From positions 276-64,275 of IMG/VR virus record IMGVR_UViG_3300037400_003675: a stretch of DNA of 64,000 bases. The stretch is one strand, 5' to 3'. Below the pieces are notes generated by a model. That model searched no databases. It saw only the letters and a list, made by a program, of their open reading frames with translations, and was not told the origin of the DNA. This document shows, one piece after another, positions 1 to 64,000 of this stretch. The stretch's first letter is position 1; each line of letters begins with the position of its first letter. The DNA is from a virus. Lineage: Duplodnaviria > Caudoviricetes. The position numbers and the translations under genes were made by a program.

Positions 1-1949
1 TCCTGGATATCGTCGTGCGTCCCTTCCATCGCCTCTATCTTTCCTCCCGGGACGTTCATCAGCCACATCGCCTCGTCCGCAGCATCCTGCGAGTATTCCA
101 TATAGTCCCCCTCCCTGATGCGGATGGAGTAATCGTCGTACGCCTGGTACTTGGACTGCTTGTTCATGTGCCAGCCGATGTGCCGTGTCTCCCTGTCCCG
201 CGTGTTGTCCGGGGCGGTGCGCCTGCGGTAGAGGTTCTCGTACAGGCCGCCGAGGGTGTCGAGGACGGTGTAGGTATGGTCGCCCTCGGACTTGTCCGCG
301 TCATCGGACTTCTTGTTCTTGGTATCGTAGGTGTTGGATTCTATCACGAGCAGCGCATCGTCATAGAAGGTCGCTATCTGTGCGGCCTTGTACGCGAGGA
401 TGTCGGGATCGACGTGCCCCCTCCAGAGTGCGGCCCTCTCCAGCGCCCCGAAATCCCCCGCGAGGGAGATGCGGTCGCACACCGAGATGACGGACCAGTC
501 GGACCGGTAGCCCCTGCCGCCCACGTCCACCGTCACGATGAAGCGGTTCTTCACCTTCTTCCCGGCAGGCGCTCCGTCCGTCGGCATTATCCATATCTTG
601 AGGACTTCGGTCTCCAGGGAATCGTTCGGATAGAGTTTCACGTTCTGCAGGGCCTTCTCCCCTATCGTGGCGTCGCCGCGGATGTCCCCGACGAACTTCG
701 GGGCCCTCACGCTCTTCTTCAGCCAGGAGAGCATCTCGTCGGTGAAGTACCTTCCGCTCTTGGTCTGGAACGCCTCTTCCGCCGTGGTGGGGTACTCCGA
801 CTTCATCTGGAAGTCCGTCCAATGCCGTGACTGCTTGTACTGATTGTACCAATAGATGCCGTCAAGTGTCGCGCCCTGCTCCCATTGCCACCAGTTGTAT
901 TCCGTCCAGGTCGCCACGAACTCTTCCGTGCTGCCGTATCTGTTGAAGTACGGGGTGGTGTACCGCGCATCGACATACCACGCCACGAATACCGGGCGTA
1001 TTCCCGTCACCCCTTTCTTCTTGTTGTCCAGGGCCGCGAGGTACTGACGGTGGAAATAGTTCCCCACGCCCTTCGCGGTGGACTCCATCACTATCATCGT
1101 GCCGGGCACGTCGGGGACGGTGGAGTAGAGCGCCATTGCCACGTCATCGCCCTTCGCCTCCTTAGTGTCCTTCCACAAGCCCACCTCGGACATATGCACG
1201 AGGGAGAAGTCGAAGGAGCGGAGCGCATCCGGCTTGGTCGCGGAGCCTATCTGCACACGGCATCCCCTCTCCGGTATGATCCTTATCAGTTCCGTCCCCT
1301 CGAACCTCTTGAACGTCACGGGCTCGCTCCAATCGGGCAGCTTTGCGACGAGGTTCTTATACATCGTGCGGATGTTGACGGCCTGCGTCTGGTTGAGTGC
1401 GACGATGCAGGAGTGCCAGTTCTCGAACCAATACCTCTGCAGCCAGAACATATAGCACTGCGTTGCGGTGGAGCCGCCCCACTGCCTTGCCTTGACGAGA
1501 AGGACGCGGATGGGCACTCCTTCAAGCCGCTGCCGCTCGTATTCCCCTATGAGGATGCGCTGCCCCTCGTTGAGATAGAGGGGTATGTACCGCTTGGTCT
1601 CCTTGTCCTGTATTTTTATCGTGGTTGCTGCGCAGAACTCGAAGTCGTACTTCAGTCGCAGCTTGTAGAGGTGCTCCGTCACGGCGGTGATGTTGGATTC
1701 CGTCACCGGCTGTCCCGTCGCTTCCAGGAGCCCTTTCGCTCCGCGGTACTTGAGATAAGCCTTGACGAAATCATCCGCGAGCATCTGCAGCGGCACGAAG
1801 AAGGTCTCGCCCTCTATGACGAGCCGGCACCTCGGCACCACCTCTCCGTCGGGGTCGCCGCGGACGGGATCGTAGGTACGGAAGTATTTGTTCTTCCTTT
1901 CCTTGTTCAAGGCGAGCATCGCCTTTATGTCAACCGGCCCGTTCCTCAT
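1..1949 (-). CDS. terL: Terminase large subunit (C-terminus runs off the left edge)
   Basis: Manual translation from ATG 1949, which overlaps the upstream stop as ATGA. Contains LVKARQWGGST (Walker A), HMSEVGLW (Walker B), IVMESTAKGVG (coupling motif) and VDVGGRGYRSDWSV (RNase H-like nuclease start). Absent from the ORF track because no stop lies in the window. Confidence 0.92.
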   Translation of the reverse strand, partial: MRNGPVDIKAMLALNKERKNKYFRTYDPVRGDPDGEVVPRCRLVIEGETFFVPLQMLADDFVKAYLKYRGAKGLLEATGQPVTESNITAVTEHLYKLRLKYDFEFCAATTIKIQDKETKRYIPLYLNEGQRILIGEYERQRLEGVPIRVLLVKARQWGGSTATQCYMFWLQRYWFENWHSCIVALNQTQAVNIRTMYKNLVAKLPDWSEPVTFKRFEGTELIRIIPERGCRVQIGSATKPDALRSFDFSLVHMSEVGLWKDTKEAKGDDVAMALYSTVPDVPGTMIVMESTAKGVGNYFHRQYLAALDNKKKGVTGIRPVFVAWYVDARYTTPYFNRYGSTEEFVATWTEYNWWQWEQGATLDGIYWYNQYKQSRHWTDFQMKSEYPTTAEEAFQTKSGRYFTDEMLSWLKKSVRAPKFVGDIRGDATIGEKALQNVKLYPNDSLETEVLKIWIMPTDGAPAGKKVKNRFIVTVDVGGRGYRSDWSVISVCDRISLAGDFGALERAALWRGHVDPDILAYKAAQIATFYDDALLVIESNTYDTKNKKSDDADKSEGDHTYTVLDTLGGLYENLYRRRTAPDNTRDRETRHIGWHMNKQSKYQAYDDYSIRIREGDYMEYSQDAADEAMWLMNVPGGKIEAMEGTHDDIQ

Positions 1950-2278
1950 TGCTGCACACACTCCTCAAGATATGAAATCAGTTTCTCGTTGCGCCCCTTC
2001 ATGGCCTCGATTTCCTCGTTGGCGACACGGAGCTCGTCAAGGAGGTCCAGCGCTTTCTTCTGCAATTCGGGCAGGTTCACCTGCCGTGAACCCTTGTATT
2101 CCGAGAGGATGTTCAGCATCCGCCCCCGGCTGATTCCGTATCTGAGGGTGACTGCTTCGCAAGCCTCGCTGCGTGCGTCGGCCTGGGACAAGCCCTGCCG
2201 CAACCTGTTCCCGAATATCAGGTAGAAGAAGGTGGTTATCTCACCGTTCCTTTCAGTATCTCTGGCGTTTTTCTCCAT
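1946..2278 (-). CDS. 110-aa protein with a possible HTH (Mor/C-like regulator or small terminase candidate)
   Basis: Coupled to terL. AVTLRYGISRGRMLNIL resembles an HTH and is followed by a coiled coil. Function is inferred only. Confidence 0.55.
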   Translation of the reverse strand: MEKNARDTERNGEITTFFYLIFGNRLRQGLSQADARSEACEAVTLRYGISRGRMLNILSEYKGSRQVNLPELQKKALDLLDELRVANEEIEAMKGRNEKLISYLEECVQQ

Positions 2279-2298
2279 AGGACATACAACGTCTTACG

Positions 2299-2306
2299 CA
2301 AATGTA
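2299..2306 (-). promoter_or_regulatory. Bacteroidota-type -7 promoter element TACATTTG for the terminase operon
   Basis: Matches TAnnTTTG about 20 nt upstream of ATG 2278. Confidence 0.6.
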
Positions 2307-2323
2307 CGAAAAAAAGTTCAGAT

Positions 2324-2340
2324 TTTCACATTTTGTGAAA
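2324..2340. promoter_or_regulatory. Palindromic operator-like site TTTCACA-TTT-TGTGAAA
   Basis: Perfect 7-bp arms in a divergent intergenic region. The core recurs at 43830-43844. Confidence 0.6.
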
Positions 2341-2392
2341 GTTATTTGGCTTTAATGCAGTATTTTTACGCAAACAAAAAGTTTTTTTTGCT

Positions 2393-3160
2393 ATGGCCGA
2401 AGAAAAAGAAAACATTATTCCCCCCGCTCCGGCGACGCCGAAGTACAGGGAGAGACTGAAAGCCCGCTACCCGGACAGCGCTCCCCAGTCGGACGAGGAA
2501 TGGGACGACCTGGCGGAGAGGGCCTTCGCCGAGGACGCCGACAAGATAGGGAACTTCGAGAAGAACGACAAGGTCATCCAGGATCTGCTTGATTCCGACA
2601 AGGACCTTGCCGCCGTGGTCTCCGAGATGATTGTCAACGGCACCCCGTTCCGTGCTGCGGTCGCGAAGTACTACGACCCCGAGTCCCTCGTCGCCAAGGA
2701 AGGTGACGAAGATTACGAGTATTACCAGAAGTCCGTCGAGGACAGGAAGAAGGCAGGGCAGGAGTTCCGTGCCCGCGCTGCCGAAAGGCGGAACAACTCC
2801 CAGAGCGCGTACGACAACATCGACGCCTTCGCGGAGAAGAACGGCATGACTCCCGAGCAGAAGAAGGGCTTCCTCGATTATATCAACGACTTCTACAACG
2901 ACCTCTCGATGCTCAAGCTCTCCCCCGAGATGCTGGACAAGCTGTATAAGGCCATGAACTACGACAAGGACGTGGCAGCTGCAGCGGCTACCGGCGAGAT
3001 AGAGGGAAAGAACCAGGCCATCGAGGCGAAGCGCGTGAAGGCCGCGGACAGCGCCGCCGGTGACGGCATCCCCACTCCCAAGGGTGGCAGTTCGCCCGCC
3101 CGCGACAAGGAGCCGGCTCCCAAGACCATCTTTGACGACCTACCTAAAAGAATATTCTAA
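2393..3160 (+). CDS. Putative capsid scaffolding protein
   Basis: Acidic, helical 255-aa protein directly upstream of the capsid gene. Confidence 0.6.
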   Translation: MAEEKENIIPPAPATPKYRERLKARYPDSAPQSDEEWDDLAERAFAEDADKIGNFEKNDKVIQDLLDSDKDLAAVVSEMIVNGTPFRAAVAKYYDPESLVAKEGDEDYEYYQKSVEDRKKAGQEFRARAAERRNNSQSAYDNIDAFAEKNGMTPEQKKGFLDYINDFYNDLSMLKLSPEMLDKLYKAMNYDKDVAAAAATGEIEGKNQAIEAKRVKAADSAAGDGIPTPKGGSSPARDKEPAPKTIFDDLPKRIF

Positions 3161-3180
3161 ATCTACATTCAACAAGCAGT

Positions 3181-4602
3181 ATGAAAAAGTTTATCCATTC
3201 AATCATGTCGGTGCTGTTCTGCGTAGTGGCAGTGGCATCCGTGCTTAACGTCGCAGGCGTTAGCGTAGAGAGCGTGCCATTGGTAGATGCTCTCATCAAC
3301 TTCTTCTCCATCGGTGGAATCGGTGGATTCTCTATCGCAGTTGTCGGAGCGGGTACCGCCGAGGTGACTGAAACACAGGCAGGCGAGCCTACCGGCATTA
3401 CCGTAGTCAGCGGCGTAGTCAATGGCAACGGCATCCAGGAGAACGGATACCTGGATGATGACCTGAACATGAAACTCGTTTACATCCGCCCGCAGGATAC
3501 ACCTACAGACACTTTCACCCGCTCCATCGCCAACAACCAGAAGAGCGAGAGCTGGGAGGCCGGCGGCTGGGAAATCGGTACCCGCGAGACCCGCGATACC
3601 GTGAAGGCAAACGTGCTCGCATCCGCAACCGCCATCAAGGTTGACAACCCTGATATGTGGAAGCCCACCGACGTGTTCGTCGTCCACGCGATCGACGCCG
3701 GCGGCAACGACGCGGGCCCTATGCTCGACGGCAGCAGCAAACCTGTCGCCTGCATCATCAAGAGCATCAGCGGTGATACTCTCACCGTCCAGCGCGTAGG
3801 TGCGGACTACACTGCCGCCCTTCCCGCCATCTCCGAGGACTACATCCTCGCCCGTCTCTCCCCTGCAGTCAGCGAGCTTGAGGCATCCGTGGAGGGCTAC
3901 GCCATCCAGCCTTCGCCCCGCCACTACTACAACCAGACTCACATGACACAGGTGGAAGAGTCCGTCATCCACGGCCTCCTGAAGAAGAAGGTCGCAATGG
4001 ACTTCTCCGTGTATAAGGAGCAGACCCTCTGGGACTTCAAGCGCGGCATGGAGTTCACCAACCTCTTCGGCATCGGCGGCATCTCCAAGAACGCCAAGGG
4101 CGAGCCCGTCCACCACTCCACCGGTCTTTGGTGGCAGATGGACCAGCAGTCCTCGGTGGACTTCTCCGCAGCCATGTCCGACCAGGACTGGAACGCCATC
4201 GGCAAGGACATCTTCGAGGGTAACAACGGCGCCGACCGCAGGTTCCTGTTCGCCGGCAACGACCTCCTCGCACAGATCGCCAACGCCAAGTCCTACCAGA
4301 AGCAGCTGGAGGCAAAGAACACCGAGCTCGTCCTCGGTCTCCGCGTTTACAAGATCGAGACTCCTTTCGGGGAACTGCTCGTCAAGCCTATGGGCAGCCT
4401 GTTCAATGGCTACTTCAGCAAGTGCGGTATGGTCATAGACCCCAACTTCGTACTCAAGTACATCATGGAGCCTCTCCAGACCACCAACCTCGAACTGGAC
4501 AAGACCGGCCAGCGCCGCGTTGACAACGCAGTGCGTATCCACGAGACCTACAGTCTCTTCCTGGAGAACCTGCCCTGCCATCGCAGGATTGTCCCGGCTT
4601 AA
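3181..4602 (+). CDS. Major capsid protein (SU10/DUF5309-like) with hydrophobic N-terminal leader
   Basis: 473 aa, follows the scaffold gene, strong codon bias, followed by a terminator. Family resemblance is from recall, not a search. Confidence 0.75.
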   Translation: MKKFIHSIMSVLFCVVAVASVLNVAGVSVESVPLVDALINFFSIGGIGGFSIAVVGAGTAEVTETQAGEPTGITVVSGVVNGNGIQENGYLDDDLNMKLVYIRPQDTPTDTFTRSIANNQKSESWEAGGWEIGTRETRDTVKANVLASATAIKVDNPDMWKPTDVFVVHAIDAGGNDAGPMLDGSSKPVACIIKSISGDTLTVQRVGADYTAALPAISEDYILARLSPAVSELEASVEGYAIQPSPRHYYNQTHMTQVEESVIHGLLKKKVAMDFSVYKEQTLWDFKRGMEFTNLFGIGGISKNAKGEPVHHSTGLWWQMDQQSSVDFSAAMSDQDWNAIGKDIFEGNNGADRRFLFAGNDLLAQIANAKSYQKQLEAKNTELVLGLRVYKIETPFGELLVKPMGSLFNGYFSKCGMVIDPNFVLKYIMEPLQTTNLELDKTGQRRVDNAVRIHETYSLFLENLPCHRRIVPA

Positions 4603-4623
4603 TGCCATTAACACTATAAACGA

Positions 4624-4662
4624 GAAAGGCGGTGGCGCACAGGACCGCCGCCTTTCTTTCTT
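4624..4662 (+). terminator. Rho-independent terminator after the capsid gene
   Basis: GAAAGGCGG...CCGCCTTTC stem followed by a T-rich tail. Confidence 0.7.
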
Positions 4663-4676
4663 AAAAACCGAAGATT

Positions 4677-5123
4677 ATGTCAAAGAAAACATACAGGACA
4701 TACACCCTTAAAGGGCTCTGCATCAGGACGCAGGATGCTGCAGGTCGCAGCATAGAAGCCATCTTCCGCGGAGGGGTCCAGTTGGGCGCTACCGCCAAGT
4801 TCACCACCTCCGACAAGAAAGTGCAGGAGGCCCTGGAGAAATCCCGAGGGTTCAACAGGGACTTCTATCTCGAATCCACCGTGGAGAAGGAGGTGAAGCC
4901 GGAGGCTCCCGCAGACGAGCCGGCAAAGGCTCCTGCCAAGCAGGCTCCCGTGGAGACTCCCCCCGCAGACATCGTGGACTCCCGCCGTTTCCGCAACCTT
5001 ATAGAGATGAAGGATGCGCTCAGGGAGAAGGGCGTGGAGGTCAAGGATGAATGGAACTATCCTGCAGCCAAGGCCGCAGCGCTCAAGGTCGGACTTGACT
5101 ATCAGATCCAGAAATCAAAGTAA
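4677..5123 (+). CDS. Hypothetical head-associated protein
   Basis: 148-aa ORF with a P/A-rich linker and a small helical C-terminal domain, in the structural operon. Confidence 0.6.
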   Translation: MSKKTYRTYTLKGLCIRTQDAAGRSIEAIFRGGVQLGATAKFTTSDKKVQEALEKSRGFNRDFYLESTVEKEVKPEAPADEPAKAPAKQAPVETPPADIVDSRRFRNLIEMKDALREKGVEVKDEWNYPAAKAAALKVGLDYQIQKSK

Positions 5124-5789
5124 ATGAACAGGGCAAAACTCATACAGGCCGTAGTGCTCCGGATGGACGAAATCACGCCCGACGCCGGGCTTAGTGTCGC
5201 CGTGGACGGAGCCGACGGAAACCCCTTGTACGAACTCGTGGGGGGATTGCTGGATGACGGGGCTCTGGAGTTGTTCTCCACCGCCCAGTACTGGCGTCTC
5301 CCGCAGACCGCGTTCGCCGGCTCCGCAATCGGTTTCGAGACCGTCGGAGCAAGGAAGGTCCTTCGCCTGAAACTCGGCGATGACTTTCTCCGGGTGGCCG
5401 AGATATCCTGCCCTGACTTCAAGCGCCCCGTGACCGAGGTGTTCCCCGAACAGACCCCTGAAGGCAAGCGCCAGCACAATCCTTTCCTCATGGGCAAGGA
5501 GGCAAAGCCGGTGGGGGTGCTGTCCCACGGGACCTGGAACGGAGCACAGTGCCGGGAGATAGACTGCTATTCGCTTCCTTCCGGCTCCACGACCACGGCA
5601 AGCGATGTGGTCGCGTCATACATCGCCAAGCCTGCGGAAATCACGGGATTGGTGACCATAGAAGATATCATCCCCGAGATACTCATACCCGCCCTGGAGT
5701 GGATAGTCGCTGCCAAGGCGTTCGGTGCGAGGGGGGATGTAAACCATGCGGCAGTCTGCCAGCAGAATGCCAACAACCTTTTGATATAG
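5124..5789 (+). CDS. Putative head-tail adaptor / structural protein
   Basis: 221 aa, abuts the previous gene. Call rests on position. Confidence 0.5.
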   Translation: MNRAKLIQAVVLRMDEITPDAGLSVAVDGADGNPLYELVGGLLDDGALELFSTAQYWRLPQTAFAGSAIGFETVGARKVLRLKLGDDFLRVAEISCPDFKRPVTEVFPEQTPEGKRQHNPFLMGKEAKPVGVLSHGTWNGAQCREIDCYSLPSGSTTTASDVVASYIAKPAEITGLVTIEDIIPEILIPALEWIVAAKAFGARGDVNHAAVCQQNANNLLI

Positions 5790-5795
5790 CACGCA

Positions 5796-6644
5796 ATGAA
5801 GGCCGTCGAAACAAGCATCGGATTCAATCCGGGATTCCCTTATCCTCCCGGCCTATACCGCTCGGTGTGGGACCTTATCTGCAACACCCTCTTCGTGGAG
5901 GCTCCGATAGGTCTTGAGACCGAGGGGCTCATTCCCGACGTTACGGTGTGGTACGAGGAAGTCATAACCTGCACTTCGGATGAATATCCGTATTCGTTCA
6001 AGATTATGCTCTCGTCCGGGGATGTCATTCCCAAGCCCTCCGACATCATCTTCTTCAAGCGGAATTTCTACATAATCGGCTCGGTCTCCCAGACCGCAGA
6101 TCCGTCCGGTCTCGAATACGACTGCACCGGTTGCACGAGGATGGAGATGTCGGTGCTGGGCGTGTACTCGGAGCTGGTGAACCTCTCCCGCGTGATGACC
6201 GAATCGGAGAACGGCAGGGTATCGGCAGAGGAAGGGCGCGTGCTTGCGGAAGGAACGAGGGAGTCGAACGAGGAGGCAAGGCAGCGGGGCGAGGCTTCCC
6301 GCAATCTGGCGTTCGCCGAATCGCAGGAGCAGAGGGCAGCTGCGTTCTCGCAGGAGCAGACCGACAGGGCCATTGCCTTCGCGGCCGAGAAAGCAAGCAG
6401 GGAAGAATACATCAGAACCCTTTTCGCCCCGCGCGTAGTGCCGGGGGTCGTGTTGGTAGATATCGAGACCAACCAAAAGGTATTCATATCAGATGACGAG
6501 CACGACACCCCGGGTGAGGCCCGTCAGCTCTTCCAGCAGGGATACAGGGTACACCTGACCATCCCCAGCGGGAAGAGGGAAGAAATAATTGCCGACAGCG
6601 GAGAGGCCCTCCTCACCCTCAGCGGCTGGAAGTGGAACTATTAA
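5796..6644 (+). CDS. Structural protein with central coiled coil
   Basis: 282 aa with an EEARQRGEASR...EQTDRA helical segment, in the structural operon. Confidence 0.55.
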   Translation: MKAVETSIGFNPGFPYPPGLYRSVWDLICNTLFVEAPIGLETEGLIPDVTVWYEEVITCTSDEYPYSFKIMLSSGDVIPKPSDIIFFKRNFYIIGSVSQTADPSGLEYDCTGCTRMEMSVLGVYSELVNLSRVMTESENGRVSAEEGRVLAEGTRESNEEARQRGEASRNLAFAESQEQRAAAFSQEQTDRAIAFAAEKASREEYIRTLFAPRVVPGVVLVDIETNQKVFISDDEHDTPGEARQLFQQGYRVHLTIPSGKREEIIADSGEALLTLSGWKWNY

Positions 6645-6657
6645 AACAGACAATATC

Positions 6658-8910
6658 ATGGCAACAACAAAGGATGAAGTTCGCAAACGAGCCCATAACT
6701 TCCGCGGGGCTAACAGGGAGTTCTCCCAGGAGATGCCCCCGTTGGTAGATGGCCTCCTTGAGCTGATCGAGGACGCCGAGGGACCGGAAGTGGTTGACTC
6801 TCTTACCTCGAACAGCACGACCAAGGCCCTGTCCGCAAACCAGGGCAAGGTCCTCAAGACTCTGGTGGACGCGAAGGTGGACACCCCTGAAAGCACCGGA
6901 GAGCCGGGGCAGGTGCTCCAGCTGGATGCCAACGGCGACCCCGACTGGGTTACGCCTTCTGCCGGCACCACCCCCGACTCCGTAATGTCGGATGACTCCA
7001 CCAACGCCATCCAGAACAAGGTGGTGAAGAAATATGTGGACGATACCGCAGCAGAGAAGGCCAATATCGACGGCTACTACGCCAGTCTCGTTTCGGGCGC
7101 AGCGGAGAACCTCGTAGGCCACGGCAGCGTTCCGGCAGAGTACATCTTCCGTACTTCGGGTGGTGATGCCGACCTCGGTACAGGCACTGCGAAGATTACC
7201 AAGATGAAAGGTAACAGCATCGTGTGGAACCAGCTGGTGCAGAACGGCAATTTTGCCGATGGTGCAACGGGATGGACATATCCTTCGGACGCGGCAGTAT
7301 CCGTGGCGGACGGGGTGATAACTCTCAACCTTGACGCAAGCGGCAGCACCCAGCAACTCAACCTTACCAAGAGCAACTTCCCCTATGTGACGGGGCATAA
7401 ATATTTTATCCTTGCATTTGTGAAGTGCAACAACGCGAGCACGCAGGTTGCGCTCATACCCACCGGCACAACCGCGGACGGATATGTGTCTGCGGCCTAT
7501 TATGCCAATTGGACGCCCGTGGCGATGATATGGACGCGAGTGGGGACATCTGCGAGCTTGCAGGTGCGTGGCAACAACGCCACTGACCCCAGCGCGGACA
7601 TAGACTTCTCCGTGAAGTATTTTATGTGCATCGACCTCACCCTGGAGTTCGGAGCTGGCAACGAGCCTGCAACTATTGCCGAGTTCCAGGCCCTTTATCC
7701 TCTCCTCTACTATGCCTACACCGCTGGTGTCATCGTGAACAACGGAGCCGCCAAAATCAAGACCACGGGTTTCAACCAGTGGGACGAGGTGGCAGAAGTC
7801 GGCAACATAAGCGGACAAACGGGAGAGAAGGTGGCAGAAGCAGGGCGTATCCGCACAAAGAACTATATCCCCGTATTCGGTGGGGTAAACTACTATATGC
7901 AAATTCCTTCTCCGTACCTAATCCGAGCATTTTATTATGATGCAGATAAGAACTATATCGGTGGGGAAAGTGGTTTCAATGCCGCTGGAATTAGAACTAC
8001 GCCTTCTAATTGTGCGTATATGATGTTTGCCGTGTCATCTTCTTACGGCGACACCTACAACAACAATATCTGCATCAACCTTTTTTGGAGTGGTTACAAG
8101 AACGGCGAGTACCATGCCCATTGGGAGGAGGAAAAGGAACTCAACATCAAGACCATCACTGGCGTTGCTGCCGGAGGTTCAGAGAGCGAGGTCATCTTCC
8201 CCGAAGGAATGAGGCGTGCCGGCACTGCCTACGATGAACTCGTGGTGGACTCCGATGGCTGGGCAAGAAAGGCTATCAAGAGGATAGGTGTTGTGGATTT
8301 GGGGGATTTGACTTATAACTATAACGCAGAAGATGAACGATTTACCGCATCGTTGCCTTTGGTGAAATTGGCTGGCGCGGTGGTGTGTTCCAACTATGTA
8401 TCCGCGACCGCATCGGCAATCGTGGGTAAAACTATTGATAAAGCCGTTGCTATATCGGGTTCCTCCGCGGTATTGATGGTGCGCGACACTGCCTACACTG
8501 ATGCCGACACCTTCGCTGCAGCGATGGACGGAGTCGGGCTCAACTACGAACTCGCAGAACCCGTTGAGTACTCCCTTGACGAGCCTATCTATATGGGCTA
8601 CCGTGTGGATGACTTCGGCACGGAGGAAAGGCTCCCCGCAGACACTGCAAGCGAGGTACAGGCTCCTATCACCTACGAGGTTCAGTACGCGATGAACGCA
8701 GTTGACACCATTCGCCGACTGCCTCAGAACTACATCAGCAAGTCATCCTTTGACAACTTCTGCACCGAACTTTCCACCAAACTCGGTACGGCGCTCGGTA
8801 AGACCATAACCATTGACGCAGACTACAACACCGAGACTCAGGAGTATGACTATGACATAACCATAGCCGATGCGGAATCGCAGTCTGCCGGTGGTAACGA
8901 ATCCGAATAA
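6658..8910 (+). CDS. Tail fibre / receptor-binding-like structural protein (750 aa)
   Basis: Start at MATTKDEV. Contains VVDSLTSNSTTKALSANQGKVLK-type fibre repeats and a beta-rich WNQLVQNGNF domain. Lower GC than its neighbours. Confidence 0.65.
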   Translation: MATTKDEVRKRAHNFRGANREFSQEMPPLVDGLLELIEDAEGPEVVDSLTSNSTTKALSANQGKVLKTLVDAKVDTPESTGEPGQVLQLDANGDPDWVTPSAGTTPDSVMSDDSTNAIQNKVVKKYVDDTAAEKANIDGYYASLVSGAAENLVGHGSVPAEYIFRTSGGDADLGTGTAKITKMKGNSIVWNQLVQNGNFADGATGWTYPSDAAVSVADGVITLNLDASGSTQQLNLTKSNFPYVTGHKYFILAFVKCNNASTQVALIPTGTTADGYVSAAYYANWTPVAMIWTRVGTSASLQVRGNNATDPSADIDFSVKYFMCIDLTLEFGAGNEPATIAEFQALYPLLYYAYTAGVIVNNGAAKIKTTGFNQWDEVAEVGNISGQTGEKVAEAGRIRTKNYIPVFGGVNYYMQIPSPYLIRAFYYDADKNYIGGESGFNAAGIRTTPSNCAYMMFAVSSSYGDTYNNNICINLFWSGYKNGEYHAHWEEEKELNIKTITGVAAGGSESEVIFPEGMRRAGTAYDELVVDSDGWARKAIKRIGVVDLGDLTYNYNAEDERFTASLPLVKLAGAVVCSNYVSATASAIVGKTIDKAVAISGSSAVLMVRDTAYTDADTFAAAMDGVGLNYELAEPVEYSLDEPIYMGYRVDDFGTEERLPADTASEVQAPITYEVQYAMNAVDTIRRLPQNYISKSSFDNFCTELSTKLGTALGKTITIDADYNTETQEYDYDITIADAESQSAGGNESE

Positions 8911-8924
8911 ATGGAGGAAACGAT

Positions 8925-9083
8925 ATGGATAACATTACAATCAAGAACTTACCGAACGGCTATGTCGAGCTGAAGGCAAATGCCGGCTACTCCCTGTTTT
9001 CGCTGGATCTCGAAAGGGTCGTGTCGGAAGCGGTGGTGAAACCTGAAGGAATCAAGGACTTTATCGCTAAAGCGGAGGATTAA
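8925..9083 (+). CDS. 52-aa hypothetical protein (MDNITIKNLPNG...)
   Basis: Manual translation. GGAGG lies upstream and the ORF fills the gap before the holin. Confidence 0.65.
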   Translation: MDNITIKNLPNGYVELKANAGYSLFSLDLERVVSEAVVKPEGIKDFIAKAED

Positions 9084-9086
9084 GCA

Positions 9087-9584
9087 ATGGTCGCCGAATT
9101 TCTCTCTCACTACAATATGTACTGCACCAAGATTTGCGCAGGCATATTCGCGGGTATAGCCGCATCCTTCACGAATGACCTTATGCCGCTTTTCGTCATC
9201 GTCCTCATATTTGAGGTCGCAGACTTCGGTACGGGGGTATGGAAAAGCGCGGTGGTCGCGAAACGCAACCACAAGCAGTTCGCTTTCCAGAGTATCAAGG
9301 CGTGGCGCACCATCGTGAAACTTGCGCTTATGCTGCTCGTCATCTTCCTCTCCGAAATGCTCGGAAAGACACTTGCCGAGGATGGGGAAAGGTGGAGGCT
9401 CGCCAACTATATGACGGGATTCCTCTGCGGCGTGGAGCTGTGGAGTGTCCTTGAAAATGCGGCGGTCATAAGCGAGCACCCCGTGTTCAGGTGGCTGCGC
9501 AAGTTTATGAAGTTCAAGGTGGAGGACAAGTTGGGGATGAAGTTCGAGGACGCACAAGACGAAACCACAAAAAAAGGGAACTGA
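9087..9584 (+). CDS. Holin (phage holin 4_1-like)
   Basis: Three hydrophobic segments, DFGTG and ELWSVLEN motifs, upstream of the endolysin candidate. Confidence 0.8.
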   Translation: MVAEFLSHYNMYCTKICAGIFAGIAASFTNDLMPLFVIVLIFEVADFGTGVWKSAVVAKRNHKQFAFQSIKAWRTIVKLALMLLVIFLSEMLGKTLAEDGERWRLANYMTGFLCGVELWSVLENAAVISEHPVFRWLRKFMKFKVEDKLGMKFEDAQDETTKKGN

Positions 9585-9585
9585 C

Positions 9586-10056
9586 ATGGCAGAAGAGCGC
9601 GGCATATTGGAGCGCCTGTGGAAGAAGGACTCCTACACGGTAGGCAGGTTCTACCTCCGTGGGCGCATAGTGTGCAACACCCTTGAGGACAAGGATCGGG
9701 GGCTGAAGCAGTCCGATGACCTCGCCTACATACAGGAGAATAAGGTGTACGGCCAGACGGCCATCCCGAAGGGAACCTACAAGGTGGTGTTCACGGTGTC
9801 CGAGAAGTTCAAGAACAGGGCCTGGGCAAAGCCGTACGGCGGCAAGGTGCCCGAGCTCCTCGGAGTGAAGGGATTCTCGGGCGTCAGGGTGCATCCGTTC
9901 AACCGGGCGGAAGAATCCCTCGGCTGCATCAGTTTCGGCGAGAACAAGGTCAAGGGGCAGGTAATCAATGCTACCAAGTGGTATTACCATATCCTTAACA
10001 ATTACTGGATTCCGGCCTGGAATCGCGGCGATGACGTAATCCTTGAAATCATATGA
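9586..10056 (+). CDS. DUF5675-family putative endolysin
   Basis: CNTLED, AIPKGTY, GVRVH and SLGCI motifs, adjacent to the holin. Confidence 0.75.
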   Translation: MAEERGILERLWKKDSYTVGRFYLRGRIVCNTLEDKDRGLKQSDDLAYIQENKVYGQTAIPKGTYKVVFTVSEKFKNRAWAKPYGGKVPELLGVKGFSGVRVHPFNRAEESLGCISFGENKVKGQVINATKWYYHILNNYWIPAWNRGDDVILEII

Positions 10057-10217
10057 CAAGAGAAGATGCCGTAAGCAAGATATTGTCCGACCTGGGGCTT
10101 CCGCGGTCCTGCGAGGACTATGTGTATCAGATGATGGGATTGCTCGGCTGCGACGATGACCTCGACCCCGAGACGGTCAGGGGCGTGGAGCTGGTGATCA
10201 AGAGGGATATGAAATAA
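10053..10217 (+). CDS. 54-aa hypothetical protein (MTREDAVSK...)
   Basis: Manual translation; ATGA overlap with the previous stop. Confidence 0.6.
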   Translation: MTREDAVSKILSDLGLPRSCEDYVYQMMGLLGCDDDLDPETVRGVELVIKRDMK

Positions 10218-10231
10218 GTATTTGTGTTATT

Positions 10232-10759
10232 ATGGAAGAAAAGAAACGAGTGAAGGTCCAGCCTGGGCCGTTAATCTTCAATGTGATAGGCTACGATTCC
10301 CGGCTGTTCATGCTAACGCTTCTTATGATGCCGGGGATAGCATCCTGCGGGATATGCAAGCCGGTGAAGCTGCAAGTGGAGTACAGGGATTCGGTCCGCG
10401 TGGAGATCCGCGAGCGGGTCGTCCACGACACGGCCACCTTCGAGGTTCCCGGTGAGGTGGAGCGCATCGTAACCCGTGACACCTCGTCACGCCTTGAAAA
10501 CTCCTACGCGGTGAGTGAGGCCGTCGTCACCGGCGGGCTCCTCCACCACAGCCTCCGGACAAAGCCCCAGACAATCGAGGTCCCCGTGGCCGTACGGGTC
10601 CGGGACACGACGACGGCCCACACCAGCAGCGCCGTCGAGGAGCAGAAGATCATCGAGGGTCCCCGCGAGCTGACGTGGTGGCAGGAATTTCGGCTCAAGG
10701 CGTTCTGGGTCCTCGTGGCAAGCCTTGCCATAATCGTATTCGTAGTGTTCAAGTTTTAA
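10232..10759 (+). CDS. Putative unimolecular spanin-like lipoprotein
   Basis: Hydrophobic stretch ending in lipobox-like IASC, a beta-rich middle and a C-terminal TM helix, within the lysis cassette. Confidence 0.55.
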   Translation: MEEKKRVKVQPGPLIFNVIGYDSRLFMLTLLMMPGIASCGICKPVKLQVEYRDSVRVEIRERVVHDTATFEVPGEVERIVTRDTSSRLENSYAVSEAVVTGGLLHHSLRTKPQTIEVPVAVRVRDTTTAHTSSAVEEQKIIEGPRELTWWQEFRLKAFWVLVASLAIIVFVVFKF

Positions 10760-10775
10760 TCATAAATCTATCATT

Positions 10776-11045
10776 ATGGGAAATTGGATTCGTAAAATCT
10801 GGAACTGGATTGTGAAGCAGCTTTACAAGGTTCCATTCGACAAGTGGCTGCATTTCATTGCCGGTCTCATCATCGGCGCTTTCTTCTGCATTACCCTCGG
10901 GATGAAAGCAGCGATAGTCCCCGTCATATTCGCCGGATTCATTAAGGAGTTCTTCGATATGTGGACTACCGATAAGGCAGACTGGTATGACTTCCTGGCG
11001 ACCGTGATAGGCGGCCTGGTAATCCAACTCTTCGTCATCATCTGA
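10776..11045 (+). CDS. Small membrane protein
   Basis: 89 aa, DKWLHF...D.LAT..GG pattern, hydrophobic. Confidence 0.7.
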   Translation: MGNWIRKIWNWIVKQLYKVPFDKWLHFIAGLIIGAFFCITLGMKAAIVPVIFAGFIKEFFDMWTTDKADWYDFLATVIGGLVIQLFVII

Positions 11046-11064
11046 CATTGCGGGGGCATAGAAT

Positions 11065-11191
11065 AAAAAAAAGCCCCCGGATTTGTAAAAGCATCACCAA
11101 ATACAAAATTGCGCCATATTGCGCCGGGGACTTTAAGAGTCGTCAGCAATGTGGCGTAAAGTTGTATTTATTGTGATGCACTGCAAATGTA
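11065..11191 (-). ncRNA. Promoter-driven structured short RNA or attenuator, antisense to the lysis cassette
   Basis: TACATTTG at 11191-11184, two interleaved inverted repeats, and a U8 tract. Confidence 0.5.
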
Positions 11192-11197
11192 ACAAAA

Positions 11198-11596
11198 ATG
11201 TCTGACATTGAGAACATTGGGAAGAAAATTTTATTAGAATTTCTTGATTTTGTTCGGTTTAAGGTAGAGAACGACGCCGTGGCCTGCGTGAGCAAGATGT
11301 ATTACCGCGACGAGAACGGAAACAAGCACTCCGCCCCGTATTGGTCGGAGCCCCAGGTGCGTGCGGTCTATGAGAAGGTCGCCAAGCGCATTCCGGGAGC
11401 ATACACCTTCTGGGACTTCTATGTGACGCTCAATATGATTGCCAGCGACAACTGGCCAGTCATCCAGAAGTGGTTCCCCGGAGCTGATGAGCAGGCGAAA
11501 ACGGAGAAGGCGGTTGATCTTGCCGTCGCCTGGCTGGACGACCCGGACAACCCCTATGGGGACAGCAAGACCTGGGACTATCTCCACGCGAAATAG
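11198..11596 (+). CDS. Hypothetical protein
   Basis: 132-aa ORF, last gene of the rightward operon. Confidence 0.7.
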   Translation: MSDIENIGKKILLEFLDFVRFKVENDAVACVSKMYYRDENGNKHSAPYWSEPQVRAVYEKVAKRIPGAYTFWDFYVTLNMIASDNWPVIQKWFPGADEQAKTEKAVDLAVAWLDDPDNPYGDSKTWDYLHAK

Positions 11597-11621
11597 ACTC
11601 TCTCCCGTTCCAACCCTATAT

Positions 11622-11660
11622 AAAAAGTCCCTCCTGCCGCAGAGATGTGCCGGGAGGGAC
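11622..11660 (-). terminator. Terminator at the convergence of late (+) and early (-) operons
   Basis: GTCCCTCC/GGAGGGAC stem with an A5 tract that gives a U tract on the minus strand. Confidence 0.65.
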
Positions 11661-11687
11661 AATCAGTAGAGAGAGTGTATCGTTAAG

Positions 11688-12377
11688 TTATAACTTTTTA
11701 AGGTCGTTAAGCAGGTTTTTAAGGTTTTCGTAGTTCAGACTCCAATGGAACACCTTAATCATCTTTACATTATCCCTTGTGTTAAGGTTGTCCAATTTAT
11801 CCAAAAGCAGACAAAGGTCAGTTACTTGTTGCTCGCTGGGCTTCCAATGAGTTTGCTCCGCGAATTGAATCCCATCTTGCCTGCCTCGTTCATATTCAAG
11901 ATTCCCAAACTTCACGAAATCCTCTTTTGACAAGCCGGGTTGGGGACAAAGGGATTTGAGGAATTTTTGAAGTTCCACAGCTTCATCGGGATTGATAATT
12001 TTATACTTATCTGTACAAGAGCCTGCCCATTCAATAATACTAATAGCCCGTTTAAGCAATCCTTCATCTTCCTTGCTCCACTCTGCTAGCTTCTGTTCTT
12101 GTTTTTCCAGCCTTCTGCCCTCCTTCACCCCCTCCTGAAATGCTTTTGTATCGAGGATTTCGGGGGCTTGCTCTTTCTGCCTTTCGAGATAGGCAATAGC
12201 ATCTTTTAGATTATACCCATTCATTTCTACCCAGTAAATAAGGTCTTTACCTTCGTTAAGCAATTTAATCAAGGCTTGCCTTATCCTCTCGTCCTCGCTT
12301 TCCTTTTTGATAAAGACAACCTTGTTGCCTTCAATCTTGGCTTCATAGCCTTTGGGAATTGTAATTTCTTTATCCAT
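11688..12377 (-). CDS. Modular hypothetical early protein (paralogue of 20992-21642)
   Basis: Start at MDKEITIPKG. Shares the PQPGLSKEDF.KFGN.EYERGRQDGIQFAE module. Confidence 0.7.
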   Translation of the reverse strand: MDKEITIPKGYEAKIEGNKVVFIKKESEDERIRQALIKLLNEGKDLIYWVEMNGYNLKDAIAYLERQKEQAPEILDTKAFQEGVKEGRRLEKQEQKLAEWSKEDEGLLKRAISIIEWAGSCTDKYKIINPDEAVELQKFLKSLCPQPGLSKEDFVKFGNLEYERGRQDGIQFAEQTHWKPSEQQVTDLCLLLDKLDNLNTRDNVKMIKVFHWSLNYENLKNLLNDLKKL

Positions 12378-12379
12378 AA

Positions 12380-12928
12380 CTATTCGTTTTTGAAAATTCT
12401 TGGTATCGGCATCCAATATTCTATTGCTGCTTCCGTGTACTCATCGTCCAAATCTGACCACTCTTCCAACTCTGCATCAAAATAAGTTACACCTACACAT
12501 TGCGGCACTCCGCACATTTCTTCAATACAAGTGAAATACCACCCACTGACATCGGGTGTCTTGTCCAGGACTGATATCCAGGGGCTCTCCTGCTGAACCA
12601 CTTTCGGCTTACAAACGAATACTTCCCTGCACCGCTCTATAAAACCCTCTGTAATAGCGGGTTCTTTCTTGCAGCCCTTGTTTGGGACGAGAAAAAGATC
12701 GAGAGGGGTCGGCTGATTTTCCGATAGAGTCTTTCCCTCCTTGGTATATGAGCAATCGAACTCTGATGTCTAGGACTGAGATATCAGGGCAATAATGGGA
12801 AACTGAGACTTCTTGTCCCAGCAGACGATGCGGGCGGGACGGCCATTCCTCGTCACTACAAGCAACTCTCCGCTTTCTATCTTGCTGCGGAGGGAAACGT
12901 CAAATGGTATTCTTTTTTCCTGTGCCAT
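12380..12928 (-). pseudogene. 182-codon composite gene with an in-frame TAG at codon 53; DUF551-like C-terminus
   Basis: The N-terminus aligns with paralogue 19253-19675 on both sides of the TAG at 12772-12770, and the frame continues into WISV...YWMPIP. Confidence 0.7.
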
Positions 12929-12930
12929 AT

Positions 12931-13188
12931 CTATACTTTCTTGATTAAGAGTTCAACTTCAATTGGTTCGTCCTCCCAGTGGAGGTCGGGGAAATCGGCC
13001 CCGTTGAGGGCCATTGGATTCGGTGGCAGCACCCACGATACTTCGCCACGCAGAGGGGTGGGGCAAAGAGGGGGGGGGGAGCAAAAGAGATTCAGGCAGC
13101 CATCCTTATCTCTCGCCACCCAACCCTTTATCTTCGGGAGGGAATTGATTTCGGTAAGGGCTTTCTTTGTGTTTTCTTCTCGTGACAT
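12931..13188 (-). CDS. Hypothetical protein (paralogue of 22013-22381)
   Basis: KALTEINSLPKI.G.VARD.DG and PIEVELLIKKV are shared with the paralogue. Confidence 0.75.
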   Translation of the reverse strand: MSREENTKKALTEINSLPKIKGWVARDKDGCLNLFCSPPPLCPTPLRGEVSWVLPPNPMALNGADFPDLHWEDEPIEVELLIKKV

Positions 13189-13247
13189 ATCTTGATGATT
13201 TATAGGAATTAATAGAAATTGTTAAAAATCTATACGTTTTTATTGGT

Positions 13248-13619
13248 TTACTTTTTACCATTCTTTTCAAAGTAGAACACAACCTCTGGCGGCATCTCCA
13301 CTACCAGCCCGTACCTCACCATCATACGATAGGTGAAATCCCTCCTGCAACATATCTGACCGCGCTGCAAGGCGTTACGGAAATTCTCCAACGATAGTGC
13401 GCCTTTGCGATAATTGCAAGGGCGGCAGGCTGGCATAAGGTTGTCTATATCATCGCTGCCCCGTTGCTTCCCCAGCTCGCGGAGATCTGCATCGCTTAAT
13501 GTGCGATTTTTCGGCACGAGGTGGTCTATCTGCATATCCTCCAGCGCTATAATCCTGCCGCAGTATGCACACCTGCCCCCGTATTTAAGATATATTTCCG
13601 TGCGTTGTACTTTGCCCAT
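13248..13619 (-). CDS. HNH endonuclease
   Basis: CAYCG, IDHLVP and NLMPACRPCNYRKG motifs. Confidence 0.88.
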   Translation of the reverse strand: MGKVQRTEIYLKYGGRCAYCGRIIALEDMQIDHLVPKNRTLSDADLRELGKQRGSDDIDNLMPACRPCNYRKGALSLENFRNALQRGQICCRRDFTYRMMVRYGLVVEMPPEVVFYFEKNGKK

Positions 13620-13623
13620 AATT

Positions 13624-13812
13624 CTAATTATTAACTATCATAGTCAGCGTGTTGACCAGTTGTCTTAATTGCCCTCTGTCCATATAGAATAACTGTCTTT
13701 GAACTTTGCCGAGCTCGTACATACCAATGAGAGTTCTTTCTCCATCATCTACGATCTGCCCCCATTTGCCGTCATTTTTGACTAATTCGATTTCAATTCT
13801 ATCCTTGCTCAT
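13624..13812 (-). CDS. Hypothetical protein
   Basis: 62 aa, ATGA-coupled in the operon. Confidence 0.6.
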   Translation of the reverse strand: MSKDRIEIELVKNDGKWGQIVDDGERTLIGMYELGKVQRQLFYMDRGQLRQLVNTLTMIVNN

Positions 13813-14192
13813 ACTACTATCTCCTTTTTAATTCCGCAGATTTTGAGGGCGTGCTGGAGTTCATGGAAATACCATAGCGAAATTTTAGATTCATAGCCCA
13901 TATATCCGAACCGCATAATCCCGCCATTCCTGCCTGATATACAGAAAAATGTATCATGATTTCCTATTTGCCAAGAATCTACCCCATTCCATACGCACTC
14001 CTTAAACCCGTTCTTCTCCAAGATTTCGGGAGTGAGGGTGATAGGGGAAAGTTCGTCTATGGATGCAAGTACCCCGAAGAAATGGCCATTGGGCATAACC
14101 CACACATCCCCATTCGTTGCCAAGGAGATAACCCTAACAACCTCGCCCCGATAGAGCACAAGGTCGTTCAACATTAAATCCGTTACTTTCAT
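13809..14192 (-). CDS. Hypothetical protein (YopX-like resemblance)
   Basis: M..DLV and PITLTPEILEKNGF pattern common in Bacteroidota phages. Confidence 0.6.
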   Translation of the reverse strand: MKVTDLMLNDLVLYRGEVVRVISLATNGDVWVMPNGHFFGVLASIDELSPITLTPEILEKNGFKECVWNGVDSWQIGNHDTFFCISGRNGGIMRFGYMGYESKISLWYFHELQHALKICGIKKEIVV

Positions 14193-14213
14193 GGTTTGAT
14201 ATGTTTATTTAGT

Positions 14214-14393
14214 TCAAATAATTCCGGCATCTGCTTCCTCTTGGTGATACCTGAACAGCTCCAGCCGGCGGAGTCGCTCTTTCGCCTCTTCGCTCTCGGC
14301 CTGCTCGCGCAGCTCCCCGATCTTGTGCCAGTCGTACTTCGAGAACTCCCGGGCCTGGATAAGCAAGGTTTCATCTTTCGGTGTCAGTGCCAT
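14214..14393 (-). CDS. 59-aa hypothetical protein (MALTPKDETLL...)
   Basis: Manual translation; fits the gap better than the 14189-14374 frame in the track. Confidence 0.6.
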   Translation of the reverse strand: MALTPKDETLLIQAREFSKYDWHKIGELREQAESEEAKERLRRLELFRYHQEEADAGII

Positions 14394-14405
14394 AATCGTA
14401 TCGGT

Positions 14406-14606
14406 TTATTTCTTTCTTTGCTTGTTCTTGTACTTCAACACATATTCAGGCGAGCGCCAGGACTTGCATTCTTCTTCGGATTGGTTGTGCATGATAGTGC
14501 CGAACCATATGCAGCAGAGATACGGCGTTCCGTCGAGGTATCTCCCCTCGCGTAGCCAACCGCAACCTTGGCAGTTGCTTGCGAACTCATCATAACGCTT
14601 TGCCAT
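14406..14606 (-). CDS. Small Cys-rich hypothetical protein
   Basis: 66 aa with CQGC...CC...C, possibly zinc-binding. Confidence 0.6.
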   Translation of the reverse strand: MAKRYDEFASNCQGCGWLREGRYLDGTPYLCCIWFGTIMHNQSEEECKSWRSPEYVLKYKNKQRKK

Positions 14607-14614
14607 AACTCTCG

Positions 14615-16687
14615 CTAATAGGGTAAATCACCGTCATCTCCTGGGTCGAACTCGTTGTTGAACGGCACCTGCGGCTCGGAGTATTCCTGCCAGCCGTAGT
14701 CGTGGTCTTCGTTGCGCTCGTTCTCAAGCCTGCGGTCAACCTCGTTGAAGAAGAGGCCGCATAGCATCTCGTTCGCCGTGCCGTTGCTCCTGCATTTGGC
14801 AACTTCCAGGATGGTGGAATACCCGGCGAGCTGTATGTCGTCAAGCCTCTTCCTTCCCCAGAAGTCTATGGCCCTCTTCTCGAAGTCCGTATTCACGCGG
14901 TGCAGGAGGAACACGTTGTCCGGCACATTGTAGAGGTCTGCCGTGCCGGATATGTCCTGCATACGCAGAAGTTTTGCCTGCGTCTCCTTACGCGGATGCG
15001 CCACGAGGAGTATATGGACGCGCTTCGCCTTGGCGTAATCCATCATTTGCTTGATGAGCTGCCCCTGCAGGTCGTTCTTCTCTCCCTCGAAGTCGAGATC
15101 CATGATCATCAGGTTGTCCACAAAGATTATCTTCGCTCCTTTCTTCTCGACGGCATCGCGGATGCTGGGGAAGAGTTTGCTCCACTTGCTTCCGTAGTCG
15201 TTGTTGTAGAGGAAGAAATACTTGGAATCCAACCAGCGGTCAATCTTCTCGCTCACCTCCCTGTCCGCATAGCAGTATGCCAGTTCCTCTCCCCTCCACA
15301 CCTTCGTCACCGCAGGGCCTGCGGCAATCTGCCGGAGCCACTGCATGAAGAGTGCGCCGGGCAGCTCCCCGGAGAAGGCCGCGGTAGGGAATCCCGCCTG
15401 CAGGGCCGAGAGGATCAGCTCGTCGATAAGGGTGGACTTCCCGCATCCGCTAAGCCCCGAAAGGACGGTCACGCCGGGAACGCCAAGCCCCCTTATCTTG
15501 TTGTCCAGCCGGGTTATCCCGGTCGGCACATAGATGGCGTTGCGCGGGTCCTCCCACTTCACTTCCGACGCCTTCATCCATACGGGGCCGAGGTCGGATG
15601 TCACCTCGTGCTTGAAAAGGTCCGAAAGATTCCCTCTACCCCGCCTGCGGTCGTTGTAGTCGCGCTTGAACTCATAGGCTGACAAGTCTGCCTGGGAGTA
15701 GGCGTTAGGCTCGTAGAAAAGCCTGTATTCCTTCCATCCGTACTGCGAGCAGCTGTTATGGAAACAATGATAGCAGAGAGTTCCGTCGGTGCGCTGGATG
15801 ACCGCCGCGTCCTTGTGCGTGGAATCCCAGGGGCACTCGTCGAGAATATAGCGGACGCCCCCGTTATAGGGCTCCCTTGACTTGACCTTGATGTTATGCT
15901 CGGTGAAGAATGCCTCTATGTCGAACTTCTTCCTGCCGAAGTCGTTCTGGGCGGTCTGCGCCTCGGGCTGCGGTTTCATCGCCGCGACCTTGCGGATATA
16001 GGAGATGTCGGTGAACTCCCACCTTTCGGGGACCTTCACGAAACGCGACTCCCTCTGCGGCCTTTCGGGCGTGTCGATGCCTTTCCTGGAAGTGGTGCCG
16101 ATCAGCTTGGTAATCCTCGCCGCGTTGAACACGGAAGTGTCCACGTCGCACTTGTCGCTGGAAAACTGGTCGCTTATCACTCCGAGGAAGTCCTTGACGA
16201 GCTGGGTGTTCTCCGGGGTGTTCTGCAGCTTCACGCGATAGTACATATGGTATCCGTTCCCGCTGTCCGCTACCACCGGTGTCGAGAACCCCTGCGCCTT
16301 GAGGAAGGAGCCTATGGCGCACATCGTCTTGCGTGCGTAGCCCTTTTCCTCGTCGGTGGCGTTCACGCCGCTGATGCGTACCGGGTCGAGGTCAATCAGG
16401 ATCATCGTCCTGCCGGTGATGATGTTGTCCCCGGTAGCCTCGTCCTTCGAGATGCGGATAATACGGCCGGCCTGTTTCCGCCCAAGGCAATCGTCGTTCA
16501 CTATGTTGATGATGCCGTAGATGGCCTTGTCCGCGTAGGGACGCAGGGCATCTATCATCTTATGCACATCGTTGAAGTATCCGGAATAGCTGTTGGCACC
16601 ATCCAGGATACGCACTTCGGTCAGGGGATGTTCTCCCTTGAATATCTCCCACCACTTGAGTATTGTCTGTTCGTTAAGGCCGGTCAT
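14615..16687 (-). CDS. Primase-helicase fusion (AEP/RepB-like primase, Zn finger, T7 gp4/Twinkle-like helicase)
   Basis: IDLD and DSGNGYH primase motifs, CPW...H...CYHCFHNSC zinc finger, GLSGCGKST Walker A, IFVDNL, VAHPRK and DISGT helicase motifs. Confidence 0.88.
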   Translation of the reverse strand: MTGLNEQTILKWWEIFKGEHPLTEVRILDGANSYSGYFNDVHKMIDALRPYADKAIYGIINIVNDDCLGRKQAGRIIRISKDEATGDNIITGRTMILIDLDPVRISGVNATDEEKGYARKTMCAIGSFLKAQGFSTPVVADSGNGYHMYYRVKLQNTPENTQLVKDFLGVISDQFSSDKCDVDTSVFNAARITKLIGTTSRKGIDTPERPQRESRFVKVPERWEFTDISYIRKVAAMKPQPEAQTAQNDFGRKKFDIEAFFTEHNIKVKSREPYNGGVRYILDECPWDSTHKDAAVIQRTDGTLCYHCFHNSCSQYGWKEYRLFYEPNAYSQADLSAYEFKRDYNDRRRGRGNLSDLFKHEVTSDLGPVWMKASEVKWEDPRNAIYVPTGITRLDNKIRGLGVPGVTVLSGLSGCGKSTLIDELILSALQAGFPTAAFSGELPGALFMQWLRQIAAGPAVTKVWRGEELAYCYADREVSEKIDRWLDSKYFFLYNNDYGSKWSKLFPSIRDAVEKKGAKIIFVDNLMIMDLDFEGEKNDLQGQLIKQMMDYAKAKRVHILLVAHPRKETQAKLLRMQDISGTADLYNVPDNVFLLHRVNTDFEKRAIDFWGRKRLDDIQLAGYSTILEVAKCRSNGTANEMLCGLFFNEVDRRLENERNEDHDYGWQEYSEPQVPFNNEFDPGDDGDLPY

Positions 16688-16706
16688 ATCTTTGCCGCTT
16701 GTCTAA

Positions 16707-17015
16707 TCATTGGAAGCCTGCGGGTGCTGCGTTGACCTTCGCTTCCGGTTGCGGTGCGTCGGGGTCGTAAACCACCTCGCCCTTTCGGTTGAAAATCGGA
16801 TTCTGGAAAACCCTGTCGCGGAGATACCGCTCAAAGTCCTTGCAATAGACCCTTTCCCTGCTTGATACATAGAAAGGTATGTGCCGGGAGGCTTGCTCCC
16901 TCTCTTCTTCTGACAGCCTGTCCCATTGGGCCTTGGCTACCTTCTTGACGCCCTTGCGGTTGTAGGCCAACCAGCATTCTTCAAAGGCGCTGGTGCTTGT
17001 TGCGGGCTTGTTCAT
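16707..17015 (-). CDS. Small replication-associated protein resembling a phage initiator C-terminal domain
   Basis: FEECWLAYNRK..KK.A..QWDRL pattern, between SSB and primase. Confidence 0.5.
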   Translation of the reverse strand: MNKPATSTSAFEECWLAYNRKGVKKVAKAQWDRLSEEEREQASRHIPFYVSSRERVYCKDFERYLRDRVFQNPIFNRKGEVVYDPDAPQPEAKVNAAPAGFQ

Positions 17016-17024
17016 GGCGTGTCA

Positions 17025-17558
17025 TCAAAAGGGAAGGTCGTCTGCCATCTGTCCCCCTTGCTGGGAGAAAGCCTGATTCACCACAGGTGCTGCAGGTGCT
17101 GCAGGTGCAGGGTATGCTACCGGAGCCTGTGCCTGGACGGGTGTGGGTATCGGTGCCGGGGTAGGAGGGGGTGTCGGAACGCCGACAGGGGCGGGTGCGG
17201 CCTGCTGGGTTTCTTCCCTTCTTGCGAGGGGCTGGATGTCCTGAGCGAGAATTTCAGTCTGGAAACGTCTTGCCCCCGACTGGTCATTCCAGGTTCTTGT
17301 CCTGAACTTGCCGGACACGAAAAGGGGCGAGCCTTTTCTTACATACTTCTCCACGAACTCCGCGGTAGGGCCGAAGGCGACGACCGGTATCCACTCGGTG
17401 TTATCGTGATACTGACCGTCCCTGCCTTTGTACCTCTCGGTAGTGGCGAGATTGAAAAACGCTATCTTTTCGGGCTTTTCGGGATTGCCGGAGTTTGAAC
17501 GGATTGTAGGGTCGGCGCCTACATTGCCAATGAACTGGCATAGATTTAAGAATGGCAT
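17025..17558 (-). CDS. ssb: Single-stranded DNA-binding protein
   Basis: GNVGADP, TEW and VSGKFRTRTW OB-fold motifs, a P/A linker and the acidic DDLPF tail. Confidence 0.93.
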   Translation of the reverse strand: MPFLNLCQFIGNVGADPTIRSNSGNPEKPEKIAFFNLATTERYKGRDGQYHDNTEWIPVVAFGPTAEFVEKYVRKGSPLFVSGKFRTRTWNDQSGARRFQTEILAQDIQPLARREETQQAAPAPVGVPTPPPTPAPIPTPVQAQAPVAYPAPAAPAAPVVNQAFSQQGGQMADDLPF

Positions 17559-17580
17559 AATGATATGTGTTTTAAGGTTG

Positions 17581-17925
17581 TTAGTCTATGGGAATGAGGG
17601 ATACCGGTTCTTCTTCTTTCTCGTCGGTATCTCCGATGGCAAGGACATTTGCGGCGAACATCAGGGCGTTGGCGATGCCCTCCGCCTGCCGTTCCCCCTT
17701 AACGTACAGGGAGAGCGAGGTGATATTTCCGAACTTGTTCTTGGTCATCATGCCCAGGGCCTCGGACGGATCGGGGAACACGATACTGATGTAGGCGTGC
17801 CGTTCGCGGGGCTCGCCGGACTGCTTGGCGTGGGTGGAGCCGACGAAGGGCTTGACGCCCTCGAACTCCCCCTCCCGGAGTGTCAGCCTGACAGCTCCGA
17901 TCTGAATTTCATGTGGCTTGCTCAT
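17581..17925 (-). CDS. Hypothetical protein
   Basis: 114-aa ORF in the operon. Confidence 0.65.
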   Translation of the reverse strand: MSKPHEIQIGAVRLTLREGEFEGVKPFVGSTHAKQSGEPRERHAYISIVFPDPSEALGMMTKNKFGNITSLSLYVKGERQAEGIANALMFAANVLAIGDTDEKEEEPVSLIPID

Positions 17926-17929
17926 ATTA

Positions 17930-18367
17930 TTAGAAGTTTATTAGTTTCTGCTCGAATATTTCCGGTGTGACGTACTTGCCGATAATCTTCCAGGCGCAGT
18001 CGGATACCCTCTTGTAGAGTTCCCCGAACTCATCCTCGGTCATGCGCGAGAAGGATATACTCCTGTGCCGGTGGACCATCTTCTTCTCTTCTATGGAATA
18101 GACCTCGACATAGCTGCCCGCCGCAATCTCCAGCTCAATCCTCCAATTGTCGTAGTCATCCCCGAAGTACTCCTTCCTTGCCTGCTCGGGCAGGACCGAG
18201 AAGGATGCCTTCATAAAGGCCATGTACTTGCGGAGGAACTTGACATTCCTCGCCCTGCGTATCTCGATGGTGTAGTCCTCGCCGTTGGTGAGTTCCTGCT
18301 TCATCTTCCAGTCCCGGTCCATCGCGGGAACGAGACCTCTCTCGGTACAAGTAACGGTTAGTTTCAT
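17930..18367 (-). CDS. DUF1367 / NinB-like protein
   Basis: RNVKFLRKYMA and RSISFSRMTEDEFGELY motifs. Confidence 0.7.
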   Translation of the reverse strand: MKLTVTCTERGLVPAMDRDWKMKQELTNGEDYTIEIRRARNVKFLRKYMAFMKASFSVLPEQARKEYFGDDYDNWRIELEIAAGSYVEVYSIEEKKMVHRHRSISFSRMTEDEFGELYKRVSDCAWKIIGKYVTPEIFEQKLINF

Positions 18368-18385
18368 AATGGTATCGGTATTAGT

Positions 18386-18517
18386 CTATTTCCTGAGTTG
18401 CGTCTGGTCCTGCCTGACGGATGACAGGACGATGAACGATGCGGACACACCGACAACCAACCCAATCAGAAAGCCGGCTGCGATGAGTATAACGATGAAA
18501 GAATTGATTTGTTCCAT
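18386..18517 (-). CDS. 43-aa single-TM protein
   Basis: Manual translation MEQINSFIVILIAAGFLIGLVVGVS... Confidence 0.55.
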   Translation of the reverse strand: MEQINSFIVILIAAGFLIGLVVGVSASFIVLSSVRQDQTQLRK

Positions 18518-18526
18518 AATGCTGAA

Positions 18527-18763
18527 TTATTTTAGTGTGAACTCCCAGCCTCCGGCGTAACCGAAGTGCTTGCCGTCGAAGGTGTAGCGGCTCATGTCCT
18601 GGGGGAACGGCAGCTCGTGCTTGACGACCTTCACGGGCCGCTCGTCCAGGTAGTCGCAGAAGTGGGCCGCGCGGTCCTCCGCCTCCTCCAGTGTGTCGAA
18701 GGAGTCGCCGGGGTGGTACCACCAGGAGCCGTCCCGGTGCTGTTCGAGTACGGAGTAGATCAT
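18527..18763 (-). CDS. Hypothetical protein
   Basis: 78 aa, coupled to the upstream gene. Confidence 0.65.
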   Translation of the reverse strand: MIYSVLEQHRDGSWWYHPGDSFDTLEEAEDRAAHFCDYLDERPVKVVKHELPFPQDMSRYTFDGKHFGYAGGWEFTLK

Positions 18764-18990
18764 ATGTGCGACGTGATTATCTGCAGGATAAAGCCCCAGA
18801 AGGCAACCACCGCTCCGATAAGTGCGACTCCGGCCCCAATATGCCCGATGCGCAGGAACCGGTATGCTTCCGGCACCGGAGCATCGAAAGCCAGGATTGT
18901 AATTGATGTGATTGCGATAGTGGTGAGGCCGAGGGCCACCAAGACCACACCGATGCGCAGCAGGAACTCGCAGATTCTGGATAGTTTCAT
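18760..18990 (-). CDS. Small two-TM membrane protein
   Basis: 76 aa with two hydrophobic helices and ATGA overlaps. Confidence 0.65.
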   Translation of the reverse strand: MKLSRICEFLLRIGVVLVALGLTTIAITSITILAFDAPVPEAYRFLRIGHIGAGVALIGAVVAFWGFILQIITSHI

Positions 18991-19250
18991 TTTGCTTCCT
19001 CCTTGATAAATACGCCCTTGAGTTCTCCGTCTTTCTGGGTGAAACCGACTATATATTCTTTTGGGTAATAGCGGCAGGCAGACGTGATTTCTGCCACGGT
19101 CGCTTCGTCCAGTTCGATAGGTAAGACCTTCAAATCTTCTGCAACGTCCTTCACCAGATCGCCGCTACTTACATAATAGTTTGAGCGTTCTGAACGGCCG
19201 TATTCTATAAGAGCCGTGATTTGTTCCTTGTTTAGAAAGTATGCTTTCAT
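18987..19250 (-). CDS. Hypothetical protein (start MKAYFLNK)
   Basis: Preceded by the AGGAGGACTAACA-ATG junction motif. Confidence 0.65.
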   Translation of the reverse strand: MKAYFLNKEQITALIEYGRSERSNYYVSSGDLVKDVAEDLKVLPIELDEATVAEITSACRYYPKEYIVGFTQKDGELKGVFIKEEAK

Positions 19251-19252
19251 TG

Positions 19253-19675
19253 TTAGTCCTCCTTTACTATTATGATTTTCAGCCAATCTCCACGCTTCGC
19301 AGTAAATAGGCACCGCTGGGTGCTATCAATGAGCCGAAGGTCTTTTTCTTTGCCAACAACTTGACAATCCACCGCCTTCCTCCTGAAAGCATCCCAATCC
19401 ACGGAAGTACTACAAGTTGTAGTAGGTTCTTTATAGTCAGGGTTGGGGACGAGGAAAAGGTCGCGAGCGCTTTGTTGGCCACGGATATATACCCCGTTCG
19501 TGTGGAATGTTCCCACCTCCTCATCCCGCCCGTCTCCGAGCAAAGCAACGATGGGCTCCACTCCTTTTCTATCCCAGCAGACAATCCTTACGGGGCAGCC
19601 ATCCCTCGTTTCTACAAGATACTTCCCGGCCTCAATTTCGGGGCGGCGCTTGATGTCAAAAGGTATTCTTTCCAT
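19253..19675 (-). CDS. Hypothetical protein (paralogue of 12380-12928)
   Basis: Start MERIPF; IPFD...TR.G.P.RIVCWD...DLFLVPN shared with the paralogue. Confidence 0.7.
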   Translation of the reverse strand: MERIPFDIKRRPEIEAGKYLVETRDGCPVRIVCWDRKGVEPIVALLGDGRDEEVGTFHTNGVYIRGQQSARDLFLVPNPDYKEPTTTCSTSVDWDAFRRKAVDCQVVGKEKDLRLIDSTQRCLFTAKRGDWLKIIIVKED

Positions 19676-19724
19676 CGTTAGTCCTCCTTCTTGAGACACG
19701 ATATGATTAGTTTCTCGCCATCAG

Positions 19725-19871
19725 TCATACCCACTTCTCCCCATTAAAAGTTAACTTCCGAGGATGAGCCTCGCCATTATAATACTCCATAACCCATTCT
19801 TCATCACCCTTCTGGGGTTTCGTGTGCAGAATAGGAACCCTGTATCCGGCAGGTGTTTCAAAAAAATCCAT
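19725..19871 (-). CDS. 48-aa hypothetical protein (MDFFETPAGY...), followed by a coupled 16-codon ORF at 19678-19728
   Basis: Manual translation; preceded by AGGAGGACTAACG-ATG. Confidence 0.55.
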   Translation of the reverse strand: MDFFETPAGYRVPILHTKPQKGDEEWVMEYYNGEAHPRKLTFNGEKWV

Positions 19872-19889
19872 CGTTAGTCCTCCTCAGTT

Positions 19890-20519
19890 CTATTTAATCA
19901 AGTCAAATGAATAAACCCACACGAAGGGGTTGCTCTCCCAAGTGCCCCGGCCTGAAACCTTGTCAATGAGGAAGGCGAAAGCCTCTCGTGCGGTTTTCCC
20001 ACGTAGCCAGTAGCGAAAGCCGGTTTCTGGGATGTAGTTCACGTAGTACGACTGTGAACCGTGACACCACTCGATGCCTTCGCGCATACAGTCCTCTTCC
20101 GTGATGTCTTGCAGATGCTCTAACTTAATATCGGTGATTCGGATGCGATGCGGCATGACTGCGGCCTGGACAAACATCTTATTGTCCCACGCTTTTCCGG
20201 TAATCATATCACCAAGACCACCTTTCCGCTTGCTCAAATCAGCTTTCGTGAAGATTTGGCTATACTTCTGGGCAATAGCAATCACTTCTCCGACATCGTA
20301 TCTCGGAACCAGTTTCATCCATTCGGCTACTCCGTCCATTTCCCTGTTCGGTTCGCCCACATAGGCGTAACTCTTAATCTTCCGGTCATCGTCCATCACG
20401 GTGGTGACTATCCCTTTCCTATCGAGCATTTCTGGGATAATCCTCCGTGTCATCGTCTTCCGTCCTTCCAGAACGGCCGTCGTGAGACCATAGCGGTCAT
20501 TGAACATTATCTTTTGCAT
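19890..20519 (-). CDS. ASCH/PUA-like domain protein
   Basis: IMF...AVLEGRKTMTRR N-terminus and WESNPFVWVYSF C-terminus. Confidence 0.65.
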   Translation of the reverse strand: MQKIMFNDRYGLTTAVLEGRKTMTRRIIPEMLDRKGIVTTVMDDDRKIKSYAYVGEPNREMDGVAEWMKLVPRYDVGEVIAIAQKYSQIFTKADLSKRKGGLGDMITGKAWDNKMFVQAAVMPHRIRITDIKLEHLQDITEEDCMREGIEWCHGSQSYYVNYIPETGFRYWLRGKTAREAFAFLIDKVSGRGTWESNPFVWVYSFDLIK

Positions 20520-20553
20520 ATCAGCCTAATTTGATGTTATACCTATGGGCTGT

Positions 20554-20916
20554 TCATTCCTTATTGCGGATACCTTCGGTCTTGCTGACGATATATTCGT
20601 TGAGGAGCTGGAGTGTGTTGCCCGGCAGATCCTTCACGGACGGGTTCTGCTCGATGGCAGAATCGACCACCTTCCCTCCTACCATAAAGAGATATGTTTC
20701 TTTGCTGGGAACAAAGCATACGGCTAAAAAGCCGATAATGAGGCCAGCGAACACCCACTTGCAAAATTTTCTATTTTCTTTGTTGTCTTGGCAATTCGGG
20801 TCATCGCAGATTGCGGAGAAAACGATAAGAAGTGCCACTACGGAGATGACCATTAAGATTATCCCGATTAAATGCAGCGCCTCAAAGACTTGGGCGAGAT
20901 AAAAGATTTTTTCCAT
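20554..20916 (-). CDS. Membrane protein
   Basis: 120 aa with two TM segments. Confidence 0.7.
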   Translation of the reverse strand: MEKIFYLAQVFEALHLIGIILMVISVVALLIVFSAICDDPNCQDNKENRKFCKWVFAGLIIGFLAVCFVPSKETYLFMVGGKVVDSAIEQNPSVKDLPGNTLQLLNEYIVSKTEGIRNKE

Positions 20917-20991
20917 ATAGAAATCAATAGAAATTGTTAAAAATCTATAAGTTTATATTGTTTTGCTATTCCGTTGAATTGTTCTCATGTT

Positions 20992-21642
20992 CTATAACTT
21001 CTCGAGTTGTTCATAAAGATCCGTCAAGGAATTCCAAGCATCAGAACCTTTCTCTACCTTCATAATACCCCTTCTCAAACCTTGAAAATGGTCCTCACGG
21101 GGTTTCCAGTGAGGCTGTTGAATCCCATCCTCGCTGGGCTTCCAACGAAATCGCTCCGCGAATTGAATCCCATCTTGCCTGCCTCGCTCATATTCACGAT
21201 TCCCAAACTTTATGAAATCCTCTTTTGATAAGCCGGGTTGAGGGTTAAATCTTTCGGGAAGGGATTTGAGCCAGTCCAATGTTCCAATCCTATGTGGATT
21301 TTGTTCGTCTTTGAATGTTTCTTTTATTGCATATTCACAGTTTTCAATAGCGTGTCTATCCTTTTCGCTCCACTCTGCGGGTTTCTGCTTATCTAGGTAG
21401 GCGAGCCACTTTTGGCACATACTTGCTGATGGCATAGATTTGACGGAGCCATTTGCTACATTACATAGGAAAGCGGACAGTTCCTTCCTTATCTTCTCGT
21501 CCGTTGCCCTTGTCAGCTCCTCCTCGCTCTCCCGCAGTTCGGGAAAGATGCCGTAAATCATCTCTTTACGGCCTGCGTTTGAGCCGCAGTCTATGATAGC
21601 CTGCCTTGCCCTCTCAAGGGCTTTTTTGTAATCACCTTCCAT
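20992..21642 (-). CDS. Modular hypothetical protein (paralogue of 11688-12377)
   Basis: Shares an approximately 111-bp module and WSE.D / HWKP repeats. Confidence 0.7.
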   Translation of the reverse strand: MEGDYKKALERARQAIIDCGSNAGRKEMIYGIFPELRESEEELTRATDEKIRKELSAFLCNVANGSVKSMPSASMCQKWLAYLDKQKPAEWSEKDRHAIENCEYAIKETFKDEQNPHRIGTLDWLKSLPERFNPQPGLSKEDFIKFGNREYERGRQDGIQFAERFRWKPSEDGIQQPHWKPREDHFQGLRRGIMKVEKGSDAWNSLTDLYEQLEKL

Positions 21643-21644
21643 AA

Positions 21645-22010
21645 CTATATTAGATTTTCAAGACAATATTTTATTGCAGCATCACAGGCTTTTTCGTAAG
21701 AAGAAGATAAAGTGGCCCCATCAAAATCTACACAGCATAAGTTCTCGTCTTTGAAGATACACACATTATATTTCCTGCGAAACATACTTGGCGTAATTAC
21801 TATATCAATCGTATGCACTTCCCTCAGCCACTTTCTTGCCATTTGAAGAGTGGGAATCCGTAAAGCATCTTTTCTGTATGGCAGGTCATTAATGTCTGCC
21901 GGAGCGAAACAGTTATCATTCATAAGGTAGCTTCTATGCACTTCCCAATCAAACCCCTTCTCTTTAAGGAGTTTCGCGGTTTCAAAGGAAACATAATCTT
22001 CTTTAATCAT
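21645..22010 (-). CDS. Hypothetical protein
   Basis: EDYVSFETAKLLKEKGFD family pattern common in Bacteroidota phages. Confidence 0.7.
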   Translation of the reverse strand: MIKEDYVSFETAKLLKEKGFDWEVHRSYLMNDNCFAPADINDLPYRKDALRIPTLQMARKWLREVHTIDIVITPSMFRRKYNVCIFKDENLCCVDFDGATLSSSYEKACDAAIKYCLENLI

Positions 22011-22012
22011 AA

Positions 22013-22381
22013 CTATACTTTCTTGATTAAGAGTTCAACTTCAATCGGGTCGTCCTTGAAGGACAGCTCGCCGAACTCCCCATTAGGATGAACAATCTCC
22101 AACATCTCCATTGTAGCAATACCCCAAGTGCCTGACTCTGTGTCAAAGATTGGCTCGCCATCACCGCACTCGGAGGAGAAGAAGTGCAGTGTTCCATCTT
22201 CATCCCTTGCCACATAGCCCCTTATCTTCGGGAGGGAATTGATTTCGGTAAGAGCTTTGATGTAGCCTTCACGCTTTGGCGCATTATTATCATATTCAAA
22301 TTTGCCGAAAGCCGTCATTGCAACCCCGCCCTCTTTAGGATAAGCGGCCAAGGCTCTTTCATTTATTTCTTCTTGTGCCAT
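22013..22381 (-). CDS. Hypothetical protein (paralogue of 12931-13188)
   Basis: Shared N- and C-terminal motifs; identical 33 bp at the 3' end. Confidence 0.75.
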   Translation of the reverse strand: MAQEEINERALAAYPKEGGVAMTAFGKFEYDNNAPKREGYIKALTEINSLPKIRGYVARDEDGTLHFFSSECGDGEPIFDTESGTWGIATMEMLEIVHPNGEFGELSFKDDPIEVELLIKKV

Positions 22382-22418
22382 ATCAGTTCTCAGTTAATGG
22401 TTGTTGCTCGGGTGAAGA

Positions 22419-22970
22419 TTATCGGCACTTCTCGACAACCTTGATTCCGTGAGGGCAGAATTGTTTAATCATCCCGAGCACGAGGCTTGCCGACATCCCG
22501 CTGTGCCCCTGATTGTCAAACGCCTTTTTAGCCATTTCGACTCGGTCTTCAAGGCAGACGGATTCCTCTCGCATTATCTTGCAAATGTCGAGGGTTGCAT
22601 CGAGTTCCATCCCGTGATATAAGTCACCGAGTCGGATGGGGACTATTTCATCCCAGAGCGGGTATTGGCTTTCAAGGATAACGCCCCTTGCATCCTTCTT
22701 GTACTTCTCTATCTTTTCCGGCATAGAGGCAAGGCATTCTTCTTCCTTGCGCATATATTCTTCTTTCTTGGTTTTTTGCTGGGCGTCGAATTCGGATTTT
22801 GTGAGACCCGTCACCTTCTCATATGCTTGGTCCAAGGTGTCGGTGGAATATAATACCTTGCCATTAAAGTCACCATAGCATGTCTTTCCGCAATCGGCGC
22901 TGGATGTGAGGAGTTTCTTCCAAGCGTCCGTAACCGTATCTCCTACACAAAATAATACAAGTTGTTTCAT
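22419..22970 (-). CDS. Hypothetical protein
   Basis: 183-aa ORF in the operon. Confidence 0.7.
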   Translation of the reverse strand: MKQLVLFCVGDTVTDAWKKLLTSSADCGKTCYGDFNGKVLYSTDTLDQAYEKVTGLTKSEFDAQQKTKKEEYMRKEEECLASMPEKIEKYKKDARGVILESQYPLWDEIVPIRLGDLYHGMELDATLDICKIMREESVCLEDRVEMAKKAFDNQGHSGMSASLVLGMIKQFCPHGIKVVEKCR

Positions 22971-23004
22971 ATCAAAATCTTTTAATCGTTACCTCCTTAT
23001 CAAC

Positions 23005-23475
23005 TCAAGGACGAAGGCCCAAACGAGGGTCGCGGCCCGTGATGGTGAAACCGAACGCAATCATATCCTTCTTGCCCTCAATGCACAGCAAATTAACGAC
23101 CGGTTCATGTATAAAATCCGCGTTTTTCGTCAGCACCTGGCATCGTACGCCTTTGGTGATCGCGTACCTGATGCATCGCCCATTCAGCTCCCTCGTTTCC
23201 GGAATCATCGGATCGCTGGAGAAGGTGAAGAAGAGGCTGGACTTGCGGAGTTCGTCAAGATTCTCGTGGAGTTCTTTCTTGAACACCTCGTAGGCGTGTT
23301 CCTCGTCCTTGAAACACGACTTCAACTTGGCGACAGGACCACCCATCGCGTGAGAGAGCAAGCCCTTCTTGCAATAGCAATAGGAGCAGTTGTTGCTGCA
23401 TCCCACATAGAGGTTGCAGGCCCATTCGGCGTATTCGCCAGCCTTGCCCTTCGGCTTATAGATTGCTTTACTCAT
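23005..23475 (-). pseudogene. Radical SAM protein, apparently C-terminally truncated
   Basis: CSNNCSYC (CxxxCxxC) motif, but only 156 aa and it ends abruptly after GFTITGRD. Confidence 0.6.
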
Positions 23476-23477
23476 AG

Positions 23478-25511
23478 TTAATCCTGCGGTTTATAGAATC
23501 CCTGGAAACGGACAAGTCCGTCATTGTATTCCGGAGAGTGGATAAGTCCGTCTCCGTGTCCCGCGAGAGCCTCTGCGCCCTCGGTGTCGAGTACTACCTT
23601 GGAGTCCAGTCCTTTCGGCACCCTGAAGCAGATCTGCACCGGGAGGTTTACCTTGATGTCGCCGGGAATGGTTTTAACCGAAGCCCTCTGCGTGGCTGCG
23701 ACAAAGCGGAATCCCGCCGAGCGGCCTTTCTGCAGCAGCATCTTGAAGTTCTCCATAAGGGACTTCTCCCCGGGTTCAAGTTCCCTTTGCCCGCGAGCCT
23801 GGTCCGCAGCATCGGCAAACTCGTCAAAGATGACAAGCGATAGGTGCTTTAGGCGCATCCTTACCCGTTCGTTCATATCAACCACCATGTCAGCCAGGGC
23901 CCGCTCAATATCTTCGATGTCGGAAAGGACTCGGACATTCTTCGGGAGCCATGCCATGGCGAACTCATATTTCGGGTCGAGGATGGTTATGTCCTGAATG
24001 CCGGCTTGGATGGCATCAAAGAGTATGGTGAACAGCTGGACGGACTTTCCCGAGCCGGTAGCGCCGCACACGAGCAAATGAGGGGTGGTGTTGTTGTCCA
24101 GGTCCCACACGATCACGTTGCGGAAGTTGTCCATGCCCAGGGCGAGCTTGTGGCCCTTGGTGTATTTGGCATCCCAGAGCAGGGGCTCGCAGTCCTTCTT
24201 CTTCGTCACCTCTATGGCGAGGTAGGACTTACCCTCGTACATCACCAGCGGTTCGCCCTGGATGCGCACCCTCGGCACGTCAAGGGCGTTGGCTATGTCG
24301 AGCGAATGCCTGAAGATGGAGAGCAGCTCCACGCCGGGAGCGACCTCGCAGAGATAGGTGTTGCAGGAGAATCCCTCTATGAAGTGGGCGACCTGCACCT
24401 TGATGTTGAAAGTACGCAGAACGTGTTCTATTTTTTCCTGTGGTGTCATATTGGAGTGTGAATAATCAAGTGTGATGAATGCGGCGGCGTTCTTGCGGAA
24501 GGTGGTTATGGCCTTCGGGGCGATGGAGCCTATGGAGGAATCCTTTATCTTGCGCTGCCGCTTGGCTATGAGTTCCCTCTTCTCCTCCGGCACATACTCG
24601 AAGTCCTCTATCTCCGAGATCTGCGTCCTTGCCCAGAAGTCATAGAGGACGGCCATGTCGGTGAAGTTGTCGCTCGGGTTGATGGTATATATGTAGTCAG
24701 GGTCGGATACCGCCTCCAGCATCCGTCGCAGCGGCTCATAGAGCAGGGCCTCGAACAGCCTGCGGTTGTCGGCATCCATAGTGAAGACGTGCTTGCGCAT
24801 CTGGGCGCTTCCGTCCTTGTTCTTGGTAATCTTGTTCTCTATGAACCACACCTCCGAGACGCGGTCTCCCTTGTGGGCCGCCTCCCAGCCGAGGACGTAG
24901 GTTATCGCCTGCTGTCCGTGTGCCAGGGCCAGCTCCTTCTCTTCGGTGTACGCGCTCTTGCTCTTGTGGTCTATCACCACGATGCGCCCGTCCTTGAGTT
25001 CCACCACGAGGTCTATGACGCAATGCAGCGGCAGGGGAATGTCCACGCCGTTGACCGTCACCCAGGCGTCGTAGCGCACCTCCACGTCCAGCACCTTGGC
25101 GATGTCATCGGTATAGGTGCTCACCTCGGCGCAGAACGATTCAAGGAGGTTGTTCACGACGCGGTCGGCCTCGGCCCTCGCCTGCTCCACGGAAGGGAAC
25201 TTGTTGGAGAGCCGCCATTCGTTCGCCGGCACCTCGTCGAGATAGTCGTAGGCGATCTTCGTAAGGTCCACCACCGCCGGGGCGGAGCCCTCCGTATAAG
25301 CGGAGAAATACTCCTTCAGCGCCTCGTGGTATGCGTTCCCCGCGATGGATGCGATGCTGCGGGTGTCTTTCTCCCGATAGACATACTGCATCTCGAATGC
25401 CTTCTCGTTGCGGGCAAAGCAAGACACGCCGGAGAAAGACCAACTATCTACGAGATAATTGGAGAAGTGTTCCTCCAGCTCTTCCGGCGTGTATTTCGCG
25501 TACTTGTTCAT
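23478..25511 (-). CDS. PD-(D/E)XK exonuclease fused to an FtsK/SpoIIIE ATPase
   Basis: N-terminal IDLV...IDHKS...QAITY nuclease motifs. C-terminal PHLLVCGATGSGKS, IFDEFAD and GRSAG...ATQR FtsK motifs. Confidence 0.85.
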   Translation of the reverse strand: MNKYAKYTPEELEEHFSNYLVDSWSFSGVSCFARNEKAFEMQYVYREKDTRSIASIAGNAYHEALKEYFSAYTEGSAPAVVDLTKIAYDYLDEVPANEWRLSNKFPSVEQARAEADRVVNNLLESFCAEVSTYTDDIAKVLDVEVRYDAWVTVNGVDIPLPLHCVIDLVVELKDGRIVVIDHKSKSAYTEEKELALAHGQQAITYVLGWEAAHKGDRVSEVWFIENKITKNKDGSAQMRKHVFTMDADNRRLFEALLYEPLRRMLEAVSDPDYIYTINPSDNFTDMAVLYDFWARTQISEIEDFEYVPEEKRELIAKRQRKIKDSSIGSIAPKAITTFRKNAAAFITLDYSHSNMTPQEKIEHVLRTFNIKVQVAHFIEGFSCNTYLCEVAPGVELLSIFRHSLDIANALDVPRVRIQGEPLVMYEGKSYLAIEVTKKKDCEPLLWDAKYTKGHKLALGMDNFRNVIVWDLDNNTTPHLLVCGATGSGKSVQLFTILFDAIQAGIQDITILDPKYEFAMAWLPKNVRVLSDIEDIERALADMVVDMNERVRMRLKHLSLVIFDEFADAADQARGQRELEPGEKSLMENFKMLLQKGRSAGFRFVAATQRASVKTIPGDIKVNLPVQICFRVPKGLDSKVVLDTEGAEALAGHGDGLIHSPEYNDGLVRFQGFYKPQD

Positions 25512-25512
25512 A

Positions 25513-26457
25513 TTACATCAGTTCGGGTGCCTTGCTGCCTTTCTGCCGCAGTTCTTCCTTCCTTGCGTCCACGATGACCGCGGCCTGCTGCTCATCGGTG
25601 GTGCCATCGACATATTCGGGGTTGCCCTGGTCGTCGATCACGCCCTGGTCGGTGCGGATTGCGTCCTTCAACTGGGCGATACCCGGCTGCTCCACGGAGA
25701 GGGGCGCATACTTGGAGAGAAGGAGTTTCACCACGGTCTTGGTGGCCATCGCATCGAAGTCGGTGTTCCACTTGGAAGAGGCCCTGACCTTGTCGTAGGA
25801 GGACGAGAAGGTCTGCGAGTAGCGCTTCGCGTGTTCGCGCACCTCGTCCACGGACATATAGTGCGTCTTTTGGAAGCCGTTGAGCAGCTTGAAGTAGGCG
25901 AAGTACCCGATTACCTTGTCGGATACCTTCTTGCCGGAGAAATCAGGCTCTCCGGACTTCTTGTCGATGCCGGCCAGCTCTCCCTCATAGACGGGGCCGG
26001 CGTTGATGTGCTCGAACAGGCCGCTGCGCTGGGCGAGCTGCACGAATCCCTTCCAGCCGATCTGGAACTGGGCCTCCTGCACCTGCGTGGCGACCTCCAC
26101 CTCCTTCTCGATGGGAGCGCCGCCCCTGGGGTCGGCTATGTGCTGCAATTCCTTCGCCCTCTTGGTGTTCTTGTAGGGGATGATGTACGCGAAGCCGAGG
26201 TTGGGATCAAGGGGCAGGCCCAGGGCCGTTGCCTTGGTGGCGGCATACACGAGCGATGTCGGGGTGCACGCCTGGAGTTTCACGTCGTTGCCGACCACGG
26301 CGAGGAGGTTGTTCACGAACTGCTCCTTGCGGGAGCCGAGTACGGTGCCGAGATACTTCTGCATATCGGAGTTCATGATGGCGCGGTTGAACCTCGCCAG
26401 ATTGGAAGTGCCGTCCCTCTGCGTCACCGGGGCGACGAGTATTTCTTTGTTTTCCAT
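25513..26457 (-). CDS. recT: RecT/Red-beta single-strand annealing protein
   Basis: Start MENKEIL; ATALGLPLDPNLGFAYIIPY, FQIGWKGFVQLAQRSG and MATKTV motifs. Confidence 0.92.
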   Translation of the reverse strand: MENKEILVAPVTQRDGTSNLARFNRAIMNSDMQKYLGTVLGSRKEQFVNNLLAVVGNDVKLQACTPTSLVYAATKATALGLPLDPNLGFAYIIPYKNTKRAKELQHIADPRGGAPIEKEVEVATQVQEAQFQIGWKGFVQLAQRSGLFEHINAGPVYEGELAGIDKKSGEPDFSGKKVSDKVIGYFAYFKLLNGFQKTHYMSVDEVREHAKRYSQTFSSSYDKVRASSKWNTDFDAMATKTVVKLLLSKYAPLSVEQPGIAQLKDAIRTDQGVIDDQGNPEYVDGTTDEQQAAVIVDARKEELRQKGSKAPELM

Positions 26458-26484
26458 GATGATAATAGTGTTTGTATTTTCTTG

Positions 26485-26685
26485 TGGAAGTTGGAGGATT
26501 CGGACCCCTATCCTTCGGGTATGTGTTGTCAAAGAGGGGGCGGCGGGCTAATTCCGTTTCATATGCGCGTGCGTCCTGCCGGTAGGCCACCTCGTATCGT
26601 CCCTGTTCGCTCCTGCCCCCTCTCCGGCGCTTTTGAATTATTGTTTTACTTTACCCTATGCTCAACCAATTAAGCTTCAACTTCC
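26485..26685 (-). ncRNA. tRNA-shaped RNA with a 134-nt anticodon-loop insert
   Basis: Acceptor GGAAGTTG/CAACTTCC, D-arm GCTT-AATTGGTT-GAGC, anticodon stem TAGGG/CCCGA, T-arm GGGG-TCCGAAT-CCTC. Confidence 0.7.
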
Positions 26686-26760
26686 AAATACCCCGGACAA
26701 GCCGGGGCTGATGACTAATGATAAATTTGCTAAAGCTGCCTACGCATCGCTGCGGTGACT

Positions 26761-26860
26761 TGGTTCCGGGCGAGGGAGTTCAACCCTCTTCTCCTGCGGC
26801 GTGTTTTATTGACTGCGTGTTTGCCCCGCCCAGGCGTTGTTACCGTTACACCAGCCCGGA
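26761..26860 (-). ncRNA. tRNA-shaped RNA with encoded CCA and a 34-nt expanded anticodon loop
   Basis: Acceptor TCCGGGC/GCCCGGA plus A-CCA, D-arm GTGT-AACGGTA-ACAA, T-arm GAGGG-TTGAACT-CCCTC. Confidence 0.75.
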
Positions 26861-26869
26861 AATATTTCA

Positions 26870-27067
26870 TTAACCGCGCTTAATCATATAGGCGATCATA
26901 GAACCGATGAAGATGATGAGGGCAAGGATGGGCATCACCCATATCGGGGCGAACACCCACCACCAGGACCAGTCGATGTAATGAGTCAGTTTCAGTACGA
27001 GGAATACGATAAAGAGTACCCCCAGGAAGGTGATGCCGCCGGATGCGGAAGAAGAATTATTGCTCAT
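26870..27067 (-). CDS. Small membrane protein (IDWSWWWV family)
   Basis: 65 aa with two TM helices. Confidence 0.75.
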   Translation of the reverse strand: MSNNSSSASGGITFLGVLFIVFLVLKLTHYIDWSWWWVFAPIWVMPILALIIFIGSMIAYMIKRG

Positions 27068-27144
27068 ATGATAAATAATTAAGTATTGTTATGTTGGGAA
27101 GGGGAAGGGCGGTCGGGCCGTTCCCCTCAATGGCTCTGCGGGCG

Positions 27145-27483
27145 CTATTCCTTCGGCTCCGCAGCCTCGTTCTCTGCGTCCTTCGCCTTTGGGGCCAGGC
27201 TCTGGCTTGCGAAGTGGTTCAAAAGTGCTCCCTCGGTCGTGAACTTCAGGACCTCGCGTCCATCCGGCGTCTCAAAAGCGCTGGCGCACATAATGACAAG
27301 GTCTTTTCTTTTTCCCCTCATGCCGACGGAGATGCTTCGCTCGCTGGGGTTGCTGGGGTTCTCAAAACCCACCAGCACGATGGCGCTACCGCCTTGTAAT
27401 TCGCCGACCTTATCGGTAAGTGCCCTTACCAGCTCGGCGATTTCGGCGTTCTCGGCTTTCATTGTGTTTTTCTCTTTGCTCAT
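27145..27483 (-). CDS. Hypothetical protein
   Basis: 112-aa ORF. Confidence 0.65.
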   Translation of the reverse strand: MSKEKNTMKAENAEIAELVRALTDKVGELQGGSAIVLVGFENPSNPSERSISVGMRGKRKDLVIMCASAFETPDGREVLKFTTEGALLNHFASQSLAPKAKDAENEAAEPKE

Positions 27484-27517
27484 GGTATGATTGGTTTAAT
27501 AAGTTGTGATAAACTCT

Positions 27518-27763
27518 CTATGAATTGCACTCCATATAGTATATGTTGAAGCGCTTCTTGGTTTCGGGGTTGTAGCCTACCCTGTCCTTGATGGGGTAGC
27601 CCATTGCACGGAGTTCGCTGATGCGCTTGCGTCCGTCCACAGCCCTGATGTCCTTGTCGGTCAGCATCCCGGCCGATGTCAGTTCCTCGCCCCTCATAAG
27701 TTTGTCGAGGATGATTTTTTTCTGCGATGCCGCAGAGAGGGAGTTTTGGTTGATCAGTTCCAT
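27518..27763 (-). CDS. Winged-helix DNA-binding protein
   Basis: ILDKLMRGEELT...RISELRAMGYPI pattern. Confidence 0.7.
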   Translation of the reverse strand: MELINQNSLSAASQKKIILDKLMRGEELTSAGMLTDKDIRAVDGRKRISELRAMGYPIKDRVGYNPETKKRFNIYYMECNS

Positions 27764-27951
27764 GTGTTGTAGATTCTAATGATGTCCCGACCGAGTATGA
27801 AGGGCCGGTTGCAATGCTTGAATTTCCTGGATTTCACATATCCGCTCTGTCTCCAGCGGAATATGGTCCGGCGGTCAACTCCCAGGAACCCCGCCGTTTC
27901 TGTCATTGAATAGCGCCCGTCAAGGGACACCGAAGGTCTTTTGTTAGTCAT
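27754..27951 (-). CDS. Excisionase-like HTH protein
   Basis: YSMTETAGFLGVDRRTIFRW (HTH_17/MerR-like), near attP and int. Confidence 0.7.
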   Translation of the reverse strand: MTNKRPSVSLDGRYSMTETAGFLGVDRRTIFRWRQSGYVKSRKFKHCNRPFILGRDIIRIYNTWN

Positions 27952-27963
27952 TGTATTATGGGT

Positions 27964-28164
27964 TTATGATAATCTCGTTATCTCGAAGCCGTTGCCGGCA
28001 AAGTCCGCCTTGGTGGTGAACTTCCTGCCGTCGTGGCGCTGGAGGTAGGTAACAAGATTCCTCGCGGAAATGATGGCTGCGCCGTTTTCGAGCCGCCAGC
28101 TCATTGTTGCTCCGACGGGGATCTGCCGGATGTCATCTACTGAAAGTCTTGCTTTGTCAATCAT
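27964..28164 (-). CDS. First gene of the leftward early operon (Cro-position small protein)
   Basis: 66 aa, divergent from the repressors. Confidence 0.6.
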   Translation of the reverse strand: MIDKARLSVDDIRQIPVGATMSWRLENGAAIISARNLVTYLQRHDGRKFTTKADFAGNGFEITRLS

Positions 28165-28170
28165 TTTGGT

Positions 28171-28178
28171 TATCTTTG
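28171..28178 (+). promoter_or_regulatory. -7 promoter element TATCTTTG, probably for the repressor pair
   Basis: TAnnTTTG match in the divergent immunity region. Confidence 0.55.
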
Positions 28179-28282
28179 CAGCGGTTTATTGTAGCGTACG
28201 GAACAAAGTAACGGAAAATTTTCCATTTGTCCAATAGGTTTTTTGGATTTTTTTCCACTTTATGTCCCACACTTTAGTGTAA

Positions 28283-28621
28283 ATGGTTATGAATAAGAGA
28301 CTTAAAGCGTTTTTAATTTTCAAGGGGACAACGCTTGCTCAACTCGAGAGAGACATTGGGGTTGGTGCCGGAACGCTTTCAAAGGCTGTGAAAAACGACA
28401 GCGCCATCGGCGCGGACAAGGTTATGAAGATACTCCAATTCTACGGCGACCTTTCGGCGGAATGGCTGTTGAGAGGCAAGGGCGAAATGATACTCCAGGA
28501 CTGCCCCGCATCCGTGTCCCAGGACAAGATGAAGATAGAGATGCTGGAGCGGCAGGTGGAGCAGCTTACCAAGGAGAAGGACAACTACTGGACATTGTTA
28601 CAAAATTCGATGCAGAGATGA
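28283..28621 (+). CDS. CI-like HTH repressor 1 (no peptidase domain)
   Basis: AQLERDIGVGAGTLSK HTH, SAEWLLRGKGEM, and a C-terminal coiled coil. Confidence 0.85.
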   Translation: MVMNKRLKAFLIFKGTTLAQLERDIGVGAGTLSKAVKNDSAIGADKVMKILQFYGDLSAEWLLRGKGEMILQDCPASVSQDKMKIEMLERQVEQLTKEKDNYWTLLQNSMQR

Positions 28622-28929
28622 GCGAAATCAGCGAAAGATTTTCCAAGTGCATAGACTTCCTTATATATAACGGGCAGGCGAAGAGCTATACGGAGGTGGC
28701 GAAGGTGCTGGGAGTGTCGAACTCCGCCCTGAGCATGGCCATCACCGGCTACAGGGAACCTTCCCTCCAGCTGATGGTGTCGCTGTGCGACCACTACCCG
28801 GTCAACCTCGCCTGGCTGCGTACCGGCAAGGGCGGGATGATCGCCCCGGGAGAAACGCCCCTGCTGCAGAGGATAGCCGAGCTGGAAGAGACCATCCGGG
28901 AACTGAAAGAAAGGCTCGGGGAATCCTGA
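28618..28929 (+). CDS. XRE-family HTH repressor 2
   Basis: Start MSEISER with ATGA overlap; TEVAKVLGVSNSALS HTH and NLAWLRTGKGGM. Confidence 0.85.
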   Translation: MSEISERFSKCIDFLIYNGQAKSYTEVAKVLGVSNSALSMAITGYREPSLQLMVSLCDHYPVNLAWLRTGKGGMIAPGETPLLQRIAELEETIRELKERLGES

Positions 28930-29006
28930 TTGCTTGCAATTTGCTTGCAGCATTTTTGAAGGGTAAGCGCAACTTATTGACAACTAAATACTTGCAAGGG
29001 TGCAAA

Positions 29007-29054
29007 CCTGCCTTACAAGCAGGGGGTCGGCGGTCCGAATCCGTCTGCGCCCAC
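29007..29054 (+). other. attP core: 3' part of tRNA-Val(TAC)
   Basis: CCTGC-CTTACAA-GCAGG anticodon arm, GGCGG-TCCGAAT-CCGTC T-arm and TGCGCCC-A acceptor strand. No 5' half; lies upstream of the integrase. Confidence 0.85.
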
Positions 29055-29132
29055 GCCAAATCAAATGATTGGTACTCAATAAGTTGTGATAACCTCAAAA
29101 CTCGGACACCCTCTGGTTTTTGGGGTTATTTT

Positions 29133-29173
29133 ATGTCCCAAACGTGGGACATTGTGGGACATTGTGGGACATT
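29133..29173. repeat. GTGGGACATT x3 plus an inverted copy (attP arm or accessory-protein sites)
   Basis: Units at 29144, 29154 and 29164; ATGTCCCA at 29133. TGCTTGCA repeats also flank attP on both sides. Confidence 0.75.
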
Positions 29174-29257
29174 CTGTGAGGGGATGCTTGCAAAATGCTT
29201 GCAAAAATGTTGCAACTTTGGAGTGACTGAAAGAAACAACTTAAAACCAATCGAGAT

Positions 29258-30547
29258 ATGGCAAACTTATACATCTTCTTTGACAAGCGCTCCCCGCGCA
29301 AGGACGGGACGGGGACATTGAAACTCGCGCTGACGCACCGGCACAAGACCGTCTATGAATCCCTTGGCATCCGCGTCAAGCCGGACGAGTGGGATGCCGG
29401 CAAGTGCCAGGTGGTCACGCGGCCCGACAAGAAGTTCCAGAACGTCATACTCCGCAAGCGCCTTGCCGACGCGACGATGGCGCTCCAGCGGATCATGCTG
29501 CGCAGGGACTTCGCCACGTTCTCCGCCAGGGACATAATGACGATGCTCATAAGGGGCACGGACACGAACGATGCGCAGGACAACGCGGACTATGTGCTGC
29601 CGGTTTACAGGGATTACATATCCCTGCTGAAGAAAGCGACCACGAAGGGCATCTACCGCACCTCGCTGAACAACCTGATAAAGTATGAGCCTGACATAGA
29701 CAACCTGCGTTTCAGCGACATCACCGTGGCTTGGTTGCGCCGGTACCAGCAATGGCTCACGGAGACCAACGGGATGTCCGTGAACGGGGCGAACGTGTAC
29801 CTGCGTAACCTCCGCACCATCTTCAACTACGCCCTGGAAAACGAGCTGACCGCAGCGCACTATCCGTTCAAGAGCATCGACATGGCGACCACCGATCCGG
29901 ACAAGCGGGTGGCACCTTATGACAAGTTCCTGCGCTGGGTTGATTGCCCGATAGACGAATCCCTCGTTCCGTTCCGCGACCTCTTCCTGCTCGCGTTCTA
30001 CCTCTGCGGCATCCGTCCGATAGACCTCCTGACAGTGAAGAAGGACCAGATACGCGAGGGGCGGCTCGTTTACTGGCCGCAGAAACTCAACGGCAAGACC
30101 AAGCTGTCAGTCAAGATAGAGCCGGAGGCCCAGGCAATCATCAACAAATACTCCGGGCAGGAGCTGATGCTCAACTTCATGGAGGGCAGGTCGGACTACA
30201 AGGCGTTCGGCAAGCGGTGGAACAGGGCGCTGCGGATGGTCGGCACCGGTCTCACCATCGCGGGGGCGGATGCTTACACGGAAGAGGTGCGGCGGAAGAG
30301 GAAAAGCGGCGTCATCCCCTACATTTCCGCGTACCACGCAAGGCGCTGCTGGTCCACCTACGCCTACAACATACTCGGCCAGCCGATGGACGTGGTCTCC
30401 CAGGCGCTCGGGCACAAGAGCGGACTGCGCGTGACGAACTTCTATGTGAAGAGGGATGCGGCCCTCGCTGACAAGGCAAACCGCGACTTGATTGACCGGC
30501 TGCACAAGGATCTGGCGGAACTCCGCAAGAAAGGCAGCGAGGAATGA
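29258..30547 (+). CDS. int: Tyrosine integrase (Bacteroidota type)
   Basis: Arm-binding N-terminus, SAM-like domain, catalytic GIRPIDL, YHARR, LGH and Y residues. Confidence 0.93.
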   Translation: MANLYIFFDKRSPRKDGTGTLKLALTHRHKTVYESLGIRVKPDEWDAGKCQVVTRPDKKFQNVILRKRLADATMALQRIMLRRDFATFSARDIMTMLIRGTDTNDAQDNADYVLPVYRDYISLLKKATTKGIYRTSLNNLIKYEPDIDNLRFSDITVAWLRRYQQWLTETNGMSVNGANVYLRNLRTIFNYALENELTAAHYPFKSIDMATTDPDKRVAPYDKFLRWVDCPIDESLVPFRDLFLLAFYLCGIRPIDLLTVKKDQIREGRLVYWPQKLNGKTKLSVKIEPEAQAIINKYSGQELMLNFMEGRSDYKAFGKRWNRALRMVGTGLTIAGADAYTEEVRRKRKSGVIPYISAYHARRCWSTYAYNILGQPMDVVSQALGHKSGLRVTNFYVKRDAALADKANRDLIDRLHKDLAELRKKGSEE

Positions 30548-30551
30548 AACG

Positions 30552-30592
30552 AGAAAGGGCAGCCACGAATATCGTGACCGCCCTTCTTCTTT
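30552..30592 (+). terminator. Terminator after the integrase
   Basis: AAGGGC...CACGA-ATA-TCGTG...GCCCTT stem with a T-rich tail. Confidence 0.55.
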
Positions 30593-30616
30593 GCACATAC
30601 ACCTGACAAGGCTTGG

Positions 30617-30640
30617 TTGATTGCTTGATTGCTTGATTGC
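30617..30640. repeat. TTGATTGC x3 tandem repeat
   Basis: Three exact 8-mers at the junction of int and the anti-defence block. Confidence 0.7.
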
Positions 30641-30901
30641 CTATTCTATGCCGTAGTCCTGCGCTATGTCTTTCACCCACAGCTCGAACTGCCGGTTGAA
30701 CGAGAGGTCGTCCTCCTTGGTCATCTCGCGCAGAGCCTTAACCCTGCGGAGGGTATCTGCGGTAACACGGAACGAGAGGTGCTCGCTTATGGGATTCTCC
30801 ACCATCTTCGTGCCCTTCTTCCTGCCTGCGCCCTCGCGCCTGCCACCCCAGCCCTTCTCGGACGGGGTGGTCTCCTTTTTCTTCTTGGTTGATGCTGCCA
30901 T
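30641..30901 (-). CDS. Small basic DNA-binding protein (GGRREGAGRK motif)
   Basis: Start MAASTKKKK; AT-hook-like motif followed by an RHH-like segment. Confidence 0.6.
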   Translation of the reverse strand: MAASTKKKKETTPSEKGWGGRREGAGRKKGTKMVENPISEHLSFRVTADTLRRVKALREMTKEDDLSFNRQFELWVKDIAQDYGIE

Positions 30902-30923
30902 AATAACTATGTAATCTTGGTTG

Positions 30924-31214
30924 TCAAAATGCCGTTCTCGTACCCTTGACCGCCCACACGGGGAGAAGTCTGCGCAGGAGCAGACCGCGATACACATACC
31001 CCCTCCTTGCCGTGAGGTACGCGAGTTCTTCGTGTCCGTCCTGGAAAGTAACCACGCGCCAATGCCTGTCGGTGCAGGACACCGCCTTGGCTATCCTCCC
31101 CCGCCTGCGGGAGACTTCCGCCCATTGCTCGGTTGTCAATCCCTGCGGCACTGCCACGCCCTTGGGGAAGAGTGTGAGATACCGCAGGTCTGATAGTGTC
31201 CGTTTCCGTTTCAT
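30924..31214 (-). CDS. Hypothetical basic protein
   Basis: 96 aa, just downstream of TAACTTTG (31230-31223). Confidence 0.5.
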   Translation of the reverse strand: MKRKRTLSDLRYLTLFPKGVAVPQGLTTEQWAEVSRRRGRIAKAVSCTDRHWRVVTFQDGHEELAYLTARRGYVYRGLLLRRLLPVWAVKGTRTAF

Positions 31215-31227
31215 CACGCAGGCAAAG

Positions 31228-31443
31228 TTAGCAATTTTCTTTCACCTCTGCGGTATAGACCGCAATGGTATCTCCGTGATGATACTGAATTTCCACGCCC
31301 TCGCGGAGTTTGCGTGGCACAAGGTGCAGTCTCTGCGCTGCGAGAATCAGCTTGTCATAAGCCATAGCAGTACTATTGAACGGATAGGAGAAGATAGGTC
31401 TCCGACCTACCCTCTCCGTGGTCTTGTAGATTGTTGTCGCCAT
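31228..31443 (-). CDS. Hypothetical protein
   Basis: 71 aa with an A-rich AACCAATCAAGAT upstream. Confidence 0.6.
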   Translation of the reverse strand: MATTIYKTTERVGRRPIFSYPFNSTAMAYDKLILAAQRLHLVPRKLREGVEIQYHHGDTIAVYTAEVKENC

Positions 31444-31464
31444 ATCTTGATTGGTTGATTGATA

Positions 31465-31710
31465 CTATTTGAGGATGACTACTACCGCACCCATTCCCAC
31501 CTCTCGGGCATCCCCTACGGAAGTGGCGTTTTCAAAGGCGAGTATATCCTCTCCGTCAAATCCCTCTTCCTCCAGCTCGCTCCACTCGTTGAAGAGGATG
31601 ACGATAGCACCCATAGGGCAGTTGCTGTGGATTGTGTGTACGACTGCGATTGCGTGGTCGTAGAGTTGCTCCTCGTTCAAGGAGACATCGTTGGTTGTGT
31701 ACTTTTTCAT
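31465..31710 (-). CDS. Small acidic protein
   Basis: 81 aa, strongly acidic; possible DNA mimic (inference). Confidence 0.65.
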   Translation of the reverse strand: MKKYTTNDVSLNEEQLYDHAIAVVHTIHSNCPMGAIVILFNEWSELEEEGFDGEDILAFENATSVGDAREVGMGAVVVILK

Positions 31711-31782
31711 CTTGATTGTTGTTTAATGGTTGATATATGGGAGCGGTAGGCAGGTATCAGCCACCTACCGCCATTGGGAACT

Positions 31783-33213
31783 CTATGCGACCTGCGCAGC
31801 ACCGCCCTTGGCTGCTGCCTTGACCTGCCACATATTGTCGGTCATAGTCTTGACAATCTCTTTGTGCAGGGGCGTAAAGCTATCGTGCGGTCCATAGCAT
31901 TGGAGTATCTTGTAACTCCTTAAATCTATCTCCAAGGTCTCTATGGGGTTGTTGTCCGCATCCCTCGCGGATAGTATCAGCGACCCCTCTTTCTTGTAGT
32001 AGCCACAAGCATACACGCAGTGGTGCAGGGTGTTGCCCTCGCGCTCAAAGTCATCTACACTCTGGAGCGCGACAATGGTAAAGCCTGCGGTGGAGGGGAT
32101 GCTGATGCCGAAGTATTTTCCCCTGCGCTTGATGAAGTCCTCGTTGGTCTCCTTTCGCGTGAGCATCGCCTGCCTTGCCCTCTCCCTCGCCCATTCATCC
32201 TGCTGCCTGCGCCACCTCTCTTCCTCTATCCTCCGCCTGCGTTGTCTCTCGGCAACGAGTGCGTTGTGGGCATCGTGCAGGTTATCGGGGCAGAGGAACT
32301 TGGGATTGTGGGTGTCCATATCAAGACAATGCAGCATATCCACCATATCGCGCCACTCGCGCAGGTCGGCAATCTCATATCCGTGCCTGCGGACAATCTT
32401 TATCTGCGCCCAGTACTCATTGATTCTGCGCTTGAAGAATGTGGCGAGTTTCCACTCCCCTGCCTTCCACAAGGTCTCAAACGCAGGATACTCTGCCATA
32501 GTGTCAAGTATCCAATCAAGTTTAAGTCCGTGCGTCTTGTCGGGGTCTATGCCCCTCTTGGTCAGTTCTGCGGAAAGGGAGAAACTTGCAGGGATGCGGT
32601 ATCTCTCGGTGGTCTTGCATTCCGTATCGCTGCCTATTCCGTCCTGCGCGAAGTGTCTTGTGTACGAACGCCAAAACTTTGAGTAGTACATACCGCCCAA
32701 ACGAGCGATATAGTGATAGGTGTTGCCACCCTTTGTCCAGCTCGCGCCAATGTCCTCTATATTGACCTGCGCAGGCTTTCCTGGGACACCATAGTCGTGC
32801 CTAACGAAATATCGGGTTATCTTCCACTCTCCCATAGTGGCATTAACCGCGATAATATCCTCAAACCTTTGATGCTTATACGCCCCACCTTTCTCAATCT
32901 TCATCTGCCTGCCACAATGGGGACAAGTGCCGAGGTACTTATACCAATAGTGGTAGTATTTCGATTCAGCAGGAATATCGGGATTTCTGCGGAAGTCCTT
33001 GACCTCGGATAACGGAAACTCCGCACCGCACTCGCTGCACCAATAGATGTCTTTCGCCTGCGCCCTCTTGCCATACTTGGCAGCGCACATAGAGTGCTTG
33101 TAGGGGTGCGCCACGAAAGACATTACGCGCTTGCCGAGTTCCCCGAACTTCGGGAGCATCTTGTCAAGGAACATAATCTCGGCTTTGTCAAGTTGTTTTT
33201 GATTTCTTTTCAT
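31783..33213 (-). CDS. PcfJ-like protein
   Basis: C-terminal EGNTLHHCVY...SLILSAR...IETLEI...QCYG; N-terminal CSECG...CPHCG zinc ribbon. Confidence 0.85.
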   Translation of the reverse strand: MKRNQKQLDKAEIMFLDKMLPKFGELGKRVMSFVAHPYKHSMCAAKYGKRAQAKDIYWCSECGAEFPLSEVKDFRRNPDIPAESKYYHYWYKYLGTCPHCGRQMKIEKGGAYKHQRFEDIIAVNATMGEWKITRYFVRHDYGVPGKPAQVNIEDIGASWTKGGNTYHYIARLGGMYYSKFWRSYTRHFAQDGIGSDTECKTTERYRIPASFSLSAELTKRGIDPDKTHGLKLDWILDTMAEYPAFETLWKAGEWKLATFFKRRINEYWAQIKIVRRHGYEIADLREWRDMVDMLHCLDMDTHNPKFLCPDNLHDAHNALVAERQRRRRIEEERWRRQQDEWARERARQAMLTRKETNEDFIKRRGKYFGISIPSTAGFTIVALQSVDDFEREGNTLHHCVYACGYYKKEGSLILSARDADNNPIETLEIDLRSYKILQCYGPHDSFTPLHKEIVKTMTDNMWQVKAAAKGGAAQVA

Positions 33214-33225
33214 AGCATCATAGAT

Positions 33226-33978
33226 TTAGAAGAGTGAGAACTCGGTCATAGTGTAGGTTTGTCCGTCTTTCTTGATAGTGGTCGTGCGAGTGCCCTCGGC
33301 ATCCGTCTTGACTATCTTCGCGGATAGAATGTTGCCCTTGTCATCTTTCTTCTCGGTGGTCTTGGTAACGGCAATCTCTCCGCTATCGGTAATCTTCGCA
33401 CCTCTCTTCATCAGCGCATCAAGTAGGGGGTTTGCCTTGACTTTCTTCTCGGTCTCTTCCCTCTTCTTCTGCTCTGCGGTCTTTTCGGCTTTCTTGGGCA
33501 CATAGGGTTTCAGCGAGGGGCACTCTTTCTCAATGGTCTCCTTGCTCTCGGTGTAGTAGTGCACCGCCCAACCGAACACCTCTGCATCCTCAATCATCGC
33601 GCAGTTGCCACTTGCCTTCTTCCTTGCCTGCGCGGTAATGTATGACCAACACGAATGAATGTCCTTGTCCTTGGACTGCATAGCGGTTGCGAGTGCTTGG
33701 TCGCCCTCGTTTGCCCTGCGCTGCATTTCATTGAGGACAATCTGCTCATAGGGAGAAAGTTTCTTCTCCTTGGTCTCCTGCTCGGCAGATCCAGCGGACT
33801 TTTCTTCATCCGTTGCCTGCTCGGTCTCTCCGCAGTCCTCTTCGGTGGTATCTTCATCATCCACCACCTCTTCGGTCTGCTCGTTGATTGGCTCTTCTGC
33901 CACCACCGCCTGCGTGGGCGTGGCGTTCTGCTCGGTCTCCTCTTGGATGCCGAACAAATCATTGATTTCTTCTGCCAT
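33226..33978 (-). CDS. PcfK-like protein
   Basis: Start MAEEIND; K.I..CWSYI..QARK......A.IEDAEVFGWAVHYY motif; adjacent to pcfJ. Confidence 0.8.
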   Translation of the reverse strand: MAEEINDLFGIQEETEQNATPTQAVVAEEPINEQTEEVVDDEDTTEEDCGETEQATDEEKSAGSAEQETKEKKLSPYEQIVLNEMQRRANEGDQALATAMQSKDKDIHSCWSYITAQARKKASGNCAMIEDAEVFGWAVHYYTESKETIEKECPSLKPYVPKKAEKTAEQKKREETEKKVKANPLLDALMKRGAKITDSGEIAVTKTTEKKDDKGNILSAKIVKTDAEGTRTTTIKKDGQTYTMTEFSLF

Positions 33979-34046
33979 AATGACTTGGTTTTGATTGTTG
34001 ATAATTGGGGGTATGGGGAAAGTATCAGTCTCCCCATACCAAGGTG

Positions 34047-34277
34047 TCAGTAGTTGATTGGCGCAGCCTGCTCGTTGGTAACGAGACAATGAGTGAGCGC
34101 ATTGTTGGTCTTGGCTACGATGCTGCCACAAGAGGTCAGCCATATCTGCCTTGTCCTCTCGGTCTTGTGCAGGTCGGAGTGGATGCCTTGGGCATCCCTG
34201 CGGATGAACTCGGTGCAGAGTATCTGAATGGTTGTCAGTTCGGTCTGCGTGAGCGTTACTTGCGTTTCGTGTATCAT
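34047..34277 (-). CDS. Hypothetical protein
   Basis: 76 aa from MIHETQV. Confidence 0.5.
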   Translation of the reverse strand: MIHETQVTLTQTELTTIQILCTEFIRRDAQGIHSDLHKTERTRQIWLTSCGSIVAKTNNALTHCLVTNEQAAPINY

Positions 34278-34282
34278 AGTCC

Positions 34283-34594
34283 CTACTCCTTGATGATTGT
34301 TACCTTGTTGGCTACCACCTCGGTGGAGCATCGCTCCACTCCGTAGGTGTCAATGTAGCGGTTGTTGCGCAGCCTGCCGAGGACATAGACCTTGTCTCCG
34401 CATCGGAGTTCGCTCGGCTTGTCCGAGAAAGCGGAGACGGAGAGCCAAGTGGTCTCTACGACTGCGTTGCCCTGCTTGTCCTTGTAGGCGAGGTTTGTCG
34501 CCACTTGAAAGCGCGTGTGATGCTTGTCGGCAACGAGGTTGGAACTGACATTGCCGACTATGCCACGCAGTTCCACTTTGTTGAGTTGTTCCAT
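34283..34594 (-). CDS. ssb: Second, tailless SSB
   Basis: LNKVELRGIVG, ETTW and VYVLGRLR OB-fold motifs; no acidic C-terminal tail. Confidence 0.85.
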   Translation of the reverse strand: MEQLNKVELRGIVGNVSSNLVADKHHTRFQVATNLAYKDKQGNAVVETTWLSVSAFSDKPSELRCGDKVYVLGRLRNNRYIDTYGVERCSTEVVANKVTIIKE

Positions 34595-34620
34595 ATTGGT
34601 CGTGATGATTGGTTGATTGT

Positions 34621-34866
34621 TTACTTGTCGTGATGAAAGAATACCTCTTCGGTGTCGTAGTCCTCTGCGTTGAGTTCATTGTCAATGCAATAGTCCTCAA
34701 TGCAGTTGTTCATTTCGTAGTAGAGCGAGGGTTCAGCCATTGCGAGGGAACACCTCTGCCTGTCCATTATCCCCCACGCGATGCTCTCGCGCTCGGAGAA
34801 GTCCTCTATGTTCTTCTTGCAGTAGTCATAGAGGACTTTGTTGGTGGGTTTCCTGCTCCTGCTCAT
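34621..34866 (-). CDS. Small acidic hypothetical protein
   Basis: 81 aa. Confidence 0.65.
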   Translation of the reverse strand: MSRSRKPTNKVLYDYCKKNIEDFSERESIAWGIMDRQRCSLAMAEPSLYYEMNNCIEDYCIDNELNAEDYDTEEVFFHHDK

Positions 34867-35075
34867 AGGACACTGACATTGCTGCCGTTTACCTGCAACT
34901 GCACCTTGCCCTCGCAGAGCATATAGCTTATCTCGCTTTGGGGGTAGCCTTGGGCATCAAGGTATTCTTCCACCTTGTAGGCATCCCCTCGTTCCTCGGT
35001 AGTCGCTGCGATTTCCTGCGGAATGTCCACGATAGAGACAATTCCGTCTGCGTAGTTGAGAATGACCGCTTTCAT
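34863..35075 (-). CDS. Small hypothetical protein
   Basis: 70 aa with an ATGA overlap. Confidence 0.65.
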   Translation of the reverse strand: MKAVILNYADGIVSIVDIPQEIAATTEERGDAYKVEEYLDAQGYPQSEISYMLCEGKVQLQVNGSNVSVL

Positions 35076-35076
35076 A

Positions 35077-35412
35077 TCACTTGCCCTCCCTGATTATCTC
35101 TTCTGCGATGCGTTCTCCGTCGGGGATGAAGTACCGGTAGTCCTTACCGCTCTTCGCGCTCCTGCGGATGACATAGCAAGTGGTCTTTCCTGCCTTTTCT
35201 CCCTTGGTGTAGGTGTGCAGGATGATAGGGTACTCGCTGCCCTTGTTGTCTCGCCACACATAGTCGGTAACTCGGTCATCGGGCAGGATTTGGGATGCTG
35301 CGCTCTGGACAAAGACATTGCCCTCTCGCGTGTAGTTCTTGGTGTCGCGCTCTTGCGCCCCTGCGCTTATGGCTGCCACAAGCAATGCAAGGATGATGAT
35401 GCTTTTACGCAT
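35077..35412 (-). CDS. Secreted hypothetical protein
   Basis: Start MRKSIIILALLVAAISAGA, a Sec signal peptide. Confidence 0.7.
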   Translation of the reverse strand: MRKSIIILALLVAAISAGAQERDTKNYTREGNVFVQSAASQILPDDRVTDYVWRDNKGSEYPIILHTYTKGEKAGKTTCYVIRRSAKSGKDYRYFIPDGERIAEEIIREGK

Positions 35413-35677
35413 AGTTGATTGTATAGATTTTGAATGGTTTCTCGTTGGGAAAGTAGGACAACTCAATCACAATCTCTCCCTCGGTCTCCCTCGTTGCGAT
35501 AGCGAGTTGCTTGTATCGGGATTGCTCCCACTTGATTGCGTTCCTGCCCATAGCGATTGCCTTGGCTTTCGCCTGCGCGAAGTCCACGAAACCGAAGAGT
35601 TTGGTGTCCGCGCTCCTGCGTAACCGCATATCATCGTGATAGCGGTTGTCAATCGTGAGGTGTACGAAGTTCTGCAT
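35405..35677 (-). CDS. Hypothetical protein
   Basis: 90 aa. Confidence 0.6.
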   Translation of the reverse strand: MQNFVHLTIDNRYHDDMRLRRSADTKLFGFVDFAQAKAKAIAMGRNAIKWEQSRYKQLAIATRETEGEIVIELSYFPNEKPFKIYTINYA

Positions 35678-35747
35678 CTTGATTGGTGTTTGTAAGTTGT
35701 GGGGGCTATGGGAGAGGTCAGTCGCCCATAACCAAGGGGTTGATAGT

Positions 35748-36104
35748 TCAGAGGTCTGCGCCTATCGTTCTGCGGAGTTCTTTCAGTCGCTCATAGCCGT
35801 TGAGGATTATCTCCTGCAACTCTTCGGGCGTTTTGTCGGGTAGCCCGTCTTTCTTGCAGCATTGGTCAAGATTGTCAATGATGCTGCCGATTTCGTTGTG
35901 GATAGCCTGCAACTTCTCCCTATCCTGCTCTCGCTGCCAATGCGTGAAATACTTGCAATCATCCGCATAATCTTTAAGCGAGAAACAATCCACGAACTCT
36001 TCGTGTCCGTGAGGGCAATACTTGGTGTCCCACCTTGCGCATATTGAAGTATTCTGCGCCACGATTTCCGAGACTTTCAAGTCAAGTGTGTAATTTTCTT
36101 CCAT
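35748..36104 (-). CDS. Hypothetical protein
   Basis: 118 aa. Confidence 0.65.
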   Translation of the reverse strand: MEENYTLDLKVSEIVAQNTSICARWDTKYCPHGHEEFVDCFSLKDYADDCKYFTHWQREQDREKLQAIHNEIGSIIDNLDQCCKKDGLPDKTPEELQEIILNGYERLKELRRTIGADL

Positions 36105-36116
36105 ATCTGCGAGTGT

Positions 36117-36455
36117 TTAAGCGGTTGCGTATCTTACTCTCTTTCCGTAGGGAAGAGCGAGGGAAAGTGCCATTTCATCCACCTTGTCGCGGTAGTCAAT
36201 ATCGGGCAGGTAGATAGTGATATAACCCCACGAACACTCTATTATCTCCACTGGCTCGTTCTTGGCGAATGCGCCCACTATGGAGCGAATATCGCAGCGA
36301 GTGGGCAGGGTGTCGGAATTGACTATTCCGTTGCGGAAATACTTGTGCCCGACCTCTACGCAGTCAATCTGCAACTTGGCGTTGTGCGCCTTGGCGCAGG
36401 CTCTCAATGCTTTGAGCAAGTTCTGCTCATTGGGGATGATTTGTTTCTTGTTCAT
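36117..36455 (-). CDS. Hypothetical protein
   Basis: 112 aa. Confidence 0.65.
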   Translation of the reverse strand: MNKKQIIPNEQNLLKALRACAKAHNAKLQIDCVEVGHKYFRNGIVNSDTLPTRCDIRSIVGAFAKNEPVEIIECSWGYITIYLPDIDYRDKVDEMALSLALPYGKRVRYATA

Positions 36456-36533
36456 AACTTTGTGATTTAGTGATATTGGGGAGTGCGCAGTCGGTCAAGA
36501 CCACGCACCCAAGGGGGAGGAAAGGGGCAGGCA

Positions 36534-37061
36534 TCAATAGAAGTAGTAGCCATCATCCTCCCAATAATCCACCATAAGGCTATGCCCATAGGCTTCGCAA
36601 TCAAAATAGTTCTCTATCGTTGCTCTGATGCCCTCGGGAATGGAGGGGAGGATAAACTCTTCAAACTCTCTCCGCCCAAGTTCTTCCTCATCCTCAAATT
36701 GCCCGATATAATGCTCGTTCGCCTCGCTCACGAGTTCATCTATATCCGTATCATCATCAATGCTGATAGATTTCGCCCTGCAATAGTGCTCAACGATGTC
36801 TGCATCATTATCATCCAGCGCAATCAAGTCCCAAACTATTGGAGATACCCAACTCTCCGAAACGAAGTTTTCGGGGATATACTCGCGGTCTTGGAACATA
36901 AACTCGGGGTCGGTTTCATCCTTGTGGAGTTCCTTGCAAGCCTTGTAGAAATCTTCCTTGCTATCATAGTCCGCCAAGTTCATCCACTTGCCGAAAAGAC
37001 TACCGCAGTTGTACTTGTGATAAGTGCCTACATAAATGGCTGCTTTCTTAATGTCGCTCAT
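36534..37061 (-). CDS. ardA: Antirestriction protein ArdA
   Basis: IYVGTYHKYNCGSLFGKW, DPEFMFQD and YFDCEAYG motifs; highly acidic. Confidence 0.93.
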   Translation of the reverse strand: MSDIKKAAIYVGTYHKYNCGSLFGKWMNLADYDSKEDFYKACKELHKDETDPEFMFQDREYIPENFVSESWVSPIVWDLIALDDNDADIVEHYCRAKSISIDDDTDIDELVSEANEHYIGQFEDEEELGRREFEEFILPSIPEGIRATIENYFDCEAYGHSLMVDYWEDDGYYFY

Positions 37062-37351
37062 AATGTGTGTGATTTATTGGTTTATAACTGGGAGTGCAGG
37101 GCGTAACATTCAAACCCCCTGCACCATAAGAGTAAAGCATTGAGCAAATCCGTCTTTTAAGTTGTCGCAATCATTATCGCCTTGTCTATCTCGCATCTTC
37201 GCACCTTTTCACTATGGACACACAAGTACAAGCCTTGCAGTTTCATCCCCTTGGATACCACCCCAAAGGCATAGCTTAATCCGTTGCATTTCAGCGAGTT
37301 AGTGTATGTCAATGAACTGCCCGAAAGCCGTTTCCATTGGCTTTGCTACTG

Positions 37352-37359
37352 CAAAGGTA
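37352..37359 (-). promoter_or_regulatory. -7 promoter element TACCTTTG upstream of ardA
   Basis: TAnnTTTG match preceded by an AT-rich upstream region. Confidence 0.65.
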
Positions 37360-37884
37360 TAAATAATTTTGATTTGTTGTAACACTTTTAATCAAATTTT
37401 TTTAACTTTTTCTCTCATTTTGTTTTAGAGGGCTTGTAATGTGCTGATATTCAGTATGTTACAAAATGCATTTTTACCGCATTTGTTTTTGTCAAAACTT
37501 GACACTATCCCGAGCATCCTTAATAATTCAAGCAGCAATCCGCAGGCATCTGCCATTTTGGGGCGTAAGTCGTTGATATTCAAGGGGGTAGAAAGACTCC
37601 CCCAAAAAGGTCTCTCGCACCCCATTTTGCGCAAATCGTGTACCGAGGGGGCAAAATCCGCAGGGCAAAAGGTGTGGAACTTTCCTAATAGGCAGGGGCA
37701 AAAGGGCATCGCAGGCATCTGCAAGGGGGATTTGTGGGAAACCTTGCAAGCATTTGAGCAAGCATCGGCAGAAAAGTGTGCGCTCTGGGGTGTGTTTTCG
37801 TGGGTATGGGCAAGATTGAAAAGGAACTCCATATTGCCCCCATTTATAGTATCAATCGCTCAATATGGATAAAACCCGAAATAG

Positions 37885-37903
37885 TTTCCTGGGGCCCCAG
37901 AAA
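37885..37903. other. Palindrome TTT(C)CTGGGGCCCCAGAAA, candidate packaging or terminus site
   Basis: Perfect 12-bp palindrome at 37889-37900, at the edge of the restriction-site-depleted block. Confidence 0.4.
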
Positions 37904-37948
37904 GAATGCTTAATGATTCTTGCGTGGCGGTTGGGTGTGGATCGGCGC

Positions 37949-38013
37949 TGTGGTGTGAATGGTGTGGGTGTATGTGGTGTATGTGGTGTATGTAGTGTGT
38001 GTTGGTGTATGGG
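37949..38013 (+). repeat. C-free G/T-rich tract with GGTGTATGT x3
   Basis: Exact units at 37967, 37976 and 37985 plus degenerate copies. Confidence 0.75.
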
Positions 38014-38349
38014 TCCCATAAGGATGGTTATTAAAGAAGAAACCCTCTCCTGGACTGTCGCAGCCGAGGGGAGGGGTAGATTCTTGTTATGAAAAGACCT
38101 CAGCACCGGTGTTGTCAAGACAGAAAGAACCCTGAGCACTAAAAACCAAGTAGATAAGCATTCCAAAGAGAACCGGTGCCGATACAAAGGTAGTAAAGAA
38201 ATGTGAAAGTTGAGCCGAGGTGGTGGCTGGAAGCGCAAAAAATATTTTTGTGGCGTATTGGTGTATATATCAGGCGTTTATGAGGGGTAAGTGGGACATT
38301 GTGGGACACAAGTTGTTCACGGGTAGTGAAATTTTCGGGGAAATGTTTA

Positions 38350-38480
38350 TACCTTTGTAGTGGTGTTGGGTGGGAACGGGGTGTGAACATACGATAGTTA
38401 TCCCTGTGAGGGGACACTATAGAAACGTCTGCATCGCCCCATCCCGAGACAACACCACCTCTACTGCAGGCGTTTTTTTT
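38350..38480 (+). ncRNA. Promoter-driven structured short RNA or attenuator
   Basis: TACCTTTG at 38350, interleaved stems GTGGTGTTG/CAACACCAC and AAACGTCTGCA/TGCAGGCGTTT, and a U8 tract. Confidence 0.5.
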
Positions 38481-38873
38481 ATTGTGCATGAGAGAGCGGT
38501 CGGGGATCAGGAAGGACCTATCGGGGAAACTTACGTTCGGCCTTCCGTAGAAAGGAGCAGAAGAATGACAGCGCAGCTCCAGCCTGGGGTATAATTCCTG
38601 CCGGGTGCTGTTAGCCCATACGAGGGTTGAAGGCGGGATAACTCGTTCCATTCGTAGTGGCGAACGAGGCTCGACGTGCGAGGTACTGGCTCCGTAGAGG
38701 GACCTTGGATGAGAGAGCGCACTCCCTGATCCGCCGTTTCGGCGGGTTAGGGGTTATTGTGCTCTCTATACTCGGAGACTTCACCATAGAGGGGTTTATT
38801 CTTTCAGAGAATAGATAATAATATATTTCCCGATTTTCGTCAAAATTTTCCCGGAAATTCGCATCTTTGCGGT

Positions 38874-39242
38874 ATGTTCAGAATTGTTCCGCTCTTACTG
38901 GGGCTGACGGCCCTCCTTCTCGTCATCCGCCGTGTCAGGCATAAGCGCATCTTATGGTTGTGCGCATCCGTCGTCCTGCTGTTTCTCTGCGCCTATGAGG
39001 CGTTCCCAACGATAAGGTTTGGATGGGGGCTGTGTTTCCCCTCTGATGCCGCTTACCCAGACCTGTGGCTGCCCCGTGGGTACTATGCGGAGGGAATCCC
39101 CGCATACTCCCTCATAAGGGGCTGCAGGGGCGCGAAATGGCTGCATCCGGACTGGTATCCGGCGCTGCTGTGCGTCTTGTCCTTGGGATTGTGCCTATTC
39201 GCCCTTCTCCGGGGTCGTGGAAGGGACGGAAGGACGCAGTGA
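38874..39242 (+). CDS. Isolated membrane protein (moron-like)
   Basis: 122 aa with three hydrophobic segments; converges on the lysozyme gene. Confidence 0.55.
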   Translation: MFRIVPLLLGLTALLLVIRRVRHKRILWLCASVVLLFLCAYEAFPTIRFGWGLCFPSDAAYPDLWLPRGYYAEGIPAYSLIRGCRGAKWLHPDWYPALLCVLSLGLCLFALLRGRGRDGRTQ

Positions 39243-39881
39243 CTCTATGTCCTCGGCCAGCACCTTGTTCCTCCCCAGGGGGCGTTTCTTCGCGTCATAG
39301 CGGGGACTCTCCCTGAGCATGGCGTCTATGTCGCCCTCGTATGCCGCCTGCATCAGCTTGGGGAAGGATGCGAGACCGCCCCTCACCCCGTACTCGTAGT
39401 CCGCGAGGATGGACTGCTGCCTGAATCCCAGGCCGTCCCAGGCTCCCTCGCCGTAACGCTTGTCGAAGGTCCTGCGGGCATTGTCGTAGTACCTCGGAGC
39501 CTCGTCCTCCACCGCCTGCACCGCCTGCTCGTCCGTGAGGTATCCCTGCCGGAGCGCCGTGTCCGCCCAGGGACCGCCGTTGGACAGCTTGATGCCGTAG
39601 GCTATGGTCCTTGCTCCCCCTTCATGGGATTCGTGGGGATACCACCTCTGCAGGAGCGGGTCCCATCCCCTGCCCCCGAGGCCCTTCCTGTTCTCCACCT
39701 TCATTATGCGGCGGGCCATGTCCTTCAGCGCCAGCCTGCGCTTGTCCGCGGCGGAGGGCTCGCCCTCTCCCTTGAAATTCCCGCCCAGGCCCAGAAGCCC
39801 CTCCGGATCGTAGAGGGGCCCCTTCGCTATGTCCTCCGCGGCTTTCAGGGACTGCCGCCTTTCTTCTTCTATGCTTCCCAT
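39195..39881 (-). CDS. Phage lysozyme-like (GH24/T4-type) protein
   Basis: Start MGSIEEE; VENRK...WYPHESHEGGARTIAYGIKL, FPKLMQAAYEGD and GRN motifs. The longer ORF in the track is a spurious upstream extension. Confidence 0.7.
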   Translation of the reverse strand: MGSIEEERRQSLKAAEDIAKGPLYDPEGLLGLGGNFKGEGEPSAADKRRLALKDMARRIMKVENRKGLGGRGWDPLLQRWYPHESHEGGARTIAYGIKLSNGGPWADTALRQGYLTDEQAVQAVEDEAPRYYDNARRTFDKRYGEGAWDGLGFRQQSILADYEYGVRGGLASFPKLMQAAYEGDIDAMLRESPRYDAKKRPLGRNKVLAEDIESLRPSVPSTTPEKGE

Positions 39882-39904
39882 GACTGAACTGATTTTGACT
39901 GTGA

Positions 39905-40315
39905 CTATCCTTTCCTGTTGAACACCAGCATCGCCGCATCCCTCGCGTGCTCCGAGGTCTTGCCGGTCCAGCCGGTCACCTTCGCGAAGAAATCCGCGTT
40001 CATCTTCGTGGCGTTGCGCCTCGGGGGTATGGCGTGGTACTCCACCTCCAGGTCCTTCAGGAAGTCGTCCCAGATGCCGCAGTCCCTCTTCACGGAACCC
40101 GCACCCTGGAGCTGCTCCCTGCCGGCGCTGCCGAACCACGTCCGCTGCCTCGCGTCCTCGAAATAGACTACTATGTCGTCCGATACGGAGAGCCGCTGCA
40201 CCCGCTCCATCGCTATGTGGATCTTCAGGGTGGCCAGCTCCGTGAGCCTCTTCCTCTCCGTGTCCCATACGGCGAACCCCGTATGCACTCCCGTGTCGAT
40301 ACCTATGCAGAGCAT
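39905..40315 (-). CDS. RuvC-like Holliday junction resolvase
   Basis: IGIDTG, VYFED and HARDAAML acidic triad. Confidence 0.8.
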   Translation of the reverse strand: MLCIGIDTGVHTGFAVWDTERKRLTELATLKIHIAMERVQRLSVSDDIVVYFEDARQRTWFGSAGREQLQGAGSVKRDCGIWDDFLKDLEVEYHAIPPRRNATKMNADFFAKVTGWTGKTSEHARDAAMLVFNRKG

Positions 40316-40318
40316 ATC

Positions 40319-43252
40319 CTACCCTATCCGCCTCCTCACGGGCTCGAAGTCTATCATCGTGGGACCGAAGTCAGTGTCGTCCGGCACTGCCCCGCCGATG
40401 GTAATCGTGTAGTAGCGCCACGACCTCGCCGCAGGGCCGGTGCGTATCTGGCTTATCTTCTTGCCGCTCCTGTTCGCGTAGGAGAGCAGCGCCCAGTCCT
40501 GCAGGTTGTCGCTGCCGTAGAGCGCCACGGTCAGGTCTCCCGACGAGGCACGCACCATCTGTAGCACCCTGTGTATGTGCCCGTACTGGCCGCCGCCCAT
40601 GGAGAAGGGACGCGACTGCAGGTGCACCGCTATGTCCGTTCCCTCCGTCTCGTTCGAGAGGTCGTACGTCGCCCTGCCCCTCTCGGAATCGAAGGTGAGG
40701 TTGTTGGTGGTGGTCCTGTAGGAGAAGGTGCCGTTGCAGTCCCCCGCGGAGTCGTGGCCGTCTATGTCGATGCGGATCGTGTATAGGGTGCCCAAGGTCT
40801 GGTGCTCCTCCTTGGTGAAGGTCATCACGGACCCCTGCAGCATACTCCCTATGATGTGGGCCTGCCACTCCAGACGGAACTGCTCGAATATGGCGTCCGT
40901 GCCCGCCGCCGCCTCTGCCGCGGTGACGGTGTGTGTGAAGACGAACGCATCCTCCCCTATGGCCAGGGTAAGCGTCAGGACGGAACCTTCCGGGAGGAAG
41001 GGAGCTTGGAAGGTCTTGTACGCCCATACCCTCGTGGCGATGACCGGATCGGATGCGATGTGGTCTCCCACCGCGTCCTGCGTCAAGGCCACGGGTATCT
41101 TGAACCACTGCCGGTACTTCAGCGAGAGGACGTAGGAATAGTGGTAGGCGGGGTTGCTTATGATCAACTCGTCCCGGAAGCGGTTGTACGACAGCGACGC
41201 ACCAGCGGCGAAGTCCTCGAAGGACACCTGCGATTCGGTGCCGGACGTGTCGTAGTGCCGGCGGCAGATGGCTATGTACCCCGTACAGTTCCTTATGTAC
41301 TTGTGCGGCCCCAGGGAGAGCGCGTCGCTCACCAGCACGGAGTTCCCGCCGGCAACGAGCCAGAGCCCGCCGGCAGCGAGGAAGAAAGTGCCGTTCTCCG
41401 TTGCTACCCCGTTGGACTGCGCCACGAGGTTGGATATGGGACGGAACGCGCCGTAGAGCACCGTCCCCGTGCCCTGCAGCAGCGCGTACACGCCACGGTC
41501 GGTGAAGATGTCCAGCGGGTAGTCCCCGAAGGACACGTCCCTCACCGCCACCATCTGCGGCAGGATGTCCAGTATCTTTCCCGGAGCGAGGTAGGAGTGG
41601 TTCACGTCGAACACGAACGGGTTGTACTGCTCGCTGACGTTGATCGCGGACGGCTCGGCTACCTCCACGAAACGCTTCGCGCCGTCCTCCGCGAGCGTCT
41701 CCAGCTCCGTGTATTCGTCCGAAGGGGATGAAGGAGCCTCGGCATAGTACGCACCCTCGGTGTTTATGGTGTAGTTGTACCTCGCCGAATCGGTCATCGC
41801 GTACTTGAAGAGGTTATAGTAGGTCGCGGTGCCCCCCTGGATGGCGAATGTCACCCAGACCTCCCTCACGCGGATGGAGGGGGCTATGAGGATGAGCCCG
41901 TCGGTGTGGTGGATGCCCGTGCCTACATAGACCGGCACGTTCCTCTCCCCGTCGTTGTATATCAGGAATATCTTGCAGGCGTTTCCCGAACCGGGATAGA
42001 TGCCCGAGAAGTTCGGCTTGGACAGCCACTCCCTGCGGATGCCGCCGTAGATGTGGAAGCGCGAGTTGTACGCCAGCACCTCACCGAAGTGCGCCACTGC
42101 TCCCGAATCCACGCGCAGTGTCTCCGAGGTGGTCTGTATGTTCCCGCCGAAATGCAGGATGAACGACTGGTTCGCCAGGACGAGGTCCTTCATGGGGATA
42201 CTCTTCTGATGGTACAGGAGCTGCCCCCCGAGGTCTATCAGGTCGGGAGTGAGTTCCGGAGCGACCACGTCCCCCATGCTCGATATCTGTCCCCCCTTCT
42301 TGCTTATGTCCGCCACGAACTGCGGACGCGACACATAGATCTCCGCGCTCTTCACTATGGAAGTGTCCTCCGACCAGCCATAGACGCGCCCCAGGGTCAT
42401 GCGGATTTTCAGGGCCGCTCCGTACACGTAGCTGTTCGATGCCGTACCCCTCGCTATATAGTAGCCTCCGTCGGGGAAGTCCCTCTCGAAGTCGGGGAAG
42501 TACTGTGCGCCCGACCAGGTCTCGTCCACGAAATAGTGGGCGGAACTCAGCGGGCCGAAGCTGTCCTTATACACGGGTATGGGGTTGATGGGAATCCACT
42601 GCCCCGTCCAGAAGGTCTTTCCGTCCGCGGTCTTGAGCGCTATGGCGATGACCGCCTGGCCGAAACAGTAGTCCTTGTATTTCTCCTGCAGTCCGTTGTA
42701 CCCCGTGGCCACGATGTCCTGGATCTCCGTCATCGGCGTGGACTGGGTGAAGTTCGGAACCTTGAAGTTCCCGAGGTACGAATCATCCACGGAGAACGAC
42801 GCGGATATGGCCGGCATCCCGCTGTCCATCTTGACGTATCCGTCCCCCGTCCAGCGGAGGGTGATGTTCTGGCTGAGGTTGCTCGGATAGGCTTCCACGA
42901 TGCAGCTGAACAGCGCGAGGTTGCTCACCGCCGCGAAGCTGTACTTCATTGATATGATGTGCGGGTCCTCTATGATGAACAGCGCCCCGCCTATGGGCTG
43001 CCCCTCGTCGTCTATCTGGTGGCACGAGAGGGTGCCGTTGGCGTACTTCACGGCAAGGTAGTTCGTGCCGTCACTCACGCGGTGCTCGTATATCTTGTCA
43101 TAGACGGTTTCCATCATCCATCCGAAAGGCTTTACAGGGACGAGCCCGCCCGTGGTGGGCCGCAGGTTCGTCAGCTCCTCGCAGGAGCCGTCCGAGGAAT
43201 AGTCGGAAACGGCCCTGTTGATTCCCTTGAAATTCAGTTCGCTTACAGGCAT
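40319..43252 (-). CDS. Tail nozzle / stabilization protein (P22 gp10 / T7 gp12-like)
   Basis: 977-aa beta-rich protein with an F.GINR...DG.CEEL.NL N-terminus. Confidence 0.65.
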   Translation of the reverse strand: MPVSELNFKGINRAVSDYSSDGSCEELTNLRPTTGGLVPVKPFGWMMETVYDKIYEHRVSDGTNYLAVKYANGTLSCHQIDDEGQPIGGALFIIEDPHIISMKYSFAAVSNLALFSCIVEAYPSNLSQNITLRWTGDGYVKMDSGMPAISASFSVDDSYLGNFKVPNFTQSTPMTEIQDIVATGYNGLQEKYKDYCFGQAVIAIALKTADGKTFWTGQWIPINPIPVYKDSFGPLSSAHYFVDETWSGAQYFPDFERDFPDGGYYIARGTASNSYVYGAALKIRMTLGRVYGWSEDTSIVKSAEIYVSRPQFVADISKKGGQISSMGDVVAPELTPDLIDLGGQLLYHQKSIPMKDLVLANQSFILHFGGNIQTTSETLRVDSGAVAHFGEVLAYNSRFHIYGGIRREWLSKPNFSGIYPGSGNACKIFLIYNDGERNVPVYVGTGIHHTDGLILIAPSIRVREVWVTFAIQGGTATYYNLFKYAMTDSARYNYTINTEGAYYAEAPSSPSDEYTELETLAEDGAKRFVEVAEPSAINVSEQYNPFVFDVNHSYLAPGKILDILPQMVAVRDVSFGDYPLDIFTDRGVYALLQGTGTVLYGAFRPISNLVAQSNGVATENGTFFLAAGGLWLVAGGNSVLVSDALSLGPHKYIRNCTGYIAICRRHYDTSGTESQVSFEDFAAGASLSYNRFRDELIISNPAYHYSYVLSLKYRQWFKIPVALTQDAVGDHIASDPVIATRVWAYKTFQAPFLPEGSVLTLTLAIGEDAFVFTHTVTAAEAAAGTDAIFEQFRLEWQAHIIGSMLQGSVMTFTKEEHQTLGTLYTIRIDIDGHDSAGDCNGTFSYRTTTNNLTFDSERGRATYDLSNETEGTDIAVHLQSRPFSMGGGQYGHIHRVLQMVRASSGDLTVALYGSDNLQDWALLSYANRSGKKISQIRTGPAARSWRYYTITIGGAVPDDTDFGPTMIDFEPVRRRIG

Positions 43253-43254
43253 GG

Positions 43255-43773
43255 CTAATCTTCGTTTTCTTCGTTGTCGTTGTCATCGCTGCCGCCGGAG
43301 TCGCTGATGTGGTTCTCCTTCTTCATCCTCTCCAGCATCGTCAGTTTCTCCTTCTTCTTCGGCGTGAGGGGCTTGACGGTCTCGCTGATTATGTCGATCA
43401 CGCTCTTCGCCTTGACCGTGTCGCTTGACTCGAACTCGGAGAGCGTCTTATATACCATCGCCAGCTTTGCCGGGTCGGTGGTCTGCTCTATCAGCTCGTA
43501 GCACCTCTTCAGCACCTTGTCCTTGATGCTCTTGATGGTGGGGGCGGCGTCCTGGGGGTCCTCCACGTTCACTCCGTGTGAATCTTCCTCGCGGATGGTC
43601 TCGAACACGGCCTTGCGGTAATCCAGGTCCCAGTCCTTGATGTCCGCGACCGTGGTGTTGGGTATGCCGAGGATCTTCAGCATCTTCGCCGGGTTGCTCT
43701 CGAACATCCGGTGGAGCAGATAGATGTAGGCTATCTTGCGCTTGGCAATCCTGTCCTTTACATTCTTGTCCAT
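43255..43773 (-). CDS. Hypothetical protein (possible small terminase or regulator)
   Basis: 172 aa from MDKNVKDRI, helical with an acidic tail. Confidence 0.55.
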   Translation of the reverse strand: MDKNVKDRIAKRKIAYIYLLHRMFESNPAKMLKILGIPNTTVADIKDWDLDYRKAVFETIREEDSHGVNVEDPQDAAPTIKSIKDKVLKRCYELIEQTTDPAKLAMVYKTLSEFESSDTVKAKSVIDIISETVKPLTPKKKEKLTMLERMKKENHISDSGGSDDNDNEENED

Positions 43774-43829
43774 ATAAGTCGCTATTTCAGTATCCGATAG
43801 CAAGTTTAACTATAACTTTTTGGAATTTT

Positions 43830-43844
43830 TTCACATTTTGTGAA
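43830..43844. promoter_or_regulatory. Palindrome TTCACA-TTT-TGTGAA
   Basis: Identical to the core at 2325-2339, in the second divergent late intergenic region. Confidence 0.6.
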
Positions 43845-43895
43845 TATTTTTCAAATAAGTATAGGTAACTTGGTCCCATAAAAAAATGAACGAAT

Positions 43896-44453
43896 ATGCT
43901 GACAGCGATTATGTTAATGTTCACGCCCCTCGTAATACCGTTAATACCCCTGCTGATAGCGGGTACGGCGCTTGCTGCGGGCGGAGCAGCCGGCGGTGCC
44001 ATAGGTGCAGCCGCGAACCGCAGGAAGGCGAAGAAAGAGGAAAGCCGGGCATACGGCGAGGCGAAGGATTTCCTTGATTCACAATACTACCGCGATCCCA
44101 CGACCACTCCAGGCAACAGGGCGTTGCTCAAGACGATGGACGAGAGGCTGCGGAAGGACAACGAGGCAATAGACAACCGCGCAGAGGCGGGCGGTGCCAC
44201 TACGGAGAACCGCCTTGCGGCACGCCAGGCAAGCAACGAGACCATGAGCGGCACCTATGCCAGACTCCTTCAGGGAGAGGACGAGCGCAGGGACAGGGTG
44301 GCGAGGCAGCGGATGCAGCTCGACCTCCAGCACTCCGCGAACATCCAGGGGCAGTACCTCCAGGCGGCACAGGACTGGCAGGCGTGGGGCACGGCCCTCG
44401 GCAACGCCGGTATGCAGCTCGGATCGGCGGGTTTGCTGGACTATAAACAGTAA
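43896..44453 (+). CDS. Putative DNA ejection (internal virion) protein
   Basis: Hydrophobic G/A-rich N-terminus and Q/R-rich helices, as in P22 gp7 / T7 gp14-type proteins. Confidence 0.6.
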   Translation: MLTAIMLMFTPLVIPLIPLLIAGTALAAGGAAGGAIGAAANRRKAKKEESRAYGEAKDFLDSQYYRDPTTTPGNRALLKTMDERLRKDNEAIDNRAEAGGATTENRLAARQASNETMSGTYARLLQGEDERRDRVARQRMQLDLQHSANIQGQYLQAAQDWQAWGTALGNAGMQLGSAGLLDYKQ

Positions 44454-44464
44454 GTTCGACAATT

Positions 44465-45424
44465 ATGGCAGACATCACCAAATCAATAGCAGGGTACCTC
44501 ACTCCCGAACAGCAGGCCGCTCTCGCGGATACCGTGTTCGGGGGCGTGGAGCCTGGCGCCAACGCGGAAGTGACCATTCCCGAAAGCGAGAAGTTGCCCG
44601 TACTGGACACGAGTACCAACATCCCTGCCAGGAGAACCACCGTGGCGGAGCAGCAGGCCGGGTACATCGGCAGGCTGCGCCAGCAGGTGCAGGACGCGAA
44701 GGAGAACGAGCGCCTGGCATTCCAGGATATGCTCGCGAAACGCAGGGGCGACATTGAGAAGCAGCGCACGTCCGACGTGCGTATGGCTCAGTTCAATGCT
44801 CTCGGGAATGCACTCCGCGCTATTGTCCAGCCTCTCGGCTGGGCCGCCGGGGGATCGACCGCGGGAGTGCAGCCCAACGACGACAGGCAATACCTGTCCG
44901 CGTTCAGCAGGGTGCTCCAGGCCGACAACGACATACGGAACCTCGGACGCGAGGAGGCTGCGTTCGACATACGCAGGATGGACCGCGACGTCCGTCACGC
45001 GGAGAACGTGGCCGACTACGAGCGCCGCAGGAGCGAACGGCTCCAGGACTACGGACGCAGGGTGGCGGAGAACATCGCCCGGAAAGGCGATGACGAGAAG
45101 GAGAAGCGCAAGACCATAGCGCTCCGCGCCTACTACGACCTCATCAAGAGCGACAGCATCCACAAGGGCGGATACCCCTCGTTCCGCAGTTTCGTGACCC
45201 TCGGAGGGTTCGGCAACGACCTCTTCGGGGACGGATGGAACCCCACGGACGACGAGGTGAAGGCGATAGTCGAATCCCTCGGAGGAGAGGACAGCATAAT
45301 CGCGGGACGCCCCGAGAGGAAAGCCCCGGCGAAGTCCTCGGGGAAAGGCAAGTCCGACAAGCCCGCGGAGACCAAGGGCAAGGTGGGCGGATTCAAGAAC
45401 ACTAAGGTTGGAGGATTCAAATAA
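44465..45424 (+). CDS. Putative DNA ejection protein 2
   Basis: 319-aa helical protein between an ejection gene and the giant gene. Confidence 0.55.
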   Translation: MADITKSIAGYLTPEQQAALADTVFGGVEPGANAEVTIPESEKLPVLDTSTNIPARRTTVAEQQAGYIGRLRQQVQDAKENERLAFQDMLAKRRGDIEKQRTSDVRMAQFNALGNALRAIVQPLGWAAGGSTAGVQPNDDRQYLSAFSRVLQADNDIRNLGREEAAFDIRRMDRDVRHAENVADYERRRSERLQDYGRRVAENIARKGDDEKEKRKTIALRAYYDLIKSDSIHKGGYPSFRSFVTLGGFGNDLFGDGWNPTDDEVKAIVESLGGEDSIIAGRPERKAPAKSSGKGKSDKPAETKGKVGGFKNTKVGGFK

Positions 45425-45432
45425 CAGAGACA

Positions 45433-48400
45433 ATGGCAGACGACAGATATTTGCAGAACCGGCAGCTCGCGTATGACCTTCTCAAGAGGGAGGGCTATAC
45501 CGACATAGGCGACAGCGCCGAGGATTTGTTCAGGGACAGGGAGAACAGCAGGATAGCATACGACCTTCTCTCCAAGGCGGGGTATTCCGACTTGGGCAAG
45601 GACTACGACGAGTTCGCCTCCAAGCTGTACGCCCCCGAGGTCCCTGCAGGGGAAGCCCCCGATCCGCTCGCCACGAGTTCCTTCTCCCAGGCACCGCGCA
45701 GCACGCGCAGGTGGATGCGCGGAGAAGAGAGGAAGGCGCAGGAGCAGGAGCAGGAGCAGGAGCCCGAGCCGCAGGAACCCTCTGCACCCGAGACCAGCTC
45801 GTTCGCGCAGGCTCCCGAGAGCACGAAGGACTACCTCGAAGCCGCGGAACGCAACCCCTATGTGGGGCGGGATGCCGCCACTCTCGCCGCCATGGCCGGA
45901 GAGGTGGACAGGCAGGATGCGGAGTTCGCCAAGGAATACGAGGCACGCAACGCATCGCTGACTACCGATATCGACGAGATGTCACCCACCCTCAACGCGG
46001 AGGATGTCGCCTGGCTCAAGGAAAATGAAGGGCGATATAAAGCCTATAAGGATAAAAAGGCGCTCATAGCGAACGCCCTCACGCAGACCTCGGAGTTCCA
46101 GGGCGCACTCGCAGGGGCGAAGGATGCGGGCAATGCCGCACGCGAACGCCTCAGCGCTCCCGCCACCGCAGGCGGACGCACCGTCTATAACGACAGGGAA
46201 CTGAAGAACTGGGAGACCGTGCGCCGCCTCTCCGACATCACCGAGAGGGAATCCAAGCTGGGTGATAAGGCGGAGCTGAAGGGCGTGCCCGAGGACATAG
46301 CCGTGGCGGTCAGGCAGTTCGCAGGCGCAGCCGGAAGGATGGTGGACGAGAACTCCCTCACCTTCGGCCTGGTCAACGCCCTCGCCAAGAGCAATGTCCG
46401 CGAAGTGGGCGACAAGGCCGGCGCGATCATCACCGACGTGCTGGATTCCTTCGGAGTGAAGGACGGAGCCGTCCCGGAGGACAGGCAGGAGGAAGTGTCC
46501 GCCGCGATAGCGGAGGCCCTGCAGAACGGACTCACCGACGGAGAGAAGGAAGTCCTCAAGGCATTTGACAGATACTCCTACATAAACGGCGTGAAAGCCG
46601 CATCCGCGTCCACCTACGCCAAGGCCGGACAGGCAGCGGAGCAGAGCGCCGAGTTCATGCTGGGATTCATACTCACGGGAGGATTGGAGAAGATGGGTGC
46701 CCGCGCAGCCAGGAACATCGCCACCAAGGCCACGAGGCAGTGGCTGAGCAGGGGCGCTGCGGCAAGGGGCGCTGCGAACATAGCGGCAGACTTGCCCGGT
46801 GCCATGGCGAAACTCACGGCAAGGGGCATCAAGCCCAACCTCGCTGCGAAGATGCTCGCGGATGCGGGTGTGGCTGCGGAGCGCACCGCGCTGCTCTTCC
46901 CCCGCACCGCGGAGGCATACGCAGACAACCTCATCCAGACGACAGGGGAATACAAGGACGAACACGGGCGGCTGAAGTTCGACAGGAGCCGTGCCAACGC
47001 GGCCCTCAACACCGCGCTCACGCAGTACATAGAATACTGGTCCGAGGGATTCGGCGAGTATTTCGGAGCCGGGGAGAAAGCCCTGTTCAAGTCCGTGACG
47101 AAGAACGCACCCGCAAGTGCCATAGGCAAGACGCTCTCGGACTACCGGGGCAGCATAGGCAGGTTCCTCGACCAAGGCAAGTTCAACGGTATGTTCAACG
47201 AAATGCTGGAAGAGGTCGTGGGTTCGGTGTTCAACTCCACCGCAGGCTGGCTCTCCAAAGACCGCCTCGGCGACAAGGAGGCGATGAAGGAGTTCTTCGC
47301 AGGGGACAACCTCGCGACGCTCTTCCTCTCGTTCCTGCCCATGTCGGCGCTCAGCGCAAGGACGAACATAAAGGCGTATAACGCAATGGTCAACCGCTAC
47401 GACAAGGCGGTGGACACCCTCAAGCCGATGGTGGAGAGCGGAGCCGTGTCCCAGGAGGACCTCGATTCCCTCGTGGGCGACATCCGCAACAGCACTCCCG
47501 AACATATCAAGGACCGCGTCGTGGAGATAGCGGACAAGGCGAGGAAGGCAGCCGGAGGAAAGCTGCCGGACAACTTCGCGCAGTCGCTGCTGGGTTATGT
47601 CGAGGGCAACCTCTCGATGAACATGGAATCCGACCTCTGGGACCAGTCCTCGGAGAAGAGAAGGGTGGTGGATGCCTATTCCGGCACCTACTCCTTCCCC
47701 GACCTCGGCAGCGCGTGGGATATCGTCTCCGCGGAGGATGCCGCCAGGCAGGCCGCACTTGAGGCGGGGCTGGACGAGGATGACCTTGAGAAAGATCCGT
47801 TCCGTCTCGCGCAGGAAGCTGCCGTGATCGAACGGCAGGGCAACGCCGAGGCAGCGGAAGTCCTTACGGAATACGCGCAGGTCAAGGCTGCGGCCCAGGG
47901 CTTGCGTGACGGATACCGCAAGGAGACGGAGGACATGACAGACGGATTCTCCCGGACGGTGCGGGATGCTTCCCTCAAGAACGGCGCGGTCATCGTCGCC
48001 GAGTACGAGGGCGCTCCGGTCATAGTGCTCACGGACGATGCGTCGGTGGATGCTGACGGCTCCGTGTCGGCAGGCGGTGCGGACGGCCTCGTGCGCATTG
48101 CTCCGACATCTCCCTCGGCAGACGAACTCATAGTGAAGTCCGGCACCCTGCGGAACGGCTCTGCGGTGAACGCGGAGAACTTCATCGCGCAGTCCGCCGC
48201 ATCGTTCGCGGACCAGCGGCAGGTAGCCTTCGAGCAGGCGGTGGGTACCATCAGCCCCTCGGGGAAAGCGGCAGTCATCAACGGACTTACAGGGCAGACC
48301 ATACTCATACAGGACGAGACCGGCAGTGTCTCCCCCGTGACCATAGTGAACACCGACGGACGTGGCGGGGTGACCGTCAGGGACGAGGGCAAGGGCGGCA

Positions 48401-51400
48401 GTATGAATGTCGTGTCCGCGGAGACTCTCTACGACATGGCGCAGAAAGACCAGGACGGAAACGTCCAGATCTACTCCGCCCAGGGAGCGGAGCAGCCCGC
48501 ACAGGAGGCCCAGCCTCAGCCTGCGGAAGCACCCGCACCTGCGGAGCAGCAGCCCACGGCCGACCTCGGGGATTATGTCGGGACGGAATTGTCACTACTT
48601 GTCAATAATTCGCCGGTACAGGCGTATGTGACGGAGGTGGGTGACGGGCGCGTGTACTTCGAGTACGAGGATGTGGACGGCAACGGCAGGGCCAGCTCGA
48701 TGACGGAGCAGGCTTTCCTCGCGGCCCTTCAGGGGGCGCAGGGCGGACAGCAGGAGGAGCAGGAGGCCCAGCCGCAGGCTCCGGCGGAAGAGGCGCAGCA
48801 GGGCGTCCTCCCCAGGACGAAGGACGGAGAGGTGGACATGGCCAATATGTTCAACGTGGACAAGGAGACCTTCGCGCAGAGGATTCCCGAACTCGTGGAT
48901 TATATGAACTCCGTGCTGGGAGAATACGCGCTGAAGGAAGTGCAGAAAGCATACACCGCAACAGGGGAGGCGGTGAAGAAGATACAGGAGAGGATAGACA
49001 AGAACTCCGACCTTGCGAAAGCCCCCAGGCTCTACAAGGAACTCGCGGAGGAAAAGCAGAAGAAGGAGAATTACGGTGCGCTCATCATTGCGATGCGCCC
49101 GGAGAGGGGGCAGGCCCAGCCGGCAGCGACAGCAGCGGCGGAGCCCCAGGCTCCCGAGGCACCTGTGGACGGGAATGTGCCCGACATCTCCGACGACACT
49201 CCGGAGGCAGCGCAGGAGCGCGGATACTTCATACAGAACGGAAACCGCGTGGACCGCGCAGCGGAGGATGCCGTGGCGGCCACCGGTGCGGACACGAAGA
49301 TATCCTTCACCAAGACCGAGGTGGTGGATGCCAAGTACGGATTGGTGGATGCCAAGCGCATCATCCCTTCCCATGTGGCGGATCAGGAGAACCCCCTGCA
49401 TTTCTTCGCGAAGAACTGGCAGCCGAAGAACCGCAACCGCACGGACAGCGCCGTGGCCATACAGCAGATGGCGAACGGCATCCGTCCGGAAGAGATAACC
49501 GTGGGTGCCACCGCATACGGCGGTGCGCCTATCGTGAACAGCCGCGGAGAGGTCATCCAGGGCAACGGACGCAGCGAGGCGCTGCGCAGGGCATACGCCC
49601 AGGACACCGCAGCCGGATACAAGCAGTGGCTCGCGGAGCACGCGGAGGACTTCGGTCTCACCAAGGAGCAGGTCGAGGGAATGGACAGCCCTATCCTCGT
49701 CCGCGTCCTCTCGGTGGATGACGCACGCGCGGAGGAGCTCGGGAAGAGGGAGCAGAAAGACCTTGAGTCGGGCGGCGACCAGACCTTCTCCGGCAAGGGC
49801 CTCGCGAAGAAGATAGGCGACAGGCTGGAAGAGTTCCTGAATATCCTCTACGGGGGTGATCTCGGCGAGGATGCCACGCTCTCGGACTACATCAACGCGA
49901 ACGGCCAGCTCGCACTCAACTGGCTGAACCGCAACGGATACATAAACGACACCGAGCTGCAAAATGCTCTGGAGACCACAAGGAGCGGAGAAGTCCGCTT
50001 TACAGATGCGTCAGTGGCCGCTTTCCGTGAGCTGAGCCTTGAACCTTTGTTCCAAAGTGGGACAGAAAAAGTGAGGGCGGGCTATGAAAAGTTGCCGAAT
50101 ATTGTTAAATTGGCGCTGCAAAGGAATGTCGCGCTGCTGTCGAACCTTGAGGGAGTGATACCTGACATCCAGGCAGCACTGTCCTACTACCACGACTTCG
50201 AGACCGCGGACCCGGCATTCCAGAAAGCCAAGACCACCGAAGAGGCGTGGAAAGCAATCGAGGACTGGATGAACAATGTCCCTCTCGGCAGCGACAAGAC
50301 CGAGGGCGACCTGCATCCGAACATCGTGGCAAGGCGTTTCGCAGCCATCTTCAAGGGCGCGAAGAAAGCCAAGGCCCTGACCGACCTCTTCCGCAACATA
50401 GCCGCCGCAATGAACGGAGAGGGCGGGCTGTTCGGGGAGAACCCCGAGGCCGTTGACCGCATCGGCGCATACACGCAGACCAATGTAATTTCCGAACAAG
50501 AAGCAAACACTATACAAAATGGACAAGAAGGTAACACTGAACGAGGCTCTGACGCAGTCCCTGGAGACAATGGCGAGCAAGGGGGACAAGTGGGCGAAGG
50601 AAGTCCTGCAAGCGGAGTCGAATCACCTGCAGAAAACGCAGGAGATAGCGGACAGGCAGCTGAAGGAGCTGAAAGCGCAGAAGAAGGCGCGGTAGCCGCC
50701 GGAACGGAGGAATCCGAACCTGCGGCAACCGAAGAGGTCTCCGAGACTACGGAACCTGCAGAGCCCGCAGAGCCTGCGGCTCCCGCCACCGAGGGCGGTT
50801 ACGGAGAATCCAACACCGTCGTAACGAAAGACCAGTACGAGGAACTGAAGCGCAGGATGCGCGAGAAACTCGGACAGCTCAACGCGGGATTCGACCCGGA
50901 GGTATTCTCCATCGGCGTGCAGATGGCCGCCTATCACATAGAGGCTGGCGCAAGGAAGTTCATCGACTTCGCCAAGAGGATGATAAACGACCTCGGCGAC
51001 GCGATCCGTCCCTACCTCAAGGCCATCTACAACGGAGCGCGTGACCTTCCCGGAATGGAAGAGTTCAGGGAAGAGATGGACAGCGCCGAGACCGTCAGCG
51101 GAATCGAAGTAGCAGATATCAACATAAACGACAACGATAATGGAAAAGAAGACACTACTGATTTACAGCAGGGAGGGCAGCGACCTGGAGCTGTACCTGG
51201 TGATACCTCAGAAGGAGCTGGAGGAGAGACCGGAACTCCTGGCACCGACGGGGATAACGCCGGAGATAATTCAGGAAATGCAGCGCCGGGCGGGAATCAA
51301 GGAAGTGACGCCGAAGAAGGAGCTGGAGGCGAACAGGGCACTCTTTGGGACGACGGAGAACCGAGTGGAACTTCAGGAAATCGTGAAGGACACGGAGGAA

Positions 51401-54400
51401 GAACCGATGTCGGAAAAGGTTCTGGACGAAAGACTCCGACAGGTAGAGGAGGAAGGTCTGGAGATACTGGAACCGGAGTGGTATCCGAGGAACCCGTCGG
51501 TGTGGGACGAGACACCGGTGGACGCACAGATGCAATAGACCCCGAAGCCGCTGCTACCGAGGCCGAGCAGAAAGCCTACGAGCAGGAAAAGAAAGCCATC
51601 CAGAACGAGACGGATGCTGAAAAGCTGAAGGCCCGCAAGGACGAGCTGAAAGCCGGCATATCCGCCATCACCGACAAGCACGATCTCTCCAAAGCCAGGA
51701 TGAGCGGCCAGCTCAGGGCTGTCCTTGAGAAGTTGCGCGACCTGTTCTCCAAGAGCGCCGACAAATCCGAGAGGCTCACCCAGGAGAAAGTACCATACGA
51801 ATCCGTATCCGACCCTACGGGAGAACACGCAATTGGCAGTGTGGTCCCTTCGGGCTCGGCGGACGCCATGCGCAACGCAATCCTCCGTATGGAGACGGAA
51901 GAGAAGGGGGGCGCGGCTGACTTCGTAAGGGGGCTGGAGGGATATAAGTCCCTCGACGAGATGTTCACCGGTGACGGGAAGGACATCGGTCTCTCCTCCG
52001 AGCAGGTGGATTCCGTCGCTCTCGCGCTCCATCAGATGCTGGGCGGGCGTATGTTCATCGTCGGAGATATGACCGGCGTGGGTAAGGGCCGCCAGGGTGC
52101 GGCCATCATCCGCTGGGCTTTGAGGGAGAAGAAGAAGATTCTCTTCGTCACGGAGAAGCCCGACCTGTTCAGCGATATGTATCAGGATCTCGTGGATATC
52201 GGCAGTACCGACCACGTTCCTTTCGTGGTTAACAATGTCCCCATCGTTGATAAGGGCAAGAGCGAGGAAGAGGGGAACGTCATACTGAAAGCCCCGGGTA
52301 AATCCGTCGCGAGCGCTCTCTATGGCTCCGAATCCGATGCCTTGCCGAAGGTCAAGTGGAGCGGGGCATTCAAGGGCAAGCAGTACAATGTCGTGATGAT
52401 GACCTACAGCCAGGCCCAGTCCACATTGCCCAGCGCGAAAAAGAAACTCGACTGGGTGAAGCAGTACGCGAAGGATGCCATAGTCATCTGCGACGAATCC
52501 CACAACGCCAGCGGCGAATCCAGGCGCGGAGGTTATTTCCGCGACATAGTGCAGAACGCACAGGGCGTGACATTTATGTCCGCGACCTTCGCCAAGCGCC
52601 CGGACAATATGGTACTCTATACCCTCCGCTCATCCTTGCGAGATGCACAGATGACGCAGGAGGACATGATTGAGAGTATCCAGAAGTACGGCGTCCCCAT
52701 GCAGGAAATCCTCGCCGAAGGTCTGTTCAGGACCGGAGAGATGGTGCGTCGCGAGAGGGACTTCTCGGACGTGAAGATACACTGGGATGAACCCAAGGAT
52801 GTATTCACCGAAGAGGAAATCAAGCAGTCCAGGGATACCTACGACAAGACGACGGACATCGTCAACTCAATCATCTCGATGCAGAGGCAGATGATGGACC
52901 CCGTCATCAAGAAGATGAACAAGGAGCAGTTCGAGGAGGCTAACAAGGCAGCGCGGAAGAGGCTTGAAACCTCAAACGAGGGAACGAAAGTAACCATCCG
53001 CGAGTACACTTACACCCCCTATGCCAGCCAGGTATCGAACGTGGCGAGCCTTATGTTCTATGCGATAAAGGCCCGCAAGGCTGCGGAAATGGCCATCAAC
53101 CAGATCAAGGAGGGCAAGAAGCCCATCATCGCGGTGGACAACACTCTTGAAAGCTATATCAAGGACATCGAGGGAGAAGTACCTTCCGCAGACTTTGCCT
53201 TCATCCTCAACCGCGGTCTGGAGAAGAGCCTGAAGTACCGGCTCAAGAGCACCGTCAAGTGGATTAACCCGGAGACGCATACGGAAGAGACCGTCAAGGA
53301 GGACAGTTCCGTTGCCGAACTCGGCTCGTTCGAGAAGATAATGGGCAACGGGTATTCCAATATCATACGCCAGAGCATCCAGAACTACAGCCAGGACAAG
53401 GAGGTCCTGCCCCTGATGCTCTCCCCTATCGACTACATCAAGTCGGAGATAGAGAAGGCCGGCTATAGGTGCGGCGAGATAACCGGACGCAGCTGGTCGC
53501 TCAGGCAGAAAGTGGACGGCAATTGGGAGCGGGTGCCGATGAAGATAGACAAGACTTCGGAAATCACCCATTTCAACGGCGGCAGCGCAGCAGCCCCTCT
53601 CGACGAGAGCGAGGTTAATAACGCCGTCATCCTCAACACGGCGGGTGCTACGGGTATATCCCTTCACGCCAGCCGGCGTTTCGGCGACCAGCGCAAGAGG
53701 ACGATGATTATCCTCCAGCCGGCAAAGGACGTCAATGTAGAAGTTCAGATACGAGGCCGCGGAGACCGTACCGGACAGGTGGCACGATGCGAATACTTCT
53801 ACATTATGAGCCCTATCCCTGCGGAGAAGAAGATAATAATGATGCTCAAGCAGAAACTCGCATCCCTGGATGCCAATGCCGTAGGTACGGAGAAGGTGTC
53901 GTCCAACAAGGTGGATGCGAACGATATGGACAACAAGTACGGCGATGAGGTAGCCCGCCAGTTCCTTATCGACCACCCCGAAGTCAACCAGAATCTCGAT
54001 AAACCCCTCGAGAAGAAGAACGGTGAGTACGAGCATCGCGACGGCCTGCTCTATGCGTTGCTCAAGGGGGCGCAGCGAATGACTTGCAAGAGGCAGGAGC
54101 TGATCCTCACGGAGCTGGAGAGCGCGTATGTCGAGCAGATAGACTACCTCAACCAGAACGGCATCAACGACCTCGCCACCACCACGATGAACCTCAACGC
54201 GACCACCGTGGACCAGGCCATATTCATCAAGGGCAAGGACAACGAGTCAATGTCGGTGTTCGCCCACGATACCAATATGGAAAGGGTTGAGGTGGATGTG
54301 CTCAAGAAGCCCCTCCGCTCCCCCGAAATCTACGCAAGGATGAGGAAACTCGGTGCTCTCACGGAAGATGGGAAGATTGACCCTCTCTATGGCACCAACA

Positions 54401-57400
54401 TATATGAGGCATCTTCCAAATACCGGGATGAAGTGTTGCGTGACAAGGAGAAGAAGAACTTCGAGGCTCAGGAGCAGTTGGTGGAGGCCCTTAAAGTTGC
54501 CACGCCCAAGACCGATGACCAGACCGAAGAAGATTACGACAGGGCCATCAGGAACGATCCCAGCTACAGGGAGCTCGTTAGTACGAATATGGACGAGTAC
54601 AACCGTCTTGATATGGACTTGTCAACGCAGGTGGGCCGTGTCGAGAGGGCTGGAGAGTACCTCAAGCCCGGTATGCCGGTACTCGTTCCCCTTACCGATG
54701 ACCTCAACGGGCAGAAGCGCTATGGCCGTTTCATCGCTTTCAAGACCGCGAAGGATGGCAAGCCGAAGAGTGTCAGGGCGGTATTCGCCGTGACCGACGC
54801 CCGCGCCGTCATCGAGATTCCCGTGGTCTCCAAATATGACATCATCACTTGGATAGTGAACAATGTCTATGGAACCATCGGACTCGGCTCCGACTTGAGG
54901 GAGATAGGCGGCCCGACATACGACAAGAGCATCACCGACGAAACCCGCCGTACGGCAAGGGATGAGTGGTGGGACAAGAAGGTCCCCAAGCAGACGACGA
55001 GGCAGATCCGTTATATGATTACCGGGAACATCCTCCAGGCTTGCGGAAAGCTCGGAGAGTACAAGGGCACCATCACCACCTTCACCCGTAAAGACACGGA
55101 TACCGGGGAGGTGACCGTGGACAGGGGTATGTTGCTCGCCGAGGACTTCGACCCGGAGAACTTCAAGATACGCAGCACAGTCACCAAGGATGATGTGTGG
55201 AACGGATACAACGGCATCTATGACGACAAGACGAACATAGAGGTCCGCCGTGACGGAGACGTGATGGTAGTGCAATATATGCGCCCCTTTAGGAGCCGGG
55301 AGAATCTCGCCAAGAACCCTCTCATGCTCGACGAGGACCTGAAGCCCCTGTTGGTGGACAATACCTTCATCGCCTGGACAAAGGATGCGATAAGGGCTAC
55401 CGTGACGGAAGAGAATGTCGAGGCCGTACTCGACCACCTCTACCGCAACTACGGATTCACCAAGGAGACACTCTTCATCATGCCTGACAGCACGGAAAGG
55501 GTGGACGCCATAGTCTATACCGACAAGCCATACGAGGAGGTTCTGAAAGAGTTCCACGACAAGTATGGAAATAACCTTGACCAATGGGATATAGAGCGCC
55601 AGCTCAAGCAGATGCTTGACCAGTACAAGATGGACGTGAACAACGAGGACCTCAAGAAGCAGATCCGCGATTTTGTCCAGGCCCGTCAGGCATACCTGCG
55701 CAAGAAAGCCGCGAAGAATGACTCCATAAGGATGGCCTGGGATGTCCTCATAAAAGATGAGGAAATCGCCCAGGCGACAAGCAAGGAGCGCAGGGACTCC
55801 CTGTATGCAAAGCGCGAGGCCGAGAAGGAGGAACTCGCGGTGCGAGGGGTTCACGGAAACCTCTTGCACTTTGAGGCAGGCGAAGTCCCGTTCGATGTCG
55901 TCGAAGAGAACTTCAACAAGCTGAACAAGGACAAGGGCAATGCCGAGATAGCGAAGAAGGTGTTCCCTCTTGTCAAGAAACTCGGTCTTACCACCATCTT
56001 CAACGAGAAAACCCCTAACAATGTCGGGGGACATACTGCGGGACAGGAGCTGACTTACAACTGGAAGTACATGAACTCCGATTGGATTACCGACCAGATG
56101 AAAGCGGACACGTTCCTCCACGAAGTAATCCATACTGTGACCGCCTATGCGAAAGGCTGCGTGGAATATGGGTACGAGCACCTCATATCCGAGGAGATGC
56201 TCGACATAGTCAACCAGCTGGACGGCATCTGGAGGCTCATAAAGTACAATCAGCTCTTCCAGCACAGTACCGGAGATGGCAATGCCTATACCGACTATGG
56301 TACTACGGATTGGTATGAGATGATGGCCGAGGCCGGCAGTAACGAAGAGTTCCGCGCCGATCTGCGGAAGATGACTCTCGGCATCAAGGTGCTTTCGGGC
56401 GTGATGTCCTTTACGAACGTCACCGACAGGGATGATTACACCGGCAAGACACAGAATGCGGAGGAAGCCGTGCTGGAGAGGTTGGATGCACTCATCGAGG
56501 GGTTCAACCAGCACGCCTTCACGGAGTATTTCCGCGGTACCGGTTTCGGTGCGAGGTCATACAGCGAGCTCAACGAGGCCGACAACAAGGCACAGGAGTT
56601 CAAGGACAGGAAGGAGGCGCTCCATAGGGCGAAGAAGATAGGGAAGAAAGCGGAGATGGTCCTCAGCCTGCATACCTTCATCGACGACATGACCGACACG
56701 GAGCTGCTCCGCACCAATTACCTCCTGCCAGGAAACAAGGACCTTGAGGCCGAGATAAGGAAACGGAACCTCGACCCCCATCCTGAAATGCGTATGCGTG
56801 ACGGAGAAGCGGGAGCGACTGAGGAAGCAGCCAGCCCCGCTCCGGAAGAAAATACCGCCGCCAGCCGTATCACTGACGGGGAACGTAGGGGCGTGGCCAG
56901 AAGGCTGGACAGTATGTCCGAGATCCTGGGAGTTCCCATCAGGCAGATAAGCCGCGACGAGATGCCCGCAGGCCATAAGAGGGGCAAGGGTTATTACGAC
57001 ACCGCAACCGGCGAAGTGGCAATCTGCATGGATAACGTGTCCGACCTCCGCGACGCAATGGCAACGGTGTTCCACGAGACCGTAGGACACCTGGGGCTGC
57101 GCAGGCTCTTCGGGGACAAGTTCAACGAGGCAATGGTTGGCATCTATTCCGCGCTTGACAGCAAGGGCAGGGCGTGGGTATCATCCTATATGCTCAATCA
57201 CGGACTGCAGCCAGGAGACGCAGGCATCGTCCGGGGAATGGAGGAATACCTCGCATCCCTCGCCGAGAGCGGAGACTTCAGGAGCAGTGTCTGGGATGAC
57301 ATAAAGAGAGCCATCGGCAGGATAGTGGATGCCATCTTCGGCACGGACGGATTCCTCTTCACCGACAGGGAACTGAACTATATCCTCCGCGCATCCTATG

Positions 57401-60400
57401 AGCATCTGAAGAATCCCGACTACCTCTCCACCATGGAGGGTTGGGCCTGGGATACGCACCTCAAGCGCGAACTTGGAATCAACGAGACCGACCCGAACAG
57501 GCCCACCGATCCCGATGGGCCGGGGACCGGGAGGCTCTTCCGCGACGGAGATTCGGGAGTGGCGAAGGTGGACTACGAATCGGAGATGCGCGACTGGCGC
57601 AACACTCTCGTGATGGAGCACCAGAACGCAGACCTCCCCGTCAAGATAGGGATGGAGAAGATAATGCAGGAGGTAGGCAAGGACAAGATTGAAGAGAACG
57701 AGGACTACCTGACACGGCACAACCTCGCCAGCAGCCGGGCGGAGAGCCAGGCTCACGAGTTCGAGCTGTTCCGTTTCACTCCCCTCTTGGAGCAGCTGCG
57801 CAAGGTGCAGGCCAAGGTGCCCGTGGAGACACGCGGAGCAGCCGGCAGGGAGGAATCATATGAGAAGATCCTCGACTATCTCTACGCGGTATCCGGCATT
57901 GAACGAAACGGCTACAAGAACAACGAGATAGAGCAGCGTAAGCAGGAGGCGCTCGATGCTCTGGGAGAGGCTGCAGCGAAAGAACGCCTTGAACTGATGA
58001 AGAACGGGACGGAAGCACAGCTTGCGAAGTTCGAGCAGGCCCTTGCGGAGAAGAAGGCCGAGATAGAATCCCGCTACGAGGGAATGAAGAGGGACTGGTC
58101 CGGTCTCACTTCGCTGGTAGGCCGTCCGTCCGACGAGTGGCGCGAGGCAGAGGATGACGCAAAGGCGCTCATTGCCCGGTTCCGCAGCGAGGTGGGTGAC
58201 GATGCCGCCCTTGAGGAGCTGTGGGAGCGCATACGCGCCTGCACCGATTACAGCCTTGAACACGCATACAGGCACGGACTCCTGACGAGGGAGGAATACG
58301 AGCGCCTGCACGGCACGGAATCGGAGCCGAGGATGTGGGAGTACTACCTCCCCTTGAGGGGCTTCGATGAAGAGACCGCCGAGGACGTGTACGGCTATGA
58401 CAGCATGGTGCATCCCAATATCGGGTCCGTCGTGGTGAAGAAGATGAACGGCCGCTGGACGAAAGCGGACAACCCCATAGCGAACATACTCAACATAGCG
58501 GAGTCGGAGATAGTCCAGGGCAACGACAACTGGGCCCGTCAGGCTCTCTACCGTTTCGTGCTGAACGCCGGGGAGAACTCCCTGCTCACGCAGACCGATG
58601 CCTGGTACGAGAAGGACCCCGCTACCGGCCAATGGGCGCTCGCGCAGCCCCGCCCGGATGAAACCCTTGAGAGGTTCGAGGCGAGGATGAGGGCGATGCG
58701 TGAGAACATACAGCCCGACGGCACCAACGGCACTTCCCTCGCGAAGAAGGGGCGCAGGGGACTGAGACTCGACAGGATCATGGCCAACAAGGCACACGCA
58801 AACGAACACCTCATACGGCTGAAGGTCGGAGGAATGGACAAGATGATATGGGTGAACGGAGACCCCGCCATAGCCAAGGCCGTGGCAGGGCTGGGGCGTG
58901 CAAAGACGATGCGCCTCATACGCAGGGCATCACGCGCCCTCTCCAACCTCTTCACCACCTATTCCCTTGACTTCACCGCGAGAAACCTCATAAGGGATAC
59001 CATCTATTCGCAGCTTGCGCTCATAACGAAGGAGGACAGGCCGTACCGCCATCAGTACAGGAAGAACTGGATAGCCAACTTCGGCTACGGCACCTTCGCC
59101 TATCCTATGGTGAAGCTGATGGCAGAGTGGGAGAGCGGCAAACTCCAGACCAAGCCCAACCCCACCCCCAAGGAGCAGATGTTCATGGACTTCATGCGCG
59201 ACGGAGGGCAGACCGGTTACACCATCATCAACTCCGTCTCCGAGATAAAGAAGAGCATAGAGCGCTCGATGCGCCGTGCCGGAGAAGATGTGGGCAAGGT
59301 GCGCATACCTATCCTCGGGCACTATGCGAAGTTCGTCAAGACACTGAACGAGGGATTCGAGCTGCTGACGAGGTTCACGGCATACGAGACTTCCCGCAAT
59401 ATGGGCCGCAGCGGACAGCGCTCGGCAGCGGATGCGAAGGAGATTTCGGTGAACTTCAACCGCAAGGGGCTGCAGTCCGGCAAGGACTTCCTCGGAGGTA
59501 CCGCGGCCTACCTGGGTGCCACGCACTACTTCTACAATGCGGGCGTGCAGGGCTTTGACAACTTCCTGCATCTGTTCAAGGTCAATCCCGTGAAAGTGTC
59601 GGCCGCTGCCGGAGGTCTCGTCCTTCTCGGCGTCCTCACCCCGATGCTCAATGCGGCTCTCGCAGGGCTCGCGGCAGGCATGGGCGACGATGACGGAGAC
59701 GAGAGGAAGAAGCACGACTGGTATTGGAACCTTCCCGAATGGGTAAGGCGCAACAGCATCGTGCTCGGTACCGGCACGGGTTATCTTGCCATACCTCTGG
59801 CGGTGGAACTCCGTGCGTTCTATGGCCTGGGAGACATAGCGGCATCACTGCTGTACCACAAGCATCCCGCACGCAACGGATTCACCATAGGGCTTGATGC
59901 GATCAACACCGCAGCCGGGATACTCCCCGTCAACCCGATAGAGGGATATACCGCCAACGGCAACATAAGCGACGCAGTCCTCCGTACGGTCACTCCCGAT
60001 GCGACGATGTTCATAGTGGACATCGCCACCAACAGGGACTACACCGGCAGGCCGCTGAAGAAGGTCAATCCGTTCAGTGGTACGGTGCCTCAGTCGCAGT
60101 CCGCATATGCCAGCACACCGAAAGCGCTCGTGGAGGCTTGTCAGCACCTCGCCCAGACGACGGGCATCGACATAGCTCCCGGCGTGCTGAGGGACGTGTT
60201 CCGTAACCTCGGGGGCGGATTCTACAGGGTCGCGGAAGATGTGGCGAAGCTGGTTGCAGCGGACGAGGAGCGCCCGAGAAGGTGGGATGACATTCCTTTC
60301 CTCAGCGGATTCACGGGGCATATCGACAAGGACCGCAGCAGCTCCTTCGAGACCTCCGCGCTGTACGACTATCAGAGGCTGTCCGAAGATGTGGTCAAGC

Positions 60401-60924
60401 GGTTGAACATAGCCGCCGGCACGAAGGACATCACCTCGTCGATGGCCTATGACCACCCGGAGAATCTCCCCAAGGAGGCGAGGGTGCAGAAGATCCTCGA
60501 AGGTGAGGACTATGTGCTCGGCAAGATGTTCCGCGACGGAATGAACAACGAGTACAAGATGAAGGTGCGCCAGCGGGATGCCAAGGACGGCTCCTACTCC
60601 AAGGGCGACCTCTACAAGTCCCGCGAGATAGAGCGCAAGGGCGTCGATCAGCTGAAGAAGGACTGGAAGGAACTCCTTGAGCAGCTCGTGGCGATGCCCG
60701 GCAAGACGCAGGAAGAGAAGGATGCGAAGGCCGCGTTCTCCCTGGAGGTGCAGGATGCCTGGCACAAGTACCACAGCGCCGAATCCGACCTCGTGGACGC
60801 GCTCATGGAAGAGGAATACAACCACGTCCAGGAGAAACGCAGGAACGGAATCCCCTACGAGCCGAAGCAGCCTGCCACGGAAAAGGTGTACGAAAGGGCA
60901 AGGGAAATAGTAAAAAACAAATAA
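45433..60924 (+). CDS. 5163-aa polyvalent (DarB-like) virion protein: ParB/ddrB-like domain, strawberry-notch-type SF2 helicase, two zincin motifs, LPD38-like C-terminus
   Basis: GAPIV...VIQGNGR (ParB-like), GDMTGVGKGRQ, DESH, SATFAKRP, HEVIH, HETVGH and SVNFNRKG...LPEW motifs. Confidence 0.85.
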   Translation: MADDRYLQNRQLAYDLLKREGYTDIGDSAEDLFRDRENSRIAYDLLSKAGYSDLGKDYDEFASKLYAPEVPAGEAPDPLATSSFSQAPRSTRRWMRGEERKAQEQEQEQEPEPQEPSAPETSSFAQAPESTKDYLEAAERNPYVGRDAATLAAMAGEVDRQDAEFAKEYEARNASLTTDIDEMSPTLNAEDVAWLKENEGRYKAYKDKKALIANALTQTSEFQGALAGAKDAGNAARERLSAPATAGGRTVYNDRELKNWETVRRLSDITERESKLGDKAELKGVPEDIAVAVRQFAGAAGRMVDENSLTFGLVNALAKSNVREVGDKAGAIITDVLDSFGVKDGAVPEDRQEEVSAAIAEALQNGLTDGEKEVLKAFDRYSYINGVKAASASTYAKAGQAAEQSAEFMLGFILTGGLEKMGARAARNIATKATRQWLSRGAAARGAANIAADLPGAMAKLTARGIKPNLAAKMLADAGVAAERTALLFPRTAEAYADNLIQTTGEYKDEHGRLKFDRSRANAALNTALTQYIEYWSEGFGEYFGAGEKALFKSVTKNAPASAIGKTLSDYRGSIGRFLDQGKFNGMFNEMLEEVVGSVFNSTAGWLSKDRLGDKEAMKEFFAGDNLATLFLSFLPMSALSARTNIKAYNAMVNRYDKAVDTLKPMVESGAVSQEDLDSLVGDIRNSTPEHIKDRVVEIADKARKAAGGKLPDNFAQSLLGYVEGNLSMNMESDLWDQSSEKRRVVDAYSGTYSFPDLGSAWDIVSAEDAARQAALEAGLDEDDLEKDPFRLAQEAAVIERQGNAEAAEVLTEYAQVKAAAQGLRDGYRKETEDMTDGFSRTVRDASLKNGAVIVAEYEGAPVIVLTDDASVDADGSVSAGGADGLVRIAPTSPSADELIVKSGTLRNGSAVNAENFIAQSAASFADQRQVAFEQAVGTISPSGKAAVINGLTGQTILIQDETGSVSPVTIVNTDGRGGVTVRDEGKGGSMNVVSAETLYDMAQKDQDGNVQIYSAQGAEQPAQEAQPQPAEAPAPAEQQPTADLGDYVGTELSLLVNNSPVQAYVTEVGDGRVYFEYEDVDGNGRASSMTEQAFLAALQGAQGGQQEEQEAQPQAPAEEAQQGVLPRTKDGEVDMANMFNVDKETFAQRIPELVDYMNSVLGEYALKEVQKAYTATGEAVKKIQERIDKNSDLAKAPRLYKELAEEKQKKENYGALIIAMRPERGQAQPAATAAAEPQAPEAPVDGNVPDISDDTPEAAQERGYFIQNGNRVDRAAEDAVAATGADTKISFTKTEVVDAKYGLVDAKRIIPSHVADQENPLHFFAKNWQPKNRNRTDSAVAIQQMANGIRPEEITVGATAYGGAPIVNSRGEVIQGNGRSEALRRAYAQDTAAGYKQWLAEHAEDFGLTKEQVEGMDSPILVRVLSVDDARAEELGKREQKDLESGGDQTFSGKGLAKKIGDRLEEFLNILYGGDLGEDATLSDYINANGQLALNWLNRNGYINDTELQNALETTRSGEVRFTDASVAAFRELSLEPLFQSGTEKVRAGYEKLPNIVKLALQRNVALLSNLEGVIPDIQAALSYYHDFETADPAFQKAKTTEEAWKAIEDWMNNVPLGSDKTEGDLHPNIVARRFAAIFKGAKKAKALTDLFRNIAAAMNGEGGLFGENPEAVDRIGAYTQTNVISEQEANTIQNGQEGNTERGSDAVPGDNGEQGGQVGEGSPASGVESPAENAGDSGQAAEGAESAEEGAVAAGTEESEPAATEEVSETTEPAEPAEPAAPATEGGYGESNTVVTKDQYEELKRRMREKLGQLNAGFDPEVFSIGVQMAAYHIEAGARKFIDFAKRMINDLGDAIRPYLKAIYNGARDLPGMEEFREEMDSAETVSGIEVADININDNDNGKEDTTDLQQGGQRPGAVPGDTSEGAGGETGTPGTDGDNAGDNSGNAAPGGNQGSDAEEGAGGEQGTLWDDGEPSGTSGNREGHGGRTDVGKGSGRKTPTGRGGRSGDTGTGVVSEEPVGVGRDTGGRTDAIDPEAAATEAEQKAYEQEKKAIQNETDAEKLKARKDELKAGISAITDKHDLSKARMSGQLRAVLEKLRDLFSKSADKSERLTQEKVPYESVSDPTGEHAIGSVVPSGSADAMRNAILRMETEEKGGAADFVRGLEGYKSLDEMFTGDGKDIGLSSEQVDSVALALHQMLGGRMFIVGDMTGVGKGRQGAAIIRWALREKKKILFVTEKPDLFSDMYQDLVDIGSTDHVPFVVNNVPIVDKGKSEEEGNVILKAPGKSVASALYGSESDALPKVKWSGAFKGKQYNVVMMTYSQAQSTLPSAKKKLDWVKQYAKDAIVICDESHNASGESRRGGYFRDIVQNAQGVTFMSATFAKRPDNMVLYTLRSSLRDAQMTQEDMIESIQKYGVPMQEILAEGLFRTGEMVRRERDFSDVKIHWDEPKDVFTEEEIKQSRDTYDKTTDIVNSIISMQRQMMDPVIKKMNKEQFEEANKAARKRLETSNEGTKVTIREYTYTPYASQVSNVASLMFYAIKARKAAEMAINQIKEGKKPIIAVDNTLESYIKDIEGEVPSADFAFILNRGLEKSLKYRLKSTVKWINPETHTEETVKEDSSVAELGSFEKIMGNGYSNIIRQSIQNYSQDKEVLPLMLSPIDYIKSEIEKAGYRCGEITGRSWSLRQKVDGNWERVPMKIDKTSEITHFNGGSAAAPLDESEVNNAVILNTAGATGISLHASRRFGDQRKRTMIILQPAKDVNVEVQIRGRGDRTGQVARCEYFYIMSPIPAEKKIIMMLKQKLASLDANAVGTEKVSSNKVDANDMDNKYGDEVARQFLIDHPEVNQNLDKPLEKKNGEYEHRDGLLYALLKGAQRMTCKRQELILTELESAYVEQIDYLNQNGINDLATTTMNLNATTVDQAIFIKGKDNESMSVFAHDTNMERVEVDVLKKPLRSPEIYARMRKLGALTEDGKIDPLYGTNIYEASSKYRDEVLRDKEKKNFEAQEQLVEALKVATPKTDDQTEEDYDRAIRNDPSYRELVSTNMDEYNRLDMDLSTQVGRVERAGEYLKPGMPVLVPLTDDLNGQKRYGRFIAFKTAKDGKPKSVRAVFAVTDARAVIEIPVVSKYDIITWIVNNVYGTIGLGSDLREIGGPTYDKSITDETRRTARDEWWDKKVPKQTTRQIRYMITGNILQACGKLGEYKGTITTFTRKDTDTGEVTVDRGMLLAEDFDPENFKIRSTVTKDDVWNGYNGIYDDKTNIEVRRDGDVMVVQYMRPFRSRENLAKNPLMLDEDLKPLLVDNTFIAWTKDAIRATVTEENVEAVLDHLYRNYGFTKETLFIMPDSTERVDAIVYTDKPYEEVLKEFHDKYGNNLDQWDIERQLKQMLDQYKMDVNNEDLKKQIRDFVQARQAYLRKKAAKNDSIRMAWDVLIKDEEIAQATSKERRDSLYAKREAEKEELAVRGVHGNLLHFEAGEVPFDVVEENFNKLNKDKGNAEIAKKVFPLVKKLGLTTIFNEKTPNNVGGHTAGQELTYNWKYMNSDWITDQMKADTFLHEVIHTVTAYAKGCVEYGYEHLISEEMLDIVNQLDGIWRLIKYNQLFQHSTGDGNAYTDYGTTDWYEMMAEAGSNEEFRADLRKMTLGIKVLSGVMSFTNVTDRDDYTGKTQNAEEAVLERLDALIEGFNQHAFTEYFRGTGFGARSYSELNEADNKAQEFKDRKEALHRAKKIGKKAEMVLSLHTFIDDMTDTELLRTNYLLPGNKDLEAEIRKRNLDPHPEMRMRDGEAGATEEAASPAPEENTAASRITDGERRGVARRLDSMSEILGVPIRQISRDEMPAGHKRGKGYYDTATGEVAICMDNVSDLRDAMATVFHETVGHLGLRRLFGDKFNEAMVGIYSALDSKGRAWVSSYMLNHGLQPGDAGIVRGMEEYLASLAESGDFRSSVWDDIKRAIGRIVDAIFGTDGFLFTDRELNYILRASYEHLKNPDYLSTMEGWAWDTHLKRELGINETDPNRPTDPDGPGTGRLFRDGDSGVAKVDYESEMRDWRNTLVMEHQNADLPVKIGMEKIMQEVGKDKIEENEDYLTRHNLASSRAESQAHEFELFRFTPLLEQLRKVQAKVPVETRGAAGREESYEKILDYLYAVSGIERNGYKNNEIEQRKQEALDALGEAAAKERLELMKNGTEAQLAKFEQALAEKKAEIESRYEGMKRDWSGLTSLVGRPSDEWREAEDDAKALIARFRSEVGDDAALEELWERIRACTDYSLEHAYRHGLLTREEYERLHGTESEPRMWEYYLPLRGFDEETAEDVYGYDSMVHPNIGSVVVKKMNGRWTKADNPIANILNIAESEIVQGNDNWARQALYRFVLNAGENSLLTQTDAWYEKDPATGQWALAQPRPDETLERFEARMRAMRENIQPDGTNGTSLAKKGRRGLRLDRIMANKAHANEHLIRLKVGGMDKMIWVNGDPAIAKAVAGLGRAKTMRLIRRASRALSNLFTTYSLDFTARNLIRDTIYSQLALITKEDRPYRHQYRKNWIANFGYGTFAYPMVKLMAEWESGKLQTKPNPTPKEQMFMDFMRDGGQTGYTIINSVSEIKKSIERSMRRAGEDVGKVRIPILGHYAKFVKTLNEGFELLTRFTAYETSRNMGRSGQRSAADAKEISVNFNRKGLQSGKDFLGGTAAYLGATHYFYNAGVQGFDNFLHLFKVNPVKVSAAAGGLVLLGVLTPMLNAALAGLAAGMGDDDGDERKKHDWYWNLPEWVRRNSIVLGTGTGYLAIPLAVELRAFYGLGDIAASLLYHKHPARNGFTIGLDAINTAAGILPVNPIEGYTANGNISDAVLRTVTPDATMFIVDIATNRDYTGRPLKKVNPFSGTVPQSQSAYASTPKALVEACQHLAQTTGIDIAPGVLRDVFRNLGGGFYRVAEDVAKLVAADEERPRRWDDIPFLSGFTGHIDKDRSSSFETSALYDYQRLSEDVVKRLNIAAGTKDITSSMAYDHPENLPKEARVQKILEGEDYVLGKMFRDGMNNEYKMKVRQRDAKDGSYSKGDLYKSREIERKGVDQLKKDWKELLEQLVAMPGKTQEEKDAKAAFSLEVQDAWHKYHSAESDLVDALMEEEYNHVQEKRRNGIPYEPKQPATEKVYERAREIVKNK
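50519..50695 (+). CDS. Nested +1-frame 58-aa ORF (MDKKVTLNEAL...) inside the giant gene
   Basis: A-rich start context; phage-typical codon usage follows this frame rather than the host ORF frame. Confidence 0.6.
   Translation: MDKKVTLNEALTQSLETMASKGDKWAKEVLQAESNHLQKTQEIADRQLKELKAQKKAR
51140..51538 (+). CDS. Nested +1-frame 132-aa acidic ORF (MEKKTLLIYS...) inside the giant gene
   Basis: A-rich start context; CTG/GAG/AAG codon bias in this frame while the host frame is a G/D/E low-complexity linker. Confidence 0.7.
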   Translation: MEKKTLLIYSREGSDLELYLVIPQKELEERPELLAPTGITPEIIQEMQRRAGIKEVTPKKELEANRALFGTTENRVELQEIVKDTEEEPMSEKVLDERLRQVEEEGLEILEPEWYPRNPSVWDETPVDAQMQ

Positions 60925-60933
60925 TCATGCCAT

Positions 60934-62955
60934 ATGAGAAAAATAACAGATACTGACATAGCCGCCTTGCGGGCGAGGGCCGATAGGACCCCCAGGCCGA
61001 AGAGCAAGGTCGGCATCGACGGTACACAGCAGTTGACCGGCAGCAACTTCGTAGTCACGAAAGCATCATTGGACATCATCACCGAGGCTGGACGGTGCCA
61101 CGATGCGTACGCCGATTTCCGCAAGCAGGCGGACCGCAGCGCCGACTACTACAAGGGGAACCAGTGGGGTGACAAGATAGAGCTGAAGGACAGGTTCGGG
61201 CGCAGGGAGGTAATCACCGAAGAGGAATACATCAAGCGGCAGGGCCGTCCGGCGCTCAAGCAGAACCTCATCCGTCCCATCGTGAGGAACGTGGTGGGGC
61301 AGTTCCGCACCACCCCCTATCAGTCGGTGGTCTATTCGTCCGACGAGGGCGGGCAGCGGGCAGCGGACATGACGAGCGTGAAGCTGAACGACATATTGAG
61401 GTACAACGACGCCACGGAGAGGGATGCGAGGGGATACGAGGGATTCCTCAACACCGGTGCGGTGATAGCCTATACCGGCTACTCGTACGATCCGGAGCTG
61501 GGCCAGCCCATACCTTTCTTCAGGCATATCGACTACCACCGCTACTTCCAGAACCCCGATGCCACGGACGTGGCGGGGAAGGACGTGTCCTTCTGCGGCG
61601 ACTTCGTTGACCTGCCCTTGGGCGAGGTCAAGAGCCTGTACGCACACAATCCCGCACAGGAGCAGGCGCTGGAGAACATCTATACGCACGAGACGCACAC
61701 CATGCCCACCGGGTACAGGGCGTTCGTGGTCCGCGACCCCGCTGCGGACAGCATCATCGGCTCCGCGTCCGACGGCAGGTGTAGGGTTATCCGCGTGTGC
61801 CGCCTGGAGGGTGCGTGGGACCTCGCCGTGCACGACTACTCCGATGCGTCCTTCGAGGTGTATTCATCCCGCGAGTTCCCCGGCAAGGAGGCCGAGGTGC
61901 GGAACGAGGTGGAACGCAGGAAGAAGATTGCGGATGAGATAGGCGTGGATTATGAAGATCCTGCCAACCATCTGAAGATAGTCTATGAGAGGAAGTATGT
62001 CCGTCGCTGGATGTACTACCACCTCTCCCCCTGGGGGCATATTCTTTGGCAGGCCGAGAATCCCTTCCAGCACAACAGCCACTGCTATGTGGCGAAGTTC
62101 TATCCTCTCTTCCAGGGCCAGGTCTATGGCATGACCTACGACCTCATAGACCAGCAGAGGATGGTCAACCGTATGGTCATCAACCTTGACTTCGCCATGG
62201 CCGCTTCGCAGCAGGGCGTGCTCCTCGTGGACGAGAACTCGATATCCGATGACTTCGACCTTGAGGACATCGCCGAAGAGTGGACCAAGTACCGCGGCGT
62301 CATCAAGATAAAGATGAAGGACGGAGCGATGATACCCCAGCAGCTCGCCGGGCATCAGGTGAACATCGGCCAGTTCGAGATGATCAACCTGATGATGAAG
62401 ATGATGATGGACATCTCCGGCGTTCAGGGAGCGATGCAGGGCAAGGCTCCCACCGCAGGCACTCCCGCATCCCTCTACAACCAGGAGGTGAACAACTCGC
62501 AGATAAACGTGCTGGACTATGTGGAGGCGTACGGGTGGTTCCTTGAGCAGAGGGACTACAAACTCATACAGATAATCCAGCAGTTCTGCCCCGACGGCTA
62601 CTCCCCCGCTCCCGAAGGGGCGAGCGAGGAGGCGAAGCACTATGTCGCGGCCGAGGTGCGGAAATACAAACTCCGCAACCAGATACGCAAGAGCGTGGAT
62701 ACCGCCGTGGTGAGACTCTACAACGAGCGGCTCATGGCCAACCTCCTGATGAACGGAGCGGCGACCATCGAGCAGTATCAGGCGAGCGGTGCCAAGCCCT
62801 TCGGAGACGACCTTCTCGCCAAGCTGCAGCAGGCATCCTCGCAGCTCCAGGCCGGGCAGGGCGTGAGCCAGCAGCAGTTAGCCGACATCCAGGCGTCGCT
62901 CCCCCAGGTCAGTCCCGAAAGGATGGCAGCGGCAGCCCAGTTCATGAACAGATAA
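60934..62955 (+). CDS. Portal protein (P22-like)
   Basis: 673 aa; YYKGNQW, NLIRPIVRNVVG and LIDQQRMVNR motifs; Q-rich C-terminal barrel. Confidence 0.88.
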   Translation: MRKITDTDIAALRARADRTPRPKSKVGIDGTQQLTGSNFVVTKASLDIITEAGRCHDAYADFRKQADRSADYYKGNQWGDKIELKDRFGRREVITEEEYIKRQGRPALKQNLIRPIVRNVVGQFRTTPYQSVVYSSDEGGQRAADMTSVKLNDILRYNDATERDARGYEGFLNTGAVIAYTGYSYDPELGQPIPFFRHIDYHRYFQNPDATDVAGKDVSFCGDFVDLPLGEVKSLYAHNPAQEQALENIYTHETHTMPTGYRAFVVRDPAADSIIGSASDGRCRVIRVCRLEGAWDLAVHDYSDASFEVYSSREFPGKEAEVRNEVERRKKIADEIGVDYEDPANHLKIVYERKYVRRWMYYHLSPWGHILWQAENPFQHNSHCYVAKFYPLFQGQVYGMTYDLIDQQRMVNRMVINLDFAMAASQQGVLLVDENSISDDFDLEDIAEEWTKYRGVIKIKMKDGAMIPQQLAGHQVNIGQFEMINLMMKMMMDISGVQGAMQGKAPTAGTPASLYNQEVNNSQINVLDYVEAYGWFLEQRDYKLIQIIQQFCPDGYSPAPEGASEEAKHYVAAEVRKYKLRNQIRKSVDTAVVRLYNERLMANLLMNGAATIEQYQASGAKPFGDDLLAKLQQASSQLQAGQGVSQQQLADIQASLPQVSPERMAAAAQFMNR

Positions 62956-62967
62956 AACGATACGGAT

Positions 62968-63450
62968 ATGGAAATAGACAGGACTATCACGAATGTATGG
63001 AAAGTCACCATCGTCGAGAACGAGGTGTTCAACCGATTCATCGACGAGACGATCCAGGAGAGCAAGCGGCGCTCGCTCGGCAATGCGCCGTCCCTTGTGG
63101 CCAGCGATGACGACAGGGCCATACTGCACCGCTATTACAGGGATGCCCTCGCGGAGCTGTCAGCCGTGCTGGCAAGACGCACCACCCGTGTCGGAGGCTC
63201 AATCATCAACACCCCGGACGAGACCACGAAGATGCTCACTACCGTATTTACCCTTCCGATGACGGACAACCACGAATCGGAACTCCTTTCCCCTCTCGCG
63301 TCGCACTGCCTTGAGTTCCTCATAGCCAAGCTGATGGAGAAATGGTTCGGACACGGCAGCGACTTCGGCTCCGAGGGAGAGAAGGACGAAATACGGCATA
63401 TCCTGCATTTCAGGAGGGTGCCGATAGAGAGACCATTCAGACCACTTTAA
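62968..63450 (+). CDS. Hypothetical structural protein
   Basis: 160 aa downstream of the portal gene. Confidence 0.6.
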   Translation: MEIDRTITNVWKVTIVENEVFNRFIDETIQESKRRSLGNAPSLVASDDDRAILHRYYRDALAELSAVLARRTTRVGGSIINTPDETTKMLTTVFTLPMTDNHESELLSPLASHCLEFLIAKLMEKWFGHGSDFGSEGEKDEIRHILHFRRVPIERPFRPL

Positions 63451-63464
63451 TAATCCGAAGCAAG

Positions 63465-64000
63465 ATGAAAACAAAATTGTACGAAGGACAGATAATCTTC
63501 TATTACGCCCATGACGATATTTTCCACGATGTGCGGCATCAGTCCGCTTTCCTTTGCAAGAACATCACATCGAAGGAGGGAGAGGATATATCGGAGGCGT
63601 TTCTCATTACCGAGGACGAGACCGACACGGTTGCGCTCTGCCTGCGCGAACAGCTGCCTGCCGTATTCGAGGTGGCGAGGGGGCTTACCTACGGCATACC
63701 CGACGCCACGCAGGAGCAGATGACCGGATCGGCGTTCAAGCAGCTCTTCCCGGATGCAACGCAGGAAGAGATAGCCGCCCTCGGCGTGGACGACGCGAAG
63801 AACTATGTGGTGATAAGGCTGATGGACAACGGCGCGTACAACCCCAACGATCCCGCCCTGGCGGATTCCGCTTTCCTCTCGGCGATAGAGCAGGGAGTGC
63901 TGGCGGAGTATTATGCCAAGGTGACGCATCCTGTCGTAACGAAGGTCTGTGCCGAGCAGTTCGGCAGGCAACTCGCCGCACTCTCGCAGCGGTTGCTCGG
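63465..64000 (+). CDS. Hypothetical structural protein (partial, runs off the right edge)
   Basis: Manual translation MKTKLYEGQIIFYY..., open to the window end. Confidence 0.7.
   Translation, partial: MKTKLYEGQIIFYYAHDDIFHDVRHQSAFLCKNITSKEGEDISEAFLITEDETDTVALCLREQLPAVFEVARGLTYGIPDATQEQMTGSAFKQLFPDATQEEIAALGVDDAKNYVVIRLMDNGAYNPNDPALADSAFLSAIEQGVLAEYYAKVTHPVVTKVCAEQFGRQLAALSQRLL

Follow-up and report, generated by a model that had tools for sequence, protein, structure and literature searches.

A sharply bordered restriction-site-depleted block coincides with a probable early anti-restriction operon in a temperate podophage of Bacteroidota

A block almost devoid of palindromic restriction sites was identified in the 64,000-nucleotide stretch of DNA analysed here (hereafter the window), which derives from a circularly assembled 64-kb temperate podophage of Bacteroidota that is uncultured. 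The block is a single leftward operon adjoining the integrase gene and encoding the anti-restriction protein ArdA, a short single-strand-binding protein (SSB), PcfK, PcfJ and small open reading frames (ORFs), and it very probably represents an early anti-restriction operon purged of sites by selection. The sites were probably lost because the block must work before the phage disarms its host. Staged entry of the phage DNA is offered as the reason for the purge only tentatively, its chance being put a little short of even.

Extent, controls and conservation of the depletion

The block is described by the following feature.

30693..37887, no strand: restriction-site-depleted block of 7195 bp, G+C 0.507 as against 0.553 in the window; delimited by site counts

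Seven palindromic 4-mers (GGCC, CCGG, GATC, CATG, ACGT, TCGA and CTAG) were counted. Within the block they total only three, as against 126 expected from the rate outside it (one per 57 bp; Poisson P = 5e-50) and about 157 expected under an order-2 Markov model within the block, an observed to expected ratio of at most 0.05. The rest of the genome retains about 1000 such sites, while the block makes up about 11% of its length. The original prediction had described a near-absence of palindromic sites with sharp borders and had called for Markov-corrected counting, under which the depletion persists; its site counts were all reproduced for the span 30600-37885 (GGCC 0; CCGG 2, at 30692 and 35134; GATC 1, at 33788; CCWGG 2, at 31040 and 32780; TCGA 2, at 30684 and 32961). 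The depletion is stronger than first stated, CATG, ACGT and CTAG, which had been overlooked, being also absent from the block. GCGC and CGCG are undepleted, as had been noted, with 49 and 29 occurrences in the same span (GCGC 48 in the refined block 30693-37887), and the integrase gene is as rich in sites as had been claimed (10 CCGG and 5 GGCC).

The exact borders lie at 30692/30693 and 37887/37888, fixed by the nearest outside sites at 30692 and 37888. The four longest inter-site gaps of the whole window (2759, 2269, 1346 and 827 bp) are consecutive and fall in the block; the longest gap obtained by random placement of sites in 2000 runs was 848 bp. A scan of 3-kb windows across the genome found none lying wholly outside the block with the same pattern, and a gradient of residual sites from the proximal to the distal part of the block (3 versus 8) was not significant.

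The avoided words extend well beyond the seven 4-mers, with about 20 further type II and IIS motifs and ACAG/CTGT also depleted in the block, about 25 motifs overall. Synonymous codons were shuffled 500 times in 12 block genes, and none of the 500 shuffles was as low as the observed count for GGCC, CCGG, GATC, CATG, ACGT, TCGA, AGCT, CCWGG, GGNCC, GGNNCC, ACNGT, GANTC, GTSAC, GCSGC, CCTTC, GGTGA, CCATC, GACGC and ACAG, the observed count being reached by a single shuffle for CTAG. The same test revealed no depletion of GCGC, CGCG, TGCA, GTAC and ATAT. Asymmetric motifs are depleted on both strands. The non-coding leader within the block (826 bp, 37062-37887) carries none of the seven 4-mers and the adjoining non-coding DNA outside (983 bp) carries 14. 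To our knowledge no enzyme is known for the word ACAG/CTGT, which is the exception among the avoided motifs. The depleted words are overwhelmingly known type II or IIS sites, as judged from the REBASE-derived list in Biopython. GATC, CATG, ACGT and CTAG are mildly avoided genome-wide, and others only in the block.

The same site-poor block was found in four diverged relatives (G001, L011, L090 and L093; the present phage is referred to as G000). G001 and L011, with PcfJ proteins 55% and 31% identical respectively, have the same layout of an integrase followed by a convergent site-poor block; L090 and L093 have the block genes in common, with no integrase match on their short contigs. Scans of contigs in a genome collection found no relative. 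The avoided motifs were analysed in G000, G001 and L011. All three avoid CCGG, GGCC, GATC and CTAG, to which G000 adds ACGT, CATG, TCGA and ACAG, and G001 and L011 instead AGCT, CGCG and GCGC. Since the block is kept across diverged relatives while the motif sets differ by lineage, selection appears to be ongoing and the block not a recent import; at a divergence this large, the sites would have come back without selection. Such lineage-specific motif sets would be expected if each reflects hosts with a restriction repertoire of their own, and they provide indirect evidence for a match between the avoided words and the enzymes of the host.

The original prediction had itself named two explanations that would undo it. 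Local G+C content and codon usage are rejected by the Markov model and the synonymous-codon shuffles, and recent import is contradicted by the diverged relatives with avoided motif sets of their own. The sequence data thus support real selection against restriction sites as the source of the depletion, over G+C content, codon usage or recent import.

A further phage, G002, is 98% identical to the present one and has an unrelated 302-aa ORF in place of ArdA; the replacement gene is site-free, and the first-gene slot occupied by ArdA is variable between relatives. G002 also carries an IS30-like insertion inside the block, with about 25 sites in 1.1 kb, a normal site density. This insertion serves as a natural control for the loss of sites in the block.

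Genes of the operon and its border element

The features of the block and its surroundings are given below from right to left, in the direction of the operon.

37888..38870, unstranded: non-coding DNA just outside the block; normal site density; 9-bp tandem repeats at 37967-38002
37800..37870, minus: conserved non-coding element of ~70 nt at the upstream (right) border, from an alignment of five diverged genomes
37062..37799, minus: non-coding leader in the block; Bacteroidota-type promoter match (TAccTTTG) at ~37348-37368; inverted repeat I1
36534..37061, minus: ArdA anti-restriction protein, 175 aa; PF07275, E = 2.2e-21, profile positions 1-153 of 155
34621..36455, minus: six small ORFs with no assigned function (36117-36455, 35748-36104, 35405-35677, 35077-35466, 34863-35075, 34621-34866)
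34283..34594, minus: short SSB, 103 aa; PF00436, E = 5.5e-13
33226..34143, minus: PcfK-like protein, 305 aa; PF14058, E = 5.3e-12
31783..33213, minus: PcfJ-like protein, 476 aa, with N-terminal zinc ribbons; PF14284, E = 2.7e-29
30641..31710, minus: four small distal ORFs (31465-31710, 31228-31443, 30924-31217, 30641-30997)
30548..30640, unstranded: convergent intergenic region from the integrase stop to the last block gene; G+C-rich hairpin at ~30557-30585, then a T-rich run
29258..30547, plus: tyrosine integrase of Bacteroidota type (Arm-DNA-bind_5, Phage_int_SAM_5); outside the block, normal site density

The claim that the block starts with a promoter and ardA holds in that ArdA is the first recognisable gene, lying behind a leader with a promoter match; the genes are on the minus strand, however, so that the start is the right end of the block. 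The ArdA match to PF07275 is full-length (77.5 bits, curated cut-off 27). PcfJ is the conserved core gene of the block. Its AlphaFold model has a mean pLDDT of 89.7 and gave no Foldseek match in the PDB, where a sequence search returned only a zinc-ribbon match; no PDB sequence homologue was obtained for PcfK, for the large terminase or for two large portions of a giant protein described below. The PF14058 family is also present in G001 and L011, and a PcfK match was obtained in L090 by tblastn. Neither the six small ORFs, searched against Pfam and NCBIfam, nor the four distal ones gave a family match in those searches, and one of the six matches phrog_16207, a family without known function. 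The ORFs 34621-34866, 30924-31217 and 30641-30997 are kept in relatives. In the convergent intergenic region, TTGATTGC occurs in three tandem copies at 30615-30640, and the hairpin with its T-rich run is a predicted terminator. With regard to a possible T7-type early region with transcription-driven entry, the sequence offers a promoter consensus match at ~37355, ArdA as the first gene, the minus-strand orientation of all block genes and the putative terminator hairpin.

The ~70-nt element, present in one copy in the genome, consists of two conserved boxes flanking a variable spacer of 11-13 nt, with an A-rich tract upstream; an inverted repeat in it is followed by a conserved stretch. In all five genomes site density switches within 40 bp of this element and not at recognisable host-type promoters. 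The non-coding DNA at 37888-38870 is not conserved in relatives. No match to the element was found in the integrative and conjugative element (ICE) or plasmid loci.

Several other candidates at this border were discarded. The ORF 37425-37832, which starts in the element, is not regarded as a gene, its length varying among relatives (135, 49, 19, 25 and 85 aa), and the element is not taken for a structured RNA, as it has no covariation and no Rfam match. A 12-bp palindrome at 37886-37903 was rejected as a conserved pac or cos site because it occurs only in the present genome, whereas the neighbouring ~70-nt element is conserved. G000 and G002 were each assembled as a circle, closed by a 127-bp k-mer overlap at an arbitrary place; these overlaps are assembly artefacts inside genes or an insertion sequence, and contig ends were discarded as hints to the genome ends.

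Proposed staged entry and the alternatives to it

The block would be an early 'establishment' operon, transcribed leftward as one unit from the ~70-nt element to the convergent terminator region by the integrase gene and encoding ArdA, the short SSB, PcfK, PcfJ and about ten small proteins without assigned function. Host type II and IIS enzymes would select, continuously and per lineage, for the loss of sites, the leader included, as the DNA of the block would have to stay uncut and expressed until restriction is disarmed by its own products; protection of the remaining genome, with its ~1000 sites, would come afterwards. Under polar, staged entry starting from the ~70-nt element, the block would be the first and at that time the only DNA exposed, as in the first-step transfer of T5 or the transcription-driven entry of T7. 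While the loss of sites, its limits, its persistence in relatives with shifting motif sets and the gene content are observed, we infer restriction enzymes as the selective agent, and likewise the order of entry and the identity of the proteins protecting the rest.

It is plausible that the block DNA would enter first, in the manner of T5 or T7. The minus strand encodes the block and the following 19 kb of early genes (27-11.6 kb) throughout, in the direction of entry from 37.9 kb, an arrangement consistent with staged entry. The position of ArdA in a variable first-gene slot, like that of ocr in T7, is by analogy also consistent with it, as may be the capsid protein, which belongs to the SU10 family, given the fixed 193-bp terminal repeats of SU10 and phiEco32 (PMC4281155). 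For Murciavirus, only sites in the early-injected region are reported to matter for restriction (PMC12455610).

Other observations count against staged entry. The portal is P22-like and the type of the large terminase was not assignable. P22 packages its DNA by headfuls, and headful packaging leaves no fixed leading end. Promoter matches (TAccTTTG) lie outside the block at ~38190 (minus) and ~38350 (plus), and a match 300 bp outside the block pointing inward is a poor fit to a genome end at 37.89 kb. The limitation of ArdA to type I enzymes and the failure to find a DNA methyltransferase domain among the ORFs scanned also count against it. In addition, the edge of a CTn-type ICE carries an ArdA-PcfJ operon that is site-free over 3.9 kb, in a setting to which the notion of a phage-type leading end is inapplicable; this smaller block in a conjugative transposon suggests that first entry is not the sole route to such a block. 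PcfK and PcfJ also occur in Bacteroidales plasmids and in CTn elements. The idea that PcfJ/PcfK modules are depleted in general was rejected, depletion being absent in the pMMCAT plasmid, the Bacteroides phage BS-TP3 and most of 41 non-redundant loci; outside these loci, the first 50 kb of BF1-TP2, a portal relative with methyltransferases of its own, contain no depleted block.

The site-free operon of the ICE, a pattern of smaller scale and not at a phage end, favours instead an account without staged entry, which we consider possible though on the unlikely side. The whole genome would enter at once and only the anti-restriction operon would have to stay intact, so that selection acts on a single transcription unit. 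Breaks outside it would be mended by resealing or recombination once restriction has ceased; alternatively, a genome that has been cut would still produce the proteins of the operon and leave the cell suppressed for genomes arriving later, as in anti-CRISPR cooperation. The block does coincide with one operon, from the start element to the terminator region, and the two boxes, variable spacer and A-rich tract of the ~70-nt element resemble a promoter with a conserved leader. Breaks could be repaired by RecT, a PD-(D/E)XK-FtsK protein and a second SSB, all encoded by the phage; these recombination genes, however, themselves lie in site-rich DNA, and host exonucleases would quickly degrade an unprotected linear fragment. 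The border is at neither recognisable host-type promoter, and a cut at the sites found only 18 bp upstream of the element would put the promoter at the end of a DNA molecule. Enterobacterial plasmid leading regions, to which the same logic applies, show no systematic depletion of restriction targets (NAR 2026, PMC13478746).

Protection of the virion DNA over most of its length is improbable as an explanation. Most of this DNA would be shielded by modification or by a co-injected protein, the early operon alone being bare for the host RNA polymerase and so avoiding sites. A candidate for such a protein is the polyvalent protein of 5163 aa encoded beside the portal gene, which has ParB-like and SNF2-type helicase domains, and P1 provides a precedent in DarA and DarB, which are injected and protect DNA (cited in PMC12455610). 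The division between motifs avoided genome-wide (GATC, CATG, ACGT and CTAG) and those avoided only in the block suggests two tiers of protection. A radical-SAM match at 23005-23475 also speaks for this explanation, though it is weak and below the Pfam cut-off. Neither a DNA methyltransferase domain nor a base-modification pathway was found among the phage ORFs scanned. We know of no mechanism by which a single operon, bordered to within 40 bp, would be spared.

A conjugative leading region carried by a phage is still less probable. The ~70-nt element would be an oriT-like nick region, a conjugative transposon in the same cell would be able to mobilise the prophage or its circular form, and the ArdA-SSB-PcfK-PcfJ block would be a leading region in the strict sense. 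The genes are the set known from conjugative plasmids and transposons of Bacteroidota, the element contains an inverted repeat followed by a conserved stretch, and the depletion border falls exactly at it. Against this, the phage ORFs scanned gave no match to a relaxase or coupling-protein family, the element is unmatched in the ICE and plasmid loci, and most PcfJ modules of conjugative elements are undepleted. Conjugative DNA moreover enters as a single strand. Systematic depletion is absent from plasmid leading regions (PMC13478746). Finally, an artefact of composition or history, with the block recently imported from a differently composed host or depleted through local G+C content and codon usage, is scarcely credible: its lower G+C (0.507 versus 0.553) and the swapping of single cassettes such as ArdA between close relatives would fit, but the Markov and synonymous-shuffle controls reject a compositional cause, synteny is kept down to 31% PcfJ identity with a different avoided motif set in each relative, and truly recent DNA, the insertion sequence in G002, is rich in sites.

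The ArdA family inhibits type I enzymes only, so ArdA cannot account for the ~1000 type II sites tolerated elsewhere, and we know of no block protein that inhibits type II enzymes. Because ArdA leaves these sites unexplained, PcfJ, PcfK and the small ORFs would, if the proposal is true, be candidate inhibitors of type II restriction. It would also follow that sequence alone suffices to recognise, in uncultured phages, the early or leading segment and where it starts, and that the avoided motifs report the restriction enzymes each lineage actually meets. A wider form of the proposal, which we hold to be doubtful, is that DNA entry has its fixed physical start, be it a genome end or a transfer origin, at the ~70-nt element and that this podophage family and, in parallel, CTn-type conjugative transposons deliver an exchangeable ArdA/PcfK/PcfJ leading operon first. 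Site-free blocks would in that case serve, for uncultured elements, as a marker in the sequence of the polarity of DNA entry, of the cis start site and of the host population's restriction repertoire, and would point to PcfJ, PcfK and the small ORFs as a shortlist of new type II restriction inhibitors.

Comparison with known systems

The principle that only the first-exposed DNA must avoid sites is already known from T5 and, for a type I system, from T7-like phages (Murciavirus, PMC12455610). It is seen here as a very clean compositional signature of about 25 motifs in a gut or rumen-type temperate phage family of Bacteroidota, with a sharp border marked by a conserved cis element and an avoided motif set that differs per lineage.

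A close likeness is to the first-step-transfer (pre-early) DNA of T5, a delimited segment with early anti-host genes and without the EcoRI sites that are present elsewhere; a site acquired in this DNA renders the phage sensitive to restriction, an early function protecting the remainder (as cited in PMC12455610). The present block likewise lacks sites that occur elsewhere and encodes early anti-host functions. The T5 segment, however, lies in the long terminal repeat of a lytic siphovirus whose two-step entry was shown experimentally, whereas the block belongs to a temperate podovirus of Bacteroidota and is known from sequence, and the purge covers about 25 motifs as against one tested enzyme in T5.

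Conjugative plasmid and ICE leading regions share ArdA, SSB, PcfK and PcfJ with the block and express anti-defence genes first (Nature 2024, PMC11541004; PMC13478746). The phage differs from them in that no oriT, and no relaxase among the ORFs scanned, was found, and most PcfJ modules examined in conjugative elements are undepleted. As enterobacterial plasmid leading regions show no such signal (PMC13478746), the parallel in the CTn-type ICE is also noteworthy.

With T7 (gene 0.3/ocr) and Murciavirus the block shares a type I anti-restriction gene in first position, ArdA here and Ocr in T7, together with the variable first-gene slot and the early genes co-oriented with the proposed direction of entry of T7-like phages; in Murciavirus, too, only motifs in the early-injected part count for restriction (PMC12455610). 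The published case differs in concerning a type I motif with few sites, whereas many type II and IIS sites are lost here at the level of composition; a phage RNA polymerase was not found in the present phage, and any fixed terminal repeat in it would be putative.

Genome-wide avoidance of restriction sites in phages has reportedly been described by Sharp in 1986, Rocha in 2001 and Rusinov in 2018. In both cases short palindromes fall below compositional expectation, mildly so outside the block for GATC, CATG, ACGT and CTAG; the strong avoidance described here differs in being limited to a stretch that makes up 11% of the genome and whose borders are sharp on a scale of tens of base pairs.

The phage and the operon

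The virus record is a single contig of 64,275 bases, 64,000 of which make up the window. The ends of the record share exactly 127 bases, the k-mer overlap of the assembler, and the assembly is therefore circular with a length of approximately 64.1 kb. The portal is of P22 type and the major capsid protein of SU10 type; further products are a large terminase, RecT, a PD-(D/E)XK-FtsK protein, a DnaB-like helicase, an SSB and a polyvalent protein of 5163 aa in which ParB-like, SNF2-type helicase and LPD38 domains are recognised. The genome also codes for a CI-like HTH protein, and its tyrosine integrase has a Bacteroidota-type arm-binding domain; Bacteroidota-type promoter matches (TAnnTTTG) occur in the non-coding DNA, and the PcfJ relatives in named records are all from Bacteroidota plasmids, conjugative transposons and phages. 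Gene content, promoter type and PcfJ relatives together point to an uncultured temperate podophage with a predicted host in the Bacteroidota. At 28998-29053 (+), 200 bp upstream of the integrase gene, there is a weak tRNA-like Rfam match that just reaches the gathering score (29.5 bits); ARAGORN predicted no tRNA there, and the stretch is a candidate attP core. The distal end of the early operon, where GC is low, carries an HNH endonuclease gene (13248-13619, minus strand; PF01844, E = 1.9e-10).

The site-depleted block (30693-37887, 7195 bp) is one operon with its leader. All of its genes are on the minus strand and the block thus begins at its right end. The original prediction of a start with a promoter and ardA holds for the promoter match in the leader and for ArdA as the first gene, but the start is the right end.

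Features of the block, from its right end (all minus strand)
0.8 kb: non-coding leader; promoter match (TAccTTTG) near 37355
36534-37061: ArdA, first gene after the leader
Between ArdA and SSB: six small ORFs without family matches
After the six small ORFs: SSB, 103 aa
After SSB: PcfK-like protein
31783-33213: PcfJ-like protein, 476 aa
After PcfJ, last in the block: four small ORFs

Integrase is convergent to the operon; its stop and that of the last block gene, at 30641, are 94 bp apart, with a hairpin and a short tandem repeat in between. The first sites on the left (30681-30692) fall within the last 50 bp of the last block gene and those on the right (37888-37896) 18 bp beyond a conserved border element. 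Tandem repeats edge the block on both sides: three units of 9 bp (GGTGTATGT) at 37967-38002, 80 bp beyond the right border, and three of 8 bp (TTGATTGC) at 30615-30640, just past the last gene.

ArdA is known to act against type I enzymes alone, and the phage ORFs scanned include no recognisable methyltransferase. PcfJ belongs to a widespread family among Bacteroidota mobile elements. Its AlphaFold model is confident (mean pLDDT 89.7). It predicts a large beta domain and a C-terminal alpha/beta domain, together with zinc ribbons and one very long helix, and a Foldseek search of the model against the PDB gave no match with an E-value of 0.001 or better.

Loss of sites and its controls

Seven palindromic 4-mers (GGCC, CCGG, GATC, CATG, ACGT, TCGA and CTAG) have a total of 3 occurrences in 30693-37887, as against 126 expected from the density outside the block (Poisson P = 5e-50) and about 157 when an order-2 Markov model is fitted to the block. 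Ranked by size, the top four gaps between such sites anywhere in the window follow one another, all within the block. A recount reproduced every count of the original prediction for 30.6-37.88 kb (GGCC 0, CCGG 2, GATC 1, CCWGG 2, TCGA about 2), to which zero counts of CATG, ACGT and CTAG in the block are now added. AGCT, AATT and TATA are reduced, while GCGC and CGCG, for which Markov counts and synonymous shuffles bear out the earlier statement that they are not depleted, and TGCA, GTAC, ATAT and TTAA show no reduction.

A wider screen, covering the recognition sites in Biopython's REBASE table and complemented by synonymous-codon shuffles, extended the losses to CCWGG, CCSGG, GGNCC and GGNNCC (counts down to 0 versus 14-25 expected), to ACNGT, GANTC, GTSAC and GCSGC, and to CCTTC, GGTGA, CCATC, CCCGC, GACGC, GAGTC and GAAGAC. 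Six-base palindromes without an avoided core are about 2-3-fold low. The non-palindromic ACAG/CTGT is nearly gone (3 versus 28-38 expected, both orientations), and its count is also low in the L011 relative (8/41), less so in G001 (22/45); we know of no restriction enzyme for this motif.

Local composition and coding bias were examined as causes and ruled out. The shuffles change neither the encoded proteins nor the codon usage of the block, the asymmetric motifs are depleted in both orientations, and the non-coding leader has 0 sites in 826 bp, compared with 14 sites in 983 bp of non-coding DNA just outside; together, these exclude a compositional or coding artefact. The depletion, non-palindromic motifs included, is explained neither by the Markov model nor by codon usage.

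Avoidance is present in two tiers. GATC, CATG, ACGT and CTAG are moderately avoided throughout the genome (observed/expected outside the block 0.36, 0.36, 0.47 and 0.04, respectively; CTAG has 3 copies in 64 kb), while CCGG, GGCC and TCGA are near normal outside (0.72-0.78) and avoided only in the block. The two tiers suggest that some enzymes may be neutralised after the early phase and others not.

Related phages, the border element and other PcfJ loci

PcfJ searches identified one near-identical phage and four diverged family members. Among the latter, G001 (64,831 bp) has a PcfJ 55% and a portal 73% identical to those of the window phage, L011, from a 63,169-bp contig, has a PcfJ 31% identical, and two shorter contigs (L090, L093) carry the block genes and part of the gene order of the other two. 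In G001 and L011, as in the window, nozzle-side genes (homologues of the 182-aa and 977-aa ORFs) are followed by non-coding DNA, the block and then integrase, HTH and RecT, and the block is the sole strongly site-poor region of each.

CCGG, GGCC, GATC and CTAG are avoided in all three blocks compared. The window phage additionally avoids ACGT, CATG, TCGA and ACAG, while G001 and L011 avoid AGCT, CGCG and GCGC, abundant in the window phage (48 GCGC), and tolerate TCGA and, in L011, also ACGT. Protein identities of 31-55% imply DNA saturated with changes, and only continuing selection within each lineage can then have kept the sites out; a recent import from a different host, the alternative raised with the original prediction, is thereby contradicted. 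The lineage-specific sets would fit different host restriction repertoires. The site-poor block of L093 (569-3600) tolerates CTAG, with 6 copies in 3 kb, although the other genomes have almost none.

The near-identical phage, G002 (IMGVR_UViG_3300037512_001825; about 98% identical), has L169:1-1414 and L170:662-1373 in place of window positions 36517-37067. An unrelated, site-free 302-aa ORF without a Pfam family replaces ArdA, and an IS30-like element in the leader (326-aa transposase) provides a natural control, as its site density is normal at about 25 in 1.1 kb.

The border element, a stretch of about 70 nt (37800-37870), is the only DNA kept between the window phage and G001 in a 1.8-kb non-coding region. 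It occurs in 5/5 diverged genomes, one copy in each, as two conserved boxes with an 11-13-nt variable spacer and an A-rich tract upstream. In each of the five the change in site density comes no more than 40 bp from it: from 32-47 sites per 1.5 kb upstream (13 in the available 0.5 kb of L093) to 3 kb downstream in which only lineage-specific tolerated motifs are present. Candidate roles for it are an early promoter whose leader is conserved, a nick site, and a packaging or terminal site. A gene start was rejected, as the ORF beginning there is not conserved; covariation for an RNA fold and Rfam matches were not found, and a 12-bp palindrome adjoining the element is not conserved in the relatives.

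The depletion is mostly not a property of the PcfJ gene module. Flanking DNA was sufficient at 41 non-redundant PcfJ loci, and of these only the ones in this phage family have modules from which 6-8 palindromes are nearly absent; neither the pMMCAT plasmid nor Bacteroides phage BS-TP3 shows depletion in the module, and BF1-TP2, a distant portal relative with its own methyltransferases, has no depleted block in its first 50 kb. The exception is one group of CTn-type conjugative transposons. In L158 (metagenome contig Ga0129307_1000104), 3.9 kb (8106-12039) with small ORFs, ArdA and PcfJ has zero GGCC, CCGG, GATC, CATG, GCGC and CGCG. It takes up the extreme edge of the element, and the chromosomal gene next to it encodes threonyl-tRNA synthetase; on the element, the neighbours are TraJ, TraM, TraN and primase, and the tra side retains 17 CCGG, 22 CATG and 15 GCGC. 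A weaker version is seen in L121:5600-12500.

Confinement of avoidance to the operon

The block is very probably an early anti-restriction operon from which selection excludes type II/IIS sites. Simultaneous exposure would make sites anywhere equally dangerous, and therefore either exposure is ordered or breaks outside the operon are tolerated. Tentatively, DNA entry may be ordered in time with the block exposed first, as originally proposed. T5 first-step-transfer DNA and Murciavirus provide precedents (PMC12455610), the border is at a conserved cis site and not at a recognisable host promoter, ArdA holds a variable first-gene slot as ocr holds that of T7, the block and the next 19 kb of early genes are co-oriented with entry from 37.9 kb, and the capsid is of the SU10-type lineage, cultured members of which have fixed 193-bp terminal repeats (PMC4281155). 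However, the portal is P22-type, a promoter match 300 bp outside the block is directed into it, and in the conjugative transposon L158 a fixed phage end cannot be the reason.

Selection for template integrity without staged entry, with breaks outside the operon tolerated, is possible though rather unlikely. That the block is an unprotected island within otherwise shielded DNA is improbable and an oriT-like start still more so, while an artefact or import can practically be discounted.

Localised site avoidance in first-entering DNA is a known principle, and as localised avoidance the block is an unusually clean case. For enterobacterial plasmid leading regions, a 2026 study found no systematic signal of localised avoidance (PMC13478746). 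The present analysis adds a comparison across the family, with motif sets that differ by lineage, as well as the conserved element at the border, the IS serving as natural control, and the parallel in a conjugative transposon.

Follow-up and report, generated by a model that had tools for sequence, protein, structure and literature searches.

A probable gene within a gene: a conserved, acidic 132-aa reading frame nested in a spacer of a giant phage gene

Introduction

Does a low-complexity spacer in a giant phage gene also encode a second, separate protein in another reading frame? The question is raised by positions 51140-51538 of the 64,000 nucleotides of viral DNA analysed here (IMGVR_UViG_3300037400_003675:276-64275; hereafter the window), whose source record holds the complete 64,275-bp genome of a cattle-gut Bacteroidales phage. 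In phages and bacteria, long genes that overlap on one strand are considered rare, and gene callers discard them. A sequence-only reading of the window had proposed that a 132-aa gene is overprinted at this place within a gene of 5163 aa, and we could reproduce its coordinates, its ATG and its +1 frame.

Results

The host gene (45433..60924, + strand) encodes a polyvalent, or multi-effector, protein of 5163 aa, with several unrelated effector domains, zincin motifs and a virion-gene context. Its Pfam matches, all on the + strand, comprise ddrB-ParB (49312-49710), AAA_34 (51988-52791), Helicase_C_4 (53473-53967) and LPD38 (59713-60303), as well as ResIII; two HExxH motifs, HEVIH and HETVGH, are present, and the portal gene lies directly 3' of it, at 60934. 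The giant protein is probably packaged and ejected. Within it, a highly conserved 81-aa domain (50818..51060, +) lies directly 5' of the spacer that covers the nested frame (51139..51537, +), which is open and rich in G, D, E, T and S, its residues not being conserved. The spacer is followed by a module (51538..53997, +) made of a coiled-coil-like stretch and then a Strawberry-notch-type SF2 helicase, which is 39% identical to the region 3' of the nested ORF of one relative (L019). Since 78 codons separate the end of the nested ORF from the conserved start of the helicase module, the location proposed for the nested gene, just before the helicase region, is borne out. In line with the suggestion that related proteins often carry a methyltransferase there, several relatives have an NPPF-motif methyltransferase at that position, and in these methyltransferase-bearing relatives the same helicase follows unrelated nested ORFs.

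The nested ORF (51140..51538, +) runs from an ATG to a TAG, lies entirely within the giant ORF on the same strand at an offset of +1, and would encode 132 aa with a pI of 4.45 and a net charge of -15. The giant frame had been described here as a G/D/E low-complexity linker with A/T-ending codons, and its third positions are indeed A (0.41) or T (0.27) for the most part; its GC3 over the stretch is 0.33 vs 0.75 for the whole giant gene. When the same bases are read in +1, positions 1 and 2 have a gene-like composition and GC3 is 0.72. A codon log-likelihood scan of all frames, proposed beforehand as a check, favoured +1 over frame 0 at only two places in the 15.5-kb giant gene, 51133-51500 and 50458-50680. 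Codon usage favours the nested frame as the earlier of the two readings.

The start of the nested ORF also has the features of an initiation site. The predicted initiation region (51110..51159, +) is an A/T-rich, essentially unstructured mRNA patch with no SD. Positions -25 to -1 of the ATG are 68% A+T and 52% A, a 68% that only 0.6% of giant-gene 25-mers reach, and the folding energy of positions -30 to +20 is -0.3 kcal/mol vs a giant-gene mean of -11.8 +/- 4.3 (top 0.3%). This leader resembles those of the other genes of the window, which are A-rich and G-poor, as expected from the proposed A-rich, SD-less start, and the ATG is preceded, at a distance of four codons, by a +1-frame stop, TAA (51125-51127). 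In the relatives too, the initiation-site features are upheld by synonymous choice in the giant frame. Neither a sigma-70-like site nor TAnnTTTG, the Bacteroidota-type promoter motif, was found in the giant gene, and we therefore assume that the nested gene has no promoter of its own. A poly-A 'RNA' run considered as evidence of transcription was set aside, as it corresponds to a DNA run of equal size from the same sample.

Conservation of the ORF was assessed in relatives fetched through the flanking 81-aa domain, so that their choice carried no bias towards the nested ORF. An ATG-to-stop +1 ORF is kept at the equivalent place in L001, L002 and L018, only three independent lineages, of which the first two have giant proteins 97% and about 50% identical to that of the window; it is also kept in a fifth DNA, L033. 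The +1 ORFs of the relatives have matching N-termini (M-x-K...L.Y.R) and ends (DETPV), and in all four lineages a +1-frame stop is found 1-5 codons 5' of the conserved ATG. The sequence-only reading had named +1-frame stops or a missing ATG in homologous linkers as evidence against a gene, and neither was seen in any of the four lineages with DNA. Moreover, +1 is the frame in which the relatives are most alike: Smith-Waterman z values for L002-L018 and L018-L033 are 48-50 in +1, 17 in the giant frame and 16-17 in +2, and L018 and L033 are 61% identical in +1 vs 48% and 46% in the other two frames. Over the nested stretch, identity in the giant frame is no higher than in the non-coding +2 frame.

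Between the window and its 97% relative (L001), five of the seven differences alter the nested protein. Cattle and goat gut sequencing runs contain the phage, with a single other haplotype, identical to L001, and they added no polymorphism data. Searches for the region and its protein in other collections were negative: blastn of the region matched neither GenBank phages nor plasmids, tblastn of four nested proteins against the same two collections gave no match for any of them, and 401 Bacteroidales genomes together with four MAGs carrying related giant genes gave no match to the nested family. Likewise, a metagenome scan for more DNA of this family returned only one already known contig.

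The pattern of substitutions changes at the nested ORF. Giant-frame third positions differ at 0.27-0.40 inside the ORF vs 0.59-0.65 in the flanking sequence (p = 1e-10, 1e-10 and 3e-6 by Fisher's test), which is the reduced synonymous variation predicted for a real nested gene, and giant-frame position 1, that is, nested position 3, becomes the fastest-changing one inside it. By OLGenie-style counts, the nested-frame dNN/dNS is 0.63 (0.44-0.94) and 0.66 (0.44-0.92) in two unsaturated pairs; it is 0.85 and not significant in a third pair, and the three pairs that contain the window are saturated and not significant. In the giant frame, dNN/dSN is 0.83-1.07 and not significant, so that no residue-level constraint is seen. 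The selection signal in the 132-aa family is moderate. These comparisons show selection acting on the amino-acid sequence of the predicted nested protein, with giant-frame selection limited to an open frame and linker-like residues.

The moderate strength of this signal is one of the points that speak for a fossil, namely a formerly independent small gene, or an older frame, that was swallowed by gene fusion and has since lost both its expression and its use; the codon usage of the nested frame, which is the more genome-like of the two, and the five non-synonymous differences out of seven in the closest pair point the same way. A dead frame, however, should gain stops and lose its ATG, while the ORF, its start and its end are intact down to 26-31% identity, dNN/dNS is below 1 in the two unsaturated pairs, and the relatives maintain the initiation-site features through giant-frame synonymous choice. 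We consider a fossil improbable, even if it is the alternative that fares best.

What kind of protein would the nested frame encode? A profile search of 1.84 billion proteins returned 15 clusters (E 3e-49 to 8e-4), the full-length members being mostly 119-134 aa long with shared termini, apart from one fused form of 303 aa (P0008), which a search of IMG/VR did not find. All members are acidic (pI 4.05-4.57); part of the acidity of the nested protein arises because Gly codons of the host frame are read as Glu in +1. Most of the database members are from short contigs, on which gene calling picks up open ORFs only, and they are not an unbiased test of ORF maintenance; the great majority of the contigs are shorter than 4 kb, with the giant gene cut off. 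One member, P0010, is on a 20-kb contig. The alignment of all members is too diverged for a pattern scan.

AlphaFold2, given a 13-row alignment, predicted a fold for the 132-aa protein with a mean pLDDT of 82.5 and a pTM of 0.71, consisting of a beta-hairpin, three helices, a strand and a long helix, followed by a disordered tail with a conserved WDETPV motif. The protein matches no Pfam family at E <= 0.01, and hence is not TnpV (PF14198), and it has no match in PHROG, PADLOC or the PDB sequence profile and no usable one in the ESM Atlas. Its model has no Foldseek match in PDB or BFVD at E <= 0.001, and the best Z in a wide VIA-align search, 2.6, is unusually low for a compact domain.

Could the ORF be a compositional accident, in which a T-poor, G/D/E-coding spacer rarely gives stops in other frames and +1 looks like a protein but is left untranslated? 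Openness as such is compatible with this. When the amino acids of the spacer are fixed and given the usual codons of the gene, +1 is open in 51% of synonymous resamplings, and because of this null (P = 0.51) we dropped openness as a main argument; across the three independent lineages, the joint chance of openness alone is ~0.07. In addition, the opposite strand is likewise open (51155..51535), and the giant gene contains six further same-strand, alternative-frame ORFs of at least 100 aa. Against an accident, no more than 0.06% of trials retain an open +1 when the codons of the spacer itself are shuffled. It would also leave unexplained the fall in giant-frame GC3 from 0.75 to 0.33 and the suppression of change at giant-frame third positions, and it sits badly with +1 being the most conserved frame, with an ATG conserved 1-5 codons after an upstream +1 stop, with a start placed on one of the gene's least structured and most A/T-rich patches, and with a confident predicted fold. 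An accident is thus very unlikely.

The reverse resampling gives a different picture: if the nested protein is kept constant and encoded by typical codons, the giant frame is open in 1.5%, 0.02%, 0% and 1.4% of resamplings for the four lineages. Third positions of the nested frame avoid T and favour G, and it is only through this biased codon choice that the giant frame stays open (otherwise P = 0.015 or less). Finally, programmed frameshifting from the giant frame, which phage structural genes often use and which would yield, in place of a separate small protein, a shortened product of the N-terminal part that ends in a folded domain of 130 aa, is the least probable explanation, since the same-strand +1 geometry and the N-terminal extension of P0008 that fit it are set against a +1 stop 1-5 codons 5' of the ATG in four lineages, which leaves almost no room for a shift site, a conserved ATG and SD-less leader, and an extension of P0008 that matches no frame of any giant gene compared.

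The spacer of the 132-aa gene is not the only one with a nested frame. A second nested +1 ORF of 58 aa (50519..50695, +) is found in the preceding spacer; there, giant-frame position 3 differs at 0.27 vs 0.54 in the flanks (p = 2e-4), and dNN/dNS is 1.43 and not significant, so that its case is weaker than that of 51140..51538. In most relatives the corresponding spacers are filled by +1 ORFs that are unrelated to it, measure 116-159 aa and show an equivalent flip in GC3, and these spacer ORFs belong to at least five unrelated families. One such family has 56 clusters and a predicted fold with a pLDDT of 86.5, whose model has no structural match (best Z 3.4); profile-profile comparison detected no homology between the two main nested families. 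Another pair of nested ORFs has a dNN/dNS of 0.15 (0.06-0.26), and ten other nested ORFs from relatives matched no Pfam family at E <= 1.

Discussion

Taken together, the codon scan, the conservation of the +1 ORF and its ATG, and the reduced synonymous variation of the giant frame uphold the nested gene first proposed from the window, and 51140-51538 is very probably a real, unannotated gene within a gene. We are largely confident that the stretch is dual-coding, specifying a flexible spacer in the giant frame and a separate predicted acidic protein of 132 aa in +1, made by internal initiation. In this arrangement, the flexible and sequence-tolerant spacer would join the 81-aa domain to the helicase module, while the +1 frame would encode a small alpha/beta fold with a disordered tail ending in WDETPV. 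Translation of the protein would start at the ATG at 51140 on the late mRNA of the giant gene itself, presumably without an SD, as is typical of Bacteroidota, and on an unstructured, A/T-rich patch created by synonymous codon choice in the giant frame.

We could speculate about the role of such a protein. The first candidate, to which we give somewhat more than a one-in-three hearing, is a partner of the adjacent helicase module, acting as a chaperone, a packaging adaptor or an inhibitor; it is favoured because, in relatives, the spacer ahead of the helicase is likewise taken up by nested ORFs, which are unrelated to this one. A complex prediction for the 132-aa protein with the first 820 residues of the helicase module gave no answer (score 0.00), which speaks neither for nor against binding. 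The second and less likely candidate is an acidic protein that acts on its own, against host defences or as a DNA mimic: the pI of 4.45 and the net charge of -15 are as acidic as expected of the Ocr/ArdA type, and strong acidity fits a mimic or an inhibitor. Otherwise, the role would be a different one.

As for its origin, the openness of +1 in G/D/E spacers and the lack of free-standing homologues favour gene birth inside the spacer. Because spacers of this type leave +1 open, new small proteins and folds could repeatedly arise or be captured there. It is tempting to extend this idea and propose, with considerable reserve, that the spacers of polyvalent proteins systematically harbour hidden genes and that the 132-aa protein is a cis-encoded partner of the helicase module. 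The nested protein would then accompany the neighbouring enzyme module wherever the gene goes, for instance as an inhibitor or chaperone that prevents the helicase (or methyltransferase-helicase) from acting before packaging and ejection of the giant protein.

The case rests on several independent comparative lines, and a +1 ORF of one kind or another is present in the equivalent spacer of most relatives. If these ORFs are translated, they would form a hidden layer of the phage proteome inside anti-defence 'polyvalent' proteins, and two of the predicted nested folds resemble nothing solved. The family offers a natural test bed for the origin of new genes by overprinting on disordered spacers, and annotation pipelines should check giant genes for internal GC3 flips.

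Among known systems, the Rz/Rz1 spanins of phage lambda provide a close parallel. The Rz1 gene is wholly embedded in Rz, on the same strand and in +1, both being read from one late mRNA, and its product, a lipoprotein, partners Rz during lysis. The probable small gene described here is similarly complete, as it has a start and a stop of its own, and it too is located in +1, on the same strand, within a larger phage gene. In contrast, the host frame is here the disordered spacer of a 5163-aa multi-enzyme protein, and the predicted nested product is cytoplasmic and acidic, without a lipobox.

The host gene itself is typical of the polyvalent proteins described by Iyer et al. 2017 (PMC5512222), as it has ddrB-ParB, SF2 helicase, LPD38 and zincin motifs and adjoins virion genes. 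The hidden reading lies outside the family as described there: the word 'overlapping' is absent from that text, and its one mention of 'reading frame' and two of 'nested' refer to neighbouring ORFs and a hairpin fold, not to genes inside polyvalent genes. Nor did we find a paper describing +1 genes nested in polyvalent-gene spacers. Viral overprinting has been reviewed as a setting in which one member of the overlapping pair is disordered (PMC8227390), and our locus agrees with it in that a low-complexity, disordered frame tolerates the constraints of the other and codon usage differs between the frames. It differs from overprinting in general in two respects: the disordered reading belongs to a large functional host gene, the folded protein being the hidden one, and the layout is repeated within a single gene family, whose equivalent spacers contain nested proteins that are not related to one another.

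A nested frame in the giant polyvalent gene

The virus record is complete (64,275 bp, with direct terminal repeats), and the window covers nearly all of it. The phage DNA is present in gut sequencing runs from cattle and goat, and relatives of its giant gene are located in MAGs of Alistipes, Prevotella and other Bacteroidales. The giant gene (45433..60924), which has the portal gene directly 3' of it, encodes a 5163-aa product with ddrB-like ParB, Strawberry-notch-type SF2 helicase (AAA_34, Helicase_C_4, ResIII) and LPD38 domains, and its translation contains two HExxH motifs. This product is a phage polyvalent protein, as Iyer et al. 2017 (PMC5512222) use the term.

Over a spacer of this gene lies an ATG-started ORF of 132 aa (51140..51538, + strand), offset +1 from the giant frame, with exactly the borders that the sequence-only reading had given. 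That reading had also claimed it as a real overprinted gene, and we consider this very likely, on the grounds of its conservation, the freezing of the host frame's third positions, its dNN/dNS, its protein family and its start site.

The composition of 51140-51538 is that of a gene read in +1. GC at the third position is 0.33 in the giant frame (0.75 gene-wide) versus 0.72 in the +1 frame; position 1 of the giant frame is G-rich here (G 0.58), and positions 1 and 2 of the +1 frame are near the giant gene's normal pattern. When the whole gene was scored for codon log-likelihood in all frames, the result agreed with the claim: +1 outscores frame 0 at two places only, the nested ORF and 50458-50680, the site of a second +1 ORF. 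An open +1 frame is not surprising by itself. With the spacer amino acids fixed and the giant gene's normal codon usage, +1 was open in 51% of resamplings, because T is nearly absent at codon position 2 in such spacers. The complementary strand is open too, with a 126-aa ORF (51155-51535, - strand) whose borders are nearly those of the nested gene; we attribute it to the T-poor composition, which leaves few stops in the A-poor antisense strand. For both reasons openness is not our main evidence. When the spacer's actual codons were shuffled, +1 was open in only 0.06% of trials, a figure that depends on a handful of codons.

Relatives keep the ORF and selection acts on its frame

The 81-aa domain just upstream of the spacer (50818-51060) is almost invariant, and served as a search anchor without bias towards the nested ORF, yielding 20 viral and 7 genomic loci. 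Three lineages have the same domain-spacer-helicase architecture, namely L001 (97% identical), L002 (about 50% identical) and L018; each has, at the corresponding position, a +1 ORF that starts with ATG, is 116-132 aa long and has a +1 stop 1-5 codons upstream of its ATG. A fourth locus, L033, which was found via the small protein and not via the anchor, has the same layout. The relatives' nested proteins are 28-31% identical to that of the window and have in common the N-terminus, the hydrophobic pattern and a C-terminal DETPV.

Compared with its 97-98% relatives, which are L001 and several runs from cattle gut, the window has differences clustered in short patches within two spacers (50554-50579 and 51415-51491), and 51140-51414 is identical. 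An in-frame 9-bp indel lies at 50758, in a P/E/A-rich repeat.

When the three translations were aligned independently, z-scores for +1, giant frame and +2 were 48, 17 and 17 (L002-L018) and 50, 17 and 16 (L018-L033), with identities of 61%, 48% and 46% in the latter pair. The giant frame over the nested ORF is thus conserved no better than the non-coding frame +2. Differences per codon position, counted in a giant-protein-guided alignment, were about 0.30, 0.27 and 0.60 at positions 1, 2 and 3 in the flanks, versus 0.35, 0.31 and 0.28 (L002-L018), 0.39, 0.27 and 0.27 (L018-L033) and 0.44, 0.32 and 0.40 (L002-L033) inside the ORF; pairs with the window are near saturation and uninformative here. 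The drop at giant-frame position 3 is significant in all three pairs (Fisher p = 1e-10, 1e-10 and 3e-6, respectively), so the host frame's 'silent' positions are frozen over the nested ORF, and the fastest position is giant-frame position 1, equivalent to nested position 3. Both the kept +1 ORF with its ATG and the lowered synonymous variation of the giant frame are what the sequence-only reading had expected of homologous giant genes.

OLGenie-style counts gave a nested-frame dNN/dNS of 0.63 [0.44-0.94] and 0.66 [0.44-0.92] in two pairs and a non-significant 0.85 in the third, while giant-frame dNN/dSN was 0.83-1.07, significant in none. In the reverse test, in which the nested protein was held constant and encoded with normal codons, an open giant frame arose in only 1.5%, 0.02%, 0% and 1.4% of trials for the four lineages, and therefore the continuity of the giant frame is also under selection; at nested third positions T is avoided (0.06 vs 0.11) and G makes up 58%. 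The segment is truly dual-coding, its residues selected in +1 and its openness and linker character in frame 0.

A small acidic protein family

A profile built from four members matched 15 clusters in a HMMER search of 1.84 billion proteins. Most full-length ones share the same ends and span 119-134 aa, all members are acidic (pI 4.05-4.57), and none of the profile matches placed the domain in frame within a giant protein. Most members are encoded on contigs under 4 kb, as would be the case if the nested ORF escaped gene callers unless the giant gene was cut short. Since open ORFs are over-represented in this set, we used it for family breadth only. One cluster is longer, at 303 aa, and has an unrelated domain at its N-terminus. 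This lineage is represented by the database proteins P0008 (303 aa) and P0021 (335 aa), which carry the 120-aa family domain as their C-terminal half; the 180-aa domain in front of it had no match in Pfam or in any frame of the compared giant genes. AlphaFold2 predicted the 132-aa protein from a 13-row alignment (pLDDT 82.5, pTM 0.71) as a beta-hairpin, three helices, a strand, a long helix and a disordered tail, and neither Foldseek nor VIA-align returned a similar structure.

Start site

Bacteroidota are expected to have A-rich leaders lacking an SD, and the leaders of the window's genes are A-rich, G-poor and without SD. The nested start resembles them, confirming the style attributed to it: the 25 nt upstream of ATG 51140 are 68% A+T, which only 0.6% of the giant gene's 25-mers reach. 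The patch is made by A/T-ending Ile, Asn and Asp codons of the giant frame, and the corresponding leaders of relatives are alike (AT 0.64-0.80). The stretch from -30 to +20 folds at -0.3 kcal/mol, versus -11.8 +/- 4.3 for the giant gene, and 14 of the gene's 25 least-structured 50-nt windows are at the ATGs of this ORF and of a second nested ORF. Because the start is A/T-rich, unstructured and SD-less, and the TAnnTTTG promoter motif is absent from the giant gene, ribosomes would initiate internally on the late mRNA of the giant gene to make the nested protein.

Unusually unstructured spots of this mRNA were also seen at 57643-57707 and 54488-54542. The former contains ATGs at 57652 and 57664 in the giant frame, so that the giant gene may have an internal in-frame start near the second zincin motif; at a +1 ATG at 54515, the codon scan gives no coding signal.

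Other spacers carry unrelated nested ORFs

The preceding spacer holds the second +1 ORF (50519-50695, + strand), which encodes 58 aa predicted to be helical and is kept with its ATG in the relatives L002/L006 (2771-2947). GC3 is 0.83 in its own frame versus 0.28 in the host frame, host-frame position 3 differs at 0.27 versus 0.54 (p = 2e-4), and its leader is A-rich and unstructured. The case for it as a gene is weaker, since its dNN/dNS of 1.43 is not significant.

In most relatives the equivalent spacer also holds a +1 ORF that shows the GC3 flip, though the families are unrelated. Between methyltransferase and helicase, the latter 39% identical to the window's, lies a family of acidic +1 ORFs of 121-162 aa (L019 4421-4810, L020 4454-4825, L021 2327-2704, L027 5484-5864, L022 4421-4870); nearly all of its 56 database clusters come from short contigs, and its AlphaFold2 model (pLDDT 86.5, pTM 0.82) matched no known fold. 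Upstream of a methyltransferase module, another +1 ORF (L010 3884-4261; L026 4881-5252, in an Alistipes MAG) shows the signature of a nested gene most clearly of all loci compared, being far better conserved than the surrounding giant gene: differences at giant-frame positions 1/2/3 are 0.21/0.06/0.05 inside versus 0.31/0.26/0.44 in the flanks, and nested dNN/dNS is 0.15 [0.06-0.26]. The L010 sequence is shared by eight human-gut viral contigs (L010-L017). Further +1 ORFs with GC3 flips occur in spacers of other relatives, at L023 3323-3691, L024 4121-4600, L009 4925-5125, L030 6204-6413 and L007 4337-4549, those of L009 and L030 being mutually homologous. A giant gene on an Azotobacter bryophylli contig holds a 125-aa +1 ORF (L031 4884-5261; GC3 0.82 versus 0.38 in the host frame), preceded by GGAG in place of the A/T-rich leader. 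As this genome is proteobacterial, the phenomenon extends beyond Bacteroidota.

Origin, function and precedent

The origin of the nested gene can be read both ways. Its codon usage is more genome-like than that of the giant frame, the usual criterion by which the nested frame would be the older reading. Birth inside the spacer fits the intrinsic openness of +1 in such spacers, the reverse not being true, and fits the nested families being unrelated orphans.

As for function, the 132-aa protein may be a partner or inhibitor of the helicase module, or a DNA mimic, to judge from its acidity, the conserved motif in its tail and its constant location ahead of the helicase. Our literature search found no paper describing +1 genes nested in polyvalent-gene spacers. 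While the setting of the nested gene is undescribed, embedded genes as such are a known kind in phages.

Follow-up and report, generated by a model that had tools for sequence, protein, structure and literature searches.

A 58-codon reading frame, very probably a gene, embedded in +1 within a giant DarB-like phage gene

In phage lambda and many other phages the gene for the o-spanin Rz1 sits inside the gene for the i-spanin Rz, and the Rz1 product is recognized by a lipoprotein signal peptide, a lipobox cysteine and a proline-rich periplasmic part. The classical examples of overprinting in small viruses come from phiX174, with B in A, E in D, and K. The arrangement of Rz1 in Rz is also annotated in Serratia phage Parlo and Burkholderia phage JC1. 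As a rule, one member of an overlapping gene pair is disordered and odd in its composition (PMC6195259, PMC8227390). The locus described here lies in a window of 64,000 nucleotides (the whole stretch of DNA that was analysed) from a Bacteroidota phage, where a short reading frame, termed ORF1, is placed within a giant gene together with a sibling, ORF2. The features of the locus are collected in Table 1.

Table 1. Features of the giant gene and of the reading frames embedded in it (positions in the window)
Feature	Position	Strand	Evidence
Host gene, 5,163 aa polyvalent DarB-like virion protein	45433..60924	+	ORF list, translation, Pfam
+1-frame TAA, 10 codons upstream of the ORF1 ATG, closing the frame	50486..50488	+	sequence; stop-to-stop stretch 50489-50692
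Putative initiation region of ORF1: A-rich, no Shine-Dalgarno, AAA at -14 to -12, unstructured	50494..50518	+	PWM, AT content, MFE
Host-frame spacer, aa 1696-1788; -1 reading of ORF1 over the first 60 codons	50518..50796	+	GC3, synonymous choice
ORF1, 58 codons + TAG, +1 frame, predicted helix-turn-helix hairpin product	50519..50695	+	translation (P0002), codon score, conservation, AF2
Strongly conserved host domain separating the two embedded genes	50797..51111	+	88-99% identity in L004, L005; found in 71 phage records
ORF2, sibling embedded gene, 132 aa, +1 frame	51140..51538	+	same signatures as ORF1

The giant gene has Pfam matches to PF18763 (3.6e-32), PF13872 (1.6e-20), PF13871 (2.8e-18) and PF18857 (2.6e-22), and its product is composed of a ddrB-ParB module, the N and C halves of a Sno-type helicase and an LPD38 module. 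It meets the polyvalent DarB-like/PLxRFG criterion in being giant and multidomain, in carrying phage-type polyvalent domains and in adjoining the portal gene. Homologues of the protein are labelled DarB-like or PLxRFG in 71 phage records, and proteomics finds the JC1 homologue associated with the virion (PMC9144972).

The 58-amino acid ORF reported in the initial annotation is present exactly as described, with a matching translation. It is bounded by an ATG at 50519 and a TAG at 50693-50695, lies wholly inside 45433-60924 on the same strand and follows the ddrB-ParB module. The ATG straddles the host codons AAT-GGA (Asn1696-Gly1697), which agrees with the earlier statement that the frame starts at an Asn-Gly junction as at 51140, and the TAG straddles a host GTA valine codon that is rare (11% of Val codons). 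The AF2 model of the product (pLDDT 88.9) is a helical hairpin with helices at residues 7-20 and 24-57, bearing out the helical peptide that had been proposed, and the turn motif G-D/S-K-x-A-x-E-x-L is conserved. The hairpin is 52-59 amino acids long, with variants up to 194 amino acids. The ORF1 product (P0002) contains no cysteines and has no hydrophobic N terminus.

Nothing usable on family, fold or function is returned for ORF1 by Pfam, PHROGs, ESM Atlas or Foldseek against the PDB, nor for the long variant by Foldseek against BFVD. No Pfam repeat model matches ORF1 itself, and the HEAT/TPR criterion (gathering score) is not met; the BKO1-type homologues give only sub-threshold matches to TPR_17 (E 0.07-0.12). 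A profile of ORF1 retrieves P0013 and P0014, proteins in which a comparable hairpin occurs four or five times, and sub-threshold HEAT_PBS matches are seen only in the repeat proteins so retrieved. A match to PF14198 (TnpV) is absent from ORF1 and its homologues and occurs only weakly in the nested ORF of JC1 (E 0.029). The cluster member P0114 (1,059 amino acids) was considered as a relative and rejected as unrelated.

Genes of this phage have A-rich starts without a Shine-Dalgarno sequence, and a start-context PWM was built from 38 of its true starts. The ORF1 ATG scores 4.2, close to the true-start median of 4.3, and ranks second among the 258 internal ATGs, where first rank falls to the ORF2 ATG and the next-best internal ATG scores 1.8. 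The AT content of the ORF1 start region is 0.68 (top 0.5%), and the MFE from -30 to +20 is -0.2 kcal/mol, placing it in the least-structured 0.4% of 1,025 windows, as does the value of -0.3 kcal/mol for the ORF2 start.

A programmed +1 frameshift near 50490-50519, ending at 50695, would yield a truncated ParB-containing N-terminal isoform with a 58-amino acid tail rather than a separate protein. Phage structural genes commonly give rise to truncated isoforms through frameshifting, and a frameshift would accommodate a +1 frame that is under selection and lies on the same mRNA. However, the +1 stop located 10 codons before the ATG in the window has equivalents 1 codon before it in L002 and 2 codons before it in L028, leaving almost no room for the shift; no conserved slippery motif is seen, and what is conserved is an ATG whose start context is canonical and unstructured. 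A frameshift is for these reasons considered very improbable.

The existence and length of ORF1 are uninformative by themselves, because the host protein alone leaves the +1 frame stop-free in 80% of trials in which the host codons are resampled synonymously, with an ATG-started ORF in 17%. Across the giant gene the +1 frame runs for 58 codons or more without a stop in 18 places and includes seven ATG ORFs of 58 amino acids or longer, and four other hydrophilic or low-complexity linkers of the same protein are also stop-free in the +1 frame. ORF length was accordingly discarded as evidence for a gene, since composition alone gives an open +1 frame. These figures are what a chance ORF would predict: a hydrophilic linker without Leu, Ile, Val and Met codons leaves the +1 frame free of stops, codons starting with G mimic a K/E/L/Q helix, and nothing is translated. 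The initial annotation had named as refutation that such ORFs be no more frequent than linker composition predicts and not be conserved. A test of ORF frequency against shuffles would wrongly reject the gene, because the openness of the frame is a by-product of composition. Chance is exceeded by codon choice, start context, conservation and the pattern of selection, and not by the mere existence of the ORF. For the reverse case, the host frame would be open by chance in only 11% of ORF1 recodings (0.019 for ORF2).

Over the ORF1 overlap the host frame is rich in G, E, S and A and uses the rare codons CAA, CGA, TCT, AGT, GGA and GCA, as the initial annotation had remarked of a G/E/S-rich segment with unusual codons. 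Its GC3 is 0.32 compared with 0.75 gene-wide and with 0.73 expected given the amino acids (19/60 versus 43.9 expected, z -7.5), and the log-likelihood of synonymous choice has a z of -7.4; over ORF2 the host GC3 z is -10.9. ORF1 itself has a codon log-likelihood of -3.72 per codon, identical to the genuine-coding mean (-3.72 +/- 0.12), compared with -4.89 +/- 0.22 for the +1 frame elsewhere, and its frame is the best of six with a GC3 of 0.83. Part of this good +1 score is forced, as host codons that start with G produce +1 codons that end in G. A codon-usage frame scan of all 5,163 codons finds only two stretches in which the +1 frame outscores the host frame, 50470-50706 and 51097-51558, corresponding to ORF1 and ORF2, and the same scan of L002 and L028 finds exactly two such regions in each, at the homologous ORFs. 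Twelve control genes give no flags save one, in the gene at 34143..33226 on the minus strand, which was set aside as an over-extended ORF start.

A chance ORF explains neither the collapse of host GC3, which is absent from the control linkers, nor the first- and second-ranked start contexts with their unstructured mRNA. A second possibility is that the odd host codons serve to slow ribosomes between domains for co-translational folding, with the +1 ORF incidental. The spacer codons are indeed rare and the spacer does lie between folded domains, but the other inter-domain linkers of the same protein have normal codons, and a pausing function predicts no +1 residue order, no fixed ATG and stop, no start signals and no excess of +1-synonymous change, so that it is scarcely tenable.

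ORF1 is conserved in L001, L002, L028, P0003 and P0012. In L002, L028 and the cultured Bacteroides phages BKO1-TP3 and BS-TP4, an ORF of 54-59 amino acids begins at the corresponding Asn-Gly junction, 78 further relatives from IMG/VR also keep it there, and its start and stop are retained in every lineage read. For the Bacteroides phages the homologous ORF is located at L037:9980-10141. The identity of the host region to that of the window is 47% in L002, 45% in L028 and 32% in BKO1-TP3/BS-TP4 (collinear, E 1e-60). Scans of viral, metagenome and genome contigs yielded DNA relatives of the window clade only in L001/L027, L002 and L028. Eight relatives of the giant protein (P0004-P0011) are available as proteins, of which only P0011 is tied to DNA (L028), and P0004 (97% identity) is probably encoded by the giant gene on the L001 contig.

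Comparison of residue order with shuffled sequences by Smith-Waterman alignment gives z of 19, 8.7 and 7.4 for the +1 frame versus 6.3, 1.5 and 0.6 for the host frame; against BKO1 the +1 frame gives z of 2.3-3.2 and the host frame is not significant. Host-frame similarity between lineages does not exceed that expected from composition (z 0.5-1.7), the closest pair excepted; in homologous loci this frame preserves its composition and not the sequence of its residues. BLASTP finds no match between ORF1 and the BKO1 homologue, and hhalign between the window clade and the BKO1-like clade gives E 1.2e-4 with a probability of 55%. The homology of ORF1 to the BKO1-like ORF is inferred from collinearity, the shared motif, the shuffle tests and a modest hhalign profile match.

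The sister (BKO1-like) clade, sampled as 28 unique homologous cores from the 78 IMG/VR loci with flanks 68-100% identical, supplies the strong dN/dS result. Here dNN/dNS of the alternative frame is 0.18 (CI 0.09-0.33) and dNN/dSN of the host frame is 1.00 (CI 0.60-1.77), with pNS 0.518 versus pSN 0.144 and 26/20/33 variable columns by alternative codon position. The window clade offers only three independent DNA lineages, and its pairwise values are noisy or saturated, with ORF2 saturated. The alternative-frame dNN/dNS is 0.27 (P 0.015) for the window versus L001 and 1.3, not significant, versus L002, a pair that alone gives no dN/dS asymmetry; host wobble divergence in the latter pair falls to 0.25 in ORF1 only. 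The host frame is open in 77 of the 78 homologous loci, with variants of 52-194 amino acids, and in every lineage; the ORF2 frame is open in L002. The long ORF1 variants bear a conserved domain containing W, Y and C. Neither this domain, nor the conservation of residue order in the +1 frame only, nor the dNN/dNS of the homologues can be explained by a chance ORF, which is largely refuted already and is rated slightly below even a frameshift. A fossil of a once free-standing gene, swallowed when neighbouring genes fused and now unexpressed with decaying signals, would suit the ancestral look of ORF1 codon usage relative to the host-frame spacer and the lack of a known function, but is discounted as firmly as ribosome pausing by the ongoing purifying selection among close homologues and between the window and L001, and by the start and stop kept throughout.

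ORF1 is therefore very probably a genuine gene that encodes a protein from the +1 frame within the giant DarB-like gene, and the claim that it is a second overprinted gene is upheld by four independent kinds of evidence: codon usage, start signals, conservation across lineages specific to the +1 frame, and dN/dS. Two open frames, native +1 codons, start signals, +1 residue order and purifying selection of the homologues in the +1 frame only are observed; that ORF1 is translated at all is inferred, as there are neither Ribo-seq data nor peptides. That it shares a late mRNA with the giant gene is likewise an inference, made because the Bacteroidota promoter (-7) motif TAnnTTTG does not occur inside the giant gene. 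Ribosomes from 45433 would read frame 0 straight through the G/E/S-rich spacer, which selection would hold only to being open and hydrophilic. Other ribosomes would load independently at the A-rich, unstructured region without a Shine-Dalgarno sequence, initiate at the ATG and make the hairpin before terminating at the TAG. Given the evidence from codons, start, conservation and selection for the +1 gene, the host "linker" is mainly the -1 read-through of the small gene. The wider suggestion in the initial annotation, that disordered linkers of polyvalent proteins are by-products of hidden small genes, is met by this linker, by that at 51140 and apparently by some two dozen spacers spread over 11 further giant genes, flagged by codon usage only; it fails for four other linkers of the present protein, which have normal codons and no sign of a hidden gene.

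The best guess for the ORF1 product, and a doubtful one, is that it is expressed together with the giant virion protein and partners it, as an adaptor, chaperone or regulator binding through the hairpin; an unrelated small host-directed or anti-defence protein riding the late transcript is about equally likely. The same nested architecture is also found in Bcep22-like phages. Nested +1 genes may be a general and ancient principle of DarB-like and polyvalent giant genes across phages of several bacterial phyla, many linkers being the -1 read-through of once-independent genes swallowed at gene fusion, with dozens of hidden small-protein families acting together with the injected giant protein; we offer this tentatively, without quite favouring it. 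No published report of such hidden genes in DarB-like giant genes was found. Nested genes of the ORF1 type are absent from the annotation in the records inspected, including four cultured phages, because annotation pipelines do not allow one gene to lie wholly within another.

If the small proteins are made, giant anti-restriction polyvalent proteins have hidden partners, with roles in packaging, regulation or anti-defence possible. Some "intrinsically disordered linkers" would then be the shadow of another gene and not selected as linkers, which changes the reading of such regions in any protein, and culturable Bacteroides, Burkholderia and Serratia phages would provide a natural, testable case of gene fusion combined with overprinting. 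The codon-usage frame scan is simple and applicable to all giant phage and plasmid genes.

Comparison with known systems shows both shared and divergent features. As in HEAT and TPR repeats, a tight G-D/S turn connects the two antiparallel helices of the ORF1 model, but it is a single hairpin that reaches no Pfam threshold and has no counterpart in the Foldseek search of the PDB. As in overprinting of the phiX174 type, one frame has genome-typical codons and the other is of low complexity and disordered; here, however, the odd, disordered member forms part of a giant multidomain protein and is not a new protein in its own right, and for a phage of 64 kb genome compaction does not suggest itself as the driver. 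ORF1 is not a spanin, having no signal peptide, lipobox or any cysteine, and the likeness to Rz1 is architectural only. Its host is a 15.5-kb gene for a polyvalent virion protein and not a lysis gene, and, unlike in Rz, the overlapped host frame is an unconstrained spacer (dNN/dSN ~1). What ORF1 has in common with Rz1 in Rz is that a small gene, complete and equipped with a start signal, runs in +1 inside a longer phage gene of the same orientation, and that a single late mRNA supplies both products, which for ORF1 is inferred.

The 64.3-kb sequence with terminal repeats represents a complete phage genome, and the product of its giant gene is a polyvalent, DarB-like protein of 5,163 aa in which ddrB-ParB, Sno-type helicase, and LPD38 domains are recognized. 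Homologues of this protein carry DarB-like or PLxRFG annotation in 71 phage records, and proteomics places the homologue of Burkholderia phage JC1 among the virion proteins (PMC9144972). The initial annotation had claimed a 58-aa ORF in the +1 frame of this gene that starts at an Asn-Gly of the host frame and encodes a helical peptide, and all three points hold. The ORF is present in the sequence and its translation, here termed ORF1, with the ATG straddling the AAT-GGA of host residues Asn-1696 and Gly-1697 and the TAG straddling a GTA valine codon, which is rare in the giant gene. The product is predicted by AlphaFold to form a helical hairpin with helices at residues 7-20 and 24-57 (pLDDT 88.9). 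ORF1 is very probably a real nested gene that is independently initiated and translated, translation being inferred.

Positions of ORF1 and of the other features discussed
Feature	Record	Position	Strand	Description
Giant gene	window	45433-60924	+	host frame (frame 0)
ORF1	window	ATG 50519, TAG 50693-50695	+	58 codons, +1 frame of giant gene
ORF2	window	51140-51538	+	sibling of ORF1, 132 aa
Third hydrophilic spacer	window	56773-56904	+	giant-protein aa 3781-3824
305-aa ORF	window	33226-34143	-	
129-aa long variant	L099	1379-1765	+	human-gut Bacteroides-phage contig; adds conserved helical C-terminal domain
194-aa long variant	L103	1379-1960	+	human-gut Bacteroides-phage contig; also duplicates N-terminal hairpin module
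JC1 nested ORF	L039	12386-12721	+	unannotated, +1 frame, Shine-Dalgarno motif
Parlo nested ORF	L038	12464-12850	+	unannotated, +1 frame, Shine-Dalgarno motif

The mere existence of ORF1 is unsurprising. Runs of 58 or more +1 codons without a stop occur 18 times in the giant gene, the +1 frame is also stop-free in four other hydrophilic linkers of the giant protein, and resampling of synonymous codons for the host protein left +1 open in 80% of trials, with an ATG-started ORF in 17%. Because openness of the +1 frame follows from composition, the refutation proposed in the initial annotation, a comparison of ORF frequency with linker composition shuffles, is non-discriminating.

Codon usage was examined by a frame scan in which the three forward frames are compared in 40-codon windows with codon frequencies learned from the giant gene itself. 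The host frame is usually ahead by 44 ± 16 log units, and +1 outscores it at only two places, 50470-50706 and 51097-51558, corresponding to ORF1 and ORF2. In the relatives L002 and L028, for which host-frame stretches rather than full giant genes were scanned, exactly two +1-winning regions each are found at the corresponding ORFs. Twelve other phage genes gave no +1-winning signal except at one over-extended ORF start; the first ~55 codons of the 305-aa ORF score as non-coding (minimum -19.5), and the true start is probably an internal Met near 33978. Host-frame GC3 over ORF1 drops from 0.75 to 0.32 (z -7.5 given the amino acids), and the likelihood of the host synonymous choices is similarly displaced (z -7.4); L002 and L028 show corresponding z values of -8.5 and -6.1, whereas four control linkers of the giant protein have normal GC3 (z between -0.5 and +1.5). 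In its own frame, which scores best among all six, ORF1 has a log-likelihood of -3.72 per codon, the same value that genuine coding windows show on average (-3.72 ± 0.12), compared with -4.89 ± 0.22 for the +1 frame elsewhere and -4.16 for the host frame over ORF1. A third hydrophilic spacer of the giant protein has a mildly lowered host GC3 of 0.55 compared with 0.75 expected (z -3.2) and is stop-free in +1, yet it is not flagged by the frame scan and is possibly a weaker or decayed hidden-gene case.

The gene starts of this phage lack a Shine-Dalgarno motif. Their leaders are A-rich and unstructured, positions -14 to -12 being A in 56-71% of the genes and position -1 being T. A-rich upstream regions without a Shine-Dalgarno motif are the Bacteroidota pattern, and this type of start signal points to a putative Bacteroidota host despite a GC content of ~60%. 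A start-context weight matrix built from 38 true starts (median 4.3) ranks the ATGs of ORF2 (51140; 4.6) and ORF1 (50519; 4.2) first and second of the 258 ATGs that lie within the giant gene, the next best scoring 1.8. Almost no structure is predicted for the mRNA from -30 to +20 around either ATG (-0.2 and -0.3 kcal/mol for ORF1 and ORF2), which places both in the least-structured 0.4% of 1,025 giant-gene windows (mean -11.8 kcal/mol; true starts average -2.5). ORF1 would share the late mRNA of the giant gene, an inference made because no TAnnTTTG promoter motif was found inside the giant gene.

The phage's own clade is small, comprising L001 (a 97% relative), L002, and L028 (host flanks 47 and 45% identical, respectively). 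All three keep a 58-59-codon +1 ORF with the same Asn-Gly start, an end at a host GTA codon, and the turn motif G-D-x-x-A-K-E/D-x-L; two more family members are present as called proteins (P0003 and P0012). Two cultured Bacteroides phages of a sister clade, BKO1-TP3 and BS-TP4, have a host region collinear with that of the window (residues 1249-1750 compared with 1227-1722, 32% identity, E 1e-60), with an unannotated 54-codon +1 ORF exactly at the equivalent Asn-Gly and the motif G-S-K-E-A-x-E-L-L. Some of their IMG/VR relatives show A-N-K-G-D-K-E-A at this site, bridging the BKO1-type motif to S-K-G-D-K-W-A of ORF1, and hhalign relates the two clades with E 1.2e-4 (probability 55%). Smith-Waterman scores compared with composition-preserving shuffles gave +1 z values of 19.0 for the window and L002, 8.7 for the window and L028, and 7.4 for L002 and L028, with host-frame values of 6.3, 1.5, and 0.6, respectively. 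Each of the three compared with BKO1 gave +1 z 2.3-3.2 (p 0.008-0.036) and non-significant host values of 0.5-1.7. On these alignments, the order of residues is conserved in +1, with little such conservation in the other reading.

With the BKO1 flank as seed, a scan retrieved 80 IMG/VR loci, 78 of them readable; the ORF is intact in 78/78 (52 to 194 aa) and the host frame is open in 77/78. Two-frame site classification of 28 unique 46-codon cores from BKO1-type loci gave p = 0.518 for changes silent in +1 and non-silent in the host frame, 0.144 for the converse, and 0.144 for changes altering both, corresponding to dNN/dNS of 0.18 (95% CI 0.09-0.33) in +1 and dNN/dSN of 1.00 (0.60-1.77) in the host frame. 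Transition bias cannot yield this asymmetry because each silent class consists of third positions of its own frame, which are rich in transitions. Variable columns per +1 codon position (26, 20, and 33) are distributed as is normal for a coding frame when read in +1, and in the opposite way for the host frame. Within the phage's own clade the evidence for selection is weaker: the pair with L001 gives a +1 dNN/dNS of 0.27 (P 0.015) and that with L002 is uninformative for two-frame dN/dS, with host wobble divergence from L002 falling to 0.25 only over ORF1 (0.45-0.65 elsewhere). Only 11% (ORF1) and 1.9% (ORF2) of synonymous recodings leave the host frame open, yet every lineage has kept it open, which implies selection for read-through as well. 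This is dual coding under unequal constraint, in which the small-protein sequence is selected and the giant-protein spacer need only stay open, its G/E/S/A-rich composition arising because G-ending codons are read one base early. Codon usage points to the small gene as the older of the two frames but does not decide whether it or the spacer came first, since a small gene under stronger selection would give the same pattern.

In the long variants of the ORF1 family there is an additional C-terminal domain, predicted to be all-helical (pLDDT 85.2), in which W, Y, and C residues are invariant, and the giant-gene frame is open across the entire 129-aa and 194-aa variants. Searching 1.84 billion proteins with a profile retrieved family members and also proteins in which a similar L-A-x-x-G-D-K-E-A hairpin is repeated four or five times, with sub-threshold HEAT matches; no function-giving fold or family match was found for the ORF1 product. 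Two of the repeat proteins (P0013 and P0014) are secreted-looking, ~310-330 aa long, and contain four copies of the ORF1-like hairpin L-A-x-x-G-D-K-E-A-x-x-x-I, a possible source or analogue of the module. A role as a hairpin-type partner of the giant virion protein can be suggested only tentatively, and there is similarly low confidence that the product is an unrelated small host-directed protein.

A literature search found no publication describing such nested genes. The frame scan was extended to complete giant genes from five further IMG/VR relatives, BKO1-TP3, BS-TP4, Serratia phage Parlo, and JC1. In each of these and in the stretches of L002 and L028, one to five +1 regions were flagged, and +2 never passed the threshold used for +1. 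The majority of the flagged regions hold an ATG ORF after a stop with protein-like sequence; a few, of low complexity in both frames, may not be genes. Three further giant genes (G001-G003; L029-L033, 4,824-7,946 codons) share another nested +1 family of ~54-67 aa at the same relative place, with the motif L-G-K-K-V/L-S/E-D/E-L-T-E-A/Q-E-K. In Parlo and JC1, cultured proteobacterial phages, a properly spaced Shine-Dalgarno motif precedes three of the four flagged ORFs, and the tabulated nested ORF of each phage lies directly after the conserved domain of the DarB-like gene. The JC1 nested ORF (112 aa) has a weak match to TnpV (E 0.029), and all Bcep22-like phages conserve it. By tblastn it matches 23 phage records, 13 of them from Ralstonia phages with 33-38% identity over near full length, whereas the host-frame peptide of the same nucleotides matches only the 10 Burkholderia records, with lower scores.
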